In this document: positions 1-64,000 of the stretch, one piece after another | Layout: each line of letters starts with the position of its first letter | Position numbering within the stretch: the stretch's first letter is position 1 | The notes under the pieces: generated by a model | Told to the model about the DNA's origin: nothing | What the model saw: only the letters and a program-made list of their open reading frames with translations | Database searches by the model: none | Origin: an uncultured Candidatus Saccharibacteria bacterium | Lineage (GTDB): Bacteria; Patescibacteriota; Saccharimonadia; Saccharimonadales; 2-12-FULL-41-12 | Reading direction: 5' to 3' | DNA: 64,000 nucleotides | Assembly (NCBI GenBank): GCA_964648105.1 | Contig: CAZYMH010000004.1 | Coordinates: 70,083 to 134,082, forward strand | Made by a program: the position numbers and the translations under genes

Positions 1-2413
1 GAGTAATTTTACCTACCAAAATATCACCTGGGTGAACTTCGGCACCTATTCGAACAATGCCATTTTCGTCGAGATGACGTAAAGCATCTTCAGAGACATT
101 TGGGATATCACTAGTTACAAGCTCAGGACCTAATTTGGTCTCGCGGACTTCGGTCATATAGTCGACAATGTGAATTGAGGTTAGGGTATCGTCCTCGACT
201 ATTCGACGACTCAAAACCATAGCATCTTCGAAATTATAGCCTTTCCACGGCATAAAAGCGACTAGCAAATCTTTACCAAGAGCTAGCTCACCGCCCTGAA
301 TCGACATACCTTCGATCAAAACATCGCCATTTTTGACTTTGTCACCAACCTTAACGACAACTTTTTGGTTAATACAAGTACCATCATTACTTCTCTCGAA
401 GTGAGTCGGGGTATACGTTACAGTATTTTTGGCATATTTGACTACAACTTCTAAAGAAGAAGATTTAATAACTTGACCATCAGCTTCGGCATAAACCACT
501 TGACCCGAGTTTTTGGCAACTACTTCTTCTAGTCCTGTACCAACAATTGGCGAAGATGGTTTGATAAGCGGAACAGCTTGTTTTTGCTGGTTAGACCCCA
601 CCAAAGCACGGTCAACACGGTCACGCTCGATAAATGGCACAAGTCCAGCAATTGAGCCAATAATCTGGTTTTTAGCTGAGTCCATATAGGTTACATCATC
701 GGCATCAGTTTCACCAACGCTCAAATTTGTTCGTGCCGAAACACGCTCATCAACAAAATAGCCATTCTCATCAATTTCATTACCAGCACCTGCGATTACC
801 GTCGAGCCTTCATCGGCAGCATCCAAATAGACAATTTCATCTGTTACTTTAGCTTTTACAGGCCAAGTTTTGCGATTTGATACTTTGGCAAGTTTCTCAG
901 CCTCAGCTTTAGTAACGACACTTCCTGCCTTAACAATCAGTTTGCCTTTTTCGTCCTCCAGATTAACAGCGGCAATGTGGCCAACGATATCTTTTGGTGT
1001 AGCCGCATTGATGACTTTTCGGTATGGAGTCTCTAAAAAGCCATAATCATTGACACGACTATAATTTCCGAGGTTAAGTACCAAACCAATATTAGCACCT
1101 TCAGGAGTTTCAACGGCACAAATACGACCATAATGAGTCGAATGAGCGTCACGTACCTCAAAGCCTGCTCTCTCGCGGGACAAACCACCAGGTCCCATCG
1201 AGCTTAGTCGTCGTTTGTGAGCAAGTTCGCTCAACGGGTTAGTTTGGTCCATAAATTGACTCAGCTGCGAGCTGGCAAAAAACTCTCTTACAGCAGCCAC
1301 AACAGGTCGGGCGTTGATTAATTGGCCAGGCGTGACAGTTTCGATTTCGCTCATACTCATGCGGTCTTTGGTGTTGCGTTCCATACGGAGTAAACCAATC
1401 CTAAATTGACGTTGCACCAGCTCACCAACTAGTTTAATTCGACGATTAGCCAAACTATCGATATCATCAGCTGGCTCCTGAGTATTATTCATACGGATAA
1501 TTTCGCTAATAATCGCTAGTAGATCTTCCAAACGCATAACACGGTTTTCGGCAACGTTTGGCACATCAAGATTAAGTCGTTTGTTTATTTTGTAGCGACC
1601 AACTCGACTAAAATCAAATCGCTTGAAGTTAAAGAACATATTCTCAAGCAGTCCACGTGCGTTATCGACAGTTGCCAAATCACCTGGTCGCAAACGTCTA
1701 TAGACTTCAATTAGGGCTTCAGAGGTTGTTTTGCTTGGATCTTTATCTAATGTAGTGTCTAGATATTTTAATTTACCTTGGTCGACATGCTTGAAGGCAT
1801 CTTTCATGGCCGCTTCACTCATACCAAATGCTCTAAGCAAGGTTGTGACAGGGATTTTTCGTTTGCGGTCGATCTTTACGAACAAAGCTTTATTGGCGGC
1901 TGTTTCGAATTCTAGCCACGCACCTCGACCAGGGATCACCTTGGCACCATATAAATTACCAGTCGATGATAATTCAGATGTAAAGAACACACCAGCAGAG
2001 CGAATAAGTTGGCTAACTACCACTCGTTCAGCTCCGTTAATTACAAAAGTTCCGCGAGTTGTCATGTATGGGAAATCACCGAGATATATTTCGTGTTCCT
2101 TCACTTCACCAGTTACTTTGTTGGTAAGCTCTACCGTTGCTTTAAGTGGTGCTTCGTAGCTAGAGTTATTACTGCGAGCTTCGGCTTCGGTCATTTTTGG
2201 ATCTTCAAAGTGATAATCCTTGAAAACTAAGCTTAGCTTTGTGCCTGTATAGTCATCGATTGGGCTGATTTCAGCTAGCAACTCACCCAAGCCTTCTTCG
2301 ATAAACCATCGCCACGAACTGTTTTGGTGATCTACCAAGTTTGGCATCTCAATTACATTTTTTGCCTTATTAAAAAATTCGCGTTTATTAACGCTCACGT
2401 CATTTTTTGCCAT
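1..2413 (-). CDS. rpoB: DNA-directed RNA polymerase subunit beta, N-terminal ~800 aa (3' end runs off the window start)
   Basis: My own translation of the minus strand from the ATG at 2413 gives MAKNDVSVNKREFFNKAKNVIEMPNLVDHQNSSWRWFIEEGLGE... and further on ...MGPGGLSRERAGFEVRDAH..., a hallmark RpoB motif. It is missing from the ORF track because there is no stop inside the window. Track ORFs 1731-2159 and 2009-2230 are antisense shadows. Confidence 0.95.
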   Translation of the reverse strand, partial: MAKNDVSVNKREFFNKAKNVIEMPNLVDHQNSSWRWFIEEGLGELLAEISPIDDYTGTKLSLVFKDYHFEDPKMTEAEARSNNSSYEAPLKATVELTNKVTGEVKEHEIYLGDFPYMTTRGTFVINGAERVVVSQLIRSAGVFFTSELSSTGNLYGAKVIPGRGAWLEFETAANKALFVKIDRKRKIPVTTLLRAFGMSEAAMKDAFKHVDQGKLKYLDTTLDKDPSKTTSEALIEVYRRLRPGDLATVDNARGLLENMFFNFKRFDFSRVGRYKINKRLNLDVPNVAENRVMRLEDLLAIISEIIRMNNTQEPADDIDSLANRRIKLVGELVQRQFRIGLLRMERNTKDRMSMSEIETVTPGQLINARPVVAAVREFFASSQLSQFMDQTNPLSELAHKRRLSSMGPGGLSRERAGFEVRDAHSTHYGRICAVETPEGANIGLVLNLGNYSRVNDYGFLETPYRKVINAATPKDIVGHIAAVNLEDEKGKLIVKAGSVVTKAEAEKLAKVSNRKTWPVKAKVTDEIVYLDAADEGSTVIAGAGNEIDENGYFVDERVSARTNLSVGETDADDVTYMDSAKNQIIGSIAGLVPFIERDRVDRALVGSNQQKQAVPLIKPSSPIVGTGLEEVVAKNSGQVVYAEADGQVIKSSSLEVVVKYAKNTVTYTPTHFERSNDGTCINQKVVVKVGDKVKNGDVLIEGMSIQGGELALGKDLLVAFMPWKGYNFEDAMVLSRRIVEDDTLTSIHIVDYMTEVRETKLGPELVTSDIPNVSEDALRHLDENGIVRIGAEVHPGDILVGKIT

Positions 2414-2678
2414 AAAATAATGGTCCCTTGTTTAAGTTTAGTAAAACAAGACCTTAACAGAATGCCCTAAAATACTCTGTTAAAATCTTTTTTAATTTAT
2501 TTAATTTGATTAAAGTGTTTCTTGTTGTTTTGGTCGACCGAAGAACACTGAGACTTTAATATTGCAAAATTCACTACATTTTTTTGCTAACATTAAAAAC
2601 TACTTCTACTTCCATAAAAGTATAACTCATTTACATTCAACCAGTCAAGATTATTAATAACAATTTTTTAACTAAGAT

Positions 2679-3101
2679 TCATTTTTTCAATAAATCAGAA
2701 ATTTTCTTAGTTAATGTCTTGGCCAAATTAATCCGTGAAATAGTTGAATTTTGCTTACCAATCATACTATTATCGATTAATTTAAGTAGGTCAGTTTGTT
2801 CATCGTGGTAATTTCTTATAACGATTCCAAATGTCTTTAACTGATTAGCATTCAGAACCACCACCTTACGATCATGTGTTAGGGTAATTGTATTTTTGAT
2901 TGCTTGATCTAAGTCAATGGCCTCATTTAATTCTTGTTCATCATGATGATGAGAGTCTAGATCAAGATATGATGAAACGGCTAATTTGGCTACGCTTAGT
3001 TCGGAGTAAGAGTTGCGACTGCGAACGCTTCTGGGGTCATCTAAAGTTAAATGATACTCACCCTCATATTCAGGTCTGATGATTTGAGTGGCTAATTCCA
3101 T
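2679..3101 (-). CDS. hypothetical acidic protein (140 aa)
   Basis: Track ORF with an acidic/His-rich stretch (DSHHHDEQE) and no motif I recognise. It occupies the position directly upstream of rpoB. Confidence 0.6.
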   Translation of the reverse strand: MELATQIIRPEYEGEYHLTLDDPRSVRSRNSYSELSVAKLAVSSYLDLDSHHHDEQELNEAIDLDQAIKNTITLTHDRKVVVLNANQLKTFGIVIRNYHDEQTDLLKLIDNSMIGKQNSTISRINLAKTLTKKISDLLKK

Positions 3102-3158
3102 ACTTATACCCCCTTATAACACTAAATATAGCGTAATAAAGATTTAAGTCAACACTAT

Positions 3159-3710
3159 TTATTTAAATGGATCTAAACCGTATGGGTTGAAAGCGTATTT
3201 GACGATATTAGCGGCAGCAGTAGATATATTTTTGGCTTTTTGATAATCAACAGGATTACAGTTTACTGTATTAAAATTAAAGTAGCTTTTAGGTGTACTC
3301 AGCGAGACTTTTAGGTTTTTGCCTGAAGCTCGAGAGATTACATAAAAATTATAATTACTAGGGTTTTTAGGGTTTTTGACATGCTTTAGTGTCGCCGAAA
3401 AAACATTAGAAGTGTCAGGCTTTTCGACACCAGCTAGACGGCCCTTGACCCCAACTAAACCTGTGGTCTGAACAAATCCACCATAATTAGACGTGGCTTG
3501 ATATAAATAGTTGCCGTTATCAAAACGATCGATTTCATTGCCATATCTTACCGATTGAGTGGCAATTGTTTTCGCATCGGAAGCAATCGCTGATATTTGA
3601 TTTGGACTACATTGAGCGCCTTCAGCAGTTGCCACACTGCCCAAGCCAGTGGCTAAGCCAATACTCACAGCTAAAGGTAATTTGATCTGTTCTAATTTCT
3701 CATTAATCAT
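3159..3710 (-). CDS. hypothetical secreted protein (183 aa)
   Basis: Track ORF. The N-terminal hydrophobic segment LPLAVSIGLATGLGSVATAEGA looks like a signal peptide. No recognised domain. Confidence 0.6.
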   Translation of the reverse strand: MINEKLEQIKLPLAVSIGLATGLGSVATAEGAQCSPNQISAIASDAKTIATQSVRYGNEIDRFDNGNYLYQATSNYGGFVQTTGLVGVKGRLAGVEKPDTSNVFSATLKHVKNPKNPSNYNFYVISRASGKNLKVSLSTPKSYFNFNTVNCNPVDYQKAKNISTAAANIVKYAFNPYGLDPFK

Positions 3711-3753
3711 AACTTATATTATATCACATTAGTCAATAATATGTCAATACATT

Positions 3754-4350
3754 TTATGTCGTTTTGATCAGTTGGTCAGCGATGCCATATTTTACTGCCT
3801 CGTCAGCAGTTAACCACTTATCGCGTTCCATATCTTCATGAATTTTGGCTCGTTTTTGACCAGTATTTTTAGCCATAATGTCTTCTAGTAAGCCTTTGAC
3901 CCTAAGAGATTCACGTAGGTCAATTTCTTGATCAGTTACTTTACCTCTTGTACCACTCGATGGTTGGTGGATCATAACAGTTGCATGCTCAAGTAAGCTA
4001 CGTTTACCCTTGGTACCACTGCTCAGTAAAAATGCCGCCGCCGATGCTTGTACGCCAATTCCAAAGGTAGCCACATCTGGTGCCACAAATTGCATAGTGT
4101 CATAAATCGCTAACGCATCATAAACACTGCCACCTGGGCTATTAATGTACAGCGAAATATCTTTTTTGGAATCTTCGTTAGCTAAGAATAAAAGTTGGGC
4201 AACTATCAAGTTAGCGGAATGTTCATTAACATCGGTGCCTAAGAAAATAATTCGGTCTTTAAGTAAACGAGAATAGATGTCATATGCTCGTTCGACACGG
4301 CCGTCTTGCTCAATCACTGTTGGGATTAAAATGTTACTAGGTTTGTTCAT
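3754..4350 (-). CDS. clpP: ATP-dependent Clp protease proteolytic subunit
   Basis: 198 aa with ClpP-like sequence throughout ([13 protein letters not shown]). The Ser/His/Asp contexts are [16 protein letters not shown] and ERDKW. Confidence 0.95.
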
Positions 4351-4356
4351 ATCACT

Positions 4357-4398
4357 AGTATATGCAATAAATTAGCACTCGTCAATCCCGAGTGCTAA
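4357..4398 (-). promoter_or_regulatory. CIRCE (HrcA operator) overlapping a candidate clpP promoter
   Basis: TTAGCACTC-GTCAATCCC-GAGTGCTAA at 4372-4398 is a perfect match to the CIRCE consensus TTAGCACTC-N9-GAGTGCTAA. On the minus strand, TTGACG (4385-4380), a 17-nt spacer and TATACT (4362-4357) overlap it. The -10 ends 6 nt before the clpP ATG. Confidence 0.8.
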
Positions 4399-4399
4399 T

Positions 4400-5002
4400 T
4401 TATATGTTCACACAATCAAGAATCTGTTGGCCACACTGTTTAATAATCAAATTGGTATGAGATGTGGCTCTTTGAGCTAAATCTTTAGCTACTTCGGTTT
4501 GCAAAATCAACGGGCTACCTAAATCTTCCCATACAATAGTACTCGAATCAGTTATTTTATAATTAGACCCAAATAATACTCCGCAACCTCTCAAGTTAAA
4601 GGAGTCACTATCTTTAGACTTATTTAAGTAAGTAACCCATAAATCAAGAAACTGGTTAGTTTTTGAAAGTCGATAATCACATCGTTTTTCGGCATAATTT
4701 ACAGACACTAAGCCAAAATTACTCGTAAAAGATGATGTTTTATTATGGCTATATTTATCGGCTATCACAAAAAAATCAGGTAATACTTCGTTAGGATTTT
4801 GATACATTGCGGCTTCAAAAGTTTTTTGCAAAAAGCCTGTTGGTAAGGCTAAACTTTTTTGATGTTCGGTAGCTTCTTCATGTGGCAGAGCAATCGTCAT
4901 TGAACCACGGTTAGTTTCTATACCGTCAGGAACCATCTCTAAACCCATATTGGCATTTAGTGATAAAACTGGTGAATTAGATCTAGTTTTTATAAGTGGC
5001 AT
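4400..5002 (-). CDS. hypothetical protein (200 aa) between tig and clpP
   Basis: Track ORF, tightly packed (3 nt after the tig stop). No recognisable motif. Confidence 0.6.
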   Translation of the reverse strand: MPLIKTRSNSPVLSLNANMGLEMVPDGIETNRGSMTIALPHEEATEHQKSLALPTGFLQKTFEAAMYQNPNEVLPDFFVIADKYSHNKTSSFTSNFGLVSVNYAEKRCDYRLSKTNQFLDLWVTYLNKSKDSDSFNLRGCGVLFGSNYKITDSSTIVWEDLGSPLILQTEVAKDLAQRATSHTNLIIKQCGQQILDCVNI

Positions 5003-5005
5003 GTT

Positions 5006-6283
5006 TTAACTTATCCCCTTTAATATATAATCTAGCACTTTTTGAGTTAGAATTCGGCTAGCAATATCTTGACGGGCTGATGGTTTATCGAGTTCAGTTT
5101 GCATAGCAGGGTCTTTATATTGAGCTTTTAGTGCCTGAATTTGCATGTCTAGCTCGTTTTCGGCAACAGTTAAATTTTGATAAGTGGCGATTTCACTCAA
5201 GATAATTGAGGCTTTGATTTGATTTTCAGCTCTTGGGTTAATAACTTGTTTGATATATTCTTGATCAGTTATGTTCTCGCTTGCCAAAAATTCATCATAA
5301 GTTTGGCCCCGATAAGCCAAATTACGTTTAAATTCATCGAGTTCCATCAATGCTTGCTTATCGATTAGCGACTGCGGAACATCAAGTTTACTACCAGCTA
5401 TCAGTTGGTCAATTATTTCGCTTTGTTTCAAGCGAATGTTTTCATTGTCCGCCTCATATTGAAGTTGCTTTTTGACATCTTCTTTTAAGGCAGCGAGATC
5501 ATTCATGCCCATTTTTTTGGCGAACTCATCATCAATTTTGGGTTTAGTTAACTCATGGATTTTTGTAACTTTTACTTCGAATTTAGCTTTTTTGCCTGCT
5601 AGAGCTTTGGTTTGGTAGTTTTTAGGGAAAGTGATGTCAAAACTTTTGGTTTCGTTTGGTTTCATGCCAACTAAATTATCTTCAAACCCTGGAATAAAAC
5701 TATTTGAGCCTAGTAATAAAGGACAATCTTTGCCGTCAGCTCCACTGATTGGCTGGCCTTTTGTATCTGTACCCTTGAAATCAATAATCACTTCATCGCT
5801 ATTTTTAGCTGGTCGAGTGACTTCCTTGCGTTCACTCATGCGAGTAGCTAGATCGTCAATTACTTTCTTGACATCTTCGGCAGATGGTTTTTTATCGATA
5901 GATTTCAGTTTGAAATTTTCGTAATCTGCTAGTTTGGTAACATTGACTACCTCTGTTGTAACATCGAATTCAAGGATTGTATATGGTACGAATTTTTTGA
6001 TGACTACTTTTGGCTCAGTAATTGGTCGGAGTTTTTCGTTTGCAACAGCCAAAGAATATAACCTTGTCAGAGCTTCGTCTAAAAATTCGGTTTGCAACAC
6101 TTGTGAATCAAGATTTTTCTCAACTAATTGAATAGGTGCTTTGCCTGCTCGAAAACCTGCAATTTTGAGGTTTTTGCTAAGTTTTTTTAGGATATTTTGT
6201 TTTATTGGTTCAAGGTCTTCTTTAGAAGCTGTAATATTAACAACTATCTCAGTAGTCCCATTATGAGTGGTATTTACATGCAT
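5006..6283 (-). CDS. tig: trigger factor (ribosome-associated chaperone/PPIase)
   Basis: 425 aa. The N-terminal ribosome-binding region has GFRAGKAP. A central FKBP-like region (DFKGT...GFEDNLVGMK) and a C-terminal helical domain follow. Confidence 0.9.
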   Translation of the reverse strand: MHVNTTHNGTTEIVVNITASKEDLEPIKQNILKKLSKNLKIAGFRAGKAPIQLVEKNLDSQVLQTEFLDEALTRLYSLAVANEKLRPITEPKVVIKKFVPYTILEFDVTTEVVNVTKLADYENFKLKSIDKKPSAEDVKKVIDDLATRMSERKEVTRPAKNSDEVIIDFKGTDTKGQPISGADGKDCPLLLGSNSFIPGFEDNLVGMKPNETKSFDITFPKNYQTKALAGKKAKFEVKVTKIHELTKPKIDDEFAKKMGMNDLAALKEDVKKQLQYEADNENIRLKQSEIIDQLIAGSKLDVPQSLIDKQALMELDEFKRNLAYRGQTYDEFLASENITDQEYIKQVINPRAENQIKASIILSEIATYQNLTVAENELDMQIQALKAQYKDPAMQTELDKPSARQDIASRILTQKVLDYILKGIS

Positions 6284-6328
6284 TTATATATATTAACAGA
6301 TTAGTTCAAGCTTGCCAAAAATATTTAG

Positions 6329-7633
6329 TTATTTGCGAAAATCTTTTATGACAGAGACAAGTCGTTCAGCAGAATGTTTTTCTTCTTGACCAGTTTTTAG
6401 GTCCTTAATAGCGTATTGCTCATCGTTTAGTTCGTTCTCGCCGACGAAAATTACGTATCTAACCCCTAATTTATCGGCTGACTTTAATTTGTTGCCAATT
6501 TTTCGGTCTGTGGCATCGACGGCTAAGTTAAGCCCCATTTCTCGAAAAGATGAGATTAATTTTTGGGCAGGTTCGTAGACATTGCCAATCAAGACAATTA
6601 AGGCGTCGGTAGATGGACTTAAAGTCGGTAGAAGTTTATGGGACTCTAAGAAGTTAGCTAGCGTCACGTCGCCCATTCCAAAACCAATAGTTTGGACTGG
6701 CTCGACACCAAATAATCCGACTAAACCATCGTAACGTCCACCACCAAACATACTACGGTTGTTATCTGGGAAACTATCTTCAACCTCGAATACAAGACCA
6801 CTATAATAATCGAAGCCTCGCATAATCGTGATGTCAAATTCAGCGTTTTCGATACCTGATTTAGATAATAATTCAAGCAAATATTGCAAATTTTTGACAG
6901 AAGTATGGGTTTTTAGCTCATTAGGCAGATCATTCAAAGATTTAATATCTAAAATTTGCAAAATTTTATTCGGTAAATTAGCTTCACGCTGAGACTGAGA
7001 ACACAATAAATCGACTTCTGCTTGAAACTCTGATTTTTGTATTTTATGCATACGATCGATTAGTTTAAATAATGCATGAGCTTTGACGTCACTTAACTGA
7101 AAGTAATCTTGAAACAAAAAGTCCATAAAAACTCGATCATTAAGCTTGATTTTATACATATTTGGCTTAGCACCGAACTCCTTCAAAATAGCGTCGGCAA
7201 CTAATATTATTTCATGATCGGCTGCTAGGTCAGCTTGGCCGAATAAATCGACATTAATTTGCCAATGTTCACGTAGGCGTCCGCGTTGAGGCCGCTCATA
7301 ACGCCATAAATTCGGGATCGAAAACCACCGCAGTGGATAAGCTAACTCTTGCCTGCGAGCAGCAACCATGCGTGACACCGATGGGGTCATTTCTGGCCTG
7401 ATAGCAACTTGACGGCCGCCTCTGTCGGTAAAGGTATATGTTTGCTCACTGACTATCTCTTGGCCAGATTTTGCAGAGTATAAATCGAGCGATTCTAAAA
7501 TCGGAGCATCATATTCTTCATAACCAAACTTTTTGACTGCTCGCCGCATGACGCCAAACATATAATCTTGCAAGCGTTTATCTTCTGGATAAAAGTCTCT
7601 AGCTCCTTTATATGGTTGTATATTTAATGTCAT
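6329..7633 (-). CDS. hisS: histidine--tRNA ligase
   Basis: Class II HisRS motifs are present (GARDFYPED, RYERPQRGRLREHWQ, GGGRYDGL). I prefer the ATG at 7633 (MTLNIQPYKG) because GAGGT lies 7 nt upstream. The track ORF starts at 7666. Confidence 0.93.
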   Translation of the reverse strand: MTLNIQPYKGARDFYPEDKRLQDYMFGVMRRAVKKFGYEEYDAPILESLDLYSAKSGQEIVSEQTYTFTDRGGRQVAIRPEMTPSVSRMVAARRQELAYPLRWFSIPNLWRYERPQRGRLREHWQINVDLFGQADLAADHEIILVADAILKEFGAKPNMYKIKLNDRVFMDFLFQDYFQLSDVKAHALFKLIDRMHKIQKSEFQAEVDLLCSQSQREANLPNKILQILDIKSLNDLPNELKTHTSVKNLQYLLELLSKSGIENAEFDITIMRGFDYYSGLVFEVEDSFPDNNRSMFGGGRYDGLVGLFGVEPVQTIGFGMGDVTLANFLESHKLLPTLSPSTDALIVLIGNVYEPAQKLISSFREMGLNLAVDATDRKIGNKLKSADKLGVRYVIFVGENELNDEQYAIKDLKTGQEEKHSAERLVSVIKDFRK

Positions 7634-7741
7634 TTGTTTTACCTCTTTATAAGCGGTATTATACATTAATTTTTGTTTGTCGTTCTAAATTTTGAGAAGA
7701 TAAATAATTGATTAAATGTGGCTTCAATAGTCAATCGAAAT

Positions 7742-9229
7742 TTAAGCTTTGCTTTTAATAGCAGATTTTTTGCCTTTACGAACAGAGTAACTACTCAAGA
7801 AATCATAGACAGAACTACATTCGGCAAGAGTATTATTGCCGCTGTTAGGAACTTCGATTTTTGATTTAAACCTTAGAACTTCGTTGATAGCTTTATTTTC
7901 TTCTTTAAGTCTCATTATCCTGTACTGAAGAGCCTGTGCAGTTTCGCTGTCAATTAGCCCTAATTCAATACCTCGCTGTAAAGTATCTTGGTAAGTCGCA
8001 CCACTCAACACATTTTTATAGGCAATAAAGTATTTAGTAGATTCTTCATCGCTGCCGATCCATGGCGTTAAATCTATTAATTTGTTAACAATTTCAGATG
8101 GAACTACTGATTCACTTAAGTCGTTTTTTACTACGTGAGTTAATTTACTTGAGATAGATTGACGTAGTCTTCGGCCATCTTGAGTACTATTAGGATTTTC
8201 AACTAATTCTTCTAAGATATCGTCTGATTCTATCGAAGCCGTAGGGTCATCTTTAACTTGGTGACTTTTTCCGATTATTTCAGCTACTTTTTGGCTAAAT
8301 TTGGCATGCTGAGCTTCGACTACTGATTCTACTTGACTTAACTGACTGATTTTGGCAGCGATTTTTTCAATTTCATCTAGTTCTGAGCCAAGTTCTTTGC
8401 TTAATCTTTCATACTCTACCCGTACATCTTCATCAGCCAATAACTCGTCAATTCTACAGTCAATTTCTTTGTCTTCGTTAGTAAGATACAAGATAGTTTC
8501 TGATATTCCAGCTATGGCTTGATCTTCTTGCTCGACATACTGAGTGTGTTTTGCGTCTAAGCCTGAGGCAACTTTTTGATCGATTGCGGCAATCATTTGC
8601 TCTAATTTATTAGCTGGAGATGAGCTTTTTCTATCTGCACTTAATAGTTTTAGTACTAATAAAGTTTCCTTAGCTTCTAATACTTCTTCGATATCGACAT
8701 CATCGCCCAAAAATCCGATGTTGTTGAGCATTTTATATTCGTGGGCAAAAATTTCTTTGTTGAGAGATTCGATTTTTTCATCACTAACCCCTTGATCACT
8801 TTCTTTAAGCGGATTAAATCGGTTAACAATATTTGTAACTGCTTGACTGGTTGCATTTAATTTTTTAGTCTTTCGTGCTTCTTCATCAGTTAACTCTTTC
8901 TTTTCTGCTTCTATTTCTTGTTTTCTGACTTTTAATTTGACCATTTGCGGTCGAATATTCTTAGCTCGTTCTTTGGCCCCATAAATTCGATCGATATCTT
9001 GCTTACATAACTTATTTAAGTCAGCTAAAGAAATTTCGTCGTCTATATTAGCTTCTTTTTCTGAGCCAGTTTCATCTTTATTCTGCGGTTCATTAGCTGA
9101 TACTGTTGCTTCTAGTTCAGCTTCAGCTGGACTTGCAAAAACTTGTTGCAATGCAGTTTGCCATGGGTTTAATGGGGCTAGATTTTTAGGTTGATTTTCG
9201 GAATTTTTATTGGCTTCTGGTGTTGTCAT
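7742..9229 (-). CDS. hypothetical acidic coiled-coil protein (495 aa)
   Basis: Long track ORF, rich in Glu/Lys/Asp with heptad-like stretches. No catalytic motif recognised. Confidence 0.6.
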   Translation of the reverse strand: MTTPEANKNSENQPKNLAPLNPWQTALQQVFASPAEAELEATVSANEPQNKDETGSEKEANIDDEISLADLNKLCKQDIDRIYGAKERAKNIRPQMVKLKVRKQEIEAEKKELTDEEARKTKKLNATSQAVTNIVNRFNPLKESDQGVSDEKIESLNKEIFAHEYKMLNNIGFLGDDVDIEEVLEAKETLLVLKLLSADRKSSSPANKLEQMIAAIDQKVASGLDAKHTQYVEQEDQAIAGISETILYLTNEDKEIDCRIDELLADEDVRVEYERLSKELGSELDEIEKIAAKISQLSQVESVVEAQHAKFSQKVAEIIGKSHQVKDDPTASIESDDILEELVENPNSTQDGRRLRQSISSKLTHVVKNDLSESVVPSEIVNKLIDLTPWIGSDEESTKYFIAYKNVLSGATYQDTLQRGIELGLIDSETAQALQYRIMRLKEENKAINEVLRFKSKIEVPNSGNNTLAECSSVYDFLSSYSVRKGKKSAIKSKA

Positions 9230-9310
9230 ATTTTACTCCTTAAAACATGAATTTAGTAGTAAATTAATATTTTTATTTATTATACAATCTTTATACACTA
9301 TATATTATTT

Positions 9311-9338
9311 TTGTGCAATATTATTTTTTTGTTATAAT
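9311..9338 (+). promoter_or_regulatory. candidate promoter of the L,D-transpeptidase gene (possibly a leaderless mRNA)
   Basis: TTGTGC (9311-9316), a 16-nt spacer and TATAAT (9333-9338). The -10 ends 6 nt before the ATG at 9345 and there is no Shine-Dalgarno sequence. Confidence 0.35.
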
Positions 9339-9344
9339 AATGCT

Positions 9345-10127
9345 ATGAAAATAGAAACAAATGCGGAGATTTTACCAAATATCTCTCGGTCAAGATTGGC
9401 AGCAAGTACTTGTATTGCTGCGTTAGCATTTACGCCATTACTTAGCACGTCTGCCGAAGCGGCGGTACCTTGCCCTAAGCCTGCCAAAATCAAACAAGTA
9501 TCTGAAGGCTGTAAATCGTACCTAATGAAAGTACTCAAACAATCTGTTTATGACGATTTACCCGACGCTAGCCAGCCATATCTTAATCACGCGGTTTTAA
9601 CCTATCAAAAACTAGCAAATAATGGTCTTGTCGAAGACGGTGTGCTAGGACCATTAACCGCTAGATCAATTTTGTCAGGAATCGGCCTAAGTCCGCCTTC
9701 TCCAGACCCACAACAGAGCGGGGCCGAAGTTTATATCGACAAATCTGACCAAGTTATGTATTTTCTCAGAAATGGAGTGGTTAAGAATGTGTTTTCAGTC
9801 TCTACAGGTACTGAGCAAGCCTACCCCGCAACTTACAAAACTGACCCGCAATCAGGTGTAAGAGTGAAAGTTGCCGAAGCAGGAATTGGCGATACGCCAA
9901 CTGGATTATTTAGCGTGCAGTATAAGGCTGGCCCGAATGAAGAAGGGCCTTTAGGCAAGATGCCCTTTGCCAATTATTTCCGCCAAGGTGGCTTTGCAAT
10001 CCATGCTGGCTACGTTGACGCCAATGGTCGTGACAGTCACGGCTGCGTGAGAGTAAATCCTCAGACAATGATAAATATCGTTAATCCTCGACTAAAAATT
10101 GGCACGCCAGTAAAAATAGTCGAATAA
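9345..10127 (+). CDS. L,D-transpeptidase (YkuD domain) with a peptidoglycan-binding domain and signal peptide
   Basis: HGCVRV catalytic motif near the C-terminus. A PG_binding-like segment (LVEDGVLGPLTARSI) and a signal-like segment (AASTCIAALAFTPLLSTSAEA) are present. The start was moved to the internal ATG (MKIETN); the track ORF 9210-9344 extension is hydrophobic junk overlapping the promoter. Confidence 0.85.
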   Translation: MKIETNAEILPNISRSRLAASTCIAALAFTPLLSTSAEAAVPCPKPAKIKQVSEGCKSYLMKVLKQSVYDDLPDASQPYLNHAVLTYQKLANNGLVEDGVLGPLTARSILSGIGLSPPSPDPQQSGAEVYIDKSDQVMYFLRNGVVKNVFSVSTGTEQAYPATYKTDPQSGVRVKVAEAGIGDTPTGLFSVQYKAGPNEEGPLGKMPFANYFRQGGFAIHAGYVDANGRDSHGCVRVNPQTMINIVNPRLKIGTPVKIVE

Positions 10128-10156
10128 AAACTTACCTTAAAAGCAAGTAGAATCTC

Positions 10157-10180
10157 TCACCTTCACGCATTTTTTTGGTT
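10157..10180. repeat. left 24-bp direct repeat (att-like) of the island
   Basis: TCACCTTCACGCATTTTTTTGGTT is identical to 12853-12876. Thirteen nt (ACCTTCACGCATT) are identical to tRNA-Leu gene positions 12958-12970. Confidence 0.9.
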
Positions 10181-10869
10181 CAGCTTAAAAACGTTTTTTT
10201 GGGATTGAAATTGTTAGGTTTTTTAAGTTGACACCATATATTCTCAATTTTATGTCGCAACTCACTCAGTGTCCCATTGTTGATAACATTAAATTCGGCT
10301 GACCATTGGCTTATCTGATATTCGCTTAGTAGGTTTGAACTACCATCTCTATGGAGACTTACTACTGAGCCACTAGAGCGTGTAACAACTTGCTTGTCGG
10401 CAACGGTACGGATACCACCGATAGTTACTAGTTCTATGCCTGTTACTTTAGCAGTAGAAACTTTACTATATACGATATCACTCCATACATTTGGCGAAAT
10501 AAGTTGAATTGCACTCCGTCCAATCCATTCAAGTAATGGGCGGTGCAAGGTTTTTGTTTCCAGTGATAAGTTACGAACTATTGAACCTTCAGATATTTTT
10601 CTTGCATATGCTTCATTAAGTGTTAACAAATCATCTTGTGTAGGGTTATTTATACTCGAGATGCCGAGTACTTTCAGCAATTCACTCCTTTGTGATGTAA
10701 TATCTGACGCATCATCAGGAATAGCGTTCAGCCACATTTGCCCAGCCTCAATAATAGGGTCTGAAAACTCAATATGTTCATGTCGGGATAGTTGAGCAAT
10801 GTCAATGAGCATATTAGCCGCGGTCGTTTTTCCACTACCTGCTGCACCCCCAAAGCCTACAACGTACAC
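10180..10869 (-). CDS. P-loop NTPase, dNMP-kinase-like (229 aa)
   Basis: Walker A GAAGSGKT at residues 9-16. A later IGGIRTVADKQVV...GSVVSLHR segment resembles the core of dNMP-kinase-type proteins. The GTG start overlaps the upstream stop by 1 nt (TAGTG). The TGA stop abuts the left direct repeat. Confidence 0.65.
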   Translation of the reverse strand: MYVVGFGGAAGSGKTTAANMLIDIAQLSRHEHIEFSDPIIEAGQMWLNAIPDDASDITSQRSELLKVLGISSINNPTQDDLLTLNEAYARKISEGSIVRNLSLETKTLHRPLLEWIGRSAIQLISPNVWSDIVYSKVSTAKVTGIELVTIGGIRTVADKQVVTRSSGSVVSLHRDGSSNLLSEYQISQWSAEFNVINNGTLSELRHKIENIWCQLKKPNNFNPKKTFLS

Positions 10870-12116
10870 TACATTCCTACTTCGCTCGGCAAAGTCTGCA
10901 ACATGAATTCCTCTGGCTGCTCTGTGAATATAATCCGCTTGCCAAGTGCATGTGCGTATCCTATCTCAATAAGAGCAGAGGCTCCGACGTAGCCGCCTGA
11001 AGCACACACGACAAGTGCATCACAATCATTTATCATATCTAGATGATATCGCTCCAGTTCAAGTGGAGACATACCTTCTTCACCTTCAAATACCACGAAT
11101 TCCTCTCCAGGATTCTTTGAGTCTTCAAATCGAGGACTCAGTATTTCTACTCGTTGCGATGAAAGTTTCTGTTTAATAGCCAATATATAGGGTAAATGCT
11201 TTCGAAAACTACCTGATAGTACCACTGTACGATACTCTTGCTTTGCGGTACCGTGAATCATATTTAAATCTGATGGGACTAATTTTTTAACGCTGAAATG
11301 TTCGATGATTGCCTGTGCTATCGCTGAACAAGCTCGAGCACCATGCATCCACAAAGGGTCACTCGGCATGAGCAACTCTAACTCTTTGAGTGATATATGC
11401 TCATATACTTCTTGATTTTTGATAGCGAAATCTTTAGGAATGATGAAATATGGATGGTCATAATCCTGGAAGATATCATTAGGTCGCAAATTATACCTTA
11501 CAAGCCGCATATATGTAAGCTCGCCCCCATTATATATTGCGACAGGTGTCTCTATAGAACTTTGAGGTAGAAGCTTTTTAATAGCGTTAACTACTTGGAT
11601 CAAACTGTGACCAGAATAATTCTCATTAAGCCTTGGAAACTCTTCGAGCACTGAACCAACACCAATCTCAAGATAATATCGCTCCAGCACTTCACCGTGC
11701 AATTTGACAATCAGCTCTGTCGAGCCTCCGCCAATATTTATAAGTAGGATTGGTGTATCAGATACGTATTCCGAGGATAGTGCTTTTTCTAGATAAAAAC
11801 CCTCAAGTTCATGGCTCACGATGTTGAAATATAACCCTGTTTCTCGGAAGAAGTCATCAGATAACTTTCGTTTTGCCAACAATGTCATCTTGCGAAAGAG
11901 AGCGGTCGCGAAAACTTTTATTGTCTCGCCGTCATGCTTCTTTTTAATATCCTTTACATAATCAATCAATTCATCTTTATTGGCTTTTATAATTCCTTTT
12001 GCGGGAGCAAATCCCTCCTTGAAGTGAAAGCTTTTAGTTCCTAGAAGAGCTAGGCCTTTGTCTGAAGATTTATATACCTTAACTGTTGATGATCCGATGT
12101 CTATATAGATTGCCAT
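10869..12116 (-). CDS. Ppx/GppA-like ASKHA phosphatase fused to a C-terminal nucleoside 2-deoxyribosyltransferase/DNPH1-like domain
   Basis: Ppx/GppA motifs are present: IYIDIGSSTVKVY, FATALFRKM..ETGLYFNIVSHELEGFY and LLINIGGGSTELIV. The C-terminal ~120 aa (VVLSGSF...CDALVVCASGGYVGASALIEIGYAHALGKRIIF) follow the NDT-fold pattern. I prefer the ATG at 12116 because AGGAG lies 11 nt upstream. The track ORF starts at the GTG at 12128. Confidence 0.7.
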   Translation of the reverse strand: MAIYIDIGSSTVKVYKSSDKGLALLGTKSFHFKEGFAPAKGIIKANKDELIDYVKDIKKKHDGETIKVFATALFRKMTLLAKRKLSDDFFRETGLYFNIVSHELEGFYLEKALSSEYVSDTPILLINIGGGSTELIVKLHGEVLERYYLEIGVGSVLEEFPRLNENYSGHSLIQVVNAIKKLLPQSSIETPVAIYNGGELTYMRLVRYNLRPNDIFQDYDHPYFIIPKDFAIKNQEVYEHISLKELELLMPSDPLWMHGARACSAIAQAIIEHFSVKKLVPSDLNMIHGTAKQEYRTVVLSGSFRKHLPYILAIKQKLSSQRVEILSPRFEDSKNPGEEFVVFEGEEGMSPLELERYHLDMINDCDALVVCASGGYVGASALIEIGYAHALGKRIIFTEQPEEFMLQTLPSEVGM

Positions 12117-12139
12117 ATAATTTAGCACTCCTTCTCATC

Positions 12140-12190
12140 AGTATATCATACTCATATACTCATGTGATACATTTGAGTAACGTGTGTTAC
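12140..12190. promoter_or_regulatory. divergent promoter/operator region of the island
   Basis: Inverted repeat AGTATAT-N7-ATATACT at 12140-12160. Tandem 8-mer ATACTCAT ATACTCAT at 12148-12163. Palindrome GTAAC-GTGT-GTTAC at 12177-12190. A TATACT -10-like hexamer lies at 12155-12160. Confidence 0.45.
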
Positions 12191-12191
12191 A

Positions 12192-12785
12192 GTGGATACT
12201 ATGAAAGATAGTCTAAACGTGCACTTCATAGCTCCAAAATCTAATATAGAGGAAGAAATCGAATACTTTCGGGCAATCGTAAATGCGATTCACGCTCGAG
12301 GTCACACACTTGCAAAAGACTGGCTTGAACCAGGATATTTACTACATACAAATAAGAGACCTCACGAGATCATCGACTGGGCTACTTCTTGCAGGGCAAA
12401 TATTGAGTCTATTCCGTCTAGCGACGTCGTAATAGTGGAATTGTCAACAAAAAGTTTTGGCGTAGGTTATCAGACTGGCCTTGCAGTCTCACAAAAGAAA
12501 CCAACACTACTACTCAGGAGAGAAGGAATCTCTAAGGAAGCATTCTTGGGGGGATTGGACAACCCTTACGTTACAAAGGCTGAATATAGACTAGAGACTA
12601 TAGATAGCATTATCGGAGCTTTTTTAGAAAATGATGACGACGAGATCAAAGACATCCGTTTTAACCTTCTTATTGACAGAAAACTTAATAGTTATCTTAA
12701 GCAGACTTCATTGAAAACAGGTAAGACTAAGGCTGAGATTATCCGCGAGCTTCTGAAGGGTCAACTCGAAAAAAACAACCAATGA
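12192..12785 (+). CDS. NDT/DNPH1-like domain protein with a C-terminal ribbon-helix-helix-like tail (197 aa)
   Basis: VHFIAPK..., then SDVVIVELSTKSFGVGYQTGLAVSQKKPTLLL, which follows the NDT/DNPH1 pattern with Gln where the family Glu is expected. The C-terminus KTKAEIIRELLKGQLEK looks RHH-like. The start is either GTG 12192 (track) or ATG 12201. Confidence 0.65.
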   Translation: MDTMKDSLNVHFIAPKSNIEEEIEYFRAIVNAIHARGHTLAKDWLEPGYLLHTNKRPHEIIDWATSCRANIESIPSSDVVIVELSTKSFGVGYQTGLAVSQKKPTLLLRREGISKEAFLGGLDNPYVTKAEYRLETIDSIIGAFLENDDDEIKDIRFNLLIDRKLNSYLKQTSLKTGKTKAEIIRELLKGQLEKNNQ

Positions 12786-12809
12786 TATTGAAACTTCTTT
12801 TTTAAATTA

Positions 12810-12858
12810 GCTTTCAAGAGTGGACTCCCTTGCAGACTGCCACTGGCAGTCTTCACCT
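12810..12858. repeat. 49-bp repeat element with hairpin, copy 1 (inside the island's right end)
   Basis: GCTTTCAAGAGTGGACTCCCTTGC + AGACTGCCACTGGCAGTCT + TCACCT. The same element occurs at 13180-13228, where the hairpin arms differ by compensatory changes. Confidence 0.85.
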
Positions 12859-12876
12859 TCACGCATTTTTTTGGTT
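12853..12876. repeat. right 24-bp direct repeat (att-like) of the island
   Basis: Identical to 10157-10180. Confidence 0.9.
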
Positions 12877-12902
12877 TGGTTCAAATCTGTCGCCACCCCA
12901 CT

Positions 12903-12932
12903 AAAATAACCTGCTTTACAGCAGGTTATTTT
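12903..12932 (-). terminator. candidate intrinsic terminator downstream of tRNA-Leu
   Basis: Perfect 12-bp inverted repeat AAAATAACCTGC-N6-GCAGGTTATTTT, beginning 3 nt after the tRNA 3' end. A T-run forms the 3' end of the stem on the minus strand. Confidence 0.5.
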
Positions 12933-12935
12933 AGT

Positions 12936-13020
12936 TGGTGCGGATGAAAGGACTTGAACCTTCACGCATTGCTGCACTAGTTCCTAAGACTAGCGTGTCT
13001 ACCAATTCCACCACATCCGC
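12936..13020 (-). tRNA. tRNA-Leu (anticodon UAG), type II with long variable arm, CCA encoded
   Basis: The reverse complement is GCGGATGTGGTGGAATTGGTAGACACGCTAGTCTTAGGAACTAGTGCAGCAATGCGTGAAGGTTCAAGTCCTTTCATCCGCACCA. Folded by hand: acceptor GCGGATG/CATCCGC, anticodon stem CTAGT/ACTAG, loop CTTAGGA, T-arm GAAGG-TTCAAGT-CCTTT. Confidence 0.93.
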
Positions 13021-13022
13021 TT

Positions 13023-13060
13023 AAAATAATATTATAAAGGTTTGAGTTTTATTTGAAAAG
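13023..13060 (-). promoter_or_regulatory. tRNA-Leu promoter region (copy 1 of a 38-bp repeat)
   Basis: The minus strand reads CTTTTCAAATAAAACTCAAACCTTTATAATATTATTTT. TATAAT (13036-13031) lies 10 nt before tRNA +1. The identical 38-mer recurs at 13267-13304. Confidence 0.6.
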
Positions 13061-13116
13061 TATTTGGTTATCTTTCGTGAAAAGGTTTACTTACATACAA
13101 CCATTGGCTGTCTTCG

Positions 13117-13264
13117 CCTTCACGCATTGCTGCATTAGGTCACGTTCCGCGACCCCGTCGCCACATCTTTGAAAGCACAGCTTTCAAGAGTGGACTCCCT
13201 TGCGAAATGCCACTGGCATTTCTCACCTAAGACTAGCGTTCCTACCAATTCCACCTTCGTCCGT
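13117..13264 (-). pseudogene. tRNA-Leu remnant: the 5' half and a variable-arm/T-stem fragment, separated by an ~85-nt insert
   Basis: 13226-13255 matches the D-arm and anticodon-stem region of the tRNA gene (CCTAAGACTAGCGT, CTACCAATTCCACC). 13117-13136 (CCTTCACGCATTGCTGCA) matches 12959-12976. There is no T-loop and no 3' acceptor strand, so it cannot fold as a tRNA. Confidence 0.7.
13180..13228. repeat. 49-bp repeat element with hairpin, copy 2 (inside the tRNA-Leu remnant)
   Basis: GCTTTCAAGAGTGGACTCCCTTGC + GAAATGCCACTGGCATTTC + TCACCT. The flanks are identical to copy 1, and the stem differs at three base pairs, all compensatory. Confidence 0.85.
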
Positions 13265-13266
13265 AA

Positions 13267-13304
13267 AAAATAATATTATAAAGGTTTGAGTTTTATTTGA
13301 AAAG
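13267..13304 (-). repeat. duplicated tRNA-Leu promoter (copy 2 of the 38-bp repeat)
   Basis: Perfect 38/38 identity with 13023-13060, located directly upstream of the tRNA remnant. Confidence 0.85.
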
Positions 13305-13307
13305 GTT

Positions 13308-13844
13308 TTAACCTCGTTCAGCTTTATAAATATAAAGGGTGCTATCACCATAAGATTTTGACTCTAGTAATTTACAGCCATTGAATGGGTACCAATCGGC
13401 TTTTTTGGGAAAAGATAAGATTAATAGTCCATTGTCTTTCAGGTGTTTAGGCAAGACTTTTAAGTCACGGAGCGGTAAGTTGTCGTATGGTGGGTCAGCC
13501 ACAATAATATCGAATAACTCTGATGCATGCCGAGTAGACCACGCGTTTAAGTACGCTCTAACTGGCGTTATTTTATCTTCAACACCAAGAGATTTAATAT
13601 TTTTGTCAATTATCATATGGGCTTTTTTATCAACTTCGATTGATACAACTTTACTCGCTCCGCGGCTGATTGCCTCAAGACCGATTGCACCGCTACCCGC
13701 AAAAGCATCTAAAATGCTTAGCCCCGAAATATCACCCAAAATGCCGAAAATTGCCCCACGCATTTTCTCGCTCATCGGGTGCGTTCGATGCCCATGAGGA
13801 CTTTCGAATATTCGACCACCTAAATTTCCAGATATTATTCTCAT
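13308..13844 (-). CDS. rsmD: 16S rRNA (guanine966-N2)-methyltransferase
   Basis: 178 aa with RIISGNLGGR, the SAM-binding segment LDAFAGSGAIGLEAISRGA, and the DPPY motif. Confidence 0.88.
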   Translation of the reverse strand: MRIISGNLGGRIFESPHGHRTHPMSEKMRGAIFGILGDISGLSILDAFAGSGAIGLEAISRGASKVVSIEVDKKAHMIIDKNIKSLGVEDKITPVRAYLNAWSTRHASELFDIIVADPPYDNLPLRDLKVLPKHLKDNGLLILSFPKKADWYPFNGCKLLESKSYGDSTLYIYKAERG

Positions 13845-13874
13845 TTAGAAATATTATACAACTTATAATCTGAG

Positions 13875-15914
13875 TTAGTTTAAATTAGTAATGCTCCTAG
13901 TTCGTTGAATTTCTTGATTGAGATGCGGATATTTACTTAAATCAAGATTCGATTTAAGGCATTTTTGGGCTGCTAATCTAACTCTGGCTACTAATTTTGT
14001 ATCTGAAATATTGGCAATTCTAAGATCTAACTGACCAGACTGGGCAACACCGTAAATTGCTCCAGGGCCACGTAATTCTAAATCTAACTCAGCTAGCTTA
14101 AAACCATCATTTATTTGAGCCAAACTTTCGATTCTCTGTGGTGGTTGCTTACTATCACTCATAATAAAATAACAAAAAGAGTCGAAATTACCACGACCAA
14201 CTCTACCCCTTAATTGATGTAACTGAGCAAGTCCGAATCTCTCAGCTGCCTCGATCATCATAACTGTTGCGTTTGGCACATCAACACCGACTTCTATTAC
14301 AGTAGTCGAGATTAAGATATCTAGTTCATGATCGATAAATTTAAGCATAATTTCATCTTTTTGGTCCGATTTCATTTTGCCGTGGAGTAAGCCAATACGA
14401 TATTTTTTTAGAATTGTTTTGTGGAGATTTTCGTAAACTTCTTCGGCCGATACTGCCCCAATTAAGTCACTTTGAGTAATTAGTGGACAAACGACAAACA
14501 TCTGTCGCCCAGCAGCTAATTGCTTATCGATAGTCTGATACATAGTTTGGCGTGAATTTGGCGAAATAATTTGTGATTTGATGGGCTGGCGGCCAGCAGG
14601 CATTTCATCTAATACCGACACGTCAAGTTCCCCGTAAACAGTTAATGTCAGTGTCCGTGGGATTGGTGTGGCCGTCATATTAAGGATATGAGGTAAAAAT
14701 TTAGCCTTAGCTTGGAGTTTTTTACGCTGCTCCACACCAAATCTGTGTTGTTCGTCGATTATTATCAGTCCAAGGTTATTAGTGATTACGGAATCAGTTA
14801 TAAGAGCATGGGTGCCAACAATTAAATTTACTTGTTTTTGCTTGATTAGCTCGTGCGAACGCATTTTATCAGTTTTTTTGAGGCTTCCAACTAATAAACC
14901 TACTTCTTGGCTCATACCAATATTACTGAGGAGCTTTTGCAGATTTTGATAATGTTGACGAGCTAAAATCTCGGTGGGAGCCATAAAAGTAACTTGATAG
15001 CCAGCCTTCATCACCATAATCGCTGACATAGCTGCTACCAGTGTCTTACCAGAGCCTACATCACCCTCAACCAATCGATTCATCGGCGTTTTATTTTGCA
15101 TATCCTTATATATTTGCCAGATGACTTTTCTTTGAGCGTTAGTTAACTCAAATGGTAGTGATGACACGAATTTTTTTGCTAAATTCTGATCAAATTTTAC
15201 TTCAATACCAGAAGCAATCGAGAACTGCTGTTTATTGAGTAATGAGGCATAGACCAGCACGAATAACTCATCAAAACTTAATCGTTCTTTGGCGGCTTGA
15301 AGCTGAGTCGAATCTTTCGGGTAGTGAATCCAGCTGATCGCGTCCGAATATTTGATTAGGTTATTTTCTTTAACGACATTGATAGGCAAGATTTCTGGAA
15401 GTTTATTAATATCTGGTTGAAGTTCGGCAATTACTTTGCGAATTTGAGTAGACTTGAGACCTTTGGTTTCTTTGTATATTGGGATTATCCGAGCAACATT
15501 AACTTGAAAAGTTTTTTCTTTTTCGATTGTTGGATTGATAATATTAAGTCGCATTTTATTGAACTCAAATTTACCCGCCAGTAGATACTCGGTTGATTTA
15601 TCGATATATTTTTCGCGGTAAGGTTGGTTGAACCAAACTATTTTGACCGAACCAGTAGGATCAGAAAATATTGCCTCAGTGATATGCATGCCACGTCTGA
15701 CATATCGGCCAGTTATTGATTTAAAATGACCCTTCAGTACGGCTATTTGACTCGGTTTTATTTTGTTAATGGTAACTACATTTGAATAATCATCGTACCG
15801 TCTAGGGTAATAATTTACTAGGTCACGACATGTCAAAACGCCTAATATACGAAACTTTGATGCTAAATGATCACCTACGCCTTTTACGTCTATGAGTGAA
15901 CGGTTAAGGGACAT
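13875..15914 (-). CDS. recG: ATP-dependent DNA helicase RecG
   Basis: 679 aa. An N-terminal wedge/OB region is followed by helicase motifs GDVGSGKT, DEQHRFG and QLRGRVGRG. Confidence 0.93.
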   Translation of the reverse strand: MSLNRSLIDVKGVGDHLASKFRILGVLTCRDLVNYYPRRYDDYSNVVTINKIKPSQIAVLKGHFKSITGRYVRRGMHITEAIFSDPTGSVKIVWFNQPYREKYIDKSTEYLLAGKFEFNKMRLNIINPTIEKEKTFQVNVARIIPIYKETKGLKSTQIRKVIAELQPDINKLPEILPINVVKENNLIKYSDAISWIHYPKDSTQLQAAKERLSFDELFVLVYASLLNKQQFSIASGIEVKFDQNLAKKFVSSLPFELTNAQRKVIWQIYKDMQNKTPMNRLVEGDVGSGKTLVAAMSAIMVMKAGYQVTFMAPTEILARQHYQNLQKLLSNIGMSQEVGLLVGSLKKTDKMRSHELIKQKQVNLIVGTHALITDSVITNNLGLIIIDEQHRFGVEQRKKLQAKAKFLPHILNMTATPIPRTLTLTVYGELDVSVLDEMPAGRQPIKSQIISPNSRQTMYQTIDKQLAAGRQMFVVCPLITQSDLIGAVSAEEVYENLHKTILKKYRIGLLHGKMKSDQKDEIMLKFIDHELDILISTTVIEVGVDVPNATVMMIEAAERFGLAQLHQLRGRVGRGNFDSFCYFIMSDSKQPPQRIESLAQINDGFKLAELDLELRGPGAIYGVAQSGQLDLRIANISDTKLVARVRLAAQKCLKSNLDLSKYPHLNQEIQRTRSITNLN

Positions 15915-15918
15915 ACTA

Positions 15919-17142
15919 TTATTTAGAAATTAGGGCGAACGAATTTTTACCGCGTTTTATGAGGTTAAGGCCACTCAATAAATCGACATTTTCATCTGTT
16001 ATTTTGCGATTATTGACTTGAACCGCTCCACTACTAATAAATGTACGAGCTTGACTTTTCGAAGATGCTAAGCCCAAAACAACCAAATCTTGCAAAAAAT
16101 CATCAGAAACTGGCGAATTTGGTAGTTCGCTTGATAAAATAGCTCTAGACTCTTGATCCAGCTTCAAAAATTCTTGATTACCAAATAAGCCTTCTGTTGC
16201 TGCTACAACTGCCTTAGCTTTTACTTCACCATGAATTAACTTTGTAACTTCATAGGCTAAGTACTTTTGAGCTTTTCTTTCATGCTTCGATTGGTTAAAT
16301 TCTGCCATTAAATTATCAAGGTCTAACTTGTTTATCTCGGTATAAACTTTTATATAGTCCTCAATACCTTCGTCATCTAGGTTAAACCAAAATTGGTAAA
16401 ATTTATAAGGCGATGTCAATTTACTGTCTAGCCAAATTGCTCCGCCCTCGCTTTTGCCAAATTTTTTACCAGTTGTTTTGTCGATTATTAACGGAGTAGA
16501 GAAAACATGTACTTCTTGCCCGTTGTATCTCCTTACCAAGTCTACGCCTGCGATTGCATTTCCCCATTGATCTGCTCCACAGAGTTGAAGAGTCACACCT
16601 AATTTTTCATTTAAATGCAAAAAATCATAGGCTTGAATAAGTACATAGCTAAATTCTCCGTATGAGATACCTTGACCATCAGCACTTAGGCGTTTATGGA
16701 CAAAATCGCGTCCTAACATCTGTCTCATCGGTATGTGTCGACCAATATCGCGTAAAAAATCTAGATAATTAATGTTTTTAAACCATTCATAATTATCAAC
16801 AATTTCAAACTGTAGATCACCAAATATTTGACGATACTGACCAGCAATAGCTTGTTTATTAGCCGAAATTTCTTCAACTGATTTTTTGTCTCTTTCGCTT
16901 GTTTTACCATCTGGATCGCCAATCAAACCTGTCGCTCCACCAACTAGTAATGTTGCTTTATGGCCAGCTAAAATAAATTTACGCACCATCATCGCCGAAG
17001 CCAGGTTGCCAATAGTCATCGAACTGGCACTTGGGTCAACTCCAAAATAAAAATTAATTGGGTTGCCATCTATACCGCTAATATCTTTAAATGTTGTTTG
17101 ATTTACAAAACCTCGCCAGGCTAATTCTTCGGATAATTTCAT
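15919..17142 (-). CDS. tyrS: tyrosine--tRNA ligase
   Basis: TyrRS-like over its full length. KFGKS (the KMSKS equivalent), GADQWGN and a C-terminal S4 domain are present. The HIGH position reads TIGN. The start was moved to the ATG at 17142 (MKLSEEL). Confidence 0.9.
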   Translation of the reverse strand: MKLSEELAWRGFVNQTTFKDISGIDGNPINFYFGVDPSASSMTIGNLASAMMVRKFILAGHKATLLVGGATGLIGDPDGKTSERDKKSVEEISANKQAIAGQYRQIFGDLQFEIVDNYEWFKNINYLDFLRDIGRHIPMRQMLGRDFVHKRLSADGQGISYGEFSYVLIQAYDFLHLNEKLGVTLQLCGADQWGNAIAGVDLVRRYNGQEVHVFSTPLIIDKTTGKKFGKSEGGAIWLDSKLTSPYKFYQFWFNLDDEGIEDYIKVYTEINKLDLDNLMAEFNQSKHERKAQKYLAYEVTKLIHGEVKAKAVVAATEGLFGNQEFLKLDQESRAILSSELPNSPVSDDFLQDLVVLGLASSKSQARTFISSGAVQVNNRKITDENVDLLSGLNLIKRGKNSFALISK

Positions 17143-17230
17143 GATTTTTAGTATAACATGTCCTAATATGTAAATTACGCTCAAGAAAAATATTATTGTA
17201 ATTATGTTTTGATTAAAATATCATTTTTAA

Positions 17231-17239
17231 TGCTATAAT
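17231..17239 (+). promoter_or_regulatory. extended -10 element upstream of the PBP gene
   Basis: TGCTATAAT matches TGnTATAAT and lies about 60 nt upstream of the ATG at 17300. Confidence 0.4.
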
Positions 17240-17299
17240 CAATGTTAGTCGGAGAAAAAACGCTAGAATATTTGTTTTAGGAGTCACAGCCACAATTTT

Positions 17300-20200
17300 A
17301 TGAAAAAATATTTAGATAAATTCAAGAAAAAATCAAGTGGGCTTTATAGTCAAAGTCGCTCAGATTACACCACTAAAAGTGGCAATAAAATTAAACTTAA
17401 TCGGACCTTAAATGGCCGCATGAAGGCCAAACGCGACGAAAAATTAAGAGCCAAAGCCGCTTATCTGGCTACACTACCGCCGGGACGCATAAAACGGACC
17501 ATATACCGCATGCACCCGAAACGTGTTGCTCAATATTGGTTTAGCCGCAAAGGCGGCATTATGGCCTTAAAATTAGCTGGAGTCGGCATATTGGCGGTAT
17601 TTTTGCTTATCATCGGCGTTTTTGCATACTTCCGAAAAGATTTGCCTAATTTACGCGATATTTCTGGAAATAACATCGGTGGATCAATTACTTATTATGA
17701 CCGGACAGGCAAAGTTAAGCTTTGGGAAGATTATGATGCCGTCAAACGAAATCCTGTTCAAGGTAGGGACGTATCGCAGGATATAATGGAAGCAACAGTC
17801 GCAATCGAAGATCAGAATTTCTATAACCACGGTGGTTTCGATATGAAAGGTATTGCCCGAGCTGGTACCAGTAACTTACTCGGTAAAAGCGGTGGTACTC
17901 AAGGCGGCTCTACAATCACTCAGCAATTAGTTAAATTAACCCAAAATTGGACCAAAGATCAAACTTATACCCGTAAAGTAAAAGAATTAATATTAGCCGT
18001 TGAGTTAGAACGAACTTATTCCAAAAAAGAAATTTTGGCAGGTTATCTCGATACAGCACCATATAGCGACATAACTTATGGTGTCGAAGCAGCCATGCAA
18101 GACTATTTCAACAAACCATCTAGCCAGATCACCTTAGATGAGGCCGCTTTTTTAGCATCGATTCCTAAGTCACCGACCATTTATTCGCCCTATGGAGCTA
18201 ACTTCAAGAAAGAAATGTTACAAAATCGTCAAAGATACGTCCTTGACCTTATGGCTCAACAAGGTAAAATCACCGACAAAGAACGCGACGAAGCCAAAAA
18301 GGTTGATACGCTCGCAAAGATCAAGCCTCGCAAACCAAAATATGACGGTATTCAAGCTCCATATTTTGTATTAACTGCTAAAGAGAAGTTAGCTCAAATG
18401 CGTGGTGCCAACGCAGTATCGTTAGGTGGGCTTAAAGTAACGACGACACTTGATCTTGATAAACAAAAAATCGCCGAAGAAGAAGTTCAAAAAGGCTTGC
18501 GTCAAGTTCAACGCCAAGGTGGTGACACCATGGGGTTTGTCTCTGAGGATGTCAAGACTGGTCAAGTGGTTGCCTTAGTTGGTGGAGTTGACTTCAATAA
18601 TCCCGTGTACGGCCAAAATAATTATGCCCGAACTAAGTTACCGCCAGGGTCTAGCTTTAAGCCTTATGACTATTTGTCGGCAATCGAGAATACTGATAGT
18701 TTTGGGGCTGGAGCAGTACTGTACGATGTTCAAGAACCAATCGATGGCTATCCTTGTTCGAATAAAAACCGACCGAAAAGCGGTGGAAACTGCTTGTTTG
18801 ACTACGATTTCCGCTACCCAGGTCCCTTGACATTGCGTTATGCAATTGGTGGTTCACGTAATGTGCCAGCTGTTAAGGCAATGGCCATCGCAGGTGTTGA
18901 TAAAACAATCCAAACGGCTGAAAAAATTGGGCTTAAAGATACTGGCGATGATCGGATTCAGGGAATGGGTTATAAATGCTACAACGACGACGTATTAACC
19001 AGCGAAAAAGAGTGCGGAACTTCATCGGCTATTGGTGACGGTGCTTACCTAAAATTAGATGAACATGTCCATGCTTATGCTACTATTTCACGAAATGGTA
19101 AGTTAATTCCTCAGTCGTATATCTTGAAAATTGAAGATTCATCGGGTAAAACAGTCGAAGAATGGAAGCCTTCAGAAGGCAAACAAGCTGTTCGTGATGA
19201 AGCGGCTTATATTGTGGCTGATATGATGGAAGACCCAAATGCCAGTTATCTAGCCAGCAAACCACACCGTTATAAAGGACACAAGTTTGCGGTTAAAACT
19301 GGTACAACTAATGACTCTAAAGATGGTTGGATGATGGGCTATTCGACTCAATACGCCGCTGGTGTATGGGTAGGTTACCACGACCGAACCAAAGAAATGT
19401 CTGGATTTATGGAAAATATGACACAGCCTATTTGGCAAAGCTACATGCGTCGAGTTCATGATAATTTGAAGCCTGAAGAACGTGTCAAGCCAGCTGGTAT
19501 ACAATCATTGCCGTCTTATATTGTCCGGACTCATGTTGGCGTTAGTTCAGTTGAGCCAAGTCCTGCTAATGATCTATTCCCATCTTGGTACAAAAAGAAA
19601 GCCAGTGGATCAAAAGAGATCATCGATAAAGTATCAAACAAATTGGCAACTGCTTGTACGCCTGAGTTGGCCAAATTATCGGCTGGTAATGCCGTTGCTA
19701 GCCAGTTCTCGGCTGATAAATTCCACGGTGGTTCGGCGGCTTCGGCAAATACCAGCGAGAAAGATGATGTCCATAAATGTGAGGATGCCAAACCAAGTAT
19801 TAATGTGACTGTTAGCGGCAAACAAGTTGTGGCCACTGCCTCTCAAGGCACTCACCCACTATCGAGCAGTAAATTCCCTGGTACTATAAATATTAAAATC
19901 GATGGTCAGACCGTTCAGTCTTACCCAGTCTCCGACAGTCCTGCATCGGTTACTTATACAGCCACTGTTTTTGGTCCGCACAGTGTTTCAGCAGAAATCG
20001 TAGACAGCGTTTTGTATAGTGCAATCGATACTGTTTCGGCCGACTTTGGTCAAGACACCGCGACAGTTACACCTGCCAGTACTCTAACGGTCTCAGCCAA
20101 AAAAGTTGGTAGTAACACTAATATTTCGTGGAGTGGCGGAAATGGAACAGTTAATATCTTTAATCGAACCACGTCGAATCAACTCTCTTGCCCGAGTACT

Positions 20201-20302
20201 CCATCAGGAACGTGTACGGTGCCAGCTTCGCAGGCTCAGGTCGGACAAAAAATATATGGCAGTGACTCAAGCGGTAATTCACCAGACGCTACTGTTCAGT
20301 AA
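17300..20302 (+). CDS. class A penicillin-binding protein (glycosyltransferase + transpeptidase) with a long C-terminal extension
   Basis: GT51 motifs EDQNFYNHGG, GGSTITQQ and RKVKE. Transpeptidase motifs SSFKP, SRN and KTGTTND. An N-terminal TM helix is present. The last ~255 aa are Ser/Thr/Val-rich and beta-strand-like. Confidence 0.92.
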   Translation: MKKYLDKFKKKSSGLYSQSRSDYTTKSGNKIKLNRTLNGRMKAKRDEKLRAKAAYLATLPPGRIKRTIYRMHPKRVAQYWFSRKGGIMALKLAGVGILAVFLLIIGVFAYFRKDLPNLRDISGNNIGGSITYYDRTGKVKLWEDYDAVKRNPVQGRDVSQDIMEATVAIEDQNFYNHGGFDMKGIARAGTSNLLGKSGGTQGGSTITQQLVKLTQNWTKDQTYTRKVKELILAVELERTYSKKEILAGYLDTAPYSDITYGVEAAMQDYFNKPSSQITLDEAAFLASIPKSPTIYSPYGANFKKEMLQNRQRYVLDLMAQQGKITDKERDEAKKVDTLAKIKPRKPKYDGIQAPYFVLTAKEKLAQMRGANAVSLGGLKVTTTLDLDKQKIAEEEVQKGLRQVQRQGGDTMGFVSEDVKTGQVVALVGGVDFNNPVYGQNNYARTKLPPGSSFKPYDYLSAIENTDSFGAGAVLYDVQEPIDGYPCSNKNRPKSGGNCLFDYDFRYPGPLTLRYAIGGSRNVPAVKAMAIAGVDKTIQTAEKIGLKDTGDDRIQGMGYKCYNDDVLTSEKECGTSSAIGDGAYLKLDEHVHAYATISRNGKLIPQSYILKIEDSSGKTVEEWKPSEGKQAVRDEAAYIVADMMEDPNASYLASKPHRYKGHKFAVKTGTTNDSKDGWMMGYSTQYAAGVWVGYHDRTKEMSGFMENMTQPIWQSYMRRVHDNLKPEERVKPAGIQSLPSYIVRTHVGVSSVEPSPANDLFPSWYKKKASGSKEIIDKVSNKLATACTPELAKLSAGNAVASQFSADKFHGGSAASANTSEKDDVHKCEDAKPSINVTVSGKQVVATASQGTHPLSSSKFPGTINIKIDGQTVQSYPVSDSPASVTYTATVFGPHSVSAEIVDSVLYSAIDTVSADFGQDTATVTPASTLTVSAKKVGSNTNISWSGGNGTVNIFNRTTSNQLSCPSTPSGTCTVPASQAQVGQKIYGSDSSGNSPDATVQ

Positions 20303-20343
20303 ATTATTTATTGCTTATATTTGAAAGTTAGATAAATGATTGC

Positions 20344-21036
20344 TTACTTCTTATTTGCGTTTACTTTATTAGCAAAAATCATTTTACCAGCTTCGGTCTG
20401 AAACATTCGTGTGACATTGACTTCAACTTTTTTACCAACACTATTACCAGCTCCACTGACTACGACCATCGTACCGTCGTCAAGATAGCCAACACCTTGG
20501 TCTCGATTACTGCCTTTTTGTAATATTTTTATATTATGCCGCTCTCCAGGCAAGGCGTTAGGCCGTAAACTTTGAGCTAATTCATTGATATTTAGCACAT
20601 TTACTCCTTCGACCAAAGCGACTTTATTCAGGTTATAATCATTGGTGCATAAATAACAATTTTGATCACTGGCAAAAGCCACCAATTTATCATCGGTAGT
20701 TTTAATATTTGGATAATCTTTACTAGATAAAATCACGTGTGAACTAAGTTCTTCTTGAAGCAACTTAATAACATCGAGTCCATATCTTGCCCGCTCACGC
20801 TTATGGGAATCATTACTATCAGCTATTAATTGAAGCTCTGACACAATAAATTTTGGAATGATTAATTTACCAGGTAAAAAATTGGTCTTAGCGAGTTCTA
20901 ATATTCTGCCGTCGATAATTACGCTTGTGTCAAGCACAACATTTTGCTTATTTTTAGTAACTGGTTGTTTGTTTTTTTTGGAGATTAACATGATGATTGT
21001 TAGTAACAAAAGTATTTGAATTATATTTAAGTACAT
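20344..21036 (-). CDS. PIN/TRAM domain membrane protein (YacL-like)
   Basis: N-terminal TM helix, a PIN-like segment (VLDTSVIIDGR) and a C-terminal TRAM-like segment (GVGYLDDGTMVVV...VEVNVTRMFQT). Confidence 0.8.
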   Translation of the reverse strand: MYLNIIQILLLLTIIMLISKKNKQPVTKNKQNVVLDTSVIIDGRILELAKTNFLPGKLIIPKFIVSELQLIADSNDSHKRERARYGLDVIKLLQEELSSHVILSSKDYPNIKTTDDKLVAFASDQNCYLCTNDYNLNKVALVEGVNVLNINELAQSLRPNALPGERHNIKILQKGSNRDQGVGYLDDGTMVVVSGAGNSVGKKVEVNVTRMFQTEAGKMIFANKVNANKK

Positions 21037-21045
21037 ATTTTTCCT

Positions 21046-22398
21046 TTATATTTTTAAATAAGTATTTAAGGCCGTCCTGACATCAGGAACTGGCCTTAAA
21101 ATAGTGTTTTTAGCTGAGTTTTTTAATTTGGGACCAATGGCGGTATCAAAACCGAGTTTTTTCGCTTCGCTTAATCGTTTTTCGGCAAATGGCACATGTC
21201 TAACTTCGCCAGACAAACCAACTTCGCCGTAGACCACGACACCATCTTGAAGTTTCAATGCTTTGGCGGCCGAACCAATGGCCATACAAATTGCCAAATC
21301 TAGGCCTGGGTCATTAATTTTTATGCCTCCAACAATATTAATGTATATATCTTGATCGGCTAGATTTAACTTTGTCCGACGTTCTAACATGGCGATCAAC
21401 AAATTAACTCGATTTAACTCTACGCCACTAGCCGCCCGTTTTGGATAGCCATAACTAGTTTTATTGACCAAGGCTTGCACCTCAACCAACACTGGCCGAT
21501 TACCCTCGATTGTCGCAAGCACTATTGAACCATCAGTAATTTGACGCTCACTTAATAGGGCCTGCGAGGGATTATCGACATTAACTAGCCCATTATCGGC
21601 CATTTCAAAAATAGCTGATTCGTTAGTCGAACCATAGCGATTTTTAATACTTCGAAGAATTTTAAAGCCACCGTAACGGTCACCTTCTAGTTGCAAAACT
21701 GTATCTACAACATGTTCGAGGATTTTCGGCCCAGCAATTGTTCCTTCTTTATTTACATGCCCCACTAGCACTATCGCAACATTTGACGATTTAGCAAAAT
21801 TTATTAATAAATTGGCACAATTAGTGATTTGCGATACGGTTCCAGCGGCCGCAGTTACCATTTCGCTAACCATGGTTTGGATAGAATCAACGATTACCAA
21901 ATCATAATTACCCTCTTCGGCAGTTTTAACAATATCTTCAACTTTACTGCCTGCCGCCAAATCAACTTGCTGATTATCTACGCCTAGCCTTGCTGCTCGC
22001 ATAGCTACTTGTTGAGTTGACTCTTCGCCACTGACATACAAAACTTTATATTGTTTAGTAGTTAAACCTGAGGCAATCTGAAGGAGTAAAGTGCTTTTGC
22101 CGATACCTGGTTGGCCTGCAATCAAAACCACTCCGCCCTTAACAAAACCGCCACCTAAAACATCATCTATATTCATCATTCCAGTAATTAATCTTTTAGA
22201 ATCATCGCTATTTTTGGCAGTTTTGAGCTGTTTAACTTCTAATTTTGTGCCAGTTTTAGACTTTTTGTTGTTGCCAGTGACAATTACGGCTTCTTCGACT
22301 AATGTATTCCACTCGCCACAGCTACTACAACGTCCCGACCATGAGCCAAAGCTTGCTCCACAATTATTGCAAGTGAATCTAACGCTGTTTTTGGGCAT
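21046..22398 (-). CDS. radA: DNA repair protein RadA
   Basis: Zinc finger CNNCG..CSSCGEWNT, Walker A GQPGIGKST, the KNRYG motif, and a Lon-like C-terminal domain. Confidence 0.94.
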   Translation of the reverse strand: MPKNSVRFTCNNCGASFGSWSGRCSSCGEWNTLVEEAVIVTGNNKKSKTGTKLEVKQLKTAKNSDDSKRLITGMMNIDDVLGGGFVKGGVVLIAGQPGIGKSTLLLQIASGLTTKQYKVLYVSGEESTQQVAMRAARLGVDNQQVDLAAGSKVEDIVKTAEEGNYDLVIVDSIQTMVSEMVTAAAGTVSQITNCANLLINFAKSSNVAIVLVGHVNKEGTIAGPKILEHVVDTVLQLEGDRYGGFKILRSIKNRYGSTNESAIFEMADNGLVNVDNPSQALLSERQITDGSIVLATIEGNRPVLVEVQALVNKTSYGYPKRAASGVELNRVNLLIAMLERRTKLNLADQDIYINIVGGIKINDPGLDLAICMAIGSAAKALKLQDGVVVYGEVGLSGEVRHVPFAEKRLSEAKKLGFDTAIGPKLKNSAKNTILRPVPDVRTALNTYLKI

Positions 22399-22403
22399 AT
22401 TGT

Positions 22404-23384
22404 TTATTGTCCTTTCTCAAGCGGTGAGGCATCTACTTTTAGTTCATTATACAGATTGCTCTCGGCAGTAACCAAATTATTAATTTGCTCGACTTTTGAA
22501 TTGTATATACCTATATCACGTTTTCGGACTTCAACTAGTTGGTTATACTGACCAATTAAGGCGTTAAAACTACTCACACCGCTGTTATATTGATCAATTT
22601 GATTAGATTTTAATAACCTATCTAATCGAGTTCGCTCAGTTTCAATTTTGGACGATAACGATGATAATGTGGCTTCATTATTATCAAGATTAGTTTTCAT
22701 TGCCTTTAGGTCAGCTTCCAAAGTTTTTGTTTGAGCTTCGATATCGGTAAAAGTTTTTTCGTATTGTTCAGAAATATCAACAATTTTGGTTCGGTCAGTA
22801 AAATATTGTTTATAATAATCTTCTAGATTTTTTGGTAAATTCCTTACTTCACTACCCAAAATCGAATGCAATTCATTTGGCACAACTGATGGGTCATTTT
22901 TACGATAAGCTTCGATATTATCTTTAATACGTTGGTTATCTAAATTCTTAAATGCTTCCGCAGTCATACCGTCAACTCTAGCTTTTTCTGAGCTACTCAA
23001 TCTGTCGTACATGGCATGAAGAACTTCATGAGCAGCCGTAACTTCAGTCACACCACTGAGCTTTTGGTCATGAACGTTCAAAATAAAAATACCTTTATTA
23101 GACACAAAACAACCTAACACAATAGTTTGCTCTGCTCTTGGACAAGAATTTTTGAACTGGGCTTTTTCTTGAAAGTCTGGTTTATTGACATAAAAAACTT
23201 TACGCGTTTTGTCGGTCATTTTGGCATTATCGGCGGCCGAAACTACTTTAGCTGGAGGATTATAATTGTATAAAATTACATAATCTAATATTTTTCGGGT
23301 ATTAAACACGCCATAAATTATTAAACCAATCAAGCAAATAAATACTAAATTACTAGCAATCTTAAATATTTTTTTTGATTTCAT
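22404..23384 (-). CDS. membrane-anchored HExxH protein with a C-terminal coiled coil (326 aa)
   Basis: N-terminal TM helix (LVFICLIGLIIYGVF), HEVLH motif (TAAHEVLHAMY), and a long coiled-coil C-terminal third. Confidence 0.6.
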   Translation of the reverse strand: MKSKKIFKIASNLVFICLIGLIIYGVFNTRKILDYVILYNYNPPAKVVSAADNAKMTDKTRKVFYVNKPDFQEKAQFKNSCPRAEQTIVLGCFVSNKGIFILNVHDQKLSGVTEVTAAHEVLHAMYDRLSSSEKARVDGMTAEAFKNLDNQRIKDNIEAYRKNDPSVVPNELHSILGSEVRNLPKNLEDYYKQYFTDRTKIVDISEQYEKTFTDIEAQTKTLEADLKAMKTNLDNNEATLSSLSSKIETERTRLDRLLKSNQIDQYNSGVSSFNALIGQYNQLVEVRKRDIGIYNSKVEQINNLVTAESNLYNELKVDASPLEKGQ

Positions 23385-23450
23385 TTCTGATAATAATTAT
23401 ACATTACAATTATTTAGATTTTTTGGTGATGATGGGCGACTAAGGCTTGA

Positions 23451-25928
23451 TTATTTTTTTTCAGAACCTACAGAGTAAACAAGCTTACCAGATTTTAGGC
23501 CTACATCGATGATTGTGCCTGGAGTGTAGCGACCATCGAGCAATCCATCTGCAACTTCTTCTTCGATTGTTTCTTGCAAAACCCGCCTTAGTGGTCTTAC
23601 GCCATTTTTAACATCATAACCTTTTTCAACCAAAAAGTTTTTAGCCGACGAACTAACATTTATCATCAAGCCTGATTTTATTAATCGTTTAGATATTTGA
23701 GATAGTTGAATATCCAAAATACTACGTATTTCGACTTTAGTTAATGAATGAAAAACAATCATTTTATCAACTCGATTAAGTAACTCTGGTCTCATCATTT
23801 TTTGCAATGTCTCCAAAACCGATTGCTTGTTTTTTTCGTGTAAATCATCTAAATTATTGGCGTCTCGTTTAGTTTTTACTTCGAATCCTAATTTTGACTC
23901 TTTTTGGAGCTTTTCAGCTCCGATATTACTAGTCATAATTATAATTGTGTTCGAAAAGTCAATAATTCTTCCTTTACCATCTGTCAGCTGACCATCTTCC
24001 AAAATTTGTAACAATAGATTAAACACATCGGGGTGAGCTTTCTCAATTTCATCAAATAAAACTAAGCTATAAGGTTGACGCCTAACTTTGTCGGTCAATT
24101 GGCCACCGTCATCGTAACCGACATAGCCTGCCGTAGCTCCGACCAATCTAGAACTTGTATGTTTTTCGCCAAACTCGCTCATATCAATTTTGATCAAATT
24201 ATTTTCACTACCAAAAAACTCCCTAGCTAACACTTTGGCAAGTTCTGTCTTGCCAACACCTGTCGGACCAAGGAAAATAAATGAGCCACTTGGCCTTTTT
24301 GCGTCAGAAACACCACTTCGGCTTCTTCGTACAGCTTTGGCAATCGCCTCGATAGCTTCGCTTTGGCCAACAACTTGTTTAGATAGTTCTTTTTCGAGAT
24401 TTAATAAATGCTTAGCTTCACTTTTGATTACATTATTGACAGGAATTCCTGTAATCCGAGCAACAACTTTTGCTACATCATCGCTGCTTAAAGCAAGTTT
24501 TTCTTCATTTTTTTGATCGATTTGCATATCTGATAGCTTTTGGGCTAATTTTGAAGCCTCAGTTTTATAGTCGGCAGCCAGTTTATAATCTTCGGCAGCT
24601 GCAGCATCTTCGATCTTAATCTGTAAAATTTGTAAATCTTTTTGGGCTTTACGTAGCTCAGGAGAAGTTTTAGCTTTATCGACTCGTAAGTGAGCTGCCG
24701 CTTCATCAAGCAAATCGATAGCCTTATCAGGTAAAAATCGATCCCTGATGTATCTCGTTGCAAAACGTGCAGTATCTTCTAAAACTTCATCACTAATTTT
24801 GACATTATGGAATGACTCATAATGTTTTTTTAAGCCTTTCAAGATTTTTACAGTCTCTTCCTCTGTTGCTTCAGGGACCTGTATTGGCTGTAAACGACGC
24901 TCCAAGGCACCATCTTTTTCGATGTATTTTGTGTATTCACTAGTGGTTGTTGCTCCAATTAACTGAATTTTGCCCCTTGCTAAAGCAGGTTTCAAGATAT
25001 TGGCCGCATCCATAGCTCCTTCTGCCGCCCCAGCTCCAACTAGCAGATGTAATTCGTCAATAAATATAATAACTTGCTTATTAGACTCAAGTTCTTTCAT
25101 TAATTTTTTGAGTCTGTCTTCGAATTCACCGCGGTATTTTGTACCTGCTATCATTCCTGCTAAATCGAGTGTGTAGATTTTTTTGTCGAGCAATGTGCTT
25201 GGTACATCTTCAGATACGATCCGACTAGCTAAACCTTCGACGATTGCCGTTTTGCCGACACCTGGCTCACCAATTAAAACAGGGTTATTCTTGGTGCGAC
25301 GACTCAAAATTGTTACAACTCGCCGAATCTGGGTTTCACGGCCGATTACTGGGTCAAGTTTGCCTGCTCTAGCCTGAGCAGTTAAATCAATACCAAATGA
25401 GTCCAAAATGCTATTTTTGGATTTTTTAACTTTATTTAATATCTCGACACCACCATGACCACTCTCGTTTTGGCGTGCAACTATTTTTTCAATTTCGTGC
25501 AACAAAATTGCTACATCAACATCCATTTCTTTGAGAATCTCGATGGCCCGACCATTTTTCTGACTAAGTAAACTGAGCAAGATATGTTCGGTACCACAAA
25601 AATCTTGGCCATATTCTTTAGATATTTCATAGGCCATTCTAAGAGTAAGTTTAGCGACTTCACTTAAACCCTTTGCTTCATAAACAGGAATTGGTTTTGT
25701 CGACGTGTTAAGTATATTGCGAGCTTTCGTCAGCGTTACTCCAGATCCTTCTAAAATTTTTGATCCGACCGATGAATCTTGAGCCAAAATACCTAATAAA
25801 ATATGCTCGGTACCAACGTAAGGATTACCTGTACCGCGGGCAATTGAATCTGCATTACGCAGAGCCATCAAGGCATTATTAGTTAAATGATTCAAAAATT
25901 CTTGGAAATCAGGCGAAATTGGATTCAT
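23451..25928 (-). CDS. clpC: ATP-dependent Clp protease ATP-binding subunit ClpC
   Basis: 825 aa with duplicated Clp_N repeats, two AAA+ modules (GEPGVGKTA and GPTGVGKTE), and a short UVR-like linker. Confidence 0.92.
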
Positions 25929-25970
25929 ACTTTACCACACTTTCTAGTGAATTATTGTCCACTAGTACCA

Positions 25971-26012
25971 ATAATAAAGCAATAATTAGCACTCGTCAAC
26001 TTAGAGTGCCAA
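25971..26012 (-). promoter_or_regulatory. CIRCE-like operator overlapping a candidate clpC promoter
   Basis: TTAGCACTC-GTCAACTTA-GAGTGCCAA at 25986-26012 (17/18 arm positions match the consensus). On the minus strand, TTGACG (25999-25994), a 17-nt spacer and TATTAT (25976-25971) show the same geometry as at clpP. Confidence 0.7.
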
Positions 26013-26024
26013 CTTAATCTTTTT

Positions 26025-27188
26025 TTATTCGCCGTGTTCTTCGATTGCTTCGAGTAAGCTAGATTCAAGCTGATCTTTACGCTTTAATTTTTGACCACCG
26101 ATTGGTTTAAGGGTATTTACTTCGGCAGTTTTATCAACTTCAGTCCGTTTATCATCATTGACTATATCAATTTCGTAACCTGTTAGTTTACTAGCTAGTC
26201 GCACATTCTGGCCACTTTTACCGATTGCAATACTTAACTGGTCTTCTGGGACATGAACTTCAGCTCGGTTTTTAGCTTTGTCTAATTTGACTGAAGTTAC
26301 TTTAGTTGGGCTAAGAGCATTGCTAATAAATTTAACTGGTTCTTCGTCCCATACGACAATATCGATTTTTTCTTGCTCGCCGATTTCGCTGACTACAGCA
26401 TTTACTCTGGTTCCATGTCCACCAACGAAGGTACCAACAGGGTCAACCCCTTGAACAGTGCTTACTACAGCCAGTTTTGATCTGACGCCAGCTTCTCGGG
26501 CAATTTCTTTGATACTTACAGAGTCATTTTCCATTTCTGGTACCTCTGCTCGAAATAATGCTTTCAAAAATTCAGTAGATCCACGCGAAACTACTAATTG
26601 TGGCCCGCGGAAACCTCGCTCAACGTCTTTTAGGTATACTTTTAGACGTTGTCCAGGATAATATCGCTCACCTTGAATTTGTTCGCTTGCGGGCATGATA
26701 GCCTGGGCTTTACCTAGCTCCATCCGTACAATTCGACCCTCAACTCGAGCAACGACACTATTGACAACTGAGCCAATCTTGTCTTGAAACTCGTTCATGA
26801 TTACTTCTCGTTCTGCTTCACGTAATCGTTGCAATATAACTTGCTTAGCAGTTTGGGTGGCTACACGACCAAAACTATCAGCTTTACCATGAAACTCAAT
26901 CATGTCACCAATTTTAGCGTCTTTTTTAAGTTTTTTGGCATCGGGCAGCGATACTTCAAATCGATCATCACCAACTTTTTCGACGACTTCTTTTGATGCA
27001 TAAACATCTAAATCGCCAGTTTTTGTATTGATCGAGACTCTAACTTCTTGTTCACGGTCACCAAAATCTTTACGGTAAGCAGCAGCTAGTGCCTGTTCAA
27101 CAACTTCTTGTACAGATTCTTCTGATAAATTTTTCTCATTAGCAATCGCCGAAATTACACTTCCTAATTGTTTAATATCTATATCCAT
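26025..27188 (-). CDS. nusA: transcription termination/antitermination factor NusA
   Basis: NusA N-terminal, S1 and two KH regions are recognisable (GDMIEFHG..., GSRGSTEF..., IAIGKSGQNVRLASKLTG). The start was moved to the ATG at 27188 (MDIDIKQL), which is preceded by AAAGGAG. The track ORF extension to 27245 runs through a terminator hairpin. Confidence 0.92.
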   Translation of the reverse strand: MDIDIKQLGSVISAIANEKNLSEESVQEVVEQALAAAYRKDFGDREQEVRVSINTKTGDLDVYASKEVVEKVGDDRFEVSLPDAKKLKKDAKIGDMIEFHGKADSFGRVATQTAKQVILQRLREAEREVIMNEFQDKIGSVVNSVVARVEGRIVRMELGKAQAIMPASEQIQGERYYPGQRLKVYLKDVERGFRGPQLVVSRGSTEFLKALFRAEVPEMENDSVSIKEIAREAGVRSKLAVVSTVQGVDPVGTFVGGHGTRVNAVVSEIGEQEKIDIVVWDEEPVKFISNALSPTKVTSVKLDKAKNRAEVHVPEDQLSIAIGKSGQNVRLASKLTGYEIDIVNDDKRTEVDKTAEVNTLKPIGGQKLKRKDQLESSLLEAIEEHGE

Positions 27189-27229
27189 TTTTTCTCCTTT
27201 TTTTAGTATCTGAATAACTAATATTTCAT

Positions 27230-27255
27230 AAAAAAATCCGACCATGGTGGTCGGA
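27230..27255 (-). terminator. intrinsic terminator/attenuator in the nusA leader
   Basis: The minus strand reads TCCGACCA-CCA-TGGTCGGA (8-bp stem) followed directly by TTTTTTT, about 40 nt upstream of the nusA ATG and just downstream of a candidate promoter. Confidence 0.6.
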
Positions 27256-27267
27256 AGCAGTAAGTTA

Positions 27268-27296
27268 ATAATATCAAAAAAATTATTTAATTACAA
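27268..27296 (-). promoter_or_regulatory. candidate nusA promoter
   Basis: On the minus strand: TTGTAA (27296-27291), a 17-nt spacer, TATTAT (27273-27268). Confidence 0.45.
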
Positions 27297-27349
27297 GTTT
27301 AAAAATAAGCAATTTATTATTTAATAATAATTGTTTATCATATCAAATA

Positions 27350-28084
27350 ATGAATGGAGAAAAATCATTAGAAAATATTGGCATAAATTATGATTCTCAT
27401 AATCGTAATCCTTATTATTTGATGTCGCTAAAGGCCACCCAATTTATTTTTGGGTTGTGCGAAGTAACAGCTTCTGGTCAAGAAAACGTCCCCCCAAACG
27501 AGCCAGTAGTTTTTGCTCCTACCCACCGCGGATTTAATGATATTCCAGGTATAGCCTTGTCTCAGTCTGATAGAGATTTATCATTTTTGGCTAAAAAACA
27601 GCTATTCATACCTCTTCTCAACAGTTGGTTTCGTTCAGCTGGCGTAATACCTGTCGATCGTAGTAATCCTCAGGCAGAGACTTTTCATGAAGCTTTATTA
27701 GCTCTTCATGCAAACAAAAGTTTAGTGATATTTCCTGAACAAAAAGTTGAAACTGGTATGACAGTTAAAAAAATACACCGAGGATTTGGCCTAATTGCTT
27801 GCTTAGCTGGTGGGGTAAAAATCATCCCCACGGCTATTGCTGGCTCGGAAAAATTAAAACGTTTTTATCGACCAGCTAATCTTCATGTGCATTTTGGTGA
27901 GCCAATTTTGTCAAAAGATCTGTCAGACTGTTATCAACCAGATGGTAATTTTTTAGAAGATGACAAAACTATGAGATTAATTTTGCCAGAAGTTAGAAAA
28001 ACTCTTTCTCCTACCAGACAGGCTATGGAAGATTGCTTAAAATATGCTCATAGCCGTTTAGCAAAGCGAAAACATAAACAATAA
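27350..28084 (+). CDS. plsC: 1-acyl-sn-glycerol-3-phosphate acyltransferase
   Basis: HxxxxD motif (THRGFND) and an FPEQK block (FPEGT equivalent). Confidence 0.82.
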   Translation: MNGEKSLENIGINYDSHNRNPYYLMSLKATQFIFGLCEVTASGQENVPPNEPVVFAPTHRGFNDIPGIALSQSDRDLSFLAKKQLFIPLLNSWFRSAGVIPVDRSNPQAETFHEALLALHANKSLVIFPEQKVETGMTVKKIHRGFGLIACLAGGVKIIPTAIAGSEKLKRFYRPANLHVHFGEPILSKDLSDCYQPDGNFLEDDKTMRLILPEVRKTLSPTRQAMEDCLKYAHSRLAKRKHKQ

Positions 28085-28127
28085 CCGAACCTAATTTGTT
28101 TTCCAAAGTATATCTAGCTAAAATACT

Positions 28128-30698
28128 ATGATGAGCAATATCAAAAGACTTTATACTGGCTTTCGACCTATTAATTACAACTTGTTTATCGACATTGATG
28201 AACCTAATATGGAGTTCAAAGGCAAAGTCATAATTTCTGGTAAAAAAGTTGGTAGACCAAGTCAAAGATTAACTTTTCATCAAAAAGACCTCAAAATCTT
28301 AAACGCAAAAGTTACAAAATTGGGTAAAAAAGGTCAAGAAAATATAAATATTCAACGGATTCATTGTCACAAAACTTATGACGAACTTAGGTTACATGCA
28401 GATGAGATGCTTTATCCAGGAGAATATCTTATAGAAATTGAGTATGTTGGTAAATTTGTCGAGGACCAAACTGTTGGTTTTTACCCTTCTTCGTTCGAAT
28501 ACAATGGCAAAACTGAGTATATATTTACAACTCAGTTTGAAAGTCATCATGCTCGTCAAGTTTTCCCCTGCATTGATGAACCAGAGGCAAAAGCCACTTT
28601 TGACTTAAAGATACAAACCAAAAGTGATGTTACTGTTTTGTCAAATACCAGTGTTTTAAACGAAAAAACATTAAATGAAGGCAAAATAACTACTTTCGAA
28701 ACTTCGCCAGTAATGTCTTGTTATTTACTTGCGTTTGTAATCGGCAAAATGCATTTTGTTGAGACTACTACTAAGCGTGGCATAAAATTACGCTCCTACT
28801 CGAGTATTGCTCAAGCCAAAGATAAATTACAATTTTCAGTTAACGAAGCTTCTAAAATCATCGACTTTTATGAAGATTATTTCGGAGTTAACTTCCCTCT
28901 AAAGAAATGCGATCAAGTCGCAATTCCTGATTTTGAGTCAGGAGCAATGGAAAATTGGGGTCTAATTACTTACCGCGAAATTGCCTTACTAACCGACCCA
29001 ACAAATCGCTCGATATCATCGGAACAATACGTAGCCATGGTCATTGCTCATGAGCTATCTCATCAATGGTTTGGGAATTTGGTAACCATGAAATGGTGGG
29101 ATGATTTGTGGCTGAACGAAAGTTTTGCAAGTATTATGGAACATATAGCTCTTGATAATTTGCATCCCGATTGGCATCAATGGGAAGATTATGCTTCGCA
29201 AGATATTTTACGTTGCTCTAATCGTGATATTTATAAAGATGTCCAAAATGTGGGTGTAGAAGTAAAACATCCTGATGAAATTTCTTCACTATTTGACCCA
29301 GCGATCGTTTACGCTAAAGGTGGCCGACTAATCAAAATGTTGATCGATTACATTGGCGAGGAGGCATTTAAAACTGGTTTAAACAAATATTTCCAAAAAT
29401 TTGCCTACAAAAATACTACCCGTGATGATTTGTGGCAATGCATGAATGAGGCATCACAAAAAGATATTGTGAGTTTAATGACACCCTGGATAAAGCAATC
29501 TGGCATGCCACTTGTCACAGTCTCTTTAAGCACGTACGATAATCAACGCACATTAAATCAAGAAAGGTTTGTCTTAGATGAATCAAACGATAATTCTCGC
29601 TGGCCGATTCCTCTTTTGAGTGATGAGAAATTGAATATTGAAGTTTTCGATAAAACTGAACAAACCATAAAATTTGAAAATGATCTGCCAGTGATTAATC
29701 ACCTTGGAAGTGGACATTTCGTCACTCTTTACTCTGAGCCGAGTGATAAACAAAAAATTTTATCTAAAATAACTCATAAAGATTTTTCATCACAATCTAA
29801 AATAAATATTCTCAATGAATTATGTTTGCTGGCAAAAGCTAATAAAACTTCATTGATTGATAGTTTAGAACTGATTGATAATATGAAGTCCGAGTCGCGA
29901 GATGCTGTTTGGAGTTTAATGCTAAGAAGCTTAAATTTAGCGGCTACAATTGGTGAATTCAACGATAAAATCGAAAATGGCATAAAAACTTTTAGGCAAA
30001 ATCTTGCTAAAGAAAATTACCAAAAACTTGGTTGGCAGGACCAAAAATACGATGATCCTAACACAATTCATCTTAGAGCAACGATGATTGGACTTATGCT
30101 TGCAGCCGAAAATAGTGACAGCCTAAAAATGGCCAAAGAAATTTTCGAGTCTCACACAATAACTAATTTACCTGCAGAGAGACGAGTGCAAATTTTGTCA
30201 GTTATGGTGCGGCATTTTGAAACCGAAAAACTAATCAATGATTTAACAAATGAATATTCACGGGCAAACGACCCTGAAGTTAAACAAGCCATTTCGATTG
30301 GGCTATGTTCGACTAAGTCAGCAGAAACTGCCGAAAAACTCCTACAATCTGGCCTAATTAAGGATGGTTTTGTCCGTCCACAAGACTATTTTTACTGGGT
30401 GGCTTACTTGATGAGAAATAAATACACTCGAGCCGTGGCTTGGCAATGGCTAAAAAATAATTGGGCATATCTCGACTCATTATTTGGTGGCAGTAAATCA
30501 TTAGATAACTTTATAAATTTTGCAGCAGGGCCAATTCAGACTAAAGAAATGCTTAATGAGTTCAAACTATTCTTTGATCCAATGCTTAATCAACCTGCTT
30601 TGTCTCGAAATATCACAATTGCAAAAAGCGAAATCCAATCTCGAATTGAATGGCGAGACCGCGAATTACCAAAATTAGAGCAATATTTTAAAATCTAA
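28128..30698 (+). CDS. pepN: M1-family aminopeptidase N
   Basis: GAMENWG exopeptidase motif and the zinc site HELSHQWFGNLVTMKWWDDLWLNE. Confidence 0.92.
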   Translation: MMSNIKRLYTGFRPINYNLFIDIDEPNMEFKGKVIISGKKVGRPSQRLTFHQKDLKILNAKVTKLGKKGQENINIQRIHCHKTYDELRLHADEMLYPGEYLIEIEYVGKFVEDQTVGFYPSSFEYNGKTEYIFTTQFESHHARQVFPCIDEPEAKATFDLKIQTKSDVTVLSNTSVLNEKTLNEGKITTFETSPVMSCYLLAFVIGKMHFVETTTKRGIKLRSYSSIAQAKDKLQFSVNEASKIIDFYEDYFGVNFPLKKCDQVAIPDFESGAMENWGLITYREIALLTDPTNRSISSEQYVAMVIAHELSHQWFGNLVTMKWWDDLWLNESFASIMEHIALDNLHPDWHQWEDYASQDILRCSNRDIYKDVQNVGVEVKHPDEISSLFDPAIVYAKGGRLIKMLIDYIGEEAFKTGLNKYFQKFAYKNTTRDDLWQCMNEASQKDIVSLMTPWIKQSGMPLVTVSLSTYDNQRTLNQERFVLDESNDNSRWPIPLLSDEKLNIEVFDKTEQTIKFENDLPVINHLGSGHFVTLYSEPSDKQKILSKITHKDFSSQSKINILNELCLLAKANKTSLIDSLELIDNMKSESRDAVWSLMLRSLNLAATIGEFNDKIENGIKTFRQNLAKENYQKLGWQDQKYDDPNTIHLRATMIGLMLAAENSDSLKMAKEIFESHTITNLPAERRVQILSVMVRHFETEKLINDLTNEYSRANDPEVKQAISIGLCSTKSAETAEKLLQSGLIKDGFVRPQDYFYWVAYLMRNKYTRAVAWQWLKNNWAYLDSLFGGSKSLDNFINFAAGPIQTKEMLNEFKLFFDPMLNQPALSRNITIAKSEIQSRIEWRDRELPKLEQYFKI

Positions 30699-30700
30699 AA

Positions 30701-31042
30701 CTAGTAAATTTCCTCAATAAAATCGATCTTATAGTTTGGTCCATAAACACTTGCCGCCGATAGACAATAGTTGCCTGTCCAATTATTGCTTACCACCCAA
30801 CTCTCGGCAGCATAAGCCATTTGTTTCTGCTTAGCATAAGTTACATAATCAAAGCCCGTGCCTTGAGAATCATTTGAGCGGTATTTTACTTCCACAAAAT
30901 AAACACAACCCTTCTTTTTAGCGATTATATCAATTTCACATTTTGTAGTTTTCCAATTGTTATCAATAATTTTGAAGCCCAAAGACTCTAAATATTGGCT
31001 TGTTTTAATTTCAGCTTGTTTGCCGTCGTCGTTATGCTTCAT
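30701..31042 (-). CDS. yraN: YraN-family (UPF0102) endonuclease-like protein
   Basis: 113 aa. GFKIIDNNWKT..CEIDIIAKK...FVEVKYR matches the YraN pattern. It overlaps the rnhB stop. Confidence 0.8.
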   Translation of the reverse strand: MKHNDDGKQAEIKTSQYLESLGFKIIDNNWKTTKCEIDIIAKKKGCVYFVEVKYRSNDSQGTGFDYVTYAKQKQMAYAAESWVVSNNWTGNYCLSAASVYGPNYKIDFIEEIY

Positions 31043-31616
31043 AATTATTCAAAATATCTTTTAGTGGTTTATATGACAAACGATGGATCGGAGTAAAACC
31101 ATGAGTTTGTAGGGCAGTTAAATGTTGTTTTGTGCCATAGCCGACATTTTTATCGAAATTATATAACTGGTAGATTTTTGCTTGTTTGATCATATACTCA
31201 TCACGTGTGACTTTGGCTATTATACTAGCCGCTGAAATTTCAGGGACTGATTGGTCACCGTTTACTAGGCACGTAACTTTATAATTAGAATCTTTTAAAT
31301 AATTAATTTTCCCATCAAGCATAATCAAACATTTTTCCTGAAAATAAATTGGTAAATTACTTAAAACACGCTTGCAGGCCAATTCACTAGCCTTAGTTAG
31401 GCCTAAATCGTCTATTTCTGATGCACTCACCCAGCCATAACCAATCCAGCTGGCTGATTTTTTAATTTGCTCAGCATATTTCTCACGTTTAGCTTTCGCC
31501 AACTTTTTAGAATCACTCAGACCATCAATCTTTTTGGCCAGTACTACACCGCAAAAAAGCATACTTCCCGCCCATGCCCCTCGACCAACCTCATCAATTC
31601 CTAACGTAATTGCCAT
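31032..31616 (-). CDS. rnhB: ribonuclease HII
   Basis: GIDEVGRGAWAGSM (DEVGRG motif), DSKKL, and ASIIAKVTRD. Confidence 0.92.
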   Translation of the reverse strand: MAITLGIDEVGRGAWAGSMLFCGVVLAKKIDGLSDSKKLAKAKREKYAEQIKKSASWIGYGWVSASEIDDLGLTKASELACKRVLSNLPIYFQEKCLIMLDGKINYLKDSNYKVTCLVNGDQSVPEISAASIIAKVTRDEYMIKQAKIYQLYNFDKNVGYGTKQHLTALQTHGFTPIHRLSYKPLKDILNNYEA

Positions 31617-31712
31617 TTATCTTTAATTATAGTTTAAAAATTGATTTTGAGATAACTAATATGTTTTATGACTTTTTAGAATAGTTAATTAATTTTGTAA
31701 ACTAATTTTTAC

Positions 31713-32201
31713 TTAGTTTTTAGCTTCTTTTATTGCTTCAGCTTTGTCATCGGTTGATACAACCGAGTCAGCATTTTCTTGTGCTTCTAAAGGAGCTGGT
31801 TCAGGGCTTTTTGCGACAGGGGCTTGCTTGAGCGTATTGACGGCTTCTTTATCGAATTCTACGCCACTTAATCTAGCTGCTTTACCAGTTCGCTGTCGCA
31901 TGTAAGTCAAATAATTACGACGAACTTTGCTTCGCTTGGTCACTTCGACCTTTTCGACTAATGGACTATGCAACAAATAGGTTTTTTCTACACCAATACC
32001 GCTGGCTAAACGTCGGACAGTAATGCTGGAAGTGTGACTGTTCTTGCGATCAGTTCTGATCACTAAACCTTCAAAAACCTGAATTCGCTCTTTGTTACCT
32101 TCTTTAATTTTTTGGTGTACACGAACAGAGTCGCCTGACTTAATATTGACGACGTCGTGCTTCTTAAATTTGGCTTCGATAGCCGAAATAACTGATGACA
32201 T
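31713..32201 (-). CDS. rplS: 50S ribosomal protein L19 with an acidic/Ala-Pro C-terminal extension
   Basis: The L19 core is present (GDSVRVHQKIKEGNKERIQVFEGLVI...RRNYLTYMR). About 45 extra C-terminal residues follow. Confidence 0.92.
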   Translation of the reverse strand: MSSVISAIEAKFKKHDVVNIKSGDSVRVHQKIKEGNKERIQVFEGLVIRTDRKNSHTSSITVRRLASGIGVEKTYLLHSPLVEKVEVTKRSKVRRNYLTYMRQRTGKAARLSGVEFDKEAVNTLKQAPVAKSPEPAPLEAQENADSVVSTDDKAEAIKEAKN

Positions 32202-32273
32202 TATAAATAAACCTCTGTTTAATTAATTTTTTATATTGTATCACATCTGTTGAGATTTTGAAATACTTATTAA

Positions 32274-33233
32274 TTAGTTTTGCCAAACAACTGTTTCGAT
32301 ACCTAAACCTGCCCCAAAACCACAGAAAATTATCTTAGAATCATCTTTAACTAAATTATTTTCTTTGGCCATGTGATAAGCAATCGGAATTGTACCTGCC
32401 GAAGTATTGGCCGTTAAGCGAATAGCTTCGATTGGCACTTTAGAACTATTTATTCCTAATTTTTTGGCAACTTCATGTATCATTTTGGCATTAGCTTGAT
32501 GAAGCAAAAATAAATCAACTTCATCGATTTTCACGCTACCGCTCTGCAGTGCGTCTGTAATGCTATTAGGGACAGATTGGACAACAAACTTATAGACATC
32601 TCTTCCCATCATTTCGATACGGCAATCTGGCGATGTCTTGCCACAATACAAGGCTTCACGATTAGGTAAAGTATACGAACTGTAGCCAATCATGCCTTTT
32701 TGCTCTGGTGTGTATTTGATCAATAAGCTACCTACGCCATCGCCGAATAATGAACCAACTTTATAATCTGAATAATCGGTACATTTACTCAGTAAATCTC
32801 CTCCGACTAATAAGGTCGTCGAAATAGGCCAATTATCAGTTGTTTTATCGGCGTTAAACAAACCACTAACGAACCCCGTGCATGCCGAATTAACATCGTG
32901 AACCCTTAATCCTGTGCCTGAAATACCTAGCTCACCAGCTAATAATGATGCGGCACTAGGCATTGAATCATCAGCCGTAAAAGAGGCAAAAATTATCTGG
33001 TCAATTTCGGCTTCTTTTGGGTTTTTGAAGCCAGCATTTTTTATCGCTAATCGAGCTGCCAAATTTGCGAGGCTAACTAAACTTTCATTTTCGGCAATAT
33101 GCCGATTTTCTATTCCAGTTCTTGATGCAATATTATCGGCCGAAATCGGATAATTATACTGATCAACTAACTCTTGATTAGTTTGAAGTTTTTCAGGTAA
33201 GCTGAAGCCACTGCCGATTATTTGAACTCCCAT
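32274..33233 (-). CDS. fabH: 3-oxoacyl-ACP synthase III-like condensing enzyme
   Basis: The Cys/His/Asn triad contexts are NSACTGFV, LHQAN and ANTSAGTIP. The C-terminus is FGAGL. Confidence 0.85.
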   Translation of the reverse strand: MGVQIIGSGFSLPEKLQTNQELVDQYNYPISADNIASRTGIENRHIAENESLVSLANLAARLAIKNAGFKNPKEAEIDQIIFASFTADDSMPSAASLLAGELGISGTGLRVHDVNSACTGFVSGLFNADKTTDNWPISTTLLVGGDLLSKCTDYSDYKVGSLFGDGVGSLLIKYTPEQKGMIGYSSYTLPNREALYCGKTSPDCRIEMMGRDVYKFVVQSVPNSITDALQSGSVKIDEVDLFLLHQANAKMIHEVAKKLGINSSKVPIEAIRLTANTSAGTIPIAYHMAKENNLVKDDSKIIFCGFGAGLGIETVVWQN

Positions 33234-33266
33234 TAAGTTAAGTATACATCATGCTAGAATATAATA

Positions 33267-34400
33267 ATGGATTATTACAAAGAGGCCCTCAAAAAACATA
33301 AACAACTTAAAGGCAAAATTTCGGTCGAATTAAAAGCTCCATTGCAAACTAAAAATGATTTAAGTACATATTATAGTCCTGGTGTTGGGGCGGTGAGCAA
33401 ACATTTAGCCGAACACCCCGATCAAACTCGAGATTACACATGGACCAATAACACCGTGGCTGTGATATCCGATGGCTCAGCCGTTTTGGGGCTGGGTAAT
33501 ATCGGCCCCTTGGCGGCTTTGCCAGTTATGGAGGGCAAAAGCATGCTTTTTAAGCACTTTGCGGGTATCGATTCAGTGCCAGTGGTCTTAGATGTTCATA
33601 CTGCCGATGAAATTGTAGCAGCAGTCAAAGCCATCGCCCCGACTTACGGTGCGATTAATTTAGAGGACATCGCGGCTCCAATTTGCTTCGAAGCCGAAGA
33701 ACGTCTCAAAGCCGATCTCAATATTCCTGTTTTTCACGACGACCAACATGGCACTGCGGTAGTAACCTTGGCAGGGCTGATTAATGCTATGAAAGTTACA
33801 AACCGTACGCTAAGCTCCTGTAAGATTGTAGTTAGTGGAGCTGGAGCTGCTGGCACAGCAATCATTAAACTACTGGACAAATACGCTAAACCAGAAATAT
33901 TAGTTGTTGATAGCAAAGGGATTATTAGTTCTAATCGACAAGATTTAAATAATGAAAAAAAACAATTGCTTGAATACTCTAATCCAAATAATTTAGGCGG
34001 CAATCTTGAATCAGCTTTAGTAGGTGCAGATATTTTTATCGGTGTATCAAAAGCTAATATATTGAGTAAGAAAATGGTTGGTTCGATGAATAAAAATCCG
34101 ATTGTCTTCGCTCTGGCGAACCCCGACCCCGAAATCCGTCCAGAATTAGCCCAGCAAGCAGGTGTGGCGATTTTAGCAACTGGACGCAGTGATTACCCAA
34201 ACCAAGTCAATAATGCCGTGGCTTTCCCAGGCATTTTCAGAGGGGCGTTAGACAACCGTGTTATCAGAATTACCGACAATCACAAAATTGCGGCTGCCGA
34301 AGTAATTGCCAGTTTAGTCAAAAATCCATCCAAAAACGAGATAATCCCTTCTGTACTAAACCCAGATTTAGTCAGTAGTATAGCTAAAGTGATTGTATAA
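33267..34400 (+). CDS. NAD(P)-dependent malic enzyme (short form)
   Basis: YSPGV, LGLGNIGP, FHDDQHGTA and the GAGAAG Rossmann motif. The 377-aa length is typical of short malic enzymes. Confidence 0.88.
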   Translation: MDYYKEALKKHKQLKGKISVELKAPLQTKNDLSTYYSPGVGAVSKHLAEHPDQTRDYTWTNNTVAVISDGSAVLGLGNIGPLAALPVMEGKSMLFKHFAGIDSVPVVLDVHTADEIVAAVKAIAPTYGAINLEDIAAPICFEAEERLKADLNIPVFHDDQHGTAVVTLAGLINAMKVTNRTLSSCKIVVSGAGAAGTAIIKLLDKYAKPEILVVDSKGIISSNRQDLNNEKKQLLEYSNPNNLGGNLESALVGADIFIGVSKANILSKKMVGSMNKNPIVFALANPDPEIRPELAQQAGVAILATGRSDYPNQVNNAVAFPGIFRGALDNRVIRITDNHKIAAAEVIASLVKNPSKNEIIPSVLNPDLVSSIAKVIV

Positions 34401-34563
34401 TATTTATTTTCGGACTGATACTAATGGTAATGATCGACTCATCCAGTTAGCTAAAAGGTAGCGATCGGGTTGGCAATAGTTTGGAAATAACGACCATCTT
34501 TTGTCACTTATTTTAATATCTAGATCAGATGTATTTCTACTTTGCAATTTATACATAGAATAA

Positions 34564-35241
34564 TTAAGAGTTACAAAAAAATGGGTACAAGCTCATACCT
34601 AACGGAGTAGGAGAATGCATGGCAAAAAGTGAATTTGCTGCAATAGGACCGTCACTTAACATGAGAAAGTTATCACCTCTAAAGCAGTTTTGTTTAGCTA
34701 AACCAGCCAGACCAACCCTTAGAGCTTCGTCGAGTTCAGTGGCCCAGGCTTTCTCAGAAGAACAATTATCACTATCGTTAATTCGATTAGTTACCCTATC
34801 GGCAACTTCGTCTTTATTAATAATTACTTCTCCAATTGGATGACCATAAGACGCTCTAGCTGATGGAAATATTCTGTTAGGATAAACTAAATTGGTTTTT
34901 TTGACATTACTGACTTTTTGTGTAGCCTTAGCAGAGGTTACACTGGCCGAACCATCAGGATTTAGACTATTTATAGCATATTCGTATTGGGTAGTTTGAC
35001 CATTTTCAAAAAACATAGCTAGCGGACCTAGACCAGCAACTTTTGTAATACCTCTTAAACAAGTGGTATTTATCTGTATCCGTTCCTCGTCAACCGAAGC
35101 AGGCAGTTCCAAATCAGCAACCAGTGGTGGGAAGTAAGAAGGTACGTCATTTAATAATTCTTCAATCGGAACTTGACTGTATAGAGTTTCAGTCACTTCA
35201 CAAGCTTTCGGAATGTCCAATAAACAAACTTTTTCAAACAT
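34564..35241 (-). CDS. hypothetical protein (225 aa)
   Basis: Track ORF, last gene of an apparent pilB-led transcription unit. No recognised motif. Confidence 0.55.
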   Translation of the reverse strand: MFEKVCLLDIPKACEVTETLYSQVPIEELLNDVPSYFPPLVADLELPASVDEERIQINTTCLRGITKVAGLGPLAMFFENGQTTQYEYAINSLNPDGSASVTSAKATQKVSNVKKTNLVYPNRIFPSARASYGHPIGEVIINKDEVADRVTNRINDSDNCSSEKAWATELDEALRVGLAGLAKQNCFRGDNFLMLSDGPIAANSLFAMHSPTPLGMSLYPFFCNS

Positions 35242-35317
35242 AGTGATATATATTTTACAATATTGCGAAGTTTAAGTAAAGTATATTTTGAGCATTAAAA
35301 GTTGATAGATATTTATT

Positions 35318-35887
35318 CTAAAAATCAATTGGTTGGATATCACCTGAATCTATTGCTTTTATCATCAGTTCAACTTCTTGCTCAAATATGTTTCTTGTAA
35401 ACTCATGCTTATATTGAATAATTTTATTTCTATTTTTATTAAGAATATCGTCATAAATTTCGACAGTGTCTTGAGATAAAGTTGCTGATACAAACAAAGT
35501 ACAGCACGGACAAACTAAATCCACGTTCCAGCTATCATGGTCATTTTCTTGCCAATCAATCGGCTCAATAAAATATTTATCTGAATTGACAATTGCTTCG
35601 CAGTCATCAAAATTTTGCCACGTATTACTCGAGCCATTTAAGAAAAATCCAAACAATCCATTTTGAGTTTTCCAATCTAGTTCAGAATTTTGCTGATTTC
35701 TAATACATTTTGGGTCTGGACAAATCCAAGGAGTTTCAGTGATTTGCCGTTCTTGTTCTTCACTCAAAATTATTATTTCGGCTTGACCAGTTTTTTCGTG
35801 GTTGCGATAAGCGATTGGTGCCGAAAATTTAGGCGGACGTTTTTCGCTGTGTTCTGGTCCATTTTCAAAATTACCTGATGTTTCCAT
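35318..35887 (-). CDS. hypothetical Cys-rich protein (189 aa), possible zinc-binding
   Basis: Track ORF with paired cysteines CPDPKC and CPCC. It lies 42 nt downstream of pilB. Confidence 0.55.
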   Translation of the reverse strand: METSGNFENGPEHSEKRPPKFSAPIAYRNHEKTGQAEIIILSEEQERQITETPWICPDPKCIRNQQNSELDWKTQNGLFGFFLNGSSNTWQNFDDCEAIVNSDKYFIEPIDWQENDHDSWNVDLVCPCCTLFVSATLSQDTVEIYDDILNKNRNKIIQYKHEFTRNIFEQEVELMIKAIDSGDIQPIDF

Positions 35888-35929
35888 ATATTAATTTTTT
35901 CACATTATATCACTTTTGTCAATAGTTGC

Positions 35930-37525
35930 TTAGCCAACAACTCTGAAAACTTCATCAAGTGTTGTTTCGCCAGCAATTACTTTTAGGACACCGTCGTGTA
36001 ACATCGTGGTCATACCGTCCTGGATTGCTTGTTTTTCGAGCATATCAGTCGTTAATTGACCTGGTGACATACGGAGTAGCTCTTGAACTGCCTTAGATGT
36101 CCGAAACTGTTCGCGTAGAGCAATTTGGCCTTTGTAACCGAAGGGGTTTTCTTCGGAAGTGCCTGGCTTATATAGAGTTAGATCATCGATATTCGGTCGC
36201 TCAAAATTAGGCGGTAGCGTATCAAGAATTTGTTGTAATTGATGTTTGAGAGCATCATCAGGCTGAAAGGCAATTTTGCAAGAATCATCAAGCTTCCGCA
36301 CTAAACGTTGGGCCATAATTAAATGTAACGCCGAAGCGAATAATGGGTTGACACCTATCGCGTCTTGCATGCGAGTTACAGCTGCTGCCGATGAGCTAGC
36401 GTGAAAAGTCGATAACACCAAATGTCCAGTCAAAGCAGCTTGCAAGGCAGTTTTGGCAGTATCTTGATCGCGAATCTCGCCGACCATCACCACATCTGGA
36501 TCAAGCCGTAGGACAGCTCGCAGTTTTTCGGCAAAACCAAGTTTGTTTTGATCACCATGGACTGGGATTTGAACGACTCCTGGCAAAAAATATTCTACTG
36601 GATCTTCTAAAGTTATTATCTTTCGCTCATCGGTATTGAGGGTATTGATAATCGAATAAAGAGTGGTTGTTTTGCCTGAACCTGTCGGCCCAACCACCAA
36701 AACTAGCCCAGAAGGATGTTTAATCACATCGTCGACCGCGGCTCGTTCTTTTTGGTTTAAGCCTAAATTATCTAGCTTCAAAAACTCTAGTTTAAAGTTA
36801 AATAACCGCATGACAACATCGATTCCGTAAACAGTAGGGACAGTCTCGACACGCAAATTAACATCAACTTCTTCGCCTGTGGCTAACTTATATTTTTTAT
36901 TAATATGACCAGTTTGAGCCTCTGGATCGCCAGTACTGACATTGGCCGCAATTGCAATTGACGACAACACTTGGCGATATTTTTCGTGAGAAATACCAGC
37001 AATCGGGTGCAAAACGCCGTCGACTCTTATCCGAACCCGAACTTCGTTCTTTTGGCATTCGATGTGGATATCCGAACCTTTAAGTTGATAACATTGCTTG
37101 ACTAAATAGGCTATTACATCATCGGACAAGACACCATCTAGCGTTTGAGTCACCCTTTTGTACAAACTTTCATCGTCAGCCGAACCGAACTTAACATCTT
37201 CGTAGATAATTTCTTTCGGTGGATTATATAGTCGCATATACTCCTCAAATCCCACATCAGAGATCATCGAAAATTCTAAGCGGTGATCTTGAAATCTACT
37301 CCTTAACGCATTCATAGTCTGCTGTGACGTTGTATTTGTTACACCAAATTGAATGTTATGGCTATCAGCATACAGCGGTACAACCCGTAAATTTCGTAGT
37401 TCTTGGTTAGATAAAATATCTTGATATAAATTTTTGTCAGGATCTGAAGTATTATGATAATTCAAACCAAGTATTTGCGAGCGTCGTTTGGTAGACTGTT
37501 CATCAATTTGCCTAGCGTCTTGCAT
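35930..37525 (-). CDS. pilB: type II/IV secretion (type IV pilus assembly) ATPase, GspE/PilB family
   Basis: Walker A GPTGSGKTT, Asp box, Walker B VMVGEIRD, His box LSTFHA. An N-terminal GspE_N-like domain is present. Confidence 0.88.
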   Translation of the reverse strand: MQDARQIDEQSTKRRSQILGLNYHNTSDPDKNLYQDILSNQELRNLRVVPLYADSHNIQFGVTNTTSQQTMNALRSRFQDHRLEFSMISDVGFEEYMRLYNPPKEIIYEDVKFGSADDESLYKRVTQTLDGVLSDDVIAYLVKQCYQLKGSDIHIECQKNEVRVRIRVDGVLHPIAGISHEKYRQVLSSIAIAANVSTGDPEAQTGHINKKYKLATGEEVDVNLRVETVPTVYGIDVVMRLFNFKLEFLKLDNLGLNQKERAAVDDVIKHPSGLVLVVGPTGSGKTTTLYSIINTLNTDERKIITLEDPVEYFLPGVVQIPVHGDQNKLGFAEKLRAVLRLDPDVVMVGEIRDQDTAKTALQAALTGHLVLSTFHASSSAAAVTRMQDAIGVNPLFASALHLIMAQRLVRKLDDSCKIAFQPDDALKHQLQQILDTLPPNFERPNIDDLTLYKPGTSEENPFGYKGQIALREQFRTSKAVQELLRMSPGQLTTDMLEKQAIQDGMTTMLHDGVLKVIAGETTLDEVFRVVG

Positions 37526-37571
37526 ATATTATATTTAAACATAAGAGGTGTAGAGTTGTATACTATTATTT

Positions 37572-38072
37572 ATGACAAAAAATGTCGTAGTAATTGCTCA
37601 TAATATACGTAGTACCCACAATATCGGATCGATTTTACGAACATGTGACGGCTTTGGAGTTGAAAAAGTTTTTATTTGTGGTTATAGTCCGTATCCAAAA
37701 ATTGCAAATGATCAGCGTTTGCCACACATTGCCGAAAAACTCGACAAACAAATTCATAAATCAGCTCTCGGAGCTGAAAAATTAGTCAATATTCGATATG
37801 CTGAAGATCCCTACACCTTAATTGATCAGCTAAAAAGCGATGGATATACTATTTTGGCTCTCGAGCAACACAAAAATTCTGTTAATTTATCGCAGTATAG
37901 CTCGCCCAATAAAGTAGCTGTTCTGTTAGGCGAAGAAGTAGCTGGTATAGACAAACAACTGCTCAACAAATGTGACGATATTGTCGAAATAGCGATGTTC
38001 GGCCAAAAAGAGTCATTCAACGTCTCGGTTGCCGCTGGTATAATCTTATACGAGTTAAGTAAATCTAGATAA
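37572..38072 (+). CDS. SpoU/TrmH-family RNA 2'-O-methyltransferase
   Basis: 166 aa with HNIGSILRTCDGFG, LLGEEVAGI and NVSVAAGIILYE, which are SPOUT knot motifs. Confidence 0.8.
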   Translation: MTKNVVVIAHNIRSTHNIGSILRTCDGFGVEKVFICGYSPYPKIANDQRLPHIAEKLDKQIHKSALGAEKLVNIRYAEDPYTLIDQLKSDGYTILALEQHKNSVNLSQYSSPNKVAVLLGEEVAGIDKQLLNKCDDIVEIAMFGQKESFNVSVAAGIILYELSKSR

Positions 38073-38113
38073 AATCAATTAGTTTATGATAAAATCTTAA
38101 AAGAGATAAGCCT

Positions 38114-39019
38114 ATGCCACTCAAACAAAAACAAGCAAAACATCATAAAGCTCATCATAAAGAACGTCACACAAAAGACTTCTTAAAAGCCTATGCACCT
38201 TATTTACCACTGACGATTATGGTCGGACTAGGATTATTTTTGTCAACTTTTGGCAATGTTGGCCAGAAATCTCAGGCTGGTAAAGTTTTAGGTTACTCAA
38301 CCCAAATTTCGGACAGTGGACTCGTTGAGGCATCAAACAAAATTCGAACCGAACATAAGTTGGGTAATTTTACATTAAACAAAAATCTGGATAAGGCTGC
38401 TCAGGCAAAAGCTGATGATATGGTCAAAAATAATTATTGGTCACATAATACCCCCGACGGTAAAGAGCCATGGACATTTATTGAAGGTACAAATTATGCA
38501 TACTTAAAAGCTGCCGAAAATTTAGCTTATGGATTTAACAGTAGTAACTCAGTTGTATCGGGATGGATGAACAGTGCTTCACATCGAGCTAATATACTAG
38601 ATGATAATCTGACTGAAGTAGGGTTTGGCATTGCTAATGCGGATAATTACCTGGGTAAAGGCAAGGAAACAATTGTGGTGGCGATGTATGGGCTACCATC
38701 ACCAGAAGTTTTGTCATCGCAAAACCAAAAAACAAATGCAGACTACTCACTCAATTATTTAAGCAATTCATCATCGCCCACAAATATCAGCTACGCTCAG
38801 CTTTTAACCGAAGGTAAGATGCCCTATATTACTATCATGCTTGGTTTTGTAGCTGGTTTATGTGTGATGTACTTAGCTTTTAAGCATGGCAAGAGCTTCA
38901 AAAAATCGTTCATCGACAGTGAGCAATTTGTTATGAAACACCCGCTATTCGATGCTACGTTGGTTGCATTTGTAGCTTTAGTTATAATTGTTAGCCAATC
39001 TGTCGGCTCAATTCACTAG
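38114..39019 (+). CDS. CAP/SCP (YkwD-like) domain protein with N- and C-terminal TM helices
   Basis: NNYWSHNTPDGKEPW...AENLAYGF...GWMNSASHRANIL is the CAP signature. Hydrophobic helices sit near both ends. Confidence 0.75.
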   Translation: MPLKQKQAKHHKAHHKERHTKDFLKAYAPYLPLTIMVGLGLFLSTFGNVGQKSQAGKVLGYSTQISDSGLVEASNKIRTEHKLGNFTLNKNLDKAAQAKADDMVKNNYWSHNTPDGKEPWTFIEGTNYAYLKAAENLAYGFNSSNSVVSGWMNSASHRANILDDNLTEVGFGIANADNYLGKGKETIVVAMYGLPSPEVLSSQNQKTNADYSLNYLSNSSSPTNISYAQLLTEGKMPYITIMLGFVAGLCVMYLAFKHGKSFKKSFIDSEQFVMKHPLFDATLVAFVALVIIVSQSVGSIH

Positions 39020-42000
39020 TGCAATTTGACATTTTCAGCAGAAAAAATTTCTGATAATTTAGCGTGTAAATCCTCGCTATAACCTGTTGTTGAGGGAACT
39101 TTTACAAGCTGCTTGGCGTTGTCCTCACCAACAACCAGCACTACAGTTGTCGTACCTGGACTTGAATCGATTATCGATTTTAACTTCTCTAGATCTGATG
39201 TATTTTCGGTATTTTTAACTCTGATATAAAGACGCTGTTCTTTCGGTTGAATAGGGTTGGTCGAATTACTACGAGGTTTTGAGGGTTTTTTGGTTGTTTT
39301 AGGCTTTTTTACGCTTTTGCCAGTTGCTACATAATTTTTTACTTGTTCGACAGTAAGTTCACGAGCATCATCAACAAGTATTTTTATCTCACTGCCCAAA
39401 TTGCCATCTCTATCTTTGGTAGAAATTTTGCCGTTAACTAACACCACATTATCGCGGTCCCAAATACCGACTGTTTGTTGATAAGTATTTGGGAACAAAA
39501 CTAACTCGACTTCTGAAGAAATATCTTCAATTTTGACAAATGCCATTTTTTTACCGCTCTTGGTGACTATTTCCCGAAAGTCTGTCACCGAACCACCTAG
39601 CTTAACTGACCGTCCGTCCATATTGGGATCAATTAATTTAATGCTCAGACACTTTTCTTTCAAAAAATCTTCATATTCGCTTAGTGGGTGGCTACTCAAA
39701 TACAAGCCAAGTAGCTCTCGCTCCCATATCAATTGTTCTCTGACAGTGAACATCGGCAATGACTCTTCAAGCGATAATTTCGGGGCCAATGATTCACCTG
39801 CTTGGCTATTACCAAATAAATCAGTTTGGCCACTGCTAAGGTCTTTTTGAAGTCGTGACGAATGAGCCAAAATAGCTTCGATATTGTAAAGTAAAATGCT
39901 TCGATTACCCAAATTATCTAATGCTCCCGATTTAATTAAACTCTCAAGGGCTTTTTTATTAACGATTCGGTTATTAACTTTGCCCAAAAAATCTTCGAGA
40001 GAAGTGAATTTTCCGTCGATTTCTCTTGCCCTGAGAATTTCTTCGACTGCTCCTTTGCCAACATTTTTAACCGCATTCATACCAAATCGAATTTTATCAG
40101 CACGATTTTTCTGATCTTTAACTACTGCAAACTCTAAAAATGATTCGTTAACATCTGGTGCCAAAACTGTAATACCCATATGTTTACATTCAGATATTTC
40201 AATAGCTAACCTATCAATATCATCGTAGTCACTAGTCATTAAGGCTGCCATAAAGGCGGCTGGATAATGAGCTTTTAGGTAGGCTGTCCAATAGCTAATC
40301 ATACCGTAGCAAGCAGAGTGAGATTTGTTGAAGCAATAATCAGCAAAGCCCATAAGTTTACCCCAAAATTGCTCAATTAACTGCCGATCAATACCATTTT
40401 CGACAGCTCCTTCAACAAACCGTTTTTCCATTTTGAGCATGATGTCACGCTTTTTCTTACCAATCGCTTTTCGCAATGTGTCGGCCTCGCCGCCACTAAA
40501 TCCACACACATCTCTAGAAATTTGCATAAATTGCTCTTGATAGACCAAAACTCCGTAAGTATCTTCGAGAGCATCTTTCATCTTTGGATGATCGTAACTA
40601 ACTTTTTCTTGACCATTTTTGCGTCTGATAAAGCTATCTGTTAGTCCAGCACTAAGCGGGCCTGGTCGATACAAAGCACCCATCGCCACAATGTCGCCAA
40701 ATTCGGTTGGCTTCAAGTCTTTGAGATAACGTTTCATGCCCGCTGATTCAAATTGAAAAACTCCCGTAGTGTCGCCTCTTTGCAAAAGTTCATAGGTTTT
40801 TTTATCATCTAGTGGTAGCCTGCTGATATCAACTTCTTGGCCATACACTTTTCGAATTATTCGGAGTGTGTTCTTGACAATTGTCAGATTAGATAGCCCC
40901 AAAAAATCCATTTTAAGTAGACCTAAGTCCTCAATTGGACCCATAGAATATTGAGTTGAGACAACACCTTTTTGAGCCATTTCCAGTGGAGTGAATTTGA
41001 CAATTTTGTCAGGAGCAATCACTACTCCTGCCGCATGTACTCCGTGAGAACGAATAGTCCCTTCTAAGCATATGGCTAAGTCAAAAACTTGTTTTGACTG
41101 AGTTGAACTTTCGTATTCATTTTTCAAATCTTGATTGTCTTTTAAGGATTTTTGCAAAGGGATATGCCGACCTTGAATTGGAGGAGGAATCATTTTTGCC
41201 AAACGATCGCTTTCGGCATATGGTACCTGCAAAACTCTTGCCACATCACGTACTGCGTTACGTGCGGCCATACGACCAAAGGTCACAATATTTGCCACTC
41301 GATCACTGCCATATTTATCGACACAATACTGAATAACTTCATCACGCCGTGTATCTTGAATATCAATATCGACATCAGGCATACTTATTCGATCAGGATT
41401 TAAAAACCTTTCAAACAGCAAATCATATTCTATTGGATCGAGTTCTGTTATTCTGATTGCGTAAGCAACGATTGAACCCGCCGCACTGCCTCGACCAGGA
41501 CCAAAAACGATTCCTCGTGCTTTTCCCCAATTTATAAAATCAGCGACGATCAAGAAATAACCGTTAAAACCCATACTTTCAATTACCGATAGCTCGTATT
41601 CCGCTCTAGCTAAGAACTTTTTTGGTATTAATTTCTTTGCCTCGTCGATCGACAGTTTATCAGCAACATCCTTATCGACTCCACCATAACGCCAAGCTAA
41701 TCCTCGATAAACTAATTCATTTAAGTAACTTTTTTCGGTATGTTTTGCAGGCACTGGGAATTTAGGAATTAAAATTTCACCAAGTTTGATTTCTATGTTG
41801 CAGCGGTCAGCAATCTCTTTGGTGTTAGTGATCGACTCTGGATGGTCCTTGCCCCAACGTTCAATTACTTCTTTTGGGTCAGCAACATGCAGCTCAAAAT
41901 TTTTTAAGCTCATACGTTTTTCGTCTGACAAAAAAGATCCAGTTTGAACACATAACAAAATTTCATGAGCCTCTTGGTCATCGTGATTTAAATAATGAGC

Positions 42001-42684
42001 ATCCCCTGTAATAACAGTTTTTACATCTAATTCTTGGGCCAATTTGAAAGCCAGTTCATTTACTTTAGTTTGCTGATTCCAGACACTTGGATGTTTAGGG
42101 TGACCATGATCTTGAATTTCGATGTAGTAACGATCTTTGAAAACTGATTTATACCATAAAGCAACTTTTTTAGCTTCTTCGTATTGACCTTGATTCAAAT
42201 AATCCGCCACTTCACCATTCATACAGCCAGACAGCACAATTAGGCCTTCATGATATTTTTCTAGCAAATCATGATCTAAACGCGGTTTGTAATAAAAGCC
42301 ATCAAGATTAGCAATGGTACTTAGTTGCATCAAATTTTGATAACCTTGATTGTTCATGGCTAACAAAATTAAATGATAGATTTGCTTGTCTTTTGATGCT
42401 TCTTTATCAGTGTGTTTTCGTTTAGCAACATAACTTTCCATACCGATAATTGGTTTGATATCATTATTTTTGGCGGTTGAATAAAATTCAATTACTCCTG
42501 AAAGTGTGCCATGATCGGTTATTGCAATAGCTTCCATGCCAAATTGGCTGACTTTATCAATCAAACTTGGAATTTTAGTTAAACCATCAAGTAAACTGTA
42601 CTGAGTATGATTGTGCAAATGAACATAATCCGATGGTTTTAAATCGGATTTAATAAGGTTTTTTTTATTTTTTTGTGCCTCCAT
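39016..42684 (-). CDS. dnaE: DNA polymerase III subunit alpha
   Basis: 1222 aa with the PHP domain HLHNHTQYSLLDG, a palm/fingers region and an OB domain. The sequence is contiguous with no intein-like insert. Confidence 0.95.
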   Translation of the reverse strand: MEAQKNKKNLIKSDLKPSDYVHLHNHTQYSLLDGLTKIPSLIDKVSQFGMEAIAITDHGTLSGVIEFYSTAKNNDIKPIIGMESYVAKRKHTDKEASKDKQIYHLILLAMNNQGYQNLMQLSTIANLDGFYYKPRLDHDLLEKYHEGLIVLSGCMNGEVADYLNQGQYEEAKKVALWYKSVFKDRYYIEIQDHGHPKHPSVWNQQTKVNELAFKLAQELDVKTVITGDAHYLNHDDQEAHEILLCVQTGSFLSDEKRMSLKNFELHVADPKEVIERWGKDHPESITNTKEIADRCNIEIKLGEILIPKFPVPAKHTEKSYLNELVYRGLAWRYGGVDKDVADKLSIDEAKKLIPKKFLARAEYELSVIESMGFNGYFLIVADFINWGKARGIVFGPGRGSAAGSIVAYAIRITELDPIEYDLLFERFLNPDRISMPDVDIDIQDTRRDEVIQYCVDKYGSDRVANIVTFGRMAARNAVRDVARVLQVPYAESDRLAKMIPPPIQGRHIPLQKSLKDNQDLKNEYESSTQSKQVFDLAICLEGTIRSHGVHAAGVVIAPDKIVKFTPLEMAQKGVVSTQYSMGPIEDLGLLKMDFLGLSNLTIVKNTLRIIRKVYGQEVDISRLPLDDKKTYELLQRGDTTGVFQFESAGMKRYLKDLKPTEFGDIVAMGALYRPGPLSAGLTDSFIRRKNGQEKVSYDHPKMKDALEDTYGVLVYQEQFMQISRDVCGFSGGEADTLRKAIGKKKRDIMLKMEKRFVEGAVENGIDRQLIEQFWGKLMGFADYCFNKSHSACYGMISYWTAYLKAHYPAAFMAALMTSDYDDIDRLAIEISECKHMGITVLAPDVNESFLEFAVVKDQKNRADKIRFGMNAVKNVGKGAVEEILRAREIDGKFTSLEDFLGKVNNRIVNKKALESLIKSGALDNLGNRSILLYNIEAILAHSSRLQKDLSSGQTDLFGNSQAGESLAPKLSLEESLPMFTVREQLIWERELLGLYLSSHPLSEYEDFLKEKCLSIKLIDPNMDGRSVKLGGSVTDFREIVTKSGKKMAFVKIEDISSEVELVLFPNTYQQTVGIWDRDNVVLVNGKISTKDRDGNLGSEIKILVDDARELTVEQVKNYVATGKSVKKPKTTKKPSKPRSNSTNPIQPKEQRLYIRVKNTENTSDLEKLKSIIDSSPGTTTVVLVVGEDNAKQLVKVPSTTGYSEDLHAKLSEIFSAENVKLH

Positions 42685-42754
42685 TTGGAAATAATTATAC
42701 CATTTTAGGAGTCCAATAAACTAGCCATATTAGATTTAACTAGCTAGCTAAAAA

Positions 42755-43150
42755 TTATTTCTTAAGATATTTGACTAAGTTTTGCTTAGCCATTTTTAAG
42801 TCGTCTAGAGCTGCTTGTAGATTATCATCTTCAGTGTCACCTTGTCTGACTGCACTTAATACTTCTTTGGCTTTATCGCGGGCTTGCTTGGCTTTCTTAG
42901 TAGCATCTTCGAGTTCAAGTTTGGTGCGATCTTTTAGTTTTAGGCCTTTAACTTCTGCATCACCTATCAGAGATTGAATTTCGGAATAAACTACTTTGAG
43001 TTTCTTTTCGGTTTCAATCTTGGCGGAATTAGCCTTTTTTGCTAAATCACGACGAGTTTCTTTGCCAGTTTTTGGAGCAGTTAATAAGCCTGCCACATAT
43101 CCACCAATTGCTAGTACTACGCCAGTAAAAATAGATCCTTTTTTATTCAT
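42755..43150 (-). CDS. YtxH-domain protein
   Basis: N-terminal TM helix followed by APKTGKETRRDL, the YtxH signature, then a coiled coil. Confidence 0.7.
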   Translation of the reverse strand: MNKKGSIFTGVVLAIGGYVAGLLTAPKTGKETRRDLAKKANSAKIETEKKLKVVYSEIQSLIGDAEVKGLKLKDRTKLELEDATKKAKQARDKAKEVLSAVRQGDTEDDNLQAALDDLKMAKQNLVKYLKK

Positions 43151-43155
43151 GATAT

Positions 43156-43419
43156 TTATCCTTTCTTACTTTTCTTTTTTGCAAATGCACCAGTGATATT
43201 CGATACCAGTTTAACTAAAGCCACGGGCGTCGCTGTTCGCTCAAAAAACATTGCAACATGTTCGGCTTTATTGGCCATATTGTCAGCCTTCTCAGTGATT
43301 CTTTTTACAACTTTTATTAGTTCGTAAATTTTATAAGCTATAAAAATTCCTACTATCAAAAAGACAGCTAAAAATACTGAAAGAATAATTACTAATATTT
43401 CAAACCAAATGTTATCCAT
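43156..43419 (-). CDS. small membrane protein (DUF948-like)
   Basis: 87 aa with an N-terminal TM helix and then a helical region. This pairing with a YtxH protein is common. Confidence 0.55.
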   Translation of the reverse strand: MDNIWFEILVIILSVFLAVFLIVGIFIAYKIYELIKVVKRITEKADNMANKAEHVAMFFERTATPVALVKLVSNITGAFAKKKSKKG

Positions 43420-43426
43420 AAAAATA

Positions 43427-44311
43427 TTATAACATAGTCTTCAAATAGTCTCTAAGCTGATCTTTAATATCATCTCGCTGCAAAGTCATAGCGATTAATG
43501 TTTTTATATACTCCAATTTGTCGCCCGTATCGAACCACTTGCCATCAATTTTGAGAGCTAAATATTCAAAGTTGTCATCGATCATTTTTTTCATAGCAGG
43601 TTGAATCATAAATTCTTTGCCGTCTTCGACCTGTGACTGTGCTGCTTTGAGGTAGTCAAAAATATTGGGATTAAATAAATACGAGCTAACACTTCCCATG
43701 TTCGATGGAGCATTCTCTTTGCCAGGTTTCTCGACTATATTATTCATTTTTATTACACGATCACTAATTTCATCGCCGCCGACTACGCCATAGCGTTTAT
43801 AATCTTCGTCGTTATTTAATTGTACACAACTGATTACATTGCTCCCAGTTTGCATATGGAGATCGATCATTTGCTTAAATCTGGGCGGATCAGCCACAAA
43901 AAAATCGTCGGCAAAAGTATAAATAAATGGCTCGTCACCGACCAAATGCTCGCTATTCAGAAGTGGTGTAGCATTGCCTAAAATACCTTTTTGGCGAATA
44001 TAAATAAAGTTAGCCAAATCGGATATTTTTTTGGTTTTTTCGAGTAACTCGTTTTTGCCACTAGCTCGCAAATTTTGCCTTAGTTCAGCACTAATATGAT
44101 CGAAATGGTCTTCGATTGATCGTTTGTGATATCCAGTTACAATAATAATATCTTCAATGCCTGATTCAGCTAACTCTTCGACAATTTGTTGAATAATCGG
44201 TTTATCGACTAATGGCAGCATTTCTTTAGGCATAGCTTTGGTCTGAGGCAAAAACCTTGTGCCAAAGCCTGCAGCTGCGATCACGGCTTTTCTAACTTTT
44301 TTTGTCTGCAT
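43427..44311 (-). CDS. galU: UTP--glucose-1-phosphate uridylyltransferase
   Basis: AAGFGTRFLPQTKAMPKEMLP N-terminal signature and a VEKP motif. Confidence 0.9.
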   Translation of the reverse strand: MQTKKVRKAVIAAAGFGTRFLPQTKAMPKEMLPLVDKPIIQQIVEELAESGIEDIIIVTGYHKRSIEDHFDHISAELRQNLRASGKNELLEKTKKISDLANFIYIRQKGILGNATPLLNSEHLVGDEPFIYTFADDFFVADPPRFKQMIDLHMQTGSNVISCVQLNNDEDYKRYGVVGGDEISDRVIKMNNIVEKPGKENAPSNMGSVSSYLFNPNIFDYLKAAQSQVEDGKEFMIQPAMKKMIDDNFEYLALKIDGKWFDTGDKLEYIKTLIAMTLQRDDIKDQLRDYLKTML

Positions 44312-44312
44312 T

Positions 44313-45749
44313 TTATACCCCCAATTGTTGTTTAATTAATTGCTGAACCACTCCTGGGTTAGCTTTTCCTTTTGATTCTTTCATGACTTGACCTACCAAA
44401 AATCCTATAGCTTTCATCTCACCATTTTTCACATCATCAGATGCTTTATGATTATCCTGTAATACTTTTTTGACTATTCTATCTAGTTCATCTGTATCAG
44501 AGACTTGTAACATGTCGTTATCTTTGGCGAATTGTTCGGGTTCGACATTACCCAAAACAATATTTTCAAAAATAATTTTACTTTGTGTTGAACTAACTTT
44601 ATTTTCTAAAAACATGTTAGCCAATTTTATAATTTTTGAGGTATCGATTTTTAGATTTGCAATCTCCACGCCATTGTCATTAATAATTTTTGGTGCCAAT
44701 TGGCCAAGCCACTGGACTGCCACTAATGATTGTTTATCGTTTTGTGATTTATCAATCAAGTCAATAACTATATGACAAATTTCATAATTATCAAGGATTG
44801 TTTCGATTAAGTCATCGCTGATATCGATCGATTTTAGTGTTGAACGAACTTGATCAACTGATTTGGGTGAGTTTTTGAGAAGTTCATCGATATAATCGTC
44901 TTCTAAAACAACTGGTGGAATATCAGGGTCTGGCATATATCGATAATCATGAGCATCTTCTTTTGACCTTTGCGAAAAAGTTTTTTGTTTGGCATCATCC
45001 CAACCGCGAGTTTCCTGAACAACCTGCTGACCTTTTTCGAGTAAATCAGTTTGTCTTTTTATCTCATAATCAACAGCTTTCTCAACCGACTTAAACGAGT
45101 TTAGGTTTTTTGTTTCAGTTCGTTTACCGAGTTCACTATCTTTGCTAACACTAACATTTACATCAAATCGCATATTGCCGTAGTAAAGATCGGCTTCTGA
45201 TACACCAGTATATTTCATCAATAAGTACAATTCTCTCGCGTAAGCTTTTGCTTCTTTGGCGGAATTTATTTGAGGCTCACTAACGATTTCCAATAGCGGA
45301 GTGCCTGCTCGGTTCAAGTCAACCAAACTGTAGTCTTTGCCATTAGGATGAGTACTTTTACCTGCATCTTCTTCTAAGTGAGCTCTAGTAATACCGATTG
45401 TTTTTGGTTGACCGTCGACTAATATTTTGACTTCGCCGCCCAAAATAATTGGGTAATATAGCTGAGAAATTTGATAGCCTTTTGGTAAATCTGGATAAAA
45501 ATAATGTTTTCGATCAAATGCACTAAAATTAGCTGCTCGCGTTCTTAAAGCCTTGGCTGCCACAATCGCCAAATCTATCGCCTGTTTATTTAAGTAGGGT
45601 AATGCTCCAGGCATACCTAAACAAATGTGGCTTACTAGGGTGTTGGGCGGTGCTTCGCGAGCATCATTACCAACTGGAGCAAATAATTTTGTCTTAGTTT
45701 TTAGCTGAACATGACACTCTATACCGATTGTAGGAGTATATTCACTCAT
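44313..45749 (-). CDS. gatB: Asp/Glu-tRNA amidotransferase subunit B
   Basis: 478 aa with GIECHVQL, RCDVNVS-like RFDVNVS, and a C-terminal YqeY-like tail. Confidence 0.94.
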   Translation of the reverse strand: MSEYTPTIGIECHVQLKTKTKLFAPVGNDAREAPPNTLVSHICLGMPGALPYLNKQAIDLAIVAAKALRTRAANFSAFDRKHYFYPDLPKGYQISQLYYPIILGGEVKILVDGQPKTIGITRAHLEEDAGKSTHPNGKDYSLVDLNRAGTPLLEIVSEPQINSAKEAKAYARELYLLMKYTGVSEADLYYGNMRFDVNVSVSKDSELGKRTETKNLNSFKSVEKAVDYEIKRQTDLLEKGQQVVQETRGWDDAKQKTFSQRSKEDAHDYRYMPDPDIPPVVLEDDYIDELLKNSPKSVDQVRSTLKSIDISDDLIETILDNYEICHIVIDLIDKSQNDKQSLVAVQWLGQLAPKIINDNGVEIANLKIDTSKIIKLANMFLENKVSSTQSKIIFENIVLGNVEPEQFAKDNDMLQVSDTDELDRIVKKVLQDNHKASDDVKNGEMKAIGFLVGQVMKESKGKANPGVVQQLIKQQLGV

Positions 45750-46168
45750 TTTTTCTTTAATACTCCTAAATCTTTTAGCCCTTGGGCAATCCCTACTAAT
45801 GCTTTCTTGACGTCTTCTTTTTTGAGTTTGACATCTGGCGAAACCTCGATTTTACGTCGTAATTTATGGCCGAACCAGACTCCATCGTTACTAGAAAAAA
45901 TTTTTTGAGCTGAAACCATTCGTTCACCAGTTGATGAACCTTTAATTTTTTTATTCTTAAGTGCTTCAACCAATAAATCATCGGCTTCCACAACGGCCTC
46001 CCCCCACTTATCTTTATCGCTTAATTTCGATTGTAAATGTTTCCACTTGTCGACATATTCATCATGTTTGACTTTTCTTGGGAGGAATTTATACAAAACA
46101 AAACCTACGGCTAAAACAATAATCAAAATAAATACATAAAAAGCGATTCGCTCGGGACTCAAAGTCAT
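45746..46168 (-). CDS. hypothetical single-pass membrane protein inserted between gatA and gatB (140 aa)
   Basis: Track ORF. Its start overlaps the gatA stop (TAATG) and its stop overlaps the gatB start (ATGA). N-terminal TM helix FYVFILIIVLAVGFVLY. Confidence 0.65.
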   Translation of the reverse strand: MTLSPERIAFYVFILIIVLAVGFVLYKFLPRKVKHDEYVDKWKHLQSKLSDKDKWGEAVVEADDLLVEALKNKKIKGSSTGERMVSAQKIFSSNDGVWFGHKLRRKIEVSPDVKLKKEDVKKALVGIAQGLKDLGVLKKK

Positions 46169-47625
46169 TATTTTTTACTCCTATCATTAAATTTTTTGGC
46201 CAAACTTAGCAGCTTTCTGTCGGCCTTTTGTGGTGCTATTATTTGTACGCCTACTGGCAAATTATCAATTTTGCCTGCTGGTAAACTGATAGCTGGTACA
46301 CCTACCAAATTTGCTGACACTGTCATAATATCAGTCAAATACATTTGCAAGGGATCTTGAGTATTTTCGCCAATTTTGAATGCTACATTTGGTGCGGTTG
46401 GACCAATCAAGAAATCGCATTCTGAAAAAGCTGCATTAAATTCATTGATGATTTTGGTTCTGACTAATTGTGCCTTCTGATAGTAAGCATCATAATAGCC
46501 ACTGCTTAAAACGTATGTTCCAATCATTATTCGTCTTTTAGCTTCATCGCCGAATCCTATCGAGCGACTTTTTTCATATGATTCATCTAAACTTTTTGCA
46601 TTTTTGTCGCTAAAGCCATAGCGTTGACCATCATATCTGCTAAGATTGCTACTAACTTCTGCTGGACAAATAATATAATAAACTGCCAATCCGTATTTGA
46701 TACTCGGCAAGCTAACATCGACAATTTCTGCACCTAATGCTTTATAAAAATCTATTGTTGATTCGATTATTTGTTTAACTTTAGGGTCTAGGGTTTCACT
46801 CATAAATTCTTTAATTACACCAATTTTGACGTTGGAATAATCAATTTCTTGATAATCACAGTAGCCTAAGTGATCTCTTTCGATCATAGTTGCATCAAGA
46901 TTATCTTTGCCGCTGATAACATCTAAAATTAACCCACTGTCACTGACGGTTTTGGTGATTGGCCCAATTACATCTAAGCTACTTGCCATAGCTACTACAC
47001 CGCTTCGAGATACTAAGCCATAAGTTGGTTTATAGCCGACCACACCACAATAGCTAGCAGGCAAACGAATTGAGCCACCAGTATCGGTACCTAAAGTAAA
47101 AGGTGCCAGGTTTAAAGCCATCGCGGTCGCCGAACCACCTGAGCTTCCACCAGGTACCCTGGATTTATCATGAGGATTTAATGTTGTAAAGAAGTCACTA
47201 TTTTCGGTGCTTGATCCATGAGCAAATGCATCCAAATTTGCTTTAGCGACACATATTGCTCCTTCTGCCTCAAGTTTATTAATAGCGGTTGCTTGATATG
47301 GTGCATTAAAACCTTTCAGGATGTTACTAGCGGCAGTTGTATCAGCACCAAAAACCAAAAAATTATCCTTAGCAATAAATGGAATTCCCGCTAATCGACC
47401 AACACCATCACCGTTTTTAATTTTTTGATCAATCTCCTTCGCTAGAAATTTTGCACGCTCAGAAATCGTCGCAATTATTGCTTTATACTCTTGATGTTGA
47501 TCGATTAACTGCAAGGACTTATCAATTAATTCTAGTGAAGTTACCTGCTGGGATTTAACTGCTTTTACTAATTCTTCAATATTTGCCCAGCCAGTCTCAG
47601 CTGAATATAAATTATTTATTGGCAT
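46168..47625 (-). CDS. gatA: Glu-tRNA(Gln) amidotransferase subunit A
   Basis: Amidase signature GGSSGGSA and the expected Ser-cisSer-Lys contexts. 485 aa. Confidence 0.94.
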   Translation of the reverse strand: MPINNLYSAETGWANIEELVKAVKSQQVTSLELIDKSLQLIDQHQEYKAIIATISERAKFLAKEIDQKIKNGDGVGRLAGIPFIAKDNFLVFGADTTAASNILKGFNAPYQATAINKLEAEGAICVAKANLDAFAHGSSTENSDFFTTLNPHDKSRVPGGSSGGSATAMALNLAPFTLGTDTGGSIRLPASYCGVVGYKPTYGLVSRSGVVAMASSLDVIGPITKTVSDSGLILDVISGKDNLDATMIERDHLGYCDYQEIDYSNVKIGVIKEFMSETLDPKVKQIIESTIDFYKALGAEIVDVSLPSIKYGLAVYYIICPAEVSSNLSRYDGQRYGFSDKNAKSLDESYEKSRSIGFGDEAKRRIMIGTYVLSSGYYDAYYQKAQLVRTKIINEFNAAFSECDFLIGPTAPNVAFKIGENTQDPLQMYLTDIMTVSANLVGVPAISLPAGKIDNLPVGVQIIAPQKADRKLLSLAKKFNDRSKK

Positions 47626-47915
47626 TAATTTAAAACCCGTTTTACAACAATTTGATTATCTTTTATTTCATGGGAGTTAGCTAATAAATCTTTACTTGAT
47701 ACGTTGCCAGAAACTTCGTCTTTTCTTGTGACAGTATGTAGTCCTGTAACTTGATAGCTCGGTTCAAGGCCAGTCACATCAATTTCATCAAGTGTTTTGA
47801 CATATTCGACAATTTCTTCTAATTCAACTTGAAATTTGGCTAGTTCTTGATCGGACAAGCCAAATTGAGATAACTTAGCCAATTTTAAGACATCTTGCTT
47901 TGATATTTCAGACAT
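47625..47915 (-). CDS. gatC: Asp/Glu-tRNA amidotransferase subunit C
   Basis: 96 aa with the typical GatC N-terminus (VLKLAKLSQFGLSDQEL). It overlaps the gatA start. Confidence 0.88.
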   Translation of the reverse strand: MSEISKQDVLKLAKLSQFGLSDQELAKFQVELEEIVEYVKTLDEIDVTGLEPSYQVTGLHTVTRKDEVSGNVSSKDLLANSHEIKDNQIVVKRVLN

Positions 47916-47963
47916 ATTAATAAAATTATAGCATGATTAAATGACGATAAATGTGATTTCAGA

Positions 47964-49091
47964 CTAGTAAATTAATGACTGCATTGAATCTGAAGCGTCA
48001 GGCACAGATGGGTTACCGCTCGAGCTATTTTCAGCTTGATCAACACCATAACTACTTGACTCGCTAGAATTAACGTTCGGCTCACCAGACGTTGTTGGCA
48101 GCTCGACATTATAGTTATTAACGTCCATATCAAAACATTGTTTTCCTTTATTGTGCAGGTATGGATTATTATTTTGATTAATTAGATTAGTATCGGGCAT
48201 GTATGGTGCCATTACACCTTTGTATATCATTGGCATTGGATGATTAATTGAATTATGATCAGATTTTGTCAAAAATTCGGCACATAGTTTATATGTCGTA
48301 CCCGATTTTGGCTCGTAACTATAGTTGTAGTTATTGGCACGCAAATTTTGAGCAGAAGATAAATTAAGAGCATTCAATCCTTCTGGCATCTGTTTATTGT
48401 TGTTATAGTATTCATTGATCTTACTGGAAATACTCGATAAATCACCACTTATATAATTATCTAGTTTAACCAGTCGACTTTGGCTAAAAGGAAAAATAAC
48501 AAATATAACAGCTACGACTAACACACCGACTAATAAACTGTACAGGTAGTTGTGCATTACTAATGAACGCCTAACTTTAGTGGTTGAATAACTGTCTGCA
48601 AATGACCATGCAGTGAAAGCTAATAATATTGCACTCAACAGATGATATATTGACTCTTTGTAAGAATTATCGTTACCTGATAACATACCGATACTAAATA
48701 AGTTAAGCATTGAGTTGACTAAAGCAACTGCCGCTAAGATGGCCAGTAACGTAACAACACCTAAAAATATGCCAGTTAAGGCTTTTCTGAAAGATATATT
48801 AAGTAAAGAAGGATTGTTGTGTTCAGCCTCTTTTGTGCGTTGTAAAAAAATAACAAAAATCGGCAAGCTAATAGCAAAAAGAGCTAACAAAGTTGACTCA
48901 GGATCAAAATTGTAGCTATCGAAGGCCCAGATATTAGTATCCATACCAAAGAAGCTTCTAAGCATGTTGACGGTCACCATTAATAGCAAGCTAAGCGAGC
49001 CGAGCATTAATGCATATTCAAATATATAAAAGTTACTCCGACCAAAACTAGTGTTTTTAAGCTTATAGATTATATTATTTTTAGATTTCAT
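47964..49091 (-). CDS. polytopic membrane protein with a Cys-containing extracytoplasmic C-terminal domain (375 aa)
   Basis: About 6 hydrophobic helices in the first 200 aa. The C-terminal region contains YNYSYEPKSGTTYKLCAEF, which resembles pilin/pseudopilin C-terminal motifs. Confidence 0.6.
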   Translation of the reverse strand: MKSKNNIIYKLKNTSFGRSNFYIFEYALMLGSLSLLLMVTVNMLRSFFGMDTNIWAFDSYNFDPESTLLALFAISLPIFVIFLQRTKEAEHNNPSLLNISFRKALTGIFLGVVTLLAILAAVALVNSMLNLFSIGMLSGNDNSYKESIYHLLSAILLAFTAWSFADSYSTTKVRRSLVMHNYLYSLLVGVLVVAVIFVIFPFSQSRLVKLDNYISGDLSSISSKINEYYNNNKQMPEGLNALNLSSAQNLRANNYNYSYEPKSGTTYKLCAEFLTKSDHNSINHPMPMIYKGVMAPYMPDTNLINQNNNPYLHNKGKQCFDMDVNNYNVELPTTSGEPNVNSSESSSYGVDQAENSSSGNPSVPDASDSMQSLIY

Positions 49092-49148
49092 AAATCTCCC
49101 TCCGAATTCACTAAAATTATATCATAAGCGTAACCAAACAAGTATGAT

Positions 49149-51128
49149 TTACATTTTCGATTTAATTTCCTCGATTGTGTCACGGAGTTCAGCGGCTTTT
49201 TCAAACTCCAGATTTGCCGATGCCAGCTCCATCTGGCGAGTTAAATCTCGAACAAGGTGTTTATACTCATCTTTTGGCACTTTTTTGAGGTCAAGTTTTG
49301 GTTTAGCCGAATCAGGCATATCAGGTCGTATGCCTTTAGAAATTATTTTCGATACTCCTCTTGGAGTTATATTATGTTGCTTATTATATTCTTCTTGGAT
49401 TTTACGACGGCGATCAGTCTCATCAATAGTTTTTTGCATACTTTTAGTAATCGAATTGGCATACATCACCACTCGACCATTTTCATGTCGAGCAGCTCGA
49501 CCGACTGTTTGGATTAATGCTTGTTCACTTCTCAAAAAACCTTCTTTATCGGCGTCCAAAATAGCAACCAAACTTACTTCTGGCAAATCCAACCCTTCAC
49601 GCAGTAAATTAATGCCAACCAAGACGTCATAGACTCCCAACCGCAAGTCACGTAAAATGTCTGTCCGCTCAAGTGTATCAACTTCACTATGCAAATAAGC
49701 GACTTTGATACCCAGTTCTTGTAGATAGTCAGTCAGATCTTCGCTCATCCGTTTGGTAAGAGTGGTGACTAATACTCGTTGGCCCTTCGATGTTGTTTCG
49801 CGAATCTCTTTGATTAAATCATCAACTTGCCCCTCAACTGGACGAATTTCGATTGGCGGATCAAGGAGACCAGTTGGTCGAATTATTTGTTGGACGGGCT
49901 GACCACCGCGACTTAGCTCATATTCGGCTGGCGTTGCCGAGACGTAGATAACTTGATTGACATGTTTTTCAAATTCTTGAAAATTTAATGGACGATTATC
50001 AAGTGCCGACGGCAAACGAAAACCGTGTTCTACCAAAACTTCTTTTCTGGCACGATCACCGTTGTACATTCCCCTGACTTGAGGAATTGTCATATGAGAT
50101 TCATCGATTAAGAGCAAAAAATCATCAGGAAAATAATCGAGCAAAGTGGCAGGCTGTTCGCCTGGCTCGCGATTGGTCAAGTAGCGACTGTAGTTTTCAA
50201 TTCCTTTGACAAAGCCAGTTTCTTCCAGCATTTCAAGATCAAAATTTGTTCTTTGCTCAAGTCGCTGAGCCTCTAAAAGCAGGTTATTTTTTTTGAAATA
50301 ACTCAGTCGTCCTTCGAGCTCATCGCGGATTTTACCTAGAGCAACTTTCAGTTTATCTTGAGGAGTGACATAGTGACTGCCTGGGTAGATTGCCAAATTA
50401 TCAAGCTTTTTTAAAACTTCACCTGTTAGCGGATTAATTTGAATGATTCTTTCGACCTCATCACCGAAAAAATCGATCCGATAGCCTAACTCTTCGCCTG
50501 CAGGCAAAACATCAACAACATCTCCCCTTACTCGAAATGTTCCCCGAGCAAAATCCAAATCATTTCGATGGTATTGAATGTCGGTCAAATGACGAATCAG
50601 CTTATCTCGCTTGCGATGTTCGCCCACACTAATTCGGACGGCCATATCACCATAATCTTCGACTGAACCAATACCATAAATACAGCTAACACTGGCCACA
50701 ATTATTACGTCACGTCGACTCAGCAAAGAGGCTGTCGCCGCATGACGTAATCGATCGATTTCTTCATTTATCTGCGAATCTTTTTCGATATATGTATCGC
50801 TGCGAGCAATATATGCTTCGGGTTGATAATAATCAAAATAACTTACAAAGTAATGAACAGCATTGTCAGGAAAAAATTGCTGAAATTCCGAATAAAGCTG
50901 AGCTGCCAAAGTTTTGTTATGGCACAAAACCAGTGTCGTTTTGCCAGTATTTTGGATTACATTAGCCATAGTAAAAGTTTTGCCCGAGCCAGTTACTCCA
51001 AGCAATGTTTGTTCCTTTTTACCATCATTTACACCAGCCGACAACAGTTTAATTGCCTCTGGTTGGTCGCCAGTTGGCCGATAGTCAGATTTTAATTTAA
51101 ACTTAGTCACTACTAATAATTGTAACAA
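49149..51128 (-). CDS. uvrB: excinuclease ABC subunit B
   Basis: [17 protein letters not shown], Walker [10 protein letters not shown] and a C-terminal UVR domain ([11 protein letters not shown]). The start is TTG at 51128 (track) or GTG at 51110. Confidence 0.94.
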
Positions 51129-51138
51129 AACTTCAGAT

Positions 51139-52350
51139 TTATAAATCTAAATACTGATTTATTGTTTCTTCCAAGAGACGATCGGTACGCAAATATCTAG
51201 CCCATAATTCTTCCCATAATTTTGCCCGTCCATAGCCTCTACTTGGTTGATAATATGGCTTTCGATTCGTGGTATTGATTATGGTATCAGCCAAATTAAG
51301 TGAAATAGCCGATTTGCCATCATGCCCAAAAAACACGTATTCTAAGTTACTCCAAAATTCAAAACGCTGATCGATTTTAATCAAACATTTAAGCGGATCA
51401 TTAGCTATAAAATCCTTTTTATCAATGTGAGGTAAATCAACTAAAGCATCAAAATCACTGTTACCGACCAAATGTCGATGCAAACTGTTCCAACCAATTT
51501 TTGATATTTGATTAGTGGTCAAATTTAGCCCGTGAGCTGATATATCATAAATTATTTTGCCGAAATCACTTCTAACACTGATAAATTTATAAAATGATGA
51601 ATGCCGCGAAATACTCAAAAATGTTTCGTTCAGCAACATAAAAAATGCCAGACTATCTAGTGGAAAGCGACTACTTGGCGGAAAAATAAACACTCCTCCA
51701 CTCAAAAAATGTGGCAAAACTACTTGTGATTTATCATAACCAGCTTTTTCGAGTTTTTTGACGATTTTTTTATCGATTATACTTACACTTGTTTTTTTAT
51801 AATCAAAATCAACAACATTTAGTTTTTTGTAATTTAAGTTAAATTTCTCGTTCCAATCAGGCTTTTCTAGTATAGATGCTAAAGCAATTAACAGGCTCGG
51901 GTCGTTGCGTTTAAGCATCGAATCAACCGATCTTAGGCCCAAAGATTTCATAACTATTTTAGGTGGTTGCTTTTTTAGTAATCCCTTAAGCAAACTCAAT
52001 CTAACTGTCCAATTTTGGCTTTGATCAAAATTTTTACGAAGCCATGTGACTATTTTTTTGATAACTTTTTCAGGTGTATCATCAGGTTTAATTCCTAGAT
52101 ATTGCTCTAGTAATAAATTGTCTTGTTTAGCTCGCTCCTGCAACATAAAATAAAGCTCACCGACCACTGTATCACTGGCATCCAAACCAAGTTCCTTCAT
52201 GGCTAAAACTGCCTTGGAACGCATGTGAGAATAGATGGCGTTGTCATGCGAATTACGACCAGATTTTGACTCCATATCGCCGAGCATATCCCTAAACTTC
52301 AAGCGATCGATGTTTAAAATATCGGCAATTATCTTTGACATATTATACAC
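51139..52350 (-). CDS. hypothetical protein (403 aa) immediately upstream of uvrB
   Basis: Long track ORF with a 10-nt gap to uvrB. No recognised motif. Confidence 0.6.
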
Positions 52351-52435
52351 CTACTGTCAAGTATTGTTCTCGGGTTATTTTTATCAATCAACTCGTCTTT
52401 TGAGTAATTTAGACCAGTTTTACTCATTTTGAGAC

Positions 52436-53434
52436 TTATATTCGTTCTGGTTTATACCACTCAGGAGCTTTTCGGAGTAAACTAGCTAATTCTTTCTCGT
52501 CTAAAAGACCAGCTTGAGCACCAACGTGCTGAACAACATTCATCGAGCTTATTGGAGCCCACTGTAAAGCACCGTCGACGGTATTTCCTTTCATAATCGC
52601 TGCTACAAAAGTCGAGGTAAAGGCGTCCCCTGCACCTGTTCTTTCGACAGGTGGTTTAGGATCGGGGTAAAGTGGCATTTTGTATCGATTTTCGCCGTCT
52701 GAGGCATAACTGCCTTTAGGGCCATCACTGATTACAACTATTTTGCAGCCCATGCCGTGGAAGCGATCAAATAAATCATGTAAATTGTCATAATCTCCTC
52801 CTGTAATATAAACTGCCTCTTCGCGATTACAGGCCACAATTTCACAATGTGCGTATATTCGCTTCAAACGCTCAGCACCAGCCTTCATTTGGAATGTACC
52901 AGGTTGAAATGCCAATTTGATATCAGGATTATCGTCTAGCCAATCAGCAATTTCATCATGCATCTCAAGTGCCGACTCGCTAATCGAGCTGAAATAGACC
53001 CATTTAGGAATATCACGTTTAGTAAATCTTGGCCAATGATAACGATAATCTTCGTGTTTGATCAGAATCGTACGTTCTTCTTTGTACCACAAAACGTAAT
53101 GATAATTGCTGACTTTACCACGGTTAATTCGGACAAAATCGGTATCGACATCTTTTTTCTCGAGAGTTGCGATAATATCACGTCCAGCCGAATCGTTTCC
53201 AACATTCGATACTAAACTAGTTTTTAGGCCTAATCCCGCAAAATTTACGGCTGCATTTGGTGAGTTGCCAACTGCATTAATTACTTCAGAATGATCAAAT
53301 GGCAATTTAGTAGCAAATGGAATAGCTAATAAAGGCCCATGATCGGTCTCTTGTACCTCTGCTTGATCATCAAACAATTTAATAAACGCATCCGTCACTA
53401 CGTCACCGATACACATTACATCAATTTGGCTCAT
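52436..53434 (-). CDS. PfkB-family carbohydrate/nucleoside kinase
   Basis: An N-terminal GDVVTD-type motif and the C-terminal GAGDAFTSTFVAAI signature. Confidence 0.85.
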   Translation of the reverse strand: MSQIDVMCIGDVVTDAFIKLFDDQAEVQETDHGPLLAIPFATKLPFDHSEVINAVGNSPNAAVNFAGLGLKTSLVSNVGNDSAGRDIIATLEKKDVDTDFVRINRGKVSNYHYVLWYKEERTILIKHEDYRYHWPRFTKRDIPKWVYFSSISESALEMHDEIADWLDDNPDIKLAFQPGTFQMKAGAERLKRIYAHCEIVACNREEAVYITGGDYDNLHDLFDRFHGMGCKIVVISDGPKGSYASDGENRYKMPLYPDPKPPVERTGAGDAFTSTFVAAIMKGNTVDGALQWAPISSMNVVQHVGAQAGLLDEKELASLLRKAPEWYKPERI

Positions 53435-53533
53435 ATACCCTCCACCACAAGTTTATGTTTTACTTATGCTTACATTTTGCCACAACCAAAGGCCTTTTAT
53501 CAAGCGTAATTTGATAAATATTTTATAACTTTA

Positions 53534-53562
53534 TTGACATTTATACCAAATAGGTTTACTTT
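53534..53562 (+). promoter_or_regulatory. candidate promoter of the AT-rich operon
   Basis: TTGACA (53534-53539), a 17-nt spacer, TACTTT (53557-53562), about 85 nt upstream of the ATG at 53650. Confidence 0.3.
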
Positions 53563-53649
53563 ATTCATATTCGAGAAAAAATTTTTAATAGAAAGCTCAG
53601 TTTACATTGATGAAAAATCAAGCCAATTGACCTTAACAACGGCAAAAAA

Positions 53650-54066
53650 ATGAACGAGTTAGCTGAACGAATCGATGTTCGAGGACAATCTGGAGACGAT
53701 TGGCACGATGGGGCATTTAATTCACTTGATGATATTCATCGTCGACTAGTTAATGAAGGTCATTCATTAAACCAAGCACTGACAAGATTAGTCATAGATT
53801 ATCCTGATCGTTCTGAGCCTCGCATAACACTAGGAAGTTTGGCATTAATTTCACAAAATGAAGAATCACGAGAAGTGTATTTAGTTGGATACGGACCTGT
53901 TTATGACCGTAAACAAAAACCGTCTCCTGTTTCGGTAGATTCACCTCTAGGAAAGTCATTAATTGGAGCAGAAATAGGTCAAAAAATAAAAATAGCTTCA
54001 TTGCCAAAATTAATGAGAGATGTATCGGTACTAAGTATCGACCAAACTTATAGACCAACAGTATGA
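53650..54066 (+). CDS. GreA/Rnk-like protein (truncated coiled coil plus GreA C-terminal-like domain)
   Basis: 138 aa. SGDDWHDGAFNS parallels the GDLSENAEY segment of GreA. The C-terminus (VSVDSPLGKSLIGAEIGQKIKI) matches the GreA/B C-terminal domain pattern. Confidence 0.65.
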   Translation: MNELAERIDVRGQSGDDWHDGAFNSLDDIHRRLVNEGHSLNQALTRLVIDYPDRSEPRITLGSLALISQNEESREVYLVGYGPVYDRKQKPSPVSVDSPLGKSLIGAEIGQKIKIASLPKLMRDVSVLSIDQTYRPTV

Positions 54067-54623
54067 CAAAAACAATTATCGGGATTGCAGGTCAGGCTGG
54101 TTCAGGCAAAGACACAGTTTCCAATTTGATTGCTAATGAATTTGGCTATACTCATATTTCAACTAGTGATATTCTTAGGATGTTTATTTTTTCTTGTGGA
54201 CTGAAAACTAATAGAAAATTACAGTTATCTGTTGCGAATAATTTAAGATCAAATTTCGGTAGTGATTTTTTTATAAAATTGGCTTTAGATAAGGTATCAA
54301 AATCTAAAAAAATAGTTATTTCAGGCATATATTGTCCCGAGGAGGCTAAATTCATAAAAACTTTAGGTGGAAAAATATTATATATTAATTCAAACAGCGA
54401 GATATATAGTAGAATAAAAAATCGAAATGATTCAGATCGAGATAATATGTCATCGCAAGAACTTGACTTAGCTATCGAACGTGAAAATTCAGGCAAAAAA
54501 CCTAGTGAAACTAACACTTATAAAGTTCAAGAATACGCCGACTTCGTTATAGAAAATTCTGGAACTCTATATGACCTAGAAATAGCAACCAAACAATTAG
54601 TTAACGAATTGGGAGCCAAATAA
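54063..54623 (+). CDS. P-loop kinase, dNMP-kinase/adenylate-kinase-like (186 aa)
   Basis: Walker A GQAGSGKDT. The segment VISGIYCPEEAKFIKTLGGKILYI parallels the kinase at 10180-10869. ATGA overlap with the upstream gene. Confidence 0.7.
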   Translation: MTKTIIGIAGQAGSGKDTVSNLIANEFGYTHISTSDILRMFIFSCGLKTNRKLQLSVANNLRSNFGSDFFIKLALDKVSKSKKIVISGIYCPEEAKFIKTLGGKILYINSNSEIYSRIKNRNDSDRDNMSSQELDLAIERENSGKKPSETNTYKVQEYADFVIENSGTLYDLEIATKQLVNELGAK

Positions 54624-54625
54624 TT

Positions 54626-55987
54626 ATGAATCATGAATCAACTCCAAATATAACTAGAGAACATTATTCTAAGAACGGTAATGATGAAAATTCTCAAGCA
54701 CAAGTTCATAATCATAATTTACCTAGATATATGGGTGGAATGGTTCTATGTCATGATGATCACCAAAAATCTCTTTACGACCCAAATAGAAGAACAGTAA
54801 GTTATGAAACAGATGTTGATACTATCGAATCCGTAAGTCAACTTGAAACTCTTCATTATGCGGCAGAGTACATAGTTGGTTGGTATCAAAAATCCAATAT
54901 GTCTATAAAAGACCAAGCTCTTGCTTCATTAACCAGTCCTATGCATTCTATTCAACATATCGGTAACCAATTTATGCGTCAAATTTTGCCAATATTTTTT
55001 GAGAGAGATCCACAAGAAGGCTATAGTAAATTAAAAAATGTAGTTCCACACACAACACAACAAGAACTTGCATTACTAATAAATGAAGCTGAATTTATAG
55101 ACCTACATCGTGGTTTGCAAGAACATTTAGATGATACTAAAGACGAAAGAGATGAAAACGTAGCAAAACGTTTTATAAAAGACCCTGAAATACGAGGAAC
55201 ATTTATAAGAGTCGACAGAAATCAGTTTTCGGGGATGGAAACAGATAGGAGCTTAGAAAATGTTTTAAAAAGAGGAATTGAACTCTCTCTTAACCCTAAA
55301 TCTGAAAAAATATTATTCGAAGCAGCTAAAGAAGCTAGTACGGGTGCAATACCAATTACCGAAATATTAAAGAATCAAAAAGTTCTAAAAATTGTAGGTT
55401 TTGAAGGATCAAAGATTGCTTTAGCAGTTCATGATGCAATAGATCATGCTTGGATGTACTCTTTATTACAGCGAAAAGGATTTTTAGATGAATACAAAGA
55501 TTTATTTAATTCGATCGGTAGTCCACATTTAAATGATATGTTTTCAAGAGAAGGTGAAACAATGGCAAGTATTGCATTCGGTGTTAGATATTTGCAAACA
55601 GTTGAAAAAGGATTCCAGCCATTGATTTCTGCAGATGATCTAAGAGACAAAATGGATCAATATTTTAAAGATGGTCTATTAACCCAAGAAAGACATCTTA
55701 GAGCTTATGCAATATTAATGAGAGCTACACCACTCTCAAGAGAGTGGCAAAGTTTAGGCTTCACATTTAGTAATTATATTGTCGAACTAGATGAACAAAG
55801 AAGAAAACACGGCAGAATCAAGCAAAGAGATAAGTGCAACCGAATATATAGAGAGTTAGATCCATACGACCCAGATTTTTTGTCATTATTTATAGAAGCT
55901 CATCACGAATTAAATAATAGTGCTAATAAACATAGAGATACATTGTTTAGGTTTCATATTATCATCGAAGATTTTTTTCTGCAATGA
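54626..55987 (+). CDS. hypothetical protein (453 aa), orphan
   Basis: Track ORF, 2 nt after the kinase stop. The only motif-like feature I see is AVHDAIDHAW, a possible metal ligand cluster. Confidence 0.6.
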   Translation: MNHESTPNITREHYSKNGNDENSQAQVHNHNLPRYMGGMVLCHDDHQKSLYDPNRRTVSYETDVDTIESVSQLETLHYAAEYIVGWYQKSNMSIKDQALASLTSPMHSIQHIGNQFMRQILPIFFERDPQEGYSKLKNVVPHTTQQELALLINEAEFIDLHRGLQEHLDDTKDERDENVAKRFIKDPEIRGTFIRVDRNQFSGMETDRSLENVLKRGIELSLNPKSEKILFEAAKEASTGAIPITEILKNQKVLKIVGFEGSKIALAVHDAIDHAWMYSLLQRKGFLDEYKDLFNSIGSPHLNDMFSREGETMASIAFGVRYLQTVEKGFQPLISADDLRDKMDQYFKDGLLTQERHLRAYAILMRATPLSREWQSLGFTFSNYIVELDEQRRKHGRIKQRDKCNRIYRELDPYDPDFLSLFIEAHHELNNSANKHRDTLFRFHIIIEDFFLQ

Positions 55988-56139
55988 GTAAGAATCCGGA
56001 CAGCATCTCTCAAACTTTGAATATAAAAGTTCAAGATATAGATAGTTGCGATGTTAGTAGTACTCAATTACCTCCATCCAGATTAATGTGGATGAAGAAT
56101 AATTTTGGTTATACCAGTGTTAAAAGTAGAGTATACTAA
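55984..56139 (+). CDS. possible 51-aa micro-ORF (below the track threshold)
   Basis: My own translation gives MSKNPDSISQTLNIKVQDIDSCDVSSTQLPPSRLMWMKNNFGYTSVKSRVY. Its ATG overlaps the upstream TGA (ATGA) and its stop lies 4 nt before the CYTH ATG. Confidence 0.4.
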   Translation: MSKNPDSISQTLNIKVQDIDSCDVSSTQLPPSRLMWMKNNFGYTSVKSRVY

Positions 56140-56143
56140 TCCT

Positions 56144-56677
56144 ATGAGTAATATTGAATATGAAGTGAAAGTTTTGGATATTGATGTTAATTTGGTTGAA
56201 CAAAAAATATTAGATTTAGGTGGCAAAAAATTAGCCAAGCAACAATTCAAACGCTATATTTTTGACACTGTGCCTGCGACTAAGAATAAATGGATTAGAC
56301 TAAGGACCGATGGCACGAAAGCGACTCTTGCACTAAAAATCAGTAAATCGGATGCGGTTGATGGTGTTGAAGAGTATGAAACTGAGGTAGATAATTTTGA
56401 TCAAACACGGCAAATATTACAACTTAGTGGTTTAACCGAGAGTTCTTATCAAGAAAATAGTCGCCAGTTATTTGAAATTGATGGCTTAGAAATTTCGATC
56501 GATAGCTGGCCAAAAATACCGCCGTACCTCGAAATCGAAGGCAAAAATGACAGCGAAGTAACTAACATGCTCAAAAAACTAGATTTAGAAAGCTACAAAA
56601 CCACTAGTTTGCCAACCAAAGATGTTTACCAAATGTACGGCCTAAATTTAGATGAGTTAAATCCGCTGACTTTTTAA
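56144..56677 (+). CDS. CYTH-domain protein (CyaB-type class IV adenylate cyclase / triphosphatase family)
   Basis: N-terminal EYEVKV (ExExK motif), IRLRTDG, EEYETEV and PYLEIEG. The start was moved to the ATG at 56144. Confidence 0.8.
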   Translation: MSNIEYEVKVLDIDVNLVEQKILDLGGKKLAKQQFKRYIFDTVPATKNKWIRLRTDGTKATLALKISKSDAVDGVEEYETEVDNFDQTRQILQLSGLTESSYQENSRQLFEIDGLEISIDSWPKIPPYLEIEGKNDSEVTNMLKKLDLESYKTTSLPTKDVYQMYGLNLDELNPLTF

Positions 56678-57579
56678 TTTTTGTCTGCTGAACCAAAACT
56701 ATCGATTTTTTCTTCTACCACGGCTTGAACGGCCGAGATTACTTCGTCCATTAATTTAACAACGGCAAACTCATCTGGATTATCTTTTAGGACTTTTTCG
56801 AGCGTTTCTCGGTAAGCTACCCGCATATCAGAATTTATATTGATTTTACTGACTCCAATTTTAGCAGCTTCTTGGAAATAATGTTCTGGTGTGCCTGAGC
56901 CGCCGTGCAAACTGATGTTGCAATCAATCGCCTCACGGATTTGGCGTAATAAATCCAGGTCTAAAACTTTTGGTACAGGGTATTTTCCATGCAAATTGCC
57001 GATCGCTGCCGCAAAAGTGTCTATACCAGTTGCTTCGACAAACCTGCTTGCTCCCTCTGGGCTAGAAAATGTTTTCTTAATCTCATCGTAATTGATTTCT
57101 TCGGTGTGAAGATTTGAACTTCCACCAAAATAGTGTGGTTCACTCTCTACTAAAGCCCCAGTTAAACGAGCATATTCAACAACTTGTTTAGTCTCGGCAA
57201 TTATTTCTTCTTCGGTAGCATCTTTGTGGGCCTGCGAAATATCGATATGTATAAATTCAAAACCAGCTTCAATACCTTCAATAGCATCTTTAACAGATGG
57301 AGAATGATCCAAATTGACAAATATTTGTAAGCCAAATTCTTGCTTGTAATTATCAACCATATCCCGAATATTCTCTAGACCCAGAGCGTCGACTTCACCC
57401 TTACTAACTTCTACCAAGACCGGTGATTTTTTGGCTATTGAGGCTCGAACGACGGCCTTTAATATATCTTGACTATCTAAATTAAATGCTCCAACTGCAA
57501 ACTTCTCGGCCCTAGCCCTCGCCATCAAGGCCCGAGCCTCATCTGTATTTTGCCTAATTTGCCGTAAAGTTAATGACAT
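56674..57579 (-). CDS. fba: class II fructose-bisphosphate aldolase
   Basis: AFN...LDHS, HIDIS and LHGGSG motifs. The start was moved to the ATG at 57579, which is preceded by GAGGAT. Confidence 0.9.
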   Translation of the reverse strand: MSLTLRQIRQNTDEARALMARARAEKFAVGAFNLDSQDILKAVVRASIAKKSPVLVEVSKGEVDALGLENIRDMVDNYKQEFGLQIFVNLDHSPSVKDAIEGIEAGFEFIHIDISQAHKDATEEEIIAETKQVVEYARLTGALVESEPHYFGGSSNLHTEEINYDEIKKTFSSPEGASRFVEATGIDTFAAAIGNLHGKYPVPKVLDLDLLRQIREAIDCNISLHGGSGTPEHYFQEAAKIGVSKININSDMRVAYRETLEKVLKDNPDEFAVVKLMDEVISAVQAVVEEKIDSFGSADKN

Positions 57580-57643
57580 ATTTATCCTCACCCCTATTTA
57601 TAAATTTTATCTGTTTATAGTATATATTACTTATGATAAAAGT

Positions 57644-58633
57644 TTAAGATTGATTGCTAGCTTCGACCAATTGATGCACCTTAAAAGTGATGTGTTTGGC
57701 TGTTAGTCCATAATTTTCGATGACTTCACGTGGCTCACCAGATTGGCCATACTTATCATCAACGCCCATTCGAACTAGTTTAGTAGGTAATTTCTCGCCT
57801 AAAAGTTCGGCTACCGCACCACCTAAACCACCTTTTATCTGAGCTTCTTCGATACTCAAGGCAATACCAGTTTTTTCGACACTTTTTAGAATTGTTTCTT
57901 CGTCCAGTGGCTTGATAGTTGGCACATGGACTACTTCGGCCTCGATGCCATCTTTGCTTAGTTTTTCGGCGGCGAGTAATGACTCGTAGGTCATCGTGCC
58001 AGTCGCGATGATGGTTATATCTTTGCCTGATCTGAGGACGTAGGCTTTGCCAATCTCAAACGGAGTTTCGTTAGTGGTAAAAACTGGGGTCGCATCACGT
58101 GCTAAACGAAGGTAAGCTGGTTTATCGAGCTTGGCAAGAGCCAATGTTGCCTTCTCCGCTTCAATACTATCAGCTGGTACGACAACGACCATATTTGGCA
58201 TCGTCCTCATTAAGGCAATGTCTTCCAACATTTGATGAGTCGCACCATCTGGCCCTGTCAATAGTCCTGCATGCCCACCGACAATCACAACTGACTGCTC
58301 GTTTAGGGCAATTGTGGTTTTGATTTGCTCCCAACACCGTCCAGGGCAAAAAGCCGCATAACTAGCCACAAATGGTACTTTGCCCATGGCTGCCATGCCA
58401 GCACCAACAGTTACCAAGTTTTGTTCGCCGATGCCAATTTCGATGAATCTATTTGGGAATTTTTCTCTGAATAAATGCATCTGGATACTTTCAGTCAAAT
58501 CAGCACAAGCCGCCACCACGTTCTGGTCTAGCTCACCAGCCTTGACCAAGCCAGTTCCAAATCCTTTCCTAATCGGCTCTTTTACTACTTTTTCATCAAA
58601 AATGTCACTAGAGAGATGATTATTCATGTTCAC
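57644..58633 (-). CDS. transketolase, C-terminal (pyrimidine-binding) subunit
   Basis: IGIGEQN, GPDGATHQ and a C-terminal domain. It overlaps the N-terminal subunit gene. Confidence 0.9.
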   Translation of the reverse strand: MNMNNHLSSDIFDEKVVKEPIRKGFGTGLVKAGELDQNVVAACADLTESIQMHLFREKFPNRFIEIGIGEQNLVTVGAGMAAMGKVPFVASYAAFCPGRCWEQIKTTIALNEQSVVIVGGHAGLLTGPDGATHQMLEDIALMRTMPNMVVVVPADSIEAEKATLALAKLDKPAYLRLARDATPVFTTNETPFEIGKAYVLRSGKDITIIATGTMTYESLLAAEKLSKDGIEAEVVHVPTIKPLDEETILKSVEKTGIALSIEEAQIKGGLGGAVAELLGEKLPTKLVRMGVDDKYGQSGEPREVIENYGLTAKHITFKVHQLVEASNQS

Positions 58634-59474
58634 TCCTTATTCTTCCGCCTAGAGTCCGCAACTCATGAAGTGCTTTTTTGGCTTCTTCGTGGTTTGGTGG
58701 TTTGCCATGCCACTGGTATTTGTACTCCATATAATCTACACCTTTGCCTGGAATAGTTTCTGCAATAATCGCTACTGGTTTATTGACAATCGCTCTTGCT
58801 AAGGCACAGGCGTCAATAAAATTAGCAATATTATTGCCATCGACTTCTAGTACGTGCCAATTAAATGCTTCCCATTTGGCTCGTAGATTTTCCAGGGGCA
58901 TAACTTCTTCGGTAGGACCATCGATTTGGATATTATTGCGATCAATTATCCCAACTATATTGCCAAGCTTATACTTACCAGCTAGCATCGCTGCTTCCCA
59001 GACATTTCCTTCGTTTAATTCACCGTCGCCCATCACTGTATAGATCATCCGATGTGGTTGATCGTCCATTCGCATAGCCAAGGCCATTCCACAAGCTTGA
59101 CTAAGTCCACTACCTAAAGGACCAGACGTTGTCTCCAGACCTGGCAGGCGTGTGCGTTCTGGGTGGCCTTGCAAACGGCTGCCCCATTTTCTGAGTGTCA
59201 TCAGTTCTTTTTTGTCAAAATAACCTCGGTGAGCCATCGTCGCATACTGAACAGGTACACAGTGTCCGTTGCTGAGTAATATCATATCTCGGTCAGGTTT
59301 GTCAGGATTATGTGGATCAATATCTGCAATATCAAAGTAAAGAGCCGTAAAAATATCAGCTAACCCAAGTGGCCCAGCACTATGTCCGCTACCTGCTTCT
59401 TCTAGCATCTTAATGATATCTCTGCGGATTTCGTTGGCTTTTAGCTCTAGTTGTTCAATTGTGTGTTTAGTCAT
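58620..59474 (-). CDS. transketolase, N-terminal (TPP-binding) subunit
   Basis: GHSAGPLG and GDGELNEGNVWEA TPP motifs. Confidence 0.9.
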   Translation of the reverse strand: MTKHTIEQLELKANEIRRDIIKMLEEAGSGHSAGPLGLADIFTALYFDIADIDPHNPDKPDRDMILLSNGHCVPVQYATMAHRGYFDKKELMTLRKWGSRLQGHPERTRLPGLETTSGPLGSGLSQACGMALAMRMDDQPHRMIYTVMGDGELNEGNVWEAAMLAGKYKLGNIVGIIDRNNIQIDGPTEEVMPLENLRAKWEAFNWHVLEVDGNNIANFIDACALARAIVNKPVAIIAETIPGKGVDYMEYKYQWHGKPPNHEEAKKALHELRTLGGRIRSEHE

Positions 59475-59485
59475 TATGCTTAAAA

Positions 59486-60115
59486 TTATACCACTTCGCT
59501 CATCAGTTCTAAATACGCTTGACTAGGATTTTCGGCTTTTTGAATGGCTCCGCCAGCCGCCAAAATATCGACTCCGCCCTCAGCAATTTGCTTGGCGTTG
59601 CTCAAATTAACACCACCATCCCAGCTTATTTCTAGCTCAGGGTAATGCTTTCTAGCCTCGCGAGCTTTTTTTAGTAAATTCAGGTCAGCCTGCCCACCAA
59701 AATGACCTAAATTGCCACTAAAAATTAATAAATGATCAAAACTATGCAATATTTGTTCGATGTTAGAGATTGGTGTTTCTGGTAAAACAGCTAAACCAGC
59801 CTTAATGCCCTCTTTGTGTAGCTCGGCAGCAAAATGCATGTGGTGAATCATTGTTTCGACATGAATAATCACCAAATTAGGCTTTAGATGTAATAATTTT
59901 TCTAAATATTCGAATGGTTGCTGGTACATCAGATGAATGTCAGCTTGCAAATGTGGTGGCCACCAAACATCGTCAATTTCTACCGATTTAGTTTTTGCAA
60001 AAACTCCATCCATCAAGTCTATTTGAACACGACTAGCAAACTTGGACGTAACTTCCATTTGTCGATTATATTCATAGGTATCGCTGGCTAAAATAGCTGG
60101 TACAATTTCGGACAT
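59486..60115 (-). CDS. rpe: ribulose-phosphate 3-epimerase family protein
   Basis: VQIDLMDGVF and WDGGV motifs within a TIM-barrel pattern. The sequence is somewhat divergent. Confidence 0.75.
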   Translation of the reverse strand: MSEIVPAILASDTYEYNRQMEVTSKFASRVQIDLMDGVFAKTKSVEIDDVWWPPHLQADIHLMYQQPFEYLEKLLHLKPNLVIIHVETMIHHMHFAAELHKEGIKAGLAVLPETPISNIEQILHSFDHLLIFSGNLGHFGGQADLNLLKKAREARKHYPELEISWDGGVNLSNAKQIAEGGVDILAAGGAIQKAENPSQAYLELMSEVV

Positions 60116-60180
60116 TTCAAAACATCCTAACTCTATAAGTAATGTAGACTAAATTTTTTGCCGATTTATTCATTTAGTTT

Positions 60181-60624
60181 TTAGATATTATCCATTTCTT
60201 TAATTCGTCGAATAAATCTAGGAGCAGCCGCAAACTTGGTATTTAGCCATGTCTCGACAATTATATCAGCTTCGCCGCTCTCGAGGTATTTTGCAGGAAA
60301 ACATAGGACATTGGCATCATCATCATTACGAGCTTCGCGGGCCGAACGTTGGTCCCAACACAAACTACCTCGTATACCCTTAAACCGATTGACAGCCATG
60401 CAGACACCTTGACCACTTCCACACAACAGAACGCCGCGTGGGTCAGGATCATCTGATGATAAAATTGCCGTTGCAACTTTGGCTGCATAAACTGGGAAGT
60501 CGTCATCTGGATCAAATTTTTCATCCCCGACGTCTTCGACCGAATAACCTGCACGCTTCAAATACTCAACTAATTGTCTCTTCAAGCCAAAGCCGTTATG
60601 ATCTGATCCAATATAAATTTTCAT
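60181..60624 (-). CDS. rpiB: ribose-5-phosphate isomerase B
   Basis: GSDHNGF and LCGSGQGVCMAVNR motifs. 147 aa. Confidence 0.9.
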   Translation of the reverse strand: MKIYIGSDHNGFGLKRQLVEYLKRAGYSVEDVGDEKFDPDDDFPVYAAKVATAILSSDDPDPRGVLLCGSGQGVCMAVNRFKGIRGSLCWDQRSAREARNDDDANVLCFPAKYLESGEADIIVETWLNTKFAAAPRFIRRIKEMDNI

Positions 60625-60638
60625 TTGCTGCAGCCTTT

Positions 60639-61649
60639 TTATTTTGTTAGCTTTCCAACATCCGAGACTAATTCGACTAACCGATTAGAATAGCCCCATT
60701 CATTGTCATACCAGACGACAACTTTAACCATGTTGCCGCCGACGACATTGGTTAGTAATGAGTCAACAATTCCTGAATGACTATTGCCAATGTAATCTTT
60801 GCTAACTAGAGGCAAGTCGGTATATTGTAGTATGCCTTGATAATATGGTTCACTGCAAGCTTTTTTGAATGTTTCGTTTACTTCTTCTTTGGTGACATCT
60901 TTTTTAAGTACATAGGTGATATCACTGAGTGATACGACAGGTGTTGGGACACGAATACTTAGCCCGTCAAATTTGCCTTTGACACTCGGTACAGTTAAAG
61001 CTACTGCAATCGCTGCACCAGTCGTCGTCGGTACAATATTCTGAGCTGCTCCGCGTGCTTCGCGTAAATCTTTGCTTGGGCCATCTTGCAAAACTTGAGT
61101 GGCTGTATAGCTATGAACAGTTGTAAGCATAGCTTTTTCGACTCCAAATGTTCTGTCCATAATATCCATAACGGCAGCAGCTGAATTGGTAGTACAACTG
61201 GCATTGCTGATAATATCGCCAGCCGTCTTCAGCTCATCTTCATTAGCTCCAATTACTATTGTTTTAACCTCAGGACTTTTACTTGGTCCACTGATGACTA
61301 CTTTCTTTGCTCCAGCTTTTAAATGCTGAGATGAGCCTTCAAAATCAGTAAATCTTCCTGTTGACTCTATTACAACATCTACATTTAAGTCACCCCAAGG
61401 CAACAAACTTGGATCTTTTTCGGCGAAAACAGGAATTTTTTGGCCAGCCACGATAATATTTTTGTCATCAAAGCTAACTTCTTCATCAAAAGCTCCATAA
61501 TTACTATCGTATTTGAGTAGGTGAGATAGTGTTCGTGTATCTGTTAAATCATTAATACCAACAACTTCTACGTCTTTGCGGCTCGAGGCAATTCTAAAAG
61601 CGATTCGCCCGATTCGCCCGAATCCATTTATAGCCACCCTTGTTTTCAT
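60639..61649 (-). CDS. gap: glyceraldehyde-3-phosphate dehydrogenase
   Basis: INGFGRIGR, the NASCTTN active site, and WYDNEWGYS. Confidence 0.95.
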   Translation of the reverse strand: MKTRVAINGFGRIGRIAFRIASSRKDVEVVGINDLTDTRTLSHLLKYDSNYGAFDEEVSFDDKNIIVAGQKIPVFAEKDPSLLPWGDLNVDVVIESTGRFTDFEGSSQHLKAGAKKVVISGPSKSPEVKTIVIGANEDELKTAGDIISNASCTTNSAAAVMDIMDRTFGVEKAMLTTVHSYTATQVLQDGPSKDLREARGAAQNIVPTTTGAAIAVALTVPSVKGKFDGLSIRVPTPVVSLSDITYVLKKDVTKEEVNETFKKACSEPYYQGILQYTDLPLVSKDYIGNSHSGIVDSLLTNVVGGNMVKVVVWYDNEWGYSNRLVELVSDVGKLTK

Positions 61650-61722
61650 TTTTTCTCCTATTTAATTATGCTTATGTCTAAGCATTAGCATACCTTAAAA
61701 ATCAAGCTATTATCAAGTATAA

Positions 61723-62250
61723 CTATTTATTCTGATAGCGGTTTTGGCAGTCTTTGATGATTGTTTTAGCTTTTTGGTCATCTTCCCAGGCCAAAACTTT
61801 GGTTGAACCTGGTTTTTTTAGATCTTTATAATGGTTAAAGTGGTGTTCGATTTTTTGTTTCCACTGCTCATGGACATCTGATAGTGTTTTTGGCGAATCG
61901 GAATTTCGATCATCAGCAGGCACAGCGATAATCTTATCATCTACTTCACCGTCGTCTTCGAACCGCATGACACCCAAAATTCTAGCTTCTAAGAAAACTC
62001 CTGTTGGGATAGGTTCATTAGTCATAACCAAAACATCAAGCTCGTCTCCATCTTCGTCTAAGGTTTGAGGAATAAAACCATAATTCACAGGTTTTGGAAA
62101 AATGCTCGGCTCGACTCGATCTAGCTGAAAGCAAGCTAAGTCTCTATTCCACTCAATTTTCAACGTTGACCATTTCGGGATCTCAATCACAACATTAATC
62201 ATTCCGCCGGCAACATCTCCAGCACTTAGTATTTTATTAAAATCTGCCAT
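61723..62250 (-). CDS. ppa: inorganic pyrophosphatase (family I)
   Basis: EIPKWS, DGDELDVLV and KIIAVP motifs. Confidence 0.92.
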   Translation of the reverse strand: MADFNKILSAGDVAGGMINVVIEIPKWSTLKIEWNRDLACFQLDRVEPSIFPKPVNYGFIPQTLDEDGDELDVLVMTNEPIPTGVFLEARILGVMRFEDDGEVDDKIIAVPADDRNSDSPKTLSDVHEQWKQKIEHHFNHYKDLKKPGSTKVLAWEDDQKAKTIIKDCQNRYQNK

Positions 62251-62319
62251 ACATTCTCCTTTTTATCTGTAATTATTATAACAAACTCAGGACTTATCTA
62301 CTTAATTTAGTTATAATTT

Positions 62320-62976
62320 ATGTGGATTATGAGGTCGAAATTTATAAAATCAATTAATAATTGCCATAATATTTGGACATTTTATTTTGAAAGACCATTT
62401 GATTTCATCGCTGGACAGTTTATTGAGCTTACATTGCCGATGTTGAAAAATGATAACAAACGCTGGTTCACTATTTCTAGCTCACCTAGTGATAAATATT
62501 TATCGATTACAACTATCATAAACCCTAATAGAGCTTTCAAATCCAAGTTAACAAATCTCCAAAAAAACGACATCGTCGATATTTCTATGCCAATGGGCGA
62601 TTTTGTTTTACCAAAAAATCAACAGATACCACTGGTTTTTATCGCAGGTGGGATTGGGATTACGCCTTTTTTGAGTATCCTGAAAGATCAGACTAAAAAA
62701 GCCGAAGGTCGCGAGATTAACCTCTTATACATATCTAAGCCAAATAATTTCATTGATTCGAAGTTTTTTAATAATCTAGGTGATAAATTTATCAAAAAAT
62801 CCTCTCGACTAACATCTAAAGAGATTTATAATTTGCTGTCACCAACGACACATCATTACATTTACATAGCTGGTCCAGAATCGTTTGTCGAACACCTTAG
62901 TCAAGATTTTATAGAATTTGGGGTAAAATCTAACTACATTTATAGTGATTTTTTTAATGGATATAATAGAGTTTAA
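62320..62976 (+). CDS. FNR-like FAD/NAD(P)-binding oxidoreductase
   Basis: RWFTISSSP (RxYS-type FAD motif) and FIAGGIGITP (NAD(P) motif). Confidence 0.75.
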   Translation: MWIMRSKFIKSINNCHNIWTFYFERPFDFIAGQFIELTLPMLKNDNKRWFTISSSPSDKYLSITTIINPNRAFKSKLTNLQKNDIVDISMPMGDFVLPKNQQIPLVFIAGGIGITPFLSILKDQTKKAEGREINLLYISKPNNFIDSKFFNNLGDKFIKKSSRLTSKEIYNLLSPTTHHYIYIAGPESFVEHLSQDFIEFGVKSNYIYSDFFNGYNRV

Positions 62977-62978
62977 AT

Positions 62979-63665
62979 ATGATTTCAGTCGGACATCGTG
63001 GCTCAAGAATAGCTAATTTTACCGAAAATACGCTCTCTGCATTTGAGTATGCAATCGAGAATAAAATCGGTGCAATTGAAGTTGATTTACGTTTAACCCA
63101 AGATGGCCAAATAGTTATCCATCACGACGAGACGCTAGAGAGAATTTATAATAAAAATCTATCGATTATTGGCTCAACGTTAGCCGAGCTAAAAGCTGCT
63201 TCGAAAGGTCAAAAAAATTCGATTTTAACTTTGAATGAATTTTTGGAATATATCAAAGATTACCCGTGCTTTCTAGAAATAAAGTCATCTGGTATAGCTG
63301 AACAGCTCGATGCCGTTACTGAGGATTACAGTCCAAATATTTTAGCTGTACTGTCTTTTGATAAAAACATCTTAAAAACATATAAAAAAAATAAAGGACG
63401 ATATCCGACGCTTTTTTTAGCTAGTCGTAAAAATTTCTGGTATTGCTATATTTTAGCTAAAAAACTAGGCGTAAAAATAATTGGTCTACACACCGATATT
63501 CAAAAAGTACCAATTATTATTCGTTTAATTAAATTGTTTGGTATGCAAACATATTTTTATCCTATAAATACTCAAGAACAGTTCGATTTTTTTGCCAAAA
63601 AACATCAAGCAGACTATATCTGCACCGACTACGCAGAAAAAATTAAGTATTTTTTAGATAATTAA
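62979..63665 (+). CDS. glycerophosphodiester phosphodiesterase family protein
   Basis: GHRGS, ENT and EVDLRLTQDGQIVIHHD motifs. Confidence 0.85.
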   Translation: MISVGHRGSRIANFTENTLSAFEYAIENKIGAIEVDLRLTQDGQIVIHHDETLERIYNKNLSIIGSTLAELKAASKGQKNSILTLNEFLEYIKDYPCFLEIKSSGIAEQLDAVTEDYSPNILAVLSFDKNILKTYKKNKGRYPTLFLASRKNFWYCYILAKKLGVKIIGLHTDIQKVPIIIRLIKLFGMQTYFYPINTQEQFDFFAKKHQADYICTDYAEKIKYFLDN

Positions 63666-63674
63666 CCGATTAGT

Positions 63675-64000
63675 TTATTTAAAGTTCTCGTCTAAATATT
63701 CGCGGATTCGAAGAGCCGCGGTCGAGCCTTCGCCAACCGCCGACGCAATTTGCATGGTCGCTCCACTACGGACATCGCCCGCCGAAAAAACACCCCTCAT
63801 CGATGTTTCTAAATTAGAATTTGTCTTGATCAAGCCAACTTCATCGAGCTCAATCCCTGTATCGTGCAAAAATTTTGTATTAGGCAAAAGTCCGATAAAT
63901 ACAAAAACTCCGTCAGTTTCGATGATGCTTTGTTGACCATCTTTGGTAGTTTTTACACCTGTAACTTTTTTGCCATCACCAACTACTTCATCTGTAGAAG
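63675..64000 (-). CDS. trxB: thioredoxin-disulfide reductase, C-terminal part (5' end beyond the window)
   Basis: The reading frame stays open to the window end, giving ...DGVFVFIGLLPNTKFL...GVFSAGDVRSG...QIASAVGEGSTAAL. The M of track ORF 63675-63887 is an internal TTG. Confidence 0.88.
   Translation of the reverse strand, partial: STDEVVGDGKKVTGVKTTKDGQQSIIETDGVFVFIGLLPNTKFLHDTGIELDEVGLIKTNSNLETSMRGVFSAGDVRSGATMQIASAVGEGSTAALRIREYLDENFK

Follow-up and report, generated by a model that had tools for sequence, protein, structure and literature searches.

A three-gene cassette between tRNA-derived 24-bp direct repeats in a Saccharimonadales genome: a possible trace of a decayed array of structured, tRNA-linked elements

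The window analyzed in this study, a stretch of 64,000 nucleotides (64 kb) from the genome of a Saccharimonadales (CPR) bacterium, harbors a three-gene segment of 2.7 kb enclosed by two exact plus-strand copies of the 24-mer TCACCTTCACGCATTTTTTTGGTT, next to an intact tRNA-Leu(UAG) gene and several copies of a structured element, termed here E. The features of this locus are as follows.

7742-10127, no strand assigned: apparent older lineage-specific insertion, array to hisS
7742-9229, minus strand: 495-aa protein lacking a recorded Pfam entry
9345-10127, plus strand: L,D-transpeptidase (LDT)
10157-10180: left 24-mer copy, reading on the minus strand (tRNA sense) AACCAAAAA + AATGCGTGAAGG + TGA; extends to 10182 with an indel
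10180-10869, minus strand: cassette gene 1, 229-aa P-loop protein with weak nucleotide-kinase-like matches
10869-12116, minus strand: cassette gene 2, 415-aa fusion of a Ppx/GppA-type ASKHA domain and a nucleoside 2-deoxyribosyltransferase-like domain
12201-12785, plus strand: cassette gene 3, 194-aa nucleoside 2-deoxyribosyltransferase-like protein, divergent from gene 2
12807-12855, minus strand: E_a, a truncated E copy (40.9 bits, E 2.9e-9, match 12862 to 12768)
12853-12876: right 24-mer copy, consisting of spacer, 13-nt tRNA-Leu V-arm/T-stem piece and the first 3 nt (TGA) of E_a
12878-12900, plus strand: inverted T-loop/acceptor-like fragment GGTTCAAATCTGTCGCCACCCCA, one of the stereotyped parts found on the 5' side of a unit
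12897-12938, no strand assigned: 19-bp hairpin directly 3' of the tRNA, interpreted as a terminator acting in both directions
12936-13020, minus strand: intact tRNA-Leu(UAG) gene on which the array is anchored
13055-13141, minus strand: rest of a pseudo-tRNA, then E_b (14.6 bits, E 0.034)
13142-13225, minus strand: E_c, a full-length E copy (104.8 bits, E 2.2e-26, match 13232 to 13127)
13226-13262, minus strand: 5' part (positions ~1-37) of a degenerate tRNA-Leu duplicate, 93%
13260-13309, minus strand: duplicate (90%) of the 50-nt tRNA upstream region with its TATAAT box; the copy before the intact tRNA is at 13016-13065

The perfect direct repeats (10157-10180 and 12853-12876) reported by a first-pass annotation of this DNA proved exact and unique in the window, with no further copy in the 64 kb even when 3 mismatches were allowed (shuffles give an expectation of 0) and no match in the metagenome collection. 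Its assignment of 13 nt of the repeat to the V-arm/T-stem of tRNA-Leu(UAG) was likewise reproduced by blastn-short, which places the identity at tRNA positions 51-63 (AATGCGTGAAGGT in tRNA sense) and, within the 24-mers, at 10159-10171 and 12855-12867; the probability of such an identity by chance is roughly estimated at ~3e-5. The other 11 of the 24 nt are of non-tRNA origin (9 of spacer and 2 of E past a shared T). The right copy lies 60 nt beyond the 3' end of the tRNA-Leu gene, while the left one shares a single base with the stop codon of cassette gene 1. If a single 5-nt indel (TGGTT) is permitted, the repeat gains CA, reaching 10182 and 12883, and both extended copies end in GGTTCA, a T-loop-like motif. 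At both edges the similarity between the two copies falls abruptly from 100% to background. Since the spacer AACCAAAAA varies from genome to genome, the two 24-mers must be of very recent common ancestry just there.

Domain matches suggest that the three genes form a nucleotide-metabolism cassette. The 229-aa protein matches AAA_17 (E 0.018) and dephospho-CoA kinase (E 0.16), and its partners of 42-47% identity are located after the fusion gene in two other loci (L036 and L040). The 415-aa fusion has 590 homologues at E <= 1e-5, with identities of 53-76% among the 119 non-self matches listed; named matches come from Saccharimonadales, Gracilibacteria, WWE3 and Babeliales. An 80% identical homologue of the 194-aa protein occurs in the same arrangement in L036. 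The three cassette ORFs contain no recombinase domain, in agreement with the first-pass annotation, which had described the island as decayed or mobilized in trans; indeed, with no recombinase inside, any mobility of the cassette is either exerted in trans or lost. Screening of the three proteins with PADLOC yielded no match, and no recombinase was detected among the 25 of 57 window ORFs of at least 90 aa that were scanned against Pfam. The GC content of the cassette is 0.38-0.43, with flanks barely different, and no compositional sign of import is evident. The same three-gene cassette is present in other Saccharibacteria in unrelated contexts, where no direct repeats, tRNAs or E were found around it. 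Because the protein family is so conserved in CPR, the cassette may also be a regular resident module that was relocated by a rearrangement and not acquired from outside.

Relatives share the gene order tyrS-recG-rsmD-tRNA-Leu(UAG)-hisS, in which hisS follows tRNA-Leu after 14-81 nt (L004, L006, L008 and L013) vs. 5.3 kb in the window, the relatives compared at this locus being distant (RecG 44-60% identical). As hisS lies almost directly after tRNA-Leu in these genomes, the region from 7.7 to 12.9 kb is, judged by this comparison, a lineage-specific insertion. The tRNA-to-hisS distance also differs among relatives, and in one of them (L049) an element with a large serine recombinase overlaps the 3' end of the same tRNA-Leu; together, these observations point to the tRNA-Leu locus as an integration hot spot. 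Excision at the 24-mer would be expected to leave an empty site with the junction ...AGAATCTC-24mer-TGGTTCAAATC... and a circle with the junction ...GGCAGTCT-24mer-CAGCTTAAAAACG.... No empty site was found in the collections, as these hold no close relative: the best LDT homologue is 47% identical (LDT homologues being located in other contexts) and the best RsmD homologue 70%, and the contigs of the nearest RsmD relatives (66-70%) are uninformative, ending at or inside tRNA-Leu. Exact-protein look-ups of the neighboring genes revealed no variant site and returned only contigs of the same sample.

The element E, of which the right repeat carries the first nucleotides, is a ~90-nt structure of three hairpins on the tRNA-sense strand, the strand being fixed by a conserved G.U (44/47). 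In an alignment of 47 sequences, its 34 pairs are 95.5% paired and 25 of them show compensatory changes, a level of covariation equaled by none of 500 shuffles, while slid controls are 27-44% paired. A pattern scan returned 98 metagenome loci vs. ~0.5 expected by chance (a rough estimate), and no match in viral contigs. The 97 distinct copies include 42 located downstream and 22 located upstream of a tRNA on the same strand, in each case at a distance of no more than 150 nt; the adjoining tRNAs represent 18 anticodon types. The insertion point is in T-, D- or anticodon loops, usually in the T-loop between positions 54 and 56; other hosts include the P3 junction of E itself, giving nested copies, and one non-tRNA sequence. 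The 5' flank of E is usually AGG, a motif that belonged to the search pattern (TTG in L012), and the tRNA-identical stretch on this side measures 0-14 nt in 29 units, the 13 nt of the window being typical. A second E match in L030 (19763-19871), considered as a parallel island, was rejected for having no link to tRNA-Leu.

Neither a recurrent protein in general nor a recurrent recombinase was found within 4 kb of E in the 98 loci. A search of Rfam 15 gave no match to E (window copy at E <= 1; 20 loci at gathering score), reporting only tRNA, rRNA and L10 leader, none of which overlaps E; to our knowledge, there is also no convincing likeness to hammerhead, twister, pistol, hatchet or HDV-like ribozymes or to group II domain V. 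Full-text literature searches found no published description. Thus, E is apparently an undescribed, widespread structured element of Patescibacteria.

Across Patescibacteria, E occurs in units, each a partial tRNA copy whose loop carries E, on both sides of intact tRNA genes; upstream units are 5' pseudo-copies. Downstream of a tRNA, the order is terminator, inverted T-loop piece, spacer, 12-14 nt of V-arm/T-stem, E, a tRNA 3' end with CCA, and terminator. Units in tandem at one tRNA are common (L063, L078, L060 and L133). In four loci (L114, L104, L079 and L133), two units downstream of a tRNA bracket a cargo of 0.5-2.3 kb that includes toxin-antitoxin genes (RHH plus ParE in L133) and a small SnoaL-like protein; at the tRNA-Met of L114, 182-nt repeats of 91% identity enclose 3 ORFs, one of them with a weak HipA-like match. 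In three others (L110, L126 and L102), the tRNA is followed by cargo of 1.6-2.9 kb and a single distal E with a tRNA 3' end, the cargo including a hydrolase (L126) and a reverse transcriptase (L102). Segments of intact arrays are bounded by short tRNA 3'-terminal copies of 7-9 nt (e.g., GCGCACCA), followed by a terminator.

The covariance model detects three E copies in the window, all of them at tRNA-Leu(UAG). The full-length E_c lies in the degenerate tRNA-Leu duplicate, whose anticodon loop it interrupts after CTTAGG; the remainder of this duplicate (3' strand of the anticodon stem, V-arm and 5' strand of the T-stem, 13141 to 13117) leads into E_b, a strongly degenerate copy at the T-loop position of this pseudo-tRNA. 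Only the first ~46 nt of E_a align well: they preserve hairpin P1 and the 5' strand of P2 up to a break in the P2 tip (GAAAGCT|), at a distance of 21 nt from the cassette gene 3 stop codon. E_a and E_c have an identical stretch of 25 nt in common (12809-12833 and 13179-13203). Inverted pieces comparable to GGTTCAAATCTGTCGCCACCCCA, which we take to resemble the 3' end of tRNA-His on the opposite strand, are present in other E units. The right repeat displays the hallmarks of such a unit, namely an E match by a tRNA and a 13-nt tRNA piece ending at T54, while the tRNA 3'-end copy (C56 to CCA) and terminator that follow E in complete units do not follow E_a. No tRNA 3'-end copies of the kind seen in intact arrays were found flanking the cassette, and its borders gave no match to ATCCGCACCA with up to 2 mismatches. 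Near the left repeat (10100-10160), the model run with filters off returned no E match at E <= 10; the sequence GAGATTCTACTTGCTTTTAAGG after this repeat, considered as a degenerate E on the basis of ~17/31 positions agreeing by eye, was rejected given this result. As E_a is cut, tRNA-end copies are lacking and no E is present at the left repeat, the window array is classified as a decayed instance of E units.

We consider there to be an even chance that the 2.7-kb segment is cargo of this decayed tRNA-linked array at tRNA-Leu(UAG), introduced via one crossover at the 24-mer. The two 24-mers would then be the near-identical 5' junctions (spacer, 13-nt tRNA piece and first 3 nt of E) of two units: the cassette would have arrived with its own unit (E_a) and entered by a single Campbell-type crossover within the 24-30 bp common to this unit and a resident one, performed by a trans-acting recombinase or by homologous recombination near the minimal RecA length. 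Such a crossover would produce perfect identity of the repeats and abrupt loss of similarity on both sides. Since no E follows the left repeat, the putative resident unit would be recognizable only by the shared 24-30 nt; and since intact arrays are bounded by tRNA-end copies, absent at the cassette, the proposed crossover would have occurred off the normal site. The remainder of E, along with the tRNA 3'-end copies, would have been lost in subsequent decay, and today the cassette is therefore probably fixed. The GC content, the conservation of the protein family in CPR, the lack of a left E, the missing tRNA-end copies and the failure to find a recombinase among the tested window ORFs (25/57) or recurrently near E count against this explanation.

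An alternative, possible although we regard it as rather unlikely, is that the locus is the leftover of a tandem duplication of E units without any recombination at the 24-mer. Some other rearrangement or a deletion would have placed the cassette between the units, and the 24 nt would survive as the best-preserved or gene-converted part of the two sister units. Besides the frequency of tandem units at single tRNAs, local copying is indeed indicated by the 25 nt identical in E_a and E_c and by duplication of the upstream region and 5' half of the tRNA; however, similarity would in this case be expected to fade gradually rather than drop at both edges of the repeat, the spacer is one that genomes do not conserve, and E follows the right copy but not the left one.

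The interpretation offered by the first-pass annotation, an attL/attR pair, taken here as that of a classical tyrosine-integrase island with the 24-mer as core, crossover at the tRNA-Leu T-loop and an integrase lost or acting in trans, is only partly supported and appears improbable. What holds is that tRNA-derived direct repeats bound cargo by a tRNA, in an insertion zone 3' of it and at an apparent hot spot, as judged by the serine-recombinase element of L049 and the variable tRNA-hisS distance, and that repeats of this kind also enclose cargo downstream of a tRNA in other genomes (L114, L104, L079 and L133). Yet neither repeat is located in the tRNA gene, and the repeat includes neither the T-loop nor the tRNA 3' end, nearly half of it (11/24 nt) being unrelated to tRNA. 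The homology does stop at the T-loop, as that annotation had observed in support of a classical crossover, but it does so because E is inserted there (after T54) throughout the unit family, and not because of a crossover. Moreover, no integrase is present in the cassette or in the tested window ORFs (25/57), and the cassette elsewhere is free of att-like repeats and tRNAs.

A misjoining of the contig through short repeats around tRNA-Leu is very improbable. SRR13355620 is the only run found to contain the identical sequence, and its Logan assembly breaks off at 12854 and restarts at 13275, just as contigs of relatives break in the 5' half of tRNA-Leu; but these breaks are accounted for by exact repeats of at least 31 nt at 13027-13057 and 13271-13305, and the Logan contig runs unbranched and with 0 mismatches from LDT through the left repeat, the whole cassette and E_a to 12854. 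The right junction is also biologically coherent, since across 12852-12862 the sequence shows the same canonical passage from T-stem to E as dozens of genomes. Finally, a chance repeat, or a dispersed genome-wide one with no link to the locus (the finding that, according to the first-pass annotation, would have spoken against its reading), can practically be dismissed: the middle of the 24-mer is T-rich and of low complexity, and its 19-mer core has 2 matches in viral contigs, dropped as chance because their flanks are unrelated, but shuffles predict no second copy, neither the 64 kb nor the metagenome collection contains a further one, and the 13-nt tRNA identity is itself improbable.

Side-by-side comparison with known systems revealed partial likenesses for E units. 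As in tRNA-linked islands of the tyrosine-integrase type with attL-attR direct repeats, whose tRNA sublocations Williams reportedly classified in 2002, cargo (including toxin-antitoxin and defense-type genes) lies on the 3' side of the tRNA, its distal boundary is a copy of the tRNA 3' part, and accretion is in tandem; in contrast to them, E units have no integrase inside or adjoining, the distal tRNA copy is split in the T-loop by E, units also occur upstream as 5' pseudo-copies, and the window repeat is not part of the tRNA gene. Integron cassettes, including attC clusters devoid of an integrase (CALINs), similarly form arrays of small, toxin-antitoxin-rich cargo, each closed by a structured strand-specific site (attC), with the recombinase not adjacent. 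However, E is conserved in sequence too, it has three hairpins rather than one imperfect palindrome, and its consensus contains, by eye, no GTTRRRY/RYYYAAC core pair; its arrays are anchored on tRNA genes, their segments start with a terminator, and no IntI was seen. Of the components that define integrons (IntI, attI and attC with its core sites), no integrase was found among the window ORFs tested or recurrently within 4 kb of E.

Miniatures of the IS200/IS605 type resemble E in their small size, lack of ORFs, strand specificity and hairpins close to either end, as well as in entering single-stranded loop contexts, in having nested copies and in showing no target duplication; they differ in that the long central hairpin and junction motifs of E covary and are conserved like RNA, and that two host nt are apparently replaced per E site. 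The surroundings of E (4 kb) revealed neither a TnpA nor a TnpB partner. Group I introns in tRNA are likewise structured insertions in a tRNA loop in the same phylum, but E is ~90 nt long, has no Rfam group I intron match, and resides in partial or degenerate copies by an intact gene, not in a sole functional tRNA. Indeed, no E was found interrupting a sole complete tRNA, and the idea that E is an intron of functional tRNAs was dismissed: its removal yields no sole complete tRNA, and tRNA calls spanning the junction after removal join, or adjoin, the neighboring intact gene.

Overall, we favor the view of E as a mobile, strand-specific structured module marking or mediating recombination by tRNA genes. 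More tentatively, and with the balance somewhat against it, E may constitute a new class of structured elements in hairpin loops of tRNA-like sequences that, together with tRNA 3'-end copies, organizes integron-like cassette arrays serviced by a distant recombinase or by its own RNA/ssDNA structure, the 24-mer pair being a fossil of this process. On the practical side, E explains assembly breaks at these tRNA loci, and the pseudo-tRNAs of E units are bound to be overlooked or miscalled by annotators. Genomes of CPR/Patescibacteria are tiny and thought to be poor in mobile elements, and their gain and shuffling of accessory genes is poorly understood. If E were a loop-targeting miniature transposon, it would be an unusual one, surviving only in tRNA pseudo-copies; if it is indeed the recognition structure of a cassette exchange, it would give access to gene flux in this phylum and might represent a new chemistry of site-specific recombination.

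The perfect 24-bp direct repeat reported in the first-pass annotation (TCACCTTCACGCATTTTTTTGGTT) is present exactly at 10157-10180 and 12853-12876, and a scan of the window for a dispersed repeat, allowing up to three mismatches, returned no copies beyond these two (0 being expected in shuffled sequence). The tRNA-Leu fragment ascribed to it is likewise real: 13 nt equal positions 51-63 of tRNA-Leu(UAG) (V-arm 3' side, T-stem 5' strand and T54), a match with a chance probability of ~3e-5 by our own rough estimate. Identity between the two copies is perfect over 24 nt, or over 26 nt once a 5-nt indel is allowed (GGTTCA is found in both, which extends the repeat by CA), and falls to background level beyond either edge. 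Also as annotated, three genes lie between the repeats, and domain annotation of the three ORFs revealed no recombinase:

10180-10869, minus strand, P-loop protein, 229 aa
10869-12116, minus strand, fusion of Ppx/GppA-type and nucleoside-2-deoxyribosyltransferase-like parts, 415 aa
12201-12785, plus strand, NDT-like protein, 194 aa

The adjoining tRNA-Leu(UAG) gene (12936-13020, minus strand) is the sole tRNA of the window by ARAGORN and Rfam. The gene order tyrS-recG-(x)-rsmD-tRNA-Leu(UAG)-hisS is kept across the relatives identified through RecG, which were found only in Saccharimonadales and other Patescibacteria (identity <= 60%); none of the collections contained a close relative, the best homologues being 47% identical for LDT and 70% for RsmD. 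The tRNA-to-hisS gap is 14-81 nt in four relatives (L004, L006, L008, L013), 0.9-3.7 kb in the others, and 5.3 kb in the window, where it holds a 495-aa protein, the L,D-transpeptidase and the three-gene cassette. Given the conserved order and the short gap in relatives, the whole 7.7-12.9 kb zone is a lineage-specific insertion on the tRNA 3' side. The 495-aa acidic low-complexity protein (7742-9229, minus strand, between hisS and the L,D-transpeptidase gene; no Pfam entry on record) has no tblastn relative in 32 related loci and, thus, is part of the same zone.

According to a repeat finder, the stretch 12807-12867 has a second copy at 13177-13237 and a degenerate one at 13068-13128; the 50 nt upstream of the tRNA, the 5' half of the tRNA and its V-arm also have duplicates, at 13100-13309. 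Read in the tRNA sense, the locus comprises, in order:

copy of the upstream region
5' part of the tRNA, up to CTTAGG of the anticodon loop
84-nt insert
3' strand of the anticodon stem, V-arm, 5' strand of the T-stem
second, degenerate insert copy
upstream region, then the intact tRNA and its terminator hairpin
inverted T-loop-like piece, then spacer AACCAAAAA, then AATGCGTGAAGG
the insert again, cut after ~46 nt, then the cassette

The insert is a ~90-nt three-hairpin element, here named E, which together with the partial tRNA copy carrying it in a loop forms a unit. A covariance model of E (R1) finds three copies in the window, every one at tRNA-Leu:

E_c, 13232->13127, 104.8 bits
E_a, 12862->12768, 40.9 bits, good over the first ~46 nt only
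E_b, 13123->13055, 14.6 bits

The piece GGTTCAAATCTGTCGCCACCCCA (12878-12900, plus strand, opposite to tRNA-Leu) has a terminator hairpin in common with tRNA-Leu and resembles the 3' end of a tRNA-His (T-loop, ..GCCACC, C73, CCA); analogous opposite-strand ends with CCA occur in units of L055, L117 and L130.

Independent de Bruijn assemblies end at the edges of this tRNA-Leu repeat field (12854 and 13275). The Logan assembly of SRR13355620 equals the window at 1345-12854 and 13275-21844, with the stretch between missing, a break explained by exact repeats of at least 31 nt around the two tRNA copies. Since it covers 1345-12854, it provides an independent assembly of both the left repeat and the junction between cassette and E_a; the order within 12855-13274 is that of the contig only and agrees with the family layout. 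Contigs of the nearest relatives (L148-L150) also stop inside the tRNA-Leu 5' half, and in Patescibacteria bins E units are a likely systematic source of assembly breaks at tRNA genes.

Distant relatives (L002, L009, L030) have an equal layout behind tRNA-Leu, with hairpin stems that vary by compensatory changes. A search pattern made from three copies (AGGTGA-N5-GCCAGTGGC-N5-GCAAGG, 21 fixed bases) matched 98 stretches of the metagenome collection vs. ~0.5 expected by chance (a rough estimate of our own). RNAalifold, applied to 47 non-identical standard-length copies (~105 columns), yielded three hairpins with 34 pairs, 25 of which display double compensatory changes; bases fixed by the pattern are invariant by ascertainment, and the covariation sits at positions that the pattern left free. 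By explicit count, standard-paired cells amount to 95.5% vs. 74.4% in shuffles and both-side-changed cells to 315 vs. 87, none of 500 shuffles attaining the observed values, and paired cells fall to 27-44% when partners are slid by 1-3 columns. A G.U pair of the third hairpin is retained in 44 of the 47 sequences, which assigns the structure to the tRNA-sense strand, whether RNA or single-stranded DNA. The junction 5' of E is palindromic. Rfam 15 holds no family for E (E-value <= 1 on the window copy, gathering score across 20 loci), and full-text literature searches brought up only the group I introns that occupy anticodon loops of Patescibacteria tRNAs and are distinct from E. E is widespread and strongly structured.

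Model R1 gave 136 matches at E-value <= 0.01 across 98 loci. Among 97 distinct copies drawn from the best-scoring 108 of these matches, 42 lie up to 150 nt downstream of a same-strand tRNA and 22 up to 150 nt upstream; 10 are found 275-2945 nt downstream, four more than 150 nt upstream, and 19 have no same-strand tRNA in the sequence examined. The tRNAs within 150 nt represent 18 anticodon types, most commonly Leu, Ser(GGA), Lys, Met and Gln. In an upstream unit, E comes between a tRNA 5' part and a few T-arm 3'-strand bases; ~35 nt with a -10-like box and then the intact tRNA follow. A downstream unit starts with a terminator, an inverted T-arm complement and a tRNA-identical piece of 0-14 nt ending at T54 (the 13 nt of the window being typical); next come E, a tRNA 3' end spanning C56 to CCA, and a further terminator.

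Other hosts of E are D-loops (L012, L066), anticodon loops (the window, L112) and E itself, with a nested copy placed behind CGGG, at the third-hairpin base of the outer E (L057, L059, L074, L075, L087, L147), and such nesting is a hallmark of mobile insertion. Two host bases are replaced by E at each junction read by inspection. Nested E-like copies have P1 loop variants GCCTGTGGC and GCTAGTAGC, and two bases are replaced here too. A non-tRNA hairpin likewise carries E in its loop (L058:3795-3900, L070:10647-10751, L081:3209-3288, L093:2794-2900, L103:7976-8080). The hairpin is conserved (GATGAGAGG / E / ..CCTCTCAT) and belongs to a small RNA-like host for which Rfam names no family; in L081 it adjoins 5S and 23S rRNA genes. 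The possibility that E is an intron of working tRNAs was rejected, because its in silico removal never gave a sole complete tRNA; junction-spanning tRNA calls join or adjoin the neighbouring intact gene. Within 4 kb of E, the only recurrent protein families are housekeeping neighbours of the tRNAs, and strict E patterns had no match in the viral collection.

Units with cargo form arrays at several tRNA genes:

L114, tRNA-Met: two units enclosing 2.1 kb (three ORFs, one of them a weak HipA-like match); repeated block of 182 nt, 91% identity
L104, tRNA-Lys: two units enclosing one SnoaL-like ORF
L079, tRNA-Leu(GAG): two units enclosing ~0.7 kb
L133, tRNA-Leu(CAG): two cargo segments, one an RHH-ParE pair, then a distal unit
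L110, tRNA-Pro: cargo without assigned function, single distal E
L126, tRNA-Met: dienelactone hydrolase cargo, single distal E
L102, tRNA-Trp: 604-aa reverse transcriptase (2343-4157; RVT_1, E-value 2e-11) and 243-aa partner, single distal E

In the first four, cargo is enclosed by two units; in the last three, 1.6-2.9 kb of cargo lies between the tRNA and the distal E, which is followed by that tRNA's own 3' end; the reverse transcriptase may be of a defence type. In well-preserved arrays, short copies (7-9 nt) of the very 3' end of the tRNA (GCGCACCA, GCTACCA, CCCTCCA), each with a terminator hairpin behind it, delimit every segment. Tandem units on one tRNA side number three or four at most (L060:570-1450 and L078:4011-4662, at tRNA-Gln and tRNA-Pro), some with extra hairpins, and show repeated accretion at a single gene.

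Within this framework, the right 24-mer is exactly spacer AACCAAAAA, tRNA piece AATGCGTGAAGG and TGA, the first three bases of the E insert; the match of E_a there and the family layout of units identify it as the canonical front of downstream units. The left 24-mer forms an equivalent front (TGAACC as the inverted T-loop bit, then the spacer, the tRNA piece of 13 nt and TGA) with E missing behind it (no R1 match even at E-value <= 10, filters off), and no tRNA 3'-end copy lies at either cassette border. An integrase crossover at the tRNA-Leu T-loop with the 24-mer as core, as initially proposed, is not supported: the repeat lies outside the gene and contains neither T-loop nor 3' end, and the end of homology at the T-loop, which had been read as a crossover sign, is due to E being inserted there family-wide. 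The broader idea holds, namely a tRNA hot spot with att-like repeats and no recombinase, either decayed or served by one acting in trans. Indeed, in L049 (RsmD 68%) the gene of a 523-aa large serine recombinase (11296-12931) covers the last 22 nt of tRNA-Leu(UAG) and ends within its T-loop, the final codons being the reverse complement of the tRNA 3' end, which points to this tRNA as a recurrent target; no E was detected at that tRNA-Leu, and with small unrelated genes behind the recombinase the locus looks like an integrative element.

We favour a Campbell-type entry, in which circular DNA with the cassette and its own unit (E_a) would have crossed into a resident unit, followed by decay. A single crossover between two diverged units would duplicate the shared stretch and leave the flanks with their own parents, and might be the work of RecA or of a site-specific enzyme (in E. 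coli, RecA-dependent exchange becomes efficient from a minimum of ~24-27 bp). The main rival, that sister units arose by local duplication and were later parted by an unrelated rearrangement, appears less likely; the perfect 24-nt identity, its abrupt loss on both sides and a repeat spacer that varies among genomes with no conservation argue for Campbell-type entry.

The cassette proteins match no PADLOC defence model, and cassette GC (0.38-0.43) is near that of the flanks. L036 carries all three genes in an identical arrangement (protein identities 80, 76 and 47%), flanked by ruvC and an LTD-domain gene. L040 has the pair of fusion and P-loop genes and L038 a reduced form of it, with Ham1, NUDIX, guanylate kinase (Gmk) and CYTH genes as neighbours in these two; no tRNA, flanking repeats or E was found at these places. 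The cassette is, therefore, a conserved nucleotide-metabolism module, placed differently in each genome, and not itself a tRNA-seeking element; in the window it may be accessory or simply a relocated housekeeping module. The fusion protein has 590 homologues at E-value <= 1e-5 (53-76% identical among the 119 non-self matches listed), the few source-named ones among the matches listed coming from Saccharimonadales, Gracilibacteria, WWE3 and Babeliales. It is usually accompanied by the ~230-aa P-loop protein, and its conservation across several CPR lineages and Babeliales is unusually high among the named matches listed. Overall, the fusion protein represents an uncharacterised nucleotide-handling module of small-genome symbionts.

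Follow-up and report, generated by a model that had tools for sequence, protein, structure and literature searches.

Described relatives of the encoded proteins

In humans, DNPH1 (Rcl; 2'-deoxynucleoside 5'-phosphate N-hydrolase, hmdUMP hydrolase) acts as a sanitiser of the nucleotide pool and carries the catalytic triad Tyr24/Asp80/Glu104 (PMC10603095). MilB and BlsM are CMP (hydroxymethyl-CMP) N-glycosidases and are considered here together with the nucleoside 2-deoxyribosyltransferases (NDTs, PF05014). True NDTs use nucleosides as substrates and have no phosphate loop. House-cleaning enzymes such as MazG, NUDIX/MutT, Ham1/ITPase and dUTPase also remove unwanted nucleotides, and these stop at the monophosphate. 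The short two-domain PPX/GppA proteins of Aquifex aeolicus and H. pylori have a two-lobe ASKHA fold with two phosphate loops and two catalytic Glu residues. T4 gp1 is a P-loop dNMP kinase (Pfam DNMK, PHROG 139) with a substrate range that includes 5-hydroxymethyl-pyrimidine nucleotides. Among regulators, the ligand-sensing ribbon-helix-helix (RHH) proteins NikR and MetJ and the nucleotide-sensing NrdR join a small DNA-binding module to a small-molecule domain for control within the same pathway, with a divergent or autoregulated gene and an inverted-repeat operator.

We analysed a window of 64,000 nucleotides (the whole stretch of DNA) from an uncultured Candidatus Saccharibacteria bacterium, in which three genes encode for a predicted phosphatase joined in one protein to a predicted nucleotide-cleaving module (B), a nucleotide kinase (A) and a candidate dead-enzyme repressor (C). 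The supposition of the initial annotation that no system of such architecture has been described agrees with our literature search, which returned none. No description of a dead DNPH1-like N-glycosidase fold serving as the sensor of a transcription factor was found in the literature either.

Layout of the cassette

10180-10869, minus strand: gene A, open reading frame of 229 aa with GTG start
10869-12128, minus strand: gene B, open reading frame
10869..11231, minus strand: C-terminal NDT-superfamily module of B, residues ~296-415 plus stop, candidate MilB/DNPH1-like N-glycosidase
11232..12116, minus strand: N-terminal ASKHA module of B, residues 1-~295 (from ATG 12116), Ppx/GppA-like phosphohydrolase fold
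12117..12200, no strand: divergent B/C promoter region with candidate operator (sequence inspection)
12140-12160: inverted repeat AGTATAT-N7-ATATACT, candidate operator
12167-12171: ATACA site in the B/C promoter region
12177-12190: palindrome GTAAC-GTGT-GTTAC in the B/C promoter region
12192-12785, plus strand: gene C, open reading frame divergent from B
12201..12629, plus strand: N-terminal DNPH1-fold domain of C, residues 1-~143 (from ATG 12201), by PF05014, DNPH1 profile and Foldseek
12639..12785, plus strand: C-terminal RHH-like tail of C, KDIRFNLLIDRKLNSYLKQTSLKTGKTKAEIIRELL, by conservation and weak RHH-family matches

The three open reading frames and the TAGTG overlap lie where the initial annotation had placed them, and all motifs that it quoted were found. 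Exact database matches suggest that gene B truly starts at ATG 12116 (415 aa) and that gene C possibly does so at ATG 12201 (194 aa); the frame of gene C can begin at GTG 12192 as well. The stop codon of B and the start codon of A have one base in common (ATG TAG TG) with an AGGA about 8 nt upstream, and A is translationally coupled to B via this 1-nt overlap. The locus had also been called an island. A slightly raised GC content, an adjoining tRNA-Leu and variable flanks are in line with this, but no integrase was found close to the cassette in the window, so that it is only weakly island-like. Its surroundings within the 64 kb are housekeeping genes.

Recurrence and genomic neighbourhoods

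The trio was found in at least six independent loci of Saccharimonadia (the window, L023/L097, L060, L098, L100 and L101) and stayed intact across six of them although the flanking genes differ in each. Homologs of B occur by the hundreds in Patescibacteria with 53–76% identity. In about 20 loci A follows B immediately, and in 71 of 93 loci neither A nor C was encoded within 6 kb of B, neighbourhood counts that are inflated by related genomes. The view of the trio as a conserved unit thus stands as far as its recurrence goes, but it is not fixed: B is the conserved core, and A and C are exchangeable partners. Across lineages, B is found next to genes of the nucleotide pool and of repair (DNMK, Ham1, NUDIX, ADK, Tmk, dCMP deaminase, dUTPase, MPG, ThyA-like), and distant C homologs adjoin genes for dCMP deaminase, NUDIX or CYTH proteins.

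Gene B encodes for a Ppx/GppA-like module fused to an NDT-superfamily module

The N-terminal half of B matched Pfam Ppx-GppA (PF02541) above cutoff (E=4e-10), and a B family profile matched Aquifex PPX/GPPA 1t6d (E=1.7e-13) and 6pc0 (E=1e-10) in a PDB profile search. With the AF2 model of B (pLDDT 91.2), the best Foldseek matches were PPX/GppA proteins (E~1e-19; 1t6d E=8.6e-20; target-normalised TM 0.71 to the short two-domain forms), and the nearest structural relatives of this half are all phosphohydrolases, PPX/GppA followed by NTPDases. B retains the two phosphate loops and the two catalytic Glu residues (E105, E134), of which E134 corresponds to the residue altered in the E143A structure of H. 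pylori PPX/GppA. The Ppx/GppA assignment made earlier therefore holds for the fold, but the protein is not a canonical member. The metal-site Asp of DxGGGSTE is Asn127 in B; this position is Asn or otherwise non-acidic throughout the subfamily and not even polar in distant members, and the ASKHA chemistry may thus differ from PPX/GppA hydrolysis. B further has the additional invariant motifs YNGGELTYM, DHP and PxDPxWMHGARACSAIAQA. It is conserved strongly and uniformly, as is typical of an enzyme under purifying selection. In at least one related genome (L004) a Ppx-GppA gene is present apart from B, so that B cannot be taken simply for the exopolyphosphatase of the cell.

In place of the helical domains III/IV of PPX/GppA, B carries an NDT-fold module, as had been recognised from the sequence alone. 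The module itself matched PF05014 under the cutoff (E=2.7e-4) and PF15891 with E=0.017, and the PF05014 cutoff was exceeded in two relatives (P0229 and P0316). Its best solved sequence matches, obtained with a domain-only profile (A4) and with weak scores, were MilB 4jen (E=0.0014), NDTs (0.05-0.6) and BlsM (0.38); unlike these proteins, the module is part of a fusion and presents His358 where the general acid is expected. It contains a phosphate-type loop (GSFRKH). Its nucleophile position is occupied by Glu384, which is near-invariant and falls on the catalytic Glu of the IEIGWA motif in the alignment. The Gly-Ser loop (Gly-Ser-x-Arg/Lys, DNPH1-like) and the nucleophile Glu were invariant in 19 diverse relatives. 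DNPH1 shares the Gly-Ser-x-Arg loop and this Glu, whereas the module of B is only remotely similar to it, is fused to an ASKHA phosphohydrolase and carries Val/Ile in place of the triad Tyr and His in place of the triad Asp. With Tyr and Asp replaced, glycosidase activity of this half is plausible, not assured.

Forms of B of about 255 aa have a degenerate ASKHA half and a retained NDT half, which points to the NDT half as the core activity. One short homologous form, SEML1_0813, carries an ECOD N-deoxyribosyltransferase assignment (PMC10633639); this relative was dispensable in co-culture Tn-seq, and the B family is hence not essential there. Relatives also showed reverse-order fusions NDT::ASKHA (P0316, P0340), a NUDIX::ASKHA fusion (P0230) and NDT::MazG fusions (P0310, P0313, P0323, P0329), which provide a Rosetta-stone link of both subtypes to nucleotide phosphohydrolases.

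Gene A is a predicted dNMP kinase

Gene A has the Walker A motif GAAGSGKT and matched the dNMP kinases of PHROG 139 over its full length (residues 1-222, E=3e-14). Pfam DNMK was found in 16 of 20 members of the family (best 2.2e-8), and A matched T4 dNMP kinase 1DEK in the C-terminal half (E=4.9e-4). These matches confirm the dNMP-kinase core noted before, and A is predicted to be a deoxynucleoside monophosphate kinase of the T4 gp1 type. It differs from T4 gp1 in being chromosomal, in a Patescibacteria genome, and translationally coupled to B.

Gene C joins a DNPH1 fold to a putative DNA-binding tail

The N-terminal domain of C matched PF05014 (E=5.5e-5) and, with the C profile, DNPH1 4fyh over residues 3-141 (E=7.7e-12); the top 50 Foldseek matches were all DNPH1 (target-normalised TM ~0.76). 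C has the same fold as DNPH1 at ~20-24% identity, with the SxGVGY(E/Q)xG segment and the phosphate-binding Ser in common. In the alignment, His8, Asn67 and Gln91 of C stand at the triad positions Tyr24, Asp80 and Glu104. The Glu-to-Gln change that the initial annotation had proposed is thereby confirmed, and Asp-to-Asn and Tyr-to-His come on top of it. Gln91 varies across the C family (Q/E/D/R) and Asn67 is more than 90% conserved. Asp-to-Asn and Glu-to-Gln are also the changes that crystallographers make to trap substrate (4fyh, 8rps). As its triad is replaced and it carries a DNA-binding tail, C is not an enzyme of the DNPH1 family, and replacement of the whole triad supports the earlier idea of a dead-enzyme sensor, a domain that is predicted to sense nucleotides but not to catalyse.

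The tail is the best-conserved part of the C family. It gave several weak matches to RHH-type families (RHH_3 0.012, RHH_1 0.03-0.04, RepB-RCR_reg 0.018, RelB-like 0.024) and to PHROGs (phage transcriptional repressor 5.9e-4, CopG-like 0.0058, Arc-like 0.0099). It found no match in the PDB sequence search, and its strand was modelled at low confidence in the AF2 monomer. A ribbon-helix-helix DNA-binding domain, as suggested in the initial annotation, is thus probable but not proven. C would resemble NikR, MetJ and NrdR in its architecture and divergent gene, with a candidate operator, and differ from them in having a dead DNPH1-like N-glycosidase fold as sensor.

The inverted repeat between B and C overlaps promoter-like -10 hexamers of both genes, although such hexamers were not above shuffled expectation in this region. 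TGTAT/ATACA was enriched upstream of C homologs (19 observed, 2.15 expected, p=2e-12), which was replicated on four new loci (8 versus 0.96 expected, p=7.5e-6), and the motif goes with the presence of an adjoining C gene (Fisher p=2.7e-4). The TGTATA-type inverted repeat at C-linked promoters is therefore a candidate operator.

Possible function and alternatives

We tentatively favour, with somewhat less than even confidence, a cassette in which a sensor repressor (C) controls a dephosphorylating, base-cleaving enzyme (B) and a salvage kinase (A). It would serve self-regulated maintenance of the deoxynucleotide pool in Saccharibacteria, cleaning or balancing the building blocks of DNA, a sanitising role like that of human DNPH1. 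The ASKHA half of B would take the terminal phosphates off a (deoxy)nucleoside tri- or diphosphate, and the NDT half would next cut the N-glycosidic bond of the 5'-monophosphate to give free base and (deoxy)ribose 5-phosphate, so that destruction of the nucleotide would be irreversible. As substrates, nucleotides that are surplus or non-canonical would be likely, perhaps pyrimidine deoxynucleotides modified at position 5 and derived from scavenged DNA. A, co-translated with B, would be a dNMP kinase of broad specificity and feed useful dNMPs back into the dNDP/dNTP pool. C would bind a nucleotide of the B-substrate class via its dead DNPH1-derived domain and repress the divergent B-A and C promoters through its RHH tail at TGTATA-type inverted repeats, with bound ligand altering repression. 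House-cleaning enzymes are fused to the same ASKHA/NDT subtypes in relatives or adjoin B; the predicted cleavage of the glycosidic bond and the predicted pseudo-enzyme regulator set the cassette apart from them. Of the self-regulated nucleotide-clearing module first proposed, the domains, the coupling and the recurrence hold up, but the trio is not a fixed unit, and roles in defence or as a toxin-antitoxin pair are unsupported at this locus.

The tight, conserved B-A coupling and the anabolic character of some neighbours (ADK, Tmk, dCMP deaminase, ThyA-like) would also suit a salvage route in which the NDT half is a transferase swapping bases on deoxyribose 5-phosphate via a covalent Glu intermediate, the ASKHA half is a phosphotransferase or kinase, and A pushes the rebalanced scavenged dNMPs toward dNTPs. 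Patescibacteria rely on scavenged nucleotides, the NDT-family enzymes among the PDB matches are transferases and the hydrolase-type Asp is gone from the ASKHA motif. This route is nevertheless unlikely, given that the closest structures to the ASKHA half are phosphohydrolases, that both hydrolytic Glu are kept, that the alternative fusion partners (NUDIX, MazG) are hydrolases and that the proteins which the NDT half matches best, MilB and DNPH1-like ones with a phosphate loop, are hydrolases. It is improbable that B is instead a GppA/PPX-type enzyme acting on an alarmone, polyphosphate or another phosphoanhydride, with the NDT half merely an allosteric or anchoring nucleotide binder that replaces domains III/IV and with C sensing the same nucleotide. 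It is true that PPX/GppA proteins lead the matches by sequence and by structure, ppGpp-bound H. pylori GppA among them, that the module stands where the usual C-terminal domains would and that two of three DNPH1 triad residues are missing from it. Yet even relatives in which the module stands alone or is fused to MazG keep the nucleophile Glu and the Gly-Ser loop without variation, which suggests catalysis. The ~255-aa forms, the separate Ppx-GppA gene of L004 and a context of deoxynucleotide metabolism, not of stringent response, likewise speak against it.

Less probable still is an analogue of the MilA/MilB pathway, in which B would free a 5-modified base (e.g. 5-hydroxymethylcytosine or -uracil) for biosynthesis or DNA hypermodification and A would phosphorylate the modified dNMP like T4 gp1. 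The closest characterised relatives, MilB, DNPH1 and T4 gp1, do act on 5-hydroxymethyl-pyrimidine nucleotides, and in WWE3 a ThyA-like::methyltransferase fusion with Asp at the base-specificity position adjoins C-B. Among solved structures this fusion matches MilA best, but the discrimination from ThyA is marginal (3e-8 vs 8e-8), and neither the cassette in the window nor the other Saccharimonadia trios have a ThyA-like gene in their vicinity. We give the lowest probability to a conflict system, with B as a nucleotide-depleting toxin or anti-phage effector and C as an antitoxin-like repressor whose dead DNPH1 domain might heterodimerise with the NDT half of B, a small XRE protein replacing C in other lineages. 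RHH and XRE regulators are typical DNA-binding modules of antitoxins, an XRE gene precedes B at a distance of 10 nt in 8 of 90 loci, and this XRE-B pair is bordered by large serine recombinases, which indicates a mobile cassette; NDT-fold enzymes work as dimers, the genomic position of B is variable, and its high identity across classes is compatible with horizontal transfer. The phage-defence and toxin-antitoxin readings of the initial annotation nonetheless found no signal at the locus: PADLOC gave no credible match, B was absent from the phage and viral-contig collections searched, and the window and most other contexts of B are housekeeping, without defence genes. Most B genes also have no adjoining small regulator, C is divergent from B, not upstream in one operon, and has a domain of the ligand type, homologs of C regulate or adjoin ordinary nucleotide enzymes, and the uniform conservation of B fits an enzyme.

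Weighing against the maintenance reading favoured here, a kinase encoded beside a nucleotide-destroying enzyme is an unobvious pairing.

Organization and surroundings of the gene trio

The three ORFs reported in the initial annotation are all present in the window, and an inverted repeat lies between two of them:

10180-10869, minus strand: gene A, ORF with a GTG start, predicted dNMP kinase
10869-12128, minus strand: ORF of gene B, predicted ASKHA::NDT fusion; exact database matches indicate the start at ATG 12116 (415 aa)
12140-12160: candidate operator AGTATAT-N7-ATATACT, inverted repeat within the 84-bp B/C intergenic region
12192-12785, plus strand: gene C, predicted DNPH1-fold domain with tail; called from GTG 12192 or ATG 12201 in exact database matches
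12936-13020, minus strand: tRNA-Leu, 150 nt past the end of C

Residues are numbered from 12116 for B and from 12201 for C. The TAGTG overlap of B and A was likewise seen, with one base common to the TAG stop of B and the GTG start of A (ATG-TAG-TG) and an AGGA about 8 nt upstream. In relatives the two genes overlap by 0-7 nt at this junction or are separated by no more than 20 nt.

The surroundings of the cassette were of housekeeping type, with genes for ClpP, trigger factor, HisRS and an L,D-transpeptidase, then tRNA-Leu, RsmD, RecG, TyrRS, a class A PBP and DnaE. No integrase was found near the cassette in the window. GC content was 0.39-0.41 in the 10-13 kb bins versus 0.355-0.395 in the bins on either side (5-10 and 13-18 kb). 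The closest named relatives in a scan of a genome collection with B were Candidatus Saccharibacteria MAGs. Among other ORFs of the window, one of 56 aa (12807-12977) overlaps the tRNA-Leu and is almost certainly no real gene. The interval from hisS to the gene for the L,D-transpeptidase encodes an acidic protein of 495 aa, rich in Glu and Lys and without Pfam match (7742-9229, minus strand), and a 230-aa PIN-TRAM domain protein adjoins the class A PBP gene (20344-21036, minus strand).

Gene B

The N-terminal half of B had been annotated as Ppx/GppA-like, an assignment that now stands above the Pfam threshold (PF02541, 40 bits, cutoff 27, E=4.2e-10) and on which profile and structure searches agree. 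The B family profile matched PPX/GPPA of Aquifex (1t6d, E=1.7e-13) and PPX/GppA of H. pylori (1e-10) in the PDB, and the best 37 Foldseek matches of the AF2 model (pLDDT 91.2, pTM 0.86) were all PPX/GppA (E down to 8.6e-20), with NTPDases next. The phosphate loops DIGSSTVK and GGGSTE are retained. E105 and E134, which occupy the catalytic Glu positions (the E. coli E121-type residue and the Glu of GGGSTE), were invariant in 38 sequences, and E134 aligns with H. pylori E143, the residue altered in the inactive E143A structure 6pc1. The opening Asp of DxGGGSTE is represented in B by an invariant Asn127, found in 111 of 111 close homologs, and 49 distant representatives, fused or standalone, carry N, I, C, T, V or S at this position and never D. 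Since the position is never acidic across the subfamily, the ASKHA half of B appears to represent a distinct Ppx/GppA clade and not a canonical exopolyphosphatase. In one Saccharimonadales genome a further gene of the Ppx-GppA family, distinct from B, is found 4.6 kb downstream of it (L004:10883-11248), so that B is not the sole family member of that organism.

Of the NDT/DNPH1 module claimed for the C-terminus, the acidic residue was recovered as E384. The last 120 residues of the window protein itself score below the PF05014 cutoff (21.5 versus 28.8 bits), and PF15891 was also below threshold. The PF05014 cutoff is passed by two family members, P0229 at 32.5 bits and P0316 at 31.4 bits. The module is a probable assignment, made with domain-only profiles; Foldseek with the whole B model listed ASKHA matches alone. 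With standalone relatives included, the domain profile matched the CMP N-glycosidase MilB (0.0014), several NDTs and BlsM, and the order of secondary structure elements in the AF2 model (beta-alpha, four times) fits the NDT superfamily. E384 shows more than 90% conservation within the B family, does not vary among 19 diverse relatives of the domain, and aligns with the catalytic Glu of MilB. By hand register from printed alignments, His358 takes the position of the general-acid Asp of DNPH1 (D80) and MilB, and Val or Ile that of the triad Tyr (DNPH1 Y24). The loop Gly-Ser-Phe-Arg-Lys resembles GSIRGG of DNPH1. For SEML1_0813 of Southlakia epibionticum, a short homologous form, the equivalent domain was placed in the ECOD N-deoxyribosyltransferase group by structure-based annotation (PMC10633639).

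Homologs of B formed more than 540 clusters at 90% identity. They match B over its full length at 53-76% identity and belong to Saccharimonadales, WWE3, Gracilibacteria and other Patescibacteria, and in one case to a bin with the label Babeliales. The genome-collection scan with B alone gave 7 close loci, and a more diverse set of loci came from a metagenome scan with the alignment. An exhaustive search showed the family to be modular. Besides full fusions there were standalone ASKHA proteins of about 300 aa, standalone NDT-like proteins, reverse-order NDT::ASKHA, NUDIX::ASKHA and NDT::MazG, and a form of about 255 aa that joins a degenerate half-ASKHA to an intact NDT module. The two folds have been joined independently in both orders, which points strongly to a coupled reaction. 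Together with the joining of each module to classic house-cleaning pyrophosphatases, this argues that the two halves of B act in sequence on one nucleotide substrate.

The short forms (P0265, P0288, P0304, P0307, P0311, P0319 and P0336, of about 255 aa, and SEML1_0813) keep only a degenerate first lobe and have lost the DIGSST loop; in a published Southlakia Tn-seq study SEML1_0813 was a non-essential 'hypothetical protein'. The Babeliales (Dependentiae) homolog P0036, labelled outside Patescibacteria and 64% identical, was either passed horizontally from one host-dependent lineage to another or placed in the wrong bin. In the B homologs P0087 and P0097, Trp at conserved Gly positions (NIWWGSTEL, WYVW) is an annotation artefact resembling mistranslated UGA where UGA encodes Gly (Gracilibacteria-type code 25).

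Genes C and A

The DNPH1-like domain proposed for C was found as described, with Gln in place of the catalytic Glu, and the triad Asp and Tyr proved to be replaced too. The N-terminal domain profile matched DNPH1 over residues 3-141 (E=7.7e-12), and the best 50 Foldseek matches of the model were all DNPH1 (target-normalised TM about 0.76). The catalytic triad of DNPH1, Tyr24/Asp80/Glu104 (PMC10603095), corresponds to His8/Asn67/Gln91 in C. Asn67 is more than 90% conserved, while position 91 varies between Q, E, D and R across the family, as expected of a position without a catalytic task; most members retain the phosphate-binding Ser (DNPH1 S98). C shares the fold of DNPH1 and, judged by these residues, is not a member of the family as an enzyme. 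Its Asp-to-Asn and Glu-to-Gln replacements are the same substitutions that were used for substrate trapping in DNPH1 crystals (4fyh, 8rps, E104Q).

The tail is the best-conserved stretch of C. All its matches were weak or sub-threshold and all were to RHH families, namely RHH_3 (0.012, positions 4-42 of 44), RHH_1, RepB-RCR_reg, RelB-like (0.024) and phage repressor/CopG/Arc PHROGs (6e-4 to 1e-2), and we therefore consider an RHH fold probable. A tail-only profile found no solved relative by sequence in the PDB, and confidence for the tail strand was low in the AF2 monomer model.

For A, the dNMP-kinase-like core and Walker A motif of the initial annotation were borne out. Its full length (residues 1-222) matched PHROG 139, phage dNMP kinase (E=3e-14), and a match to the T4 gp1 structure 1DEK was found (E=4.9e-4). 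Pfam DNMK (PF21448) was detected in 16 of 20 members of the A family (best 2.2e-8; 0.14 for the window protein alone), and the GxxGxGKT P-loop is invariant in the family.

A candidate operator between B and C

The inverted repeat AGTATAT-N7-ATATACT overlaps promoter-like -10 hexamers on both strands. A promoter scan gave 11 sites versus 8.4 in shuffled sequence, that is no excess, and the promoter calls are thus suggestive only. Upstream of C homologs we counted 19 copies of the pentamer TGTAT/ATACA, where control intergenic DNA from these loci predicts 2.15 (p=2e-12, for 328 pentamers), and the enrichment was replicated on four later-fetched loci (8 versus 0.96, p=7.5e-6). Inverted repeats of this type read TATGTATA·TATACATA in L023, TATGTATA-N7-TATACATA in L001, TAATACACA-N4-TGTGTATTA in L080 and, among the replication loci, TATGTATA-T-TATACATA in L101. 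At least two sites of the pentamer motif were present in 4 of 5 C-linked B promoters versus 2 of 47 without C (p=2.7e-4). Presence of the motif thus tracks an adjacent C gene, and we infer binding of C to the candidate operator. A hexamer, TGTAAC, which occurred upstream of 11 of 56 B genes (all B genes considered) versus 4 of 147 (p=1.7e-4), was dropped in favour of the C-tied motif because it fails correction for about 2,000 hexamers.

Genomic neighbourhoods

Partners of B were scored across 101 fetched loci; as many of these are related, the numbers below do not come from independent observations. In about 20 loci, all of them from Saccharimonadia, A is the next gene downstream of B. C lies divergently upstream of B in the window, in L023/L097, L060, L098, L099, L100 and L101, and in the WWE3-like loci L001-3, L080 and L089. 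The trio, whose recurrence in other genomes had been put forward as a check, was complete in six independent locations, each time between different flanking genes. None of the window flanks travelled with B in the other fetched loci, and an ancestral fixed position of B was rejected for this reason. In L099, Ham1, thymidylate kinase and dCMP deaminase take the place of A. Other recurrent neighbours of B were Ham1, NUDIX, adenylate kinase, methylpurine DNA glycosylase, DUF488, ASCH, RecJ, dUTPase and a ThyA-like fusion. The neighbour 'unk275' (17 loci), a variable, low-complexity protein with a signal peptide 190-350 nt from B, was judged unrelated.

Distant C homologs (38-48% identity) do not adjoin B; their neighbours are genes for dCMP deaminase, NUDIX proteins or a CYTH enzyme, and frequently they sit between ruvA and ruvB. 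C-family genes recur in ruvA/ruvB/ruvC neighbourhoods, between ruvA and ruvB in L094:2527-5632 and L096:1006-5683, and adjoining ruvC and ruvA in L098:948-3356.

Predicted function and alternatives

As far as is known, Patescibacteria (the candidate phyla radiation) do not make nucleotides de novo and rely on nucleic acids that they scavenge. We tentatively favour, with slightly less belief for it than against it, a function in which C would repress the divergent promoters as an RHH protein that senses a nucleotide, B would dephosphorylate and then deglycosylate an unwanted deoxynucleotide, and A would re-phosphorylate useful dNMPs. This is supported by the house-cleaning character of neighbours and fusion partners, and by the fact that the nearest characterised relatives of the three proteins, MilB, DNPH1 and T4 gp1, all handle 5-hydroxymethyl-pyrimidine nucleotides, which are within the substrate range of T4 gp1. 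We speculate that a sanitiser of modified dNMPs would be sensible for organisms living on scavenged, often methylated DNA. It is possible, if rather doubtful, that Patescibacteria living on nucleic acids scavenged from a host use B, as a hitherto unrecognised two-step enzyme (ASKHA phosphohydrolase::N-glycosidase), to destroy modified deoxynucleotides before they reach the cell's own DNA, under the first known transcription factor with a dead DNPH1-type sensor; the targets may be, for example, 5-methyl- or 5-hydroxymethyl-pyrimidine dNMPs from foreign DNA. If true, bacteria would possess an equivalent of the human DCTD-DNPH1 sanitation axis, equipped with a substrate-trapping regulator of its own.

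We think it unlikely that the trio is an anabolic salvage module working by base exchange or phosphotransfer. That B is an enzyme of GppA/PPX type in which the NDT domain has only a regulatory role seems improbable; the NDT half keeps its conserved Glu. A pathway for modified bases similar to MilA/MilB is considered quite improbable. It is brought to mind by a WWE3 locus in which a ThyA-like (residues ~1-205)::SAM-methyltransferase fusion adjoins C-like and B genes (L001:2998-4197, minus strand). The best solved match of this fusion was the CMP 5-hydroxymethylase MilA (3.2e-8), marginally ahead of thymidylate synthases; it has the catalytic Cys (VPCVWG), and an Asp aligns with the MilA Asp where thymidylate synthases have their specificity Asn. 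Together with the MilB-like domain of the neighbouring B it resembles, by analogy, the MilA/MilB pair. The initial suggestion of a toxin or defence module is now very improbable. PADLOC gave no match for B and C and a chance-level, not credible match for A, and no B homologs were found in viral contigs and phage genomes. C is divergent from B and does not form a co-directional antitoxin-toxin pair with it, and the window offers a housekeeping context and no defence or prophage context.

Each single fold of the trio is already known. In the literature we found no description of an ASKHA(Asn-type)::NDT fusion as a conserved family of Patescibacteria, of a DNPH1-like pseudo-enzyme::RHH regulator, of a cassette of these with a dNMP kinase, or of the operator; the short relative SEML1_0813, entered as 'hypothetical protein', was the sole trace. 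B is among the better-conserved uncharacterised proteins of Patescibacteria, at 53-76% identity across classes, and C would show that a glycosidase fold of DNPH1 type can be put to new use, sensing the ligand for a repressor. Both predictions are directly testable with purified protein, a nucleotide panel and the 21-bp candidate operator, and both bear on human DNPH1, which is currently a drug target.

A putative mobile variant

In 8 of 90 loci a gene for an XRE-family HTH protein of 65-68 aa precedes B, from which its end is 10 nt away, and the two genes are flanked by large serine recombinases. The arrangement has the look of a mobile XRE-B cassette that belongs to one lineage from groundwater. 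In these loci (L063, L072, L073, L076, L077, L078, L081 and L085) B is at about 53% identity, and the large serine recombinases are located divergently upstream, in L073 also downstream.
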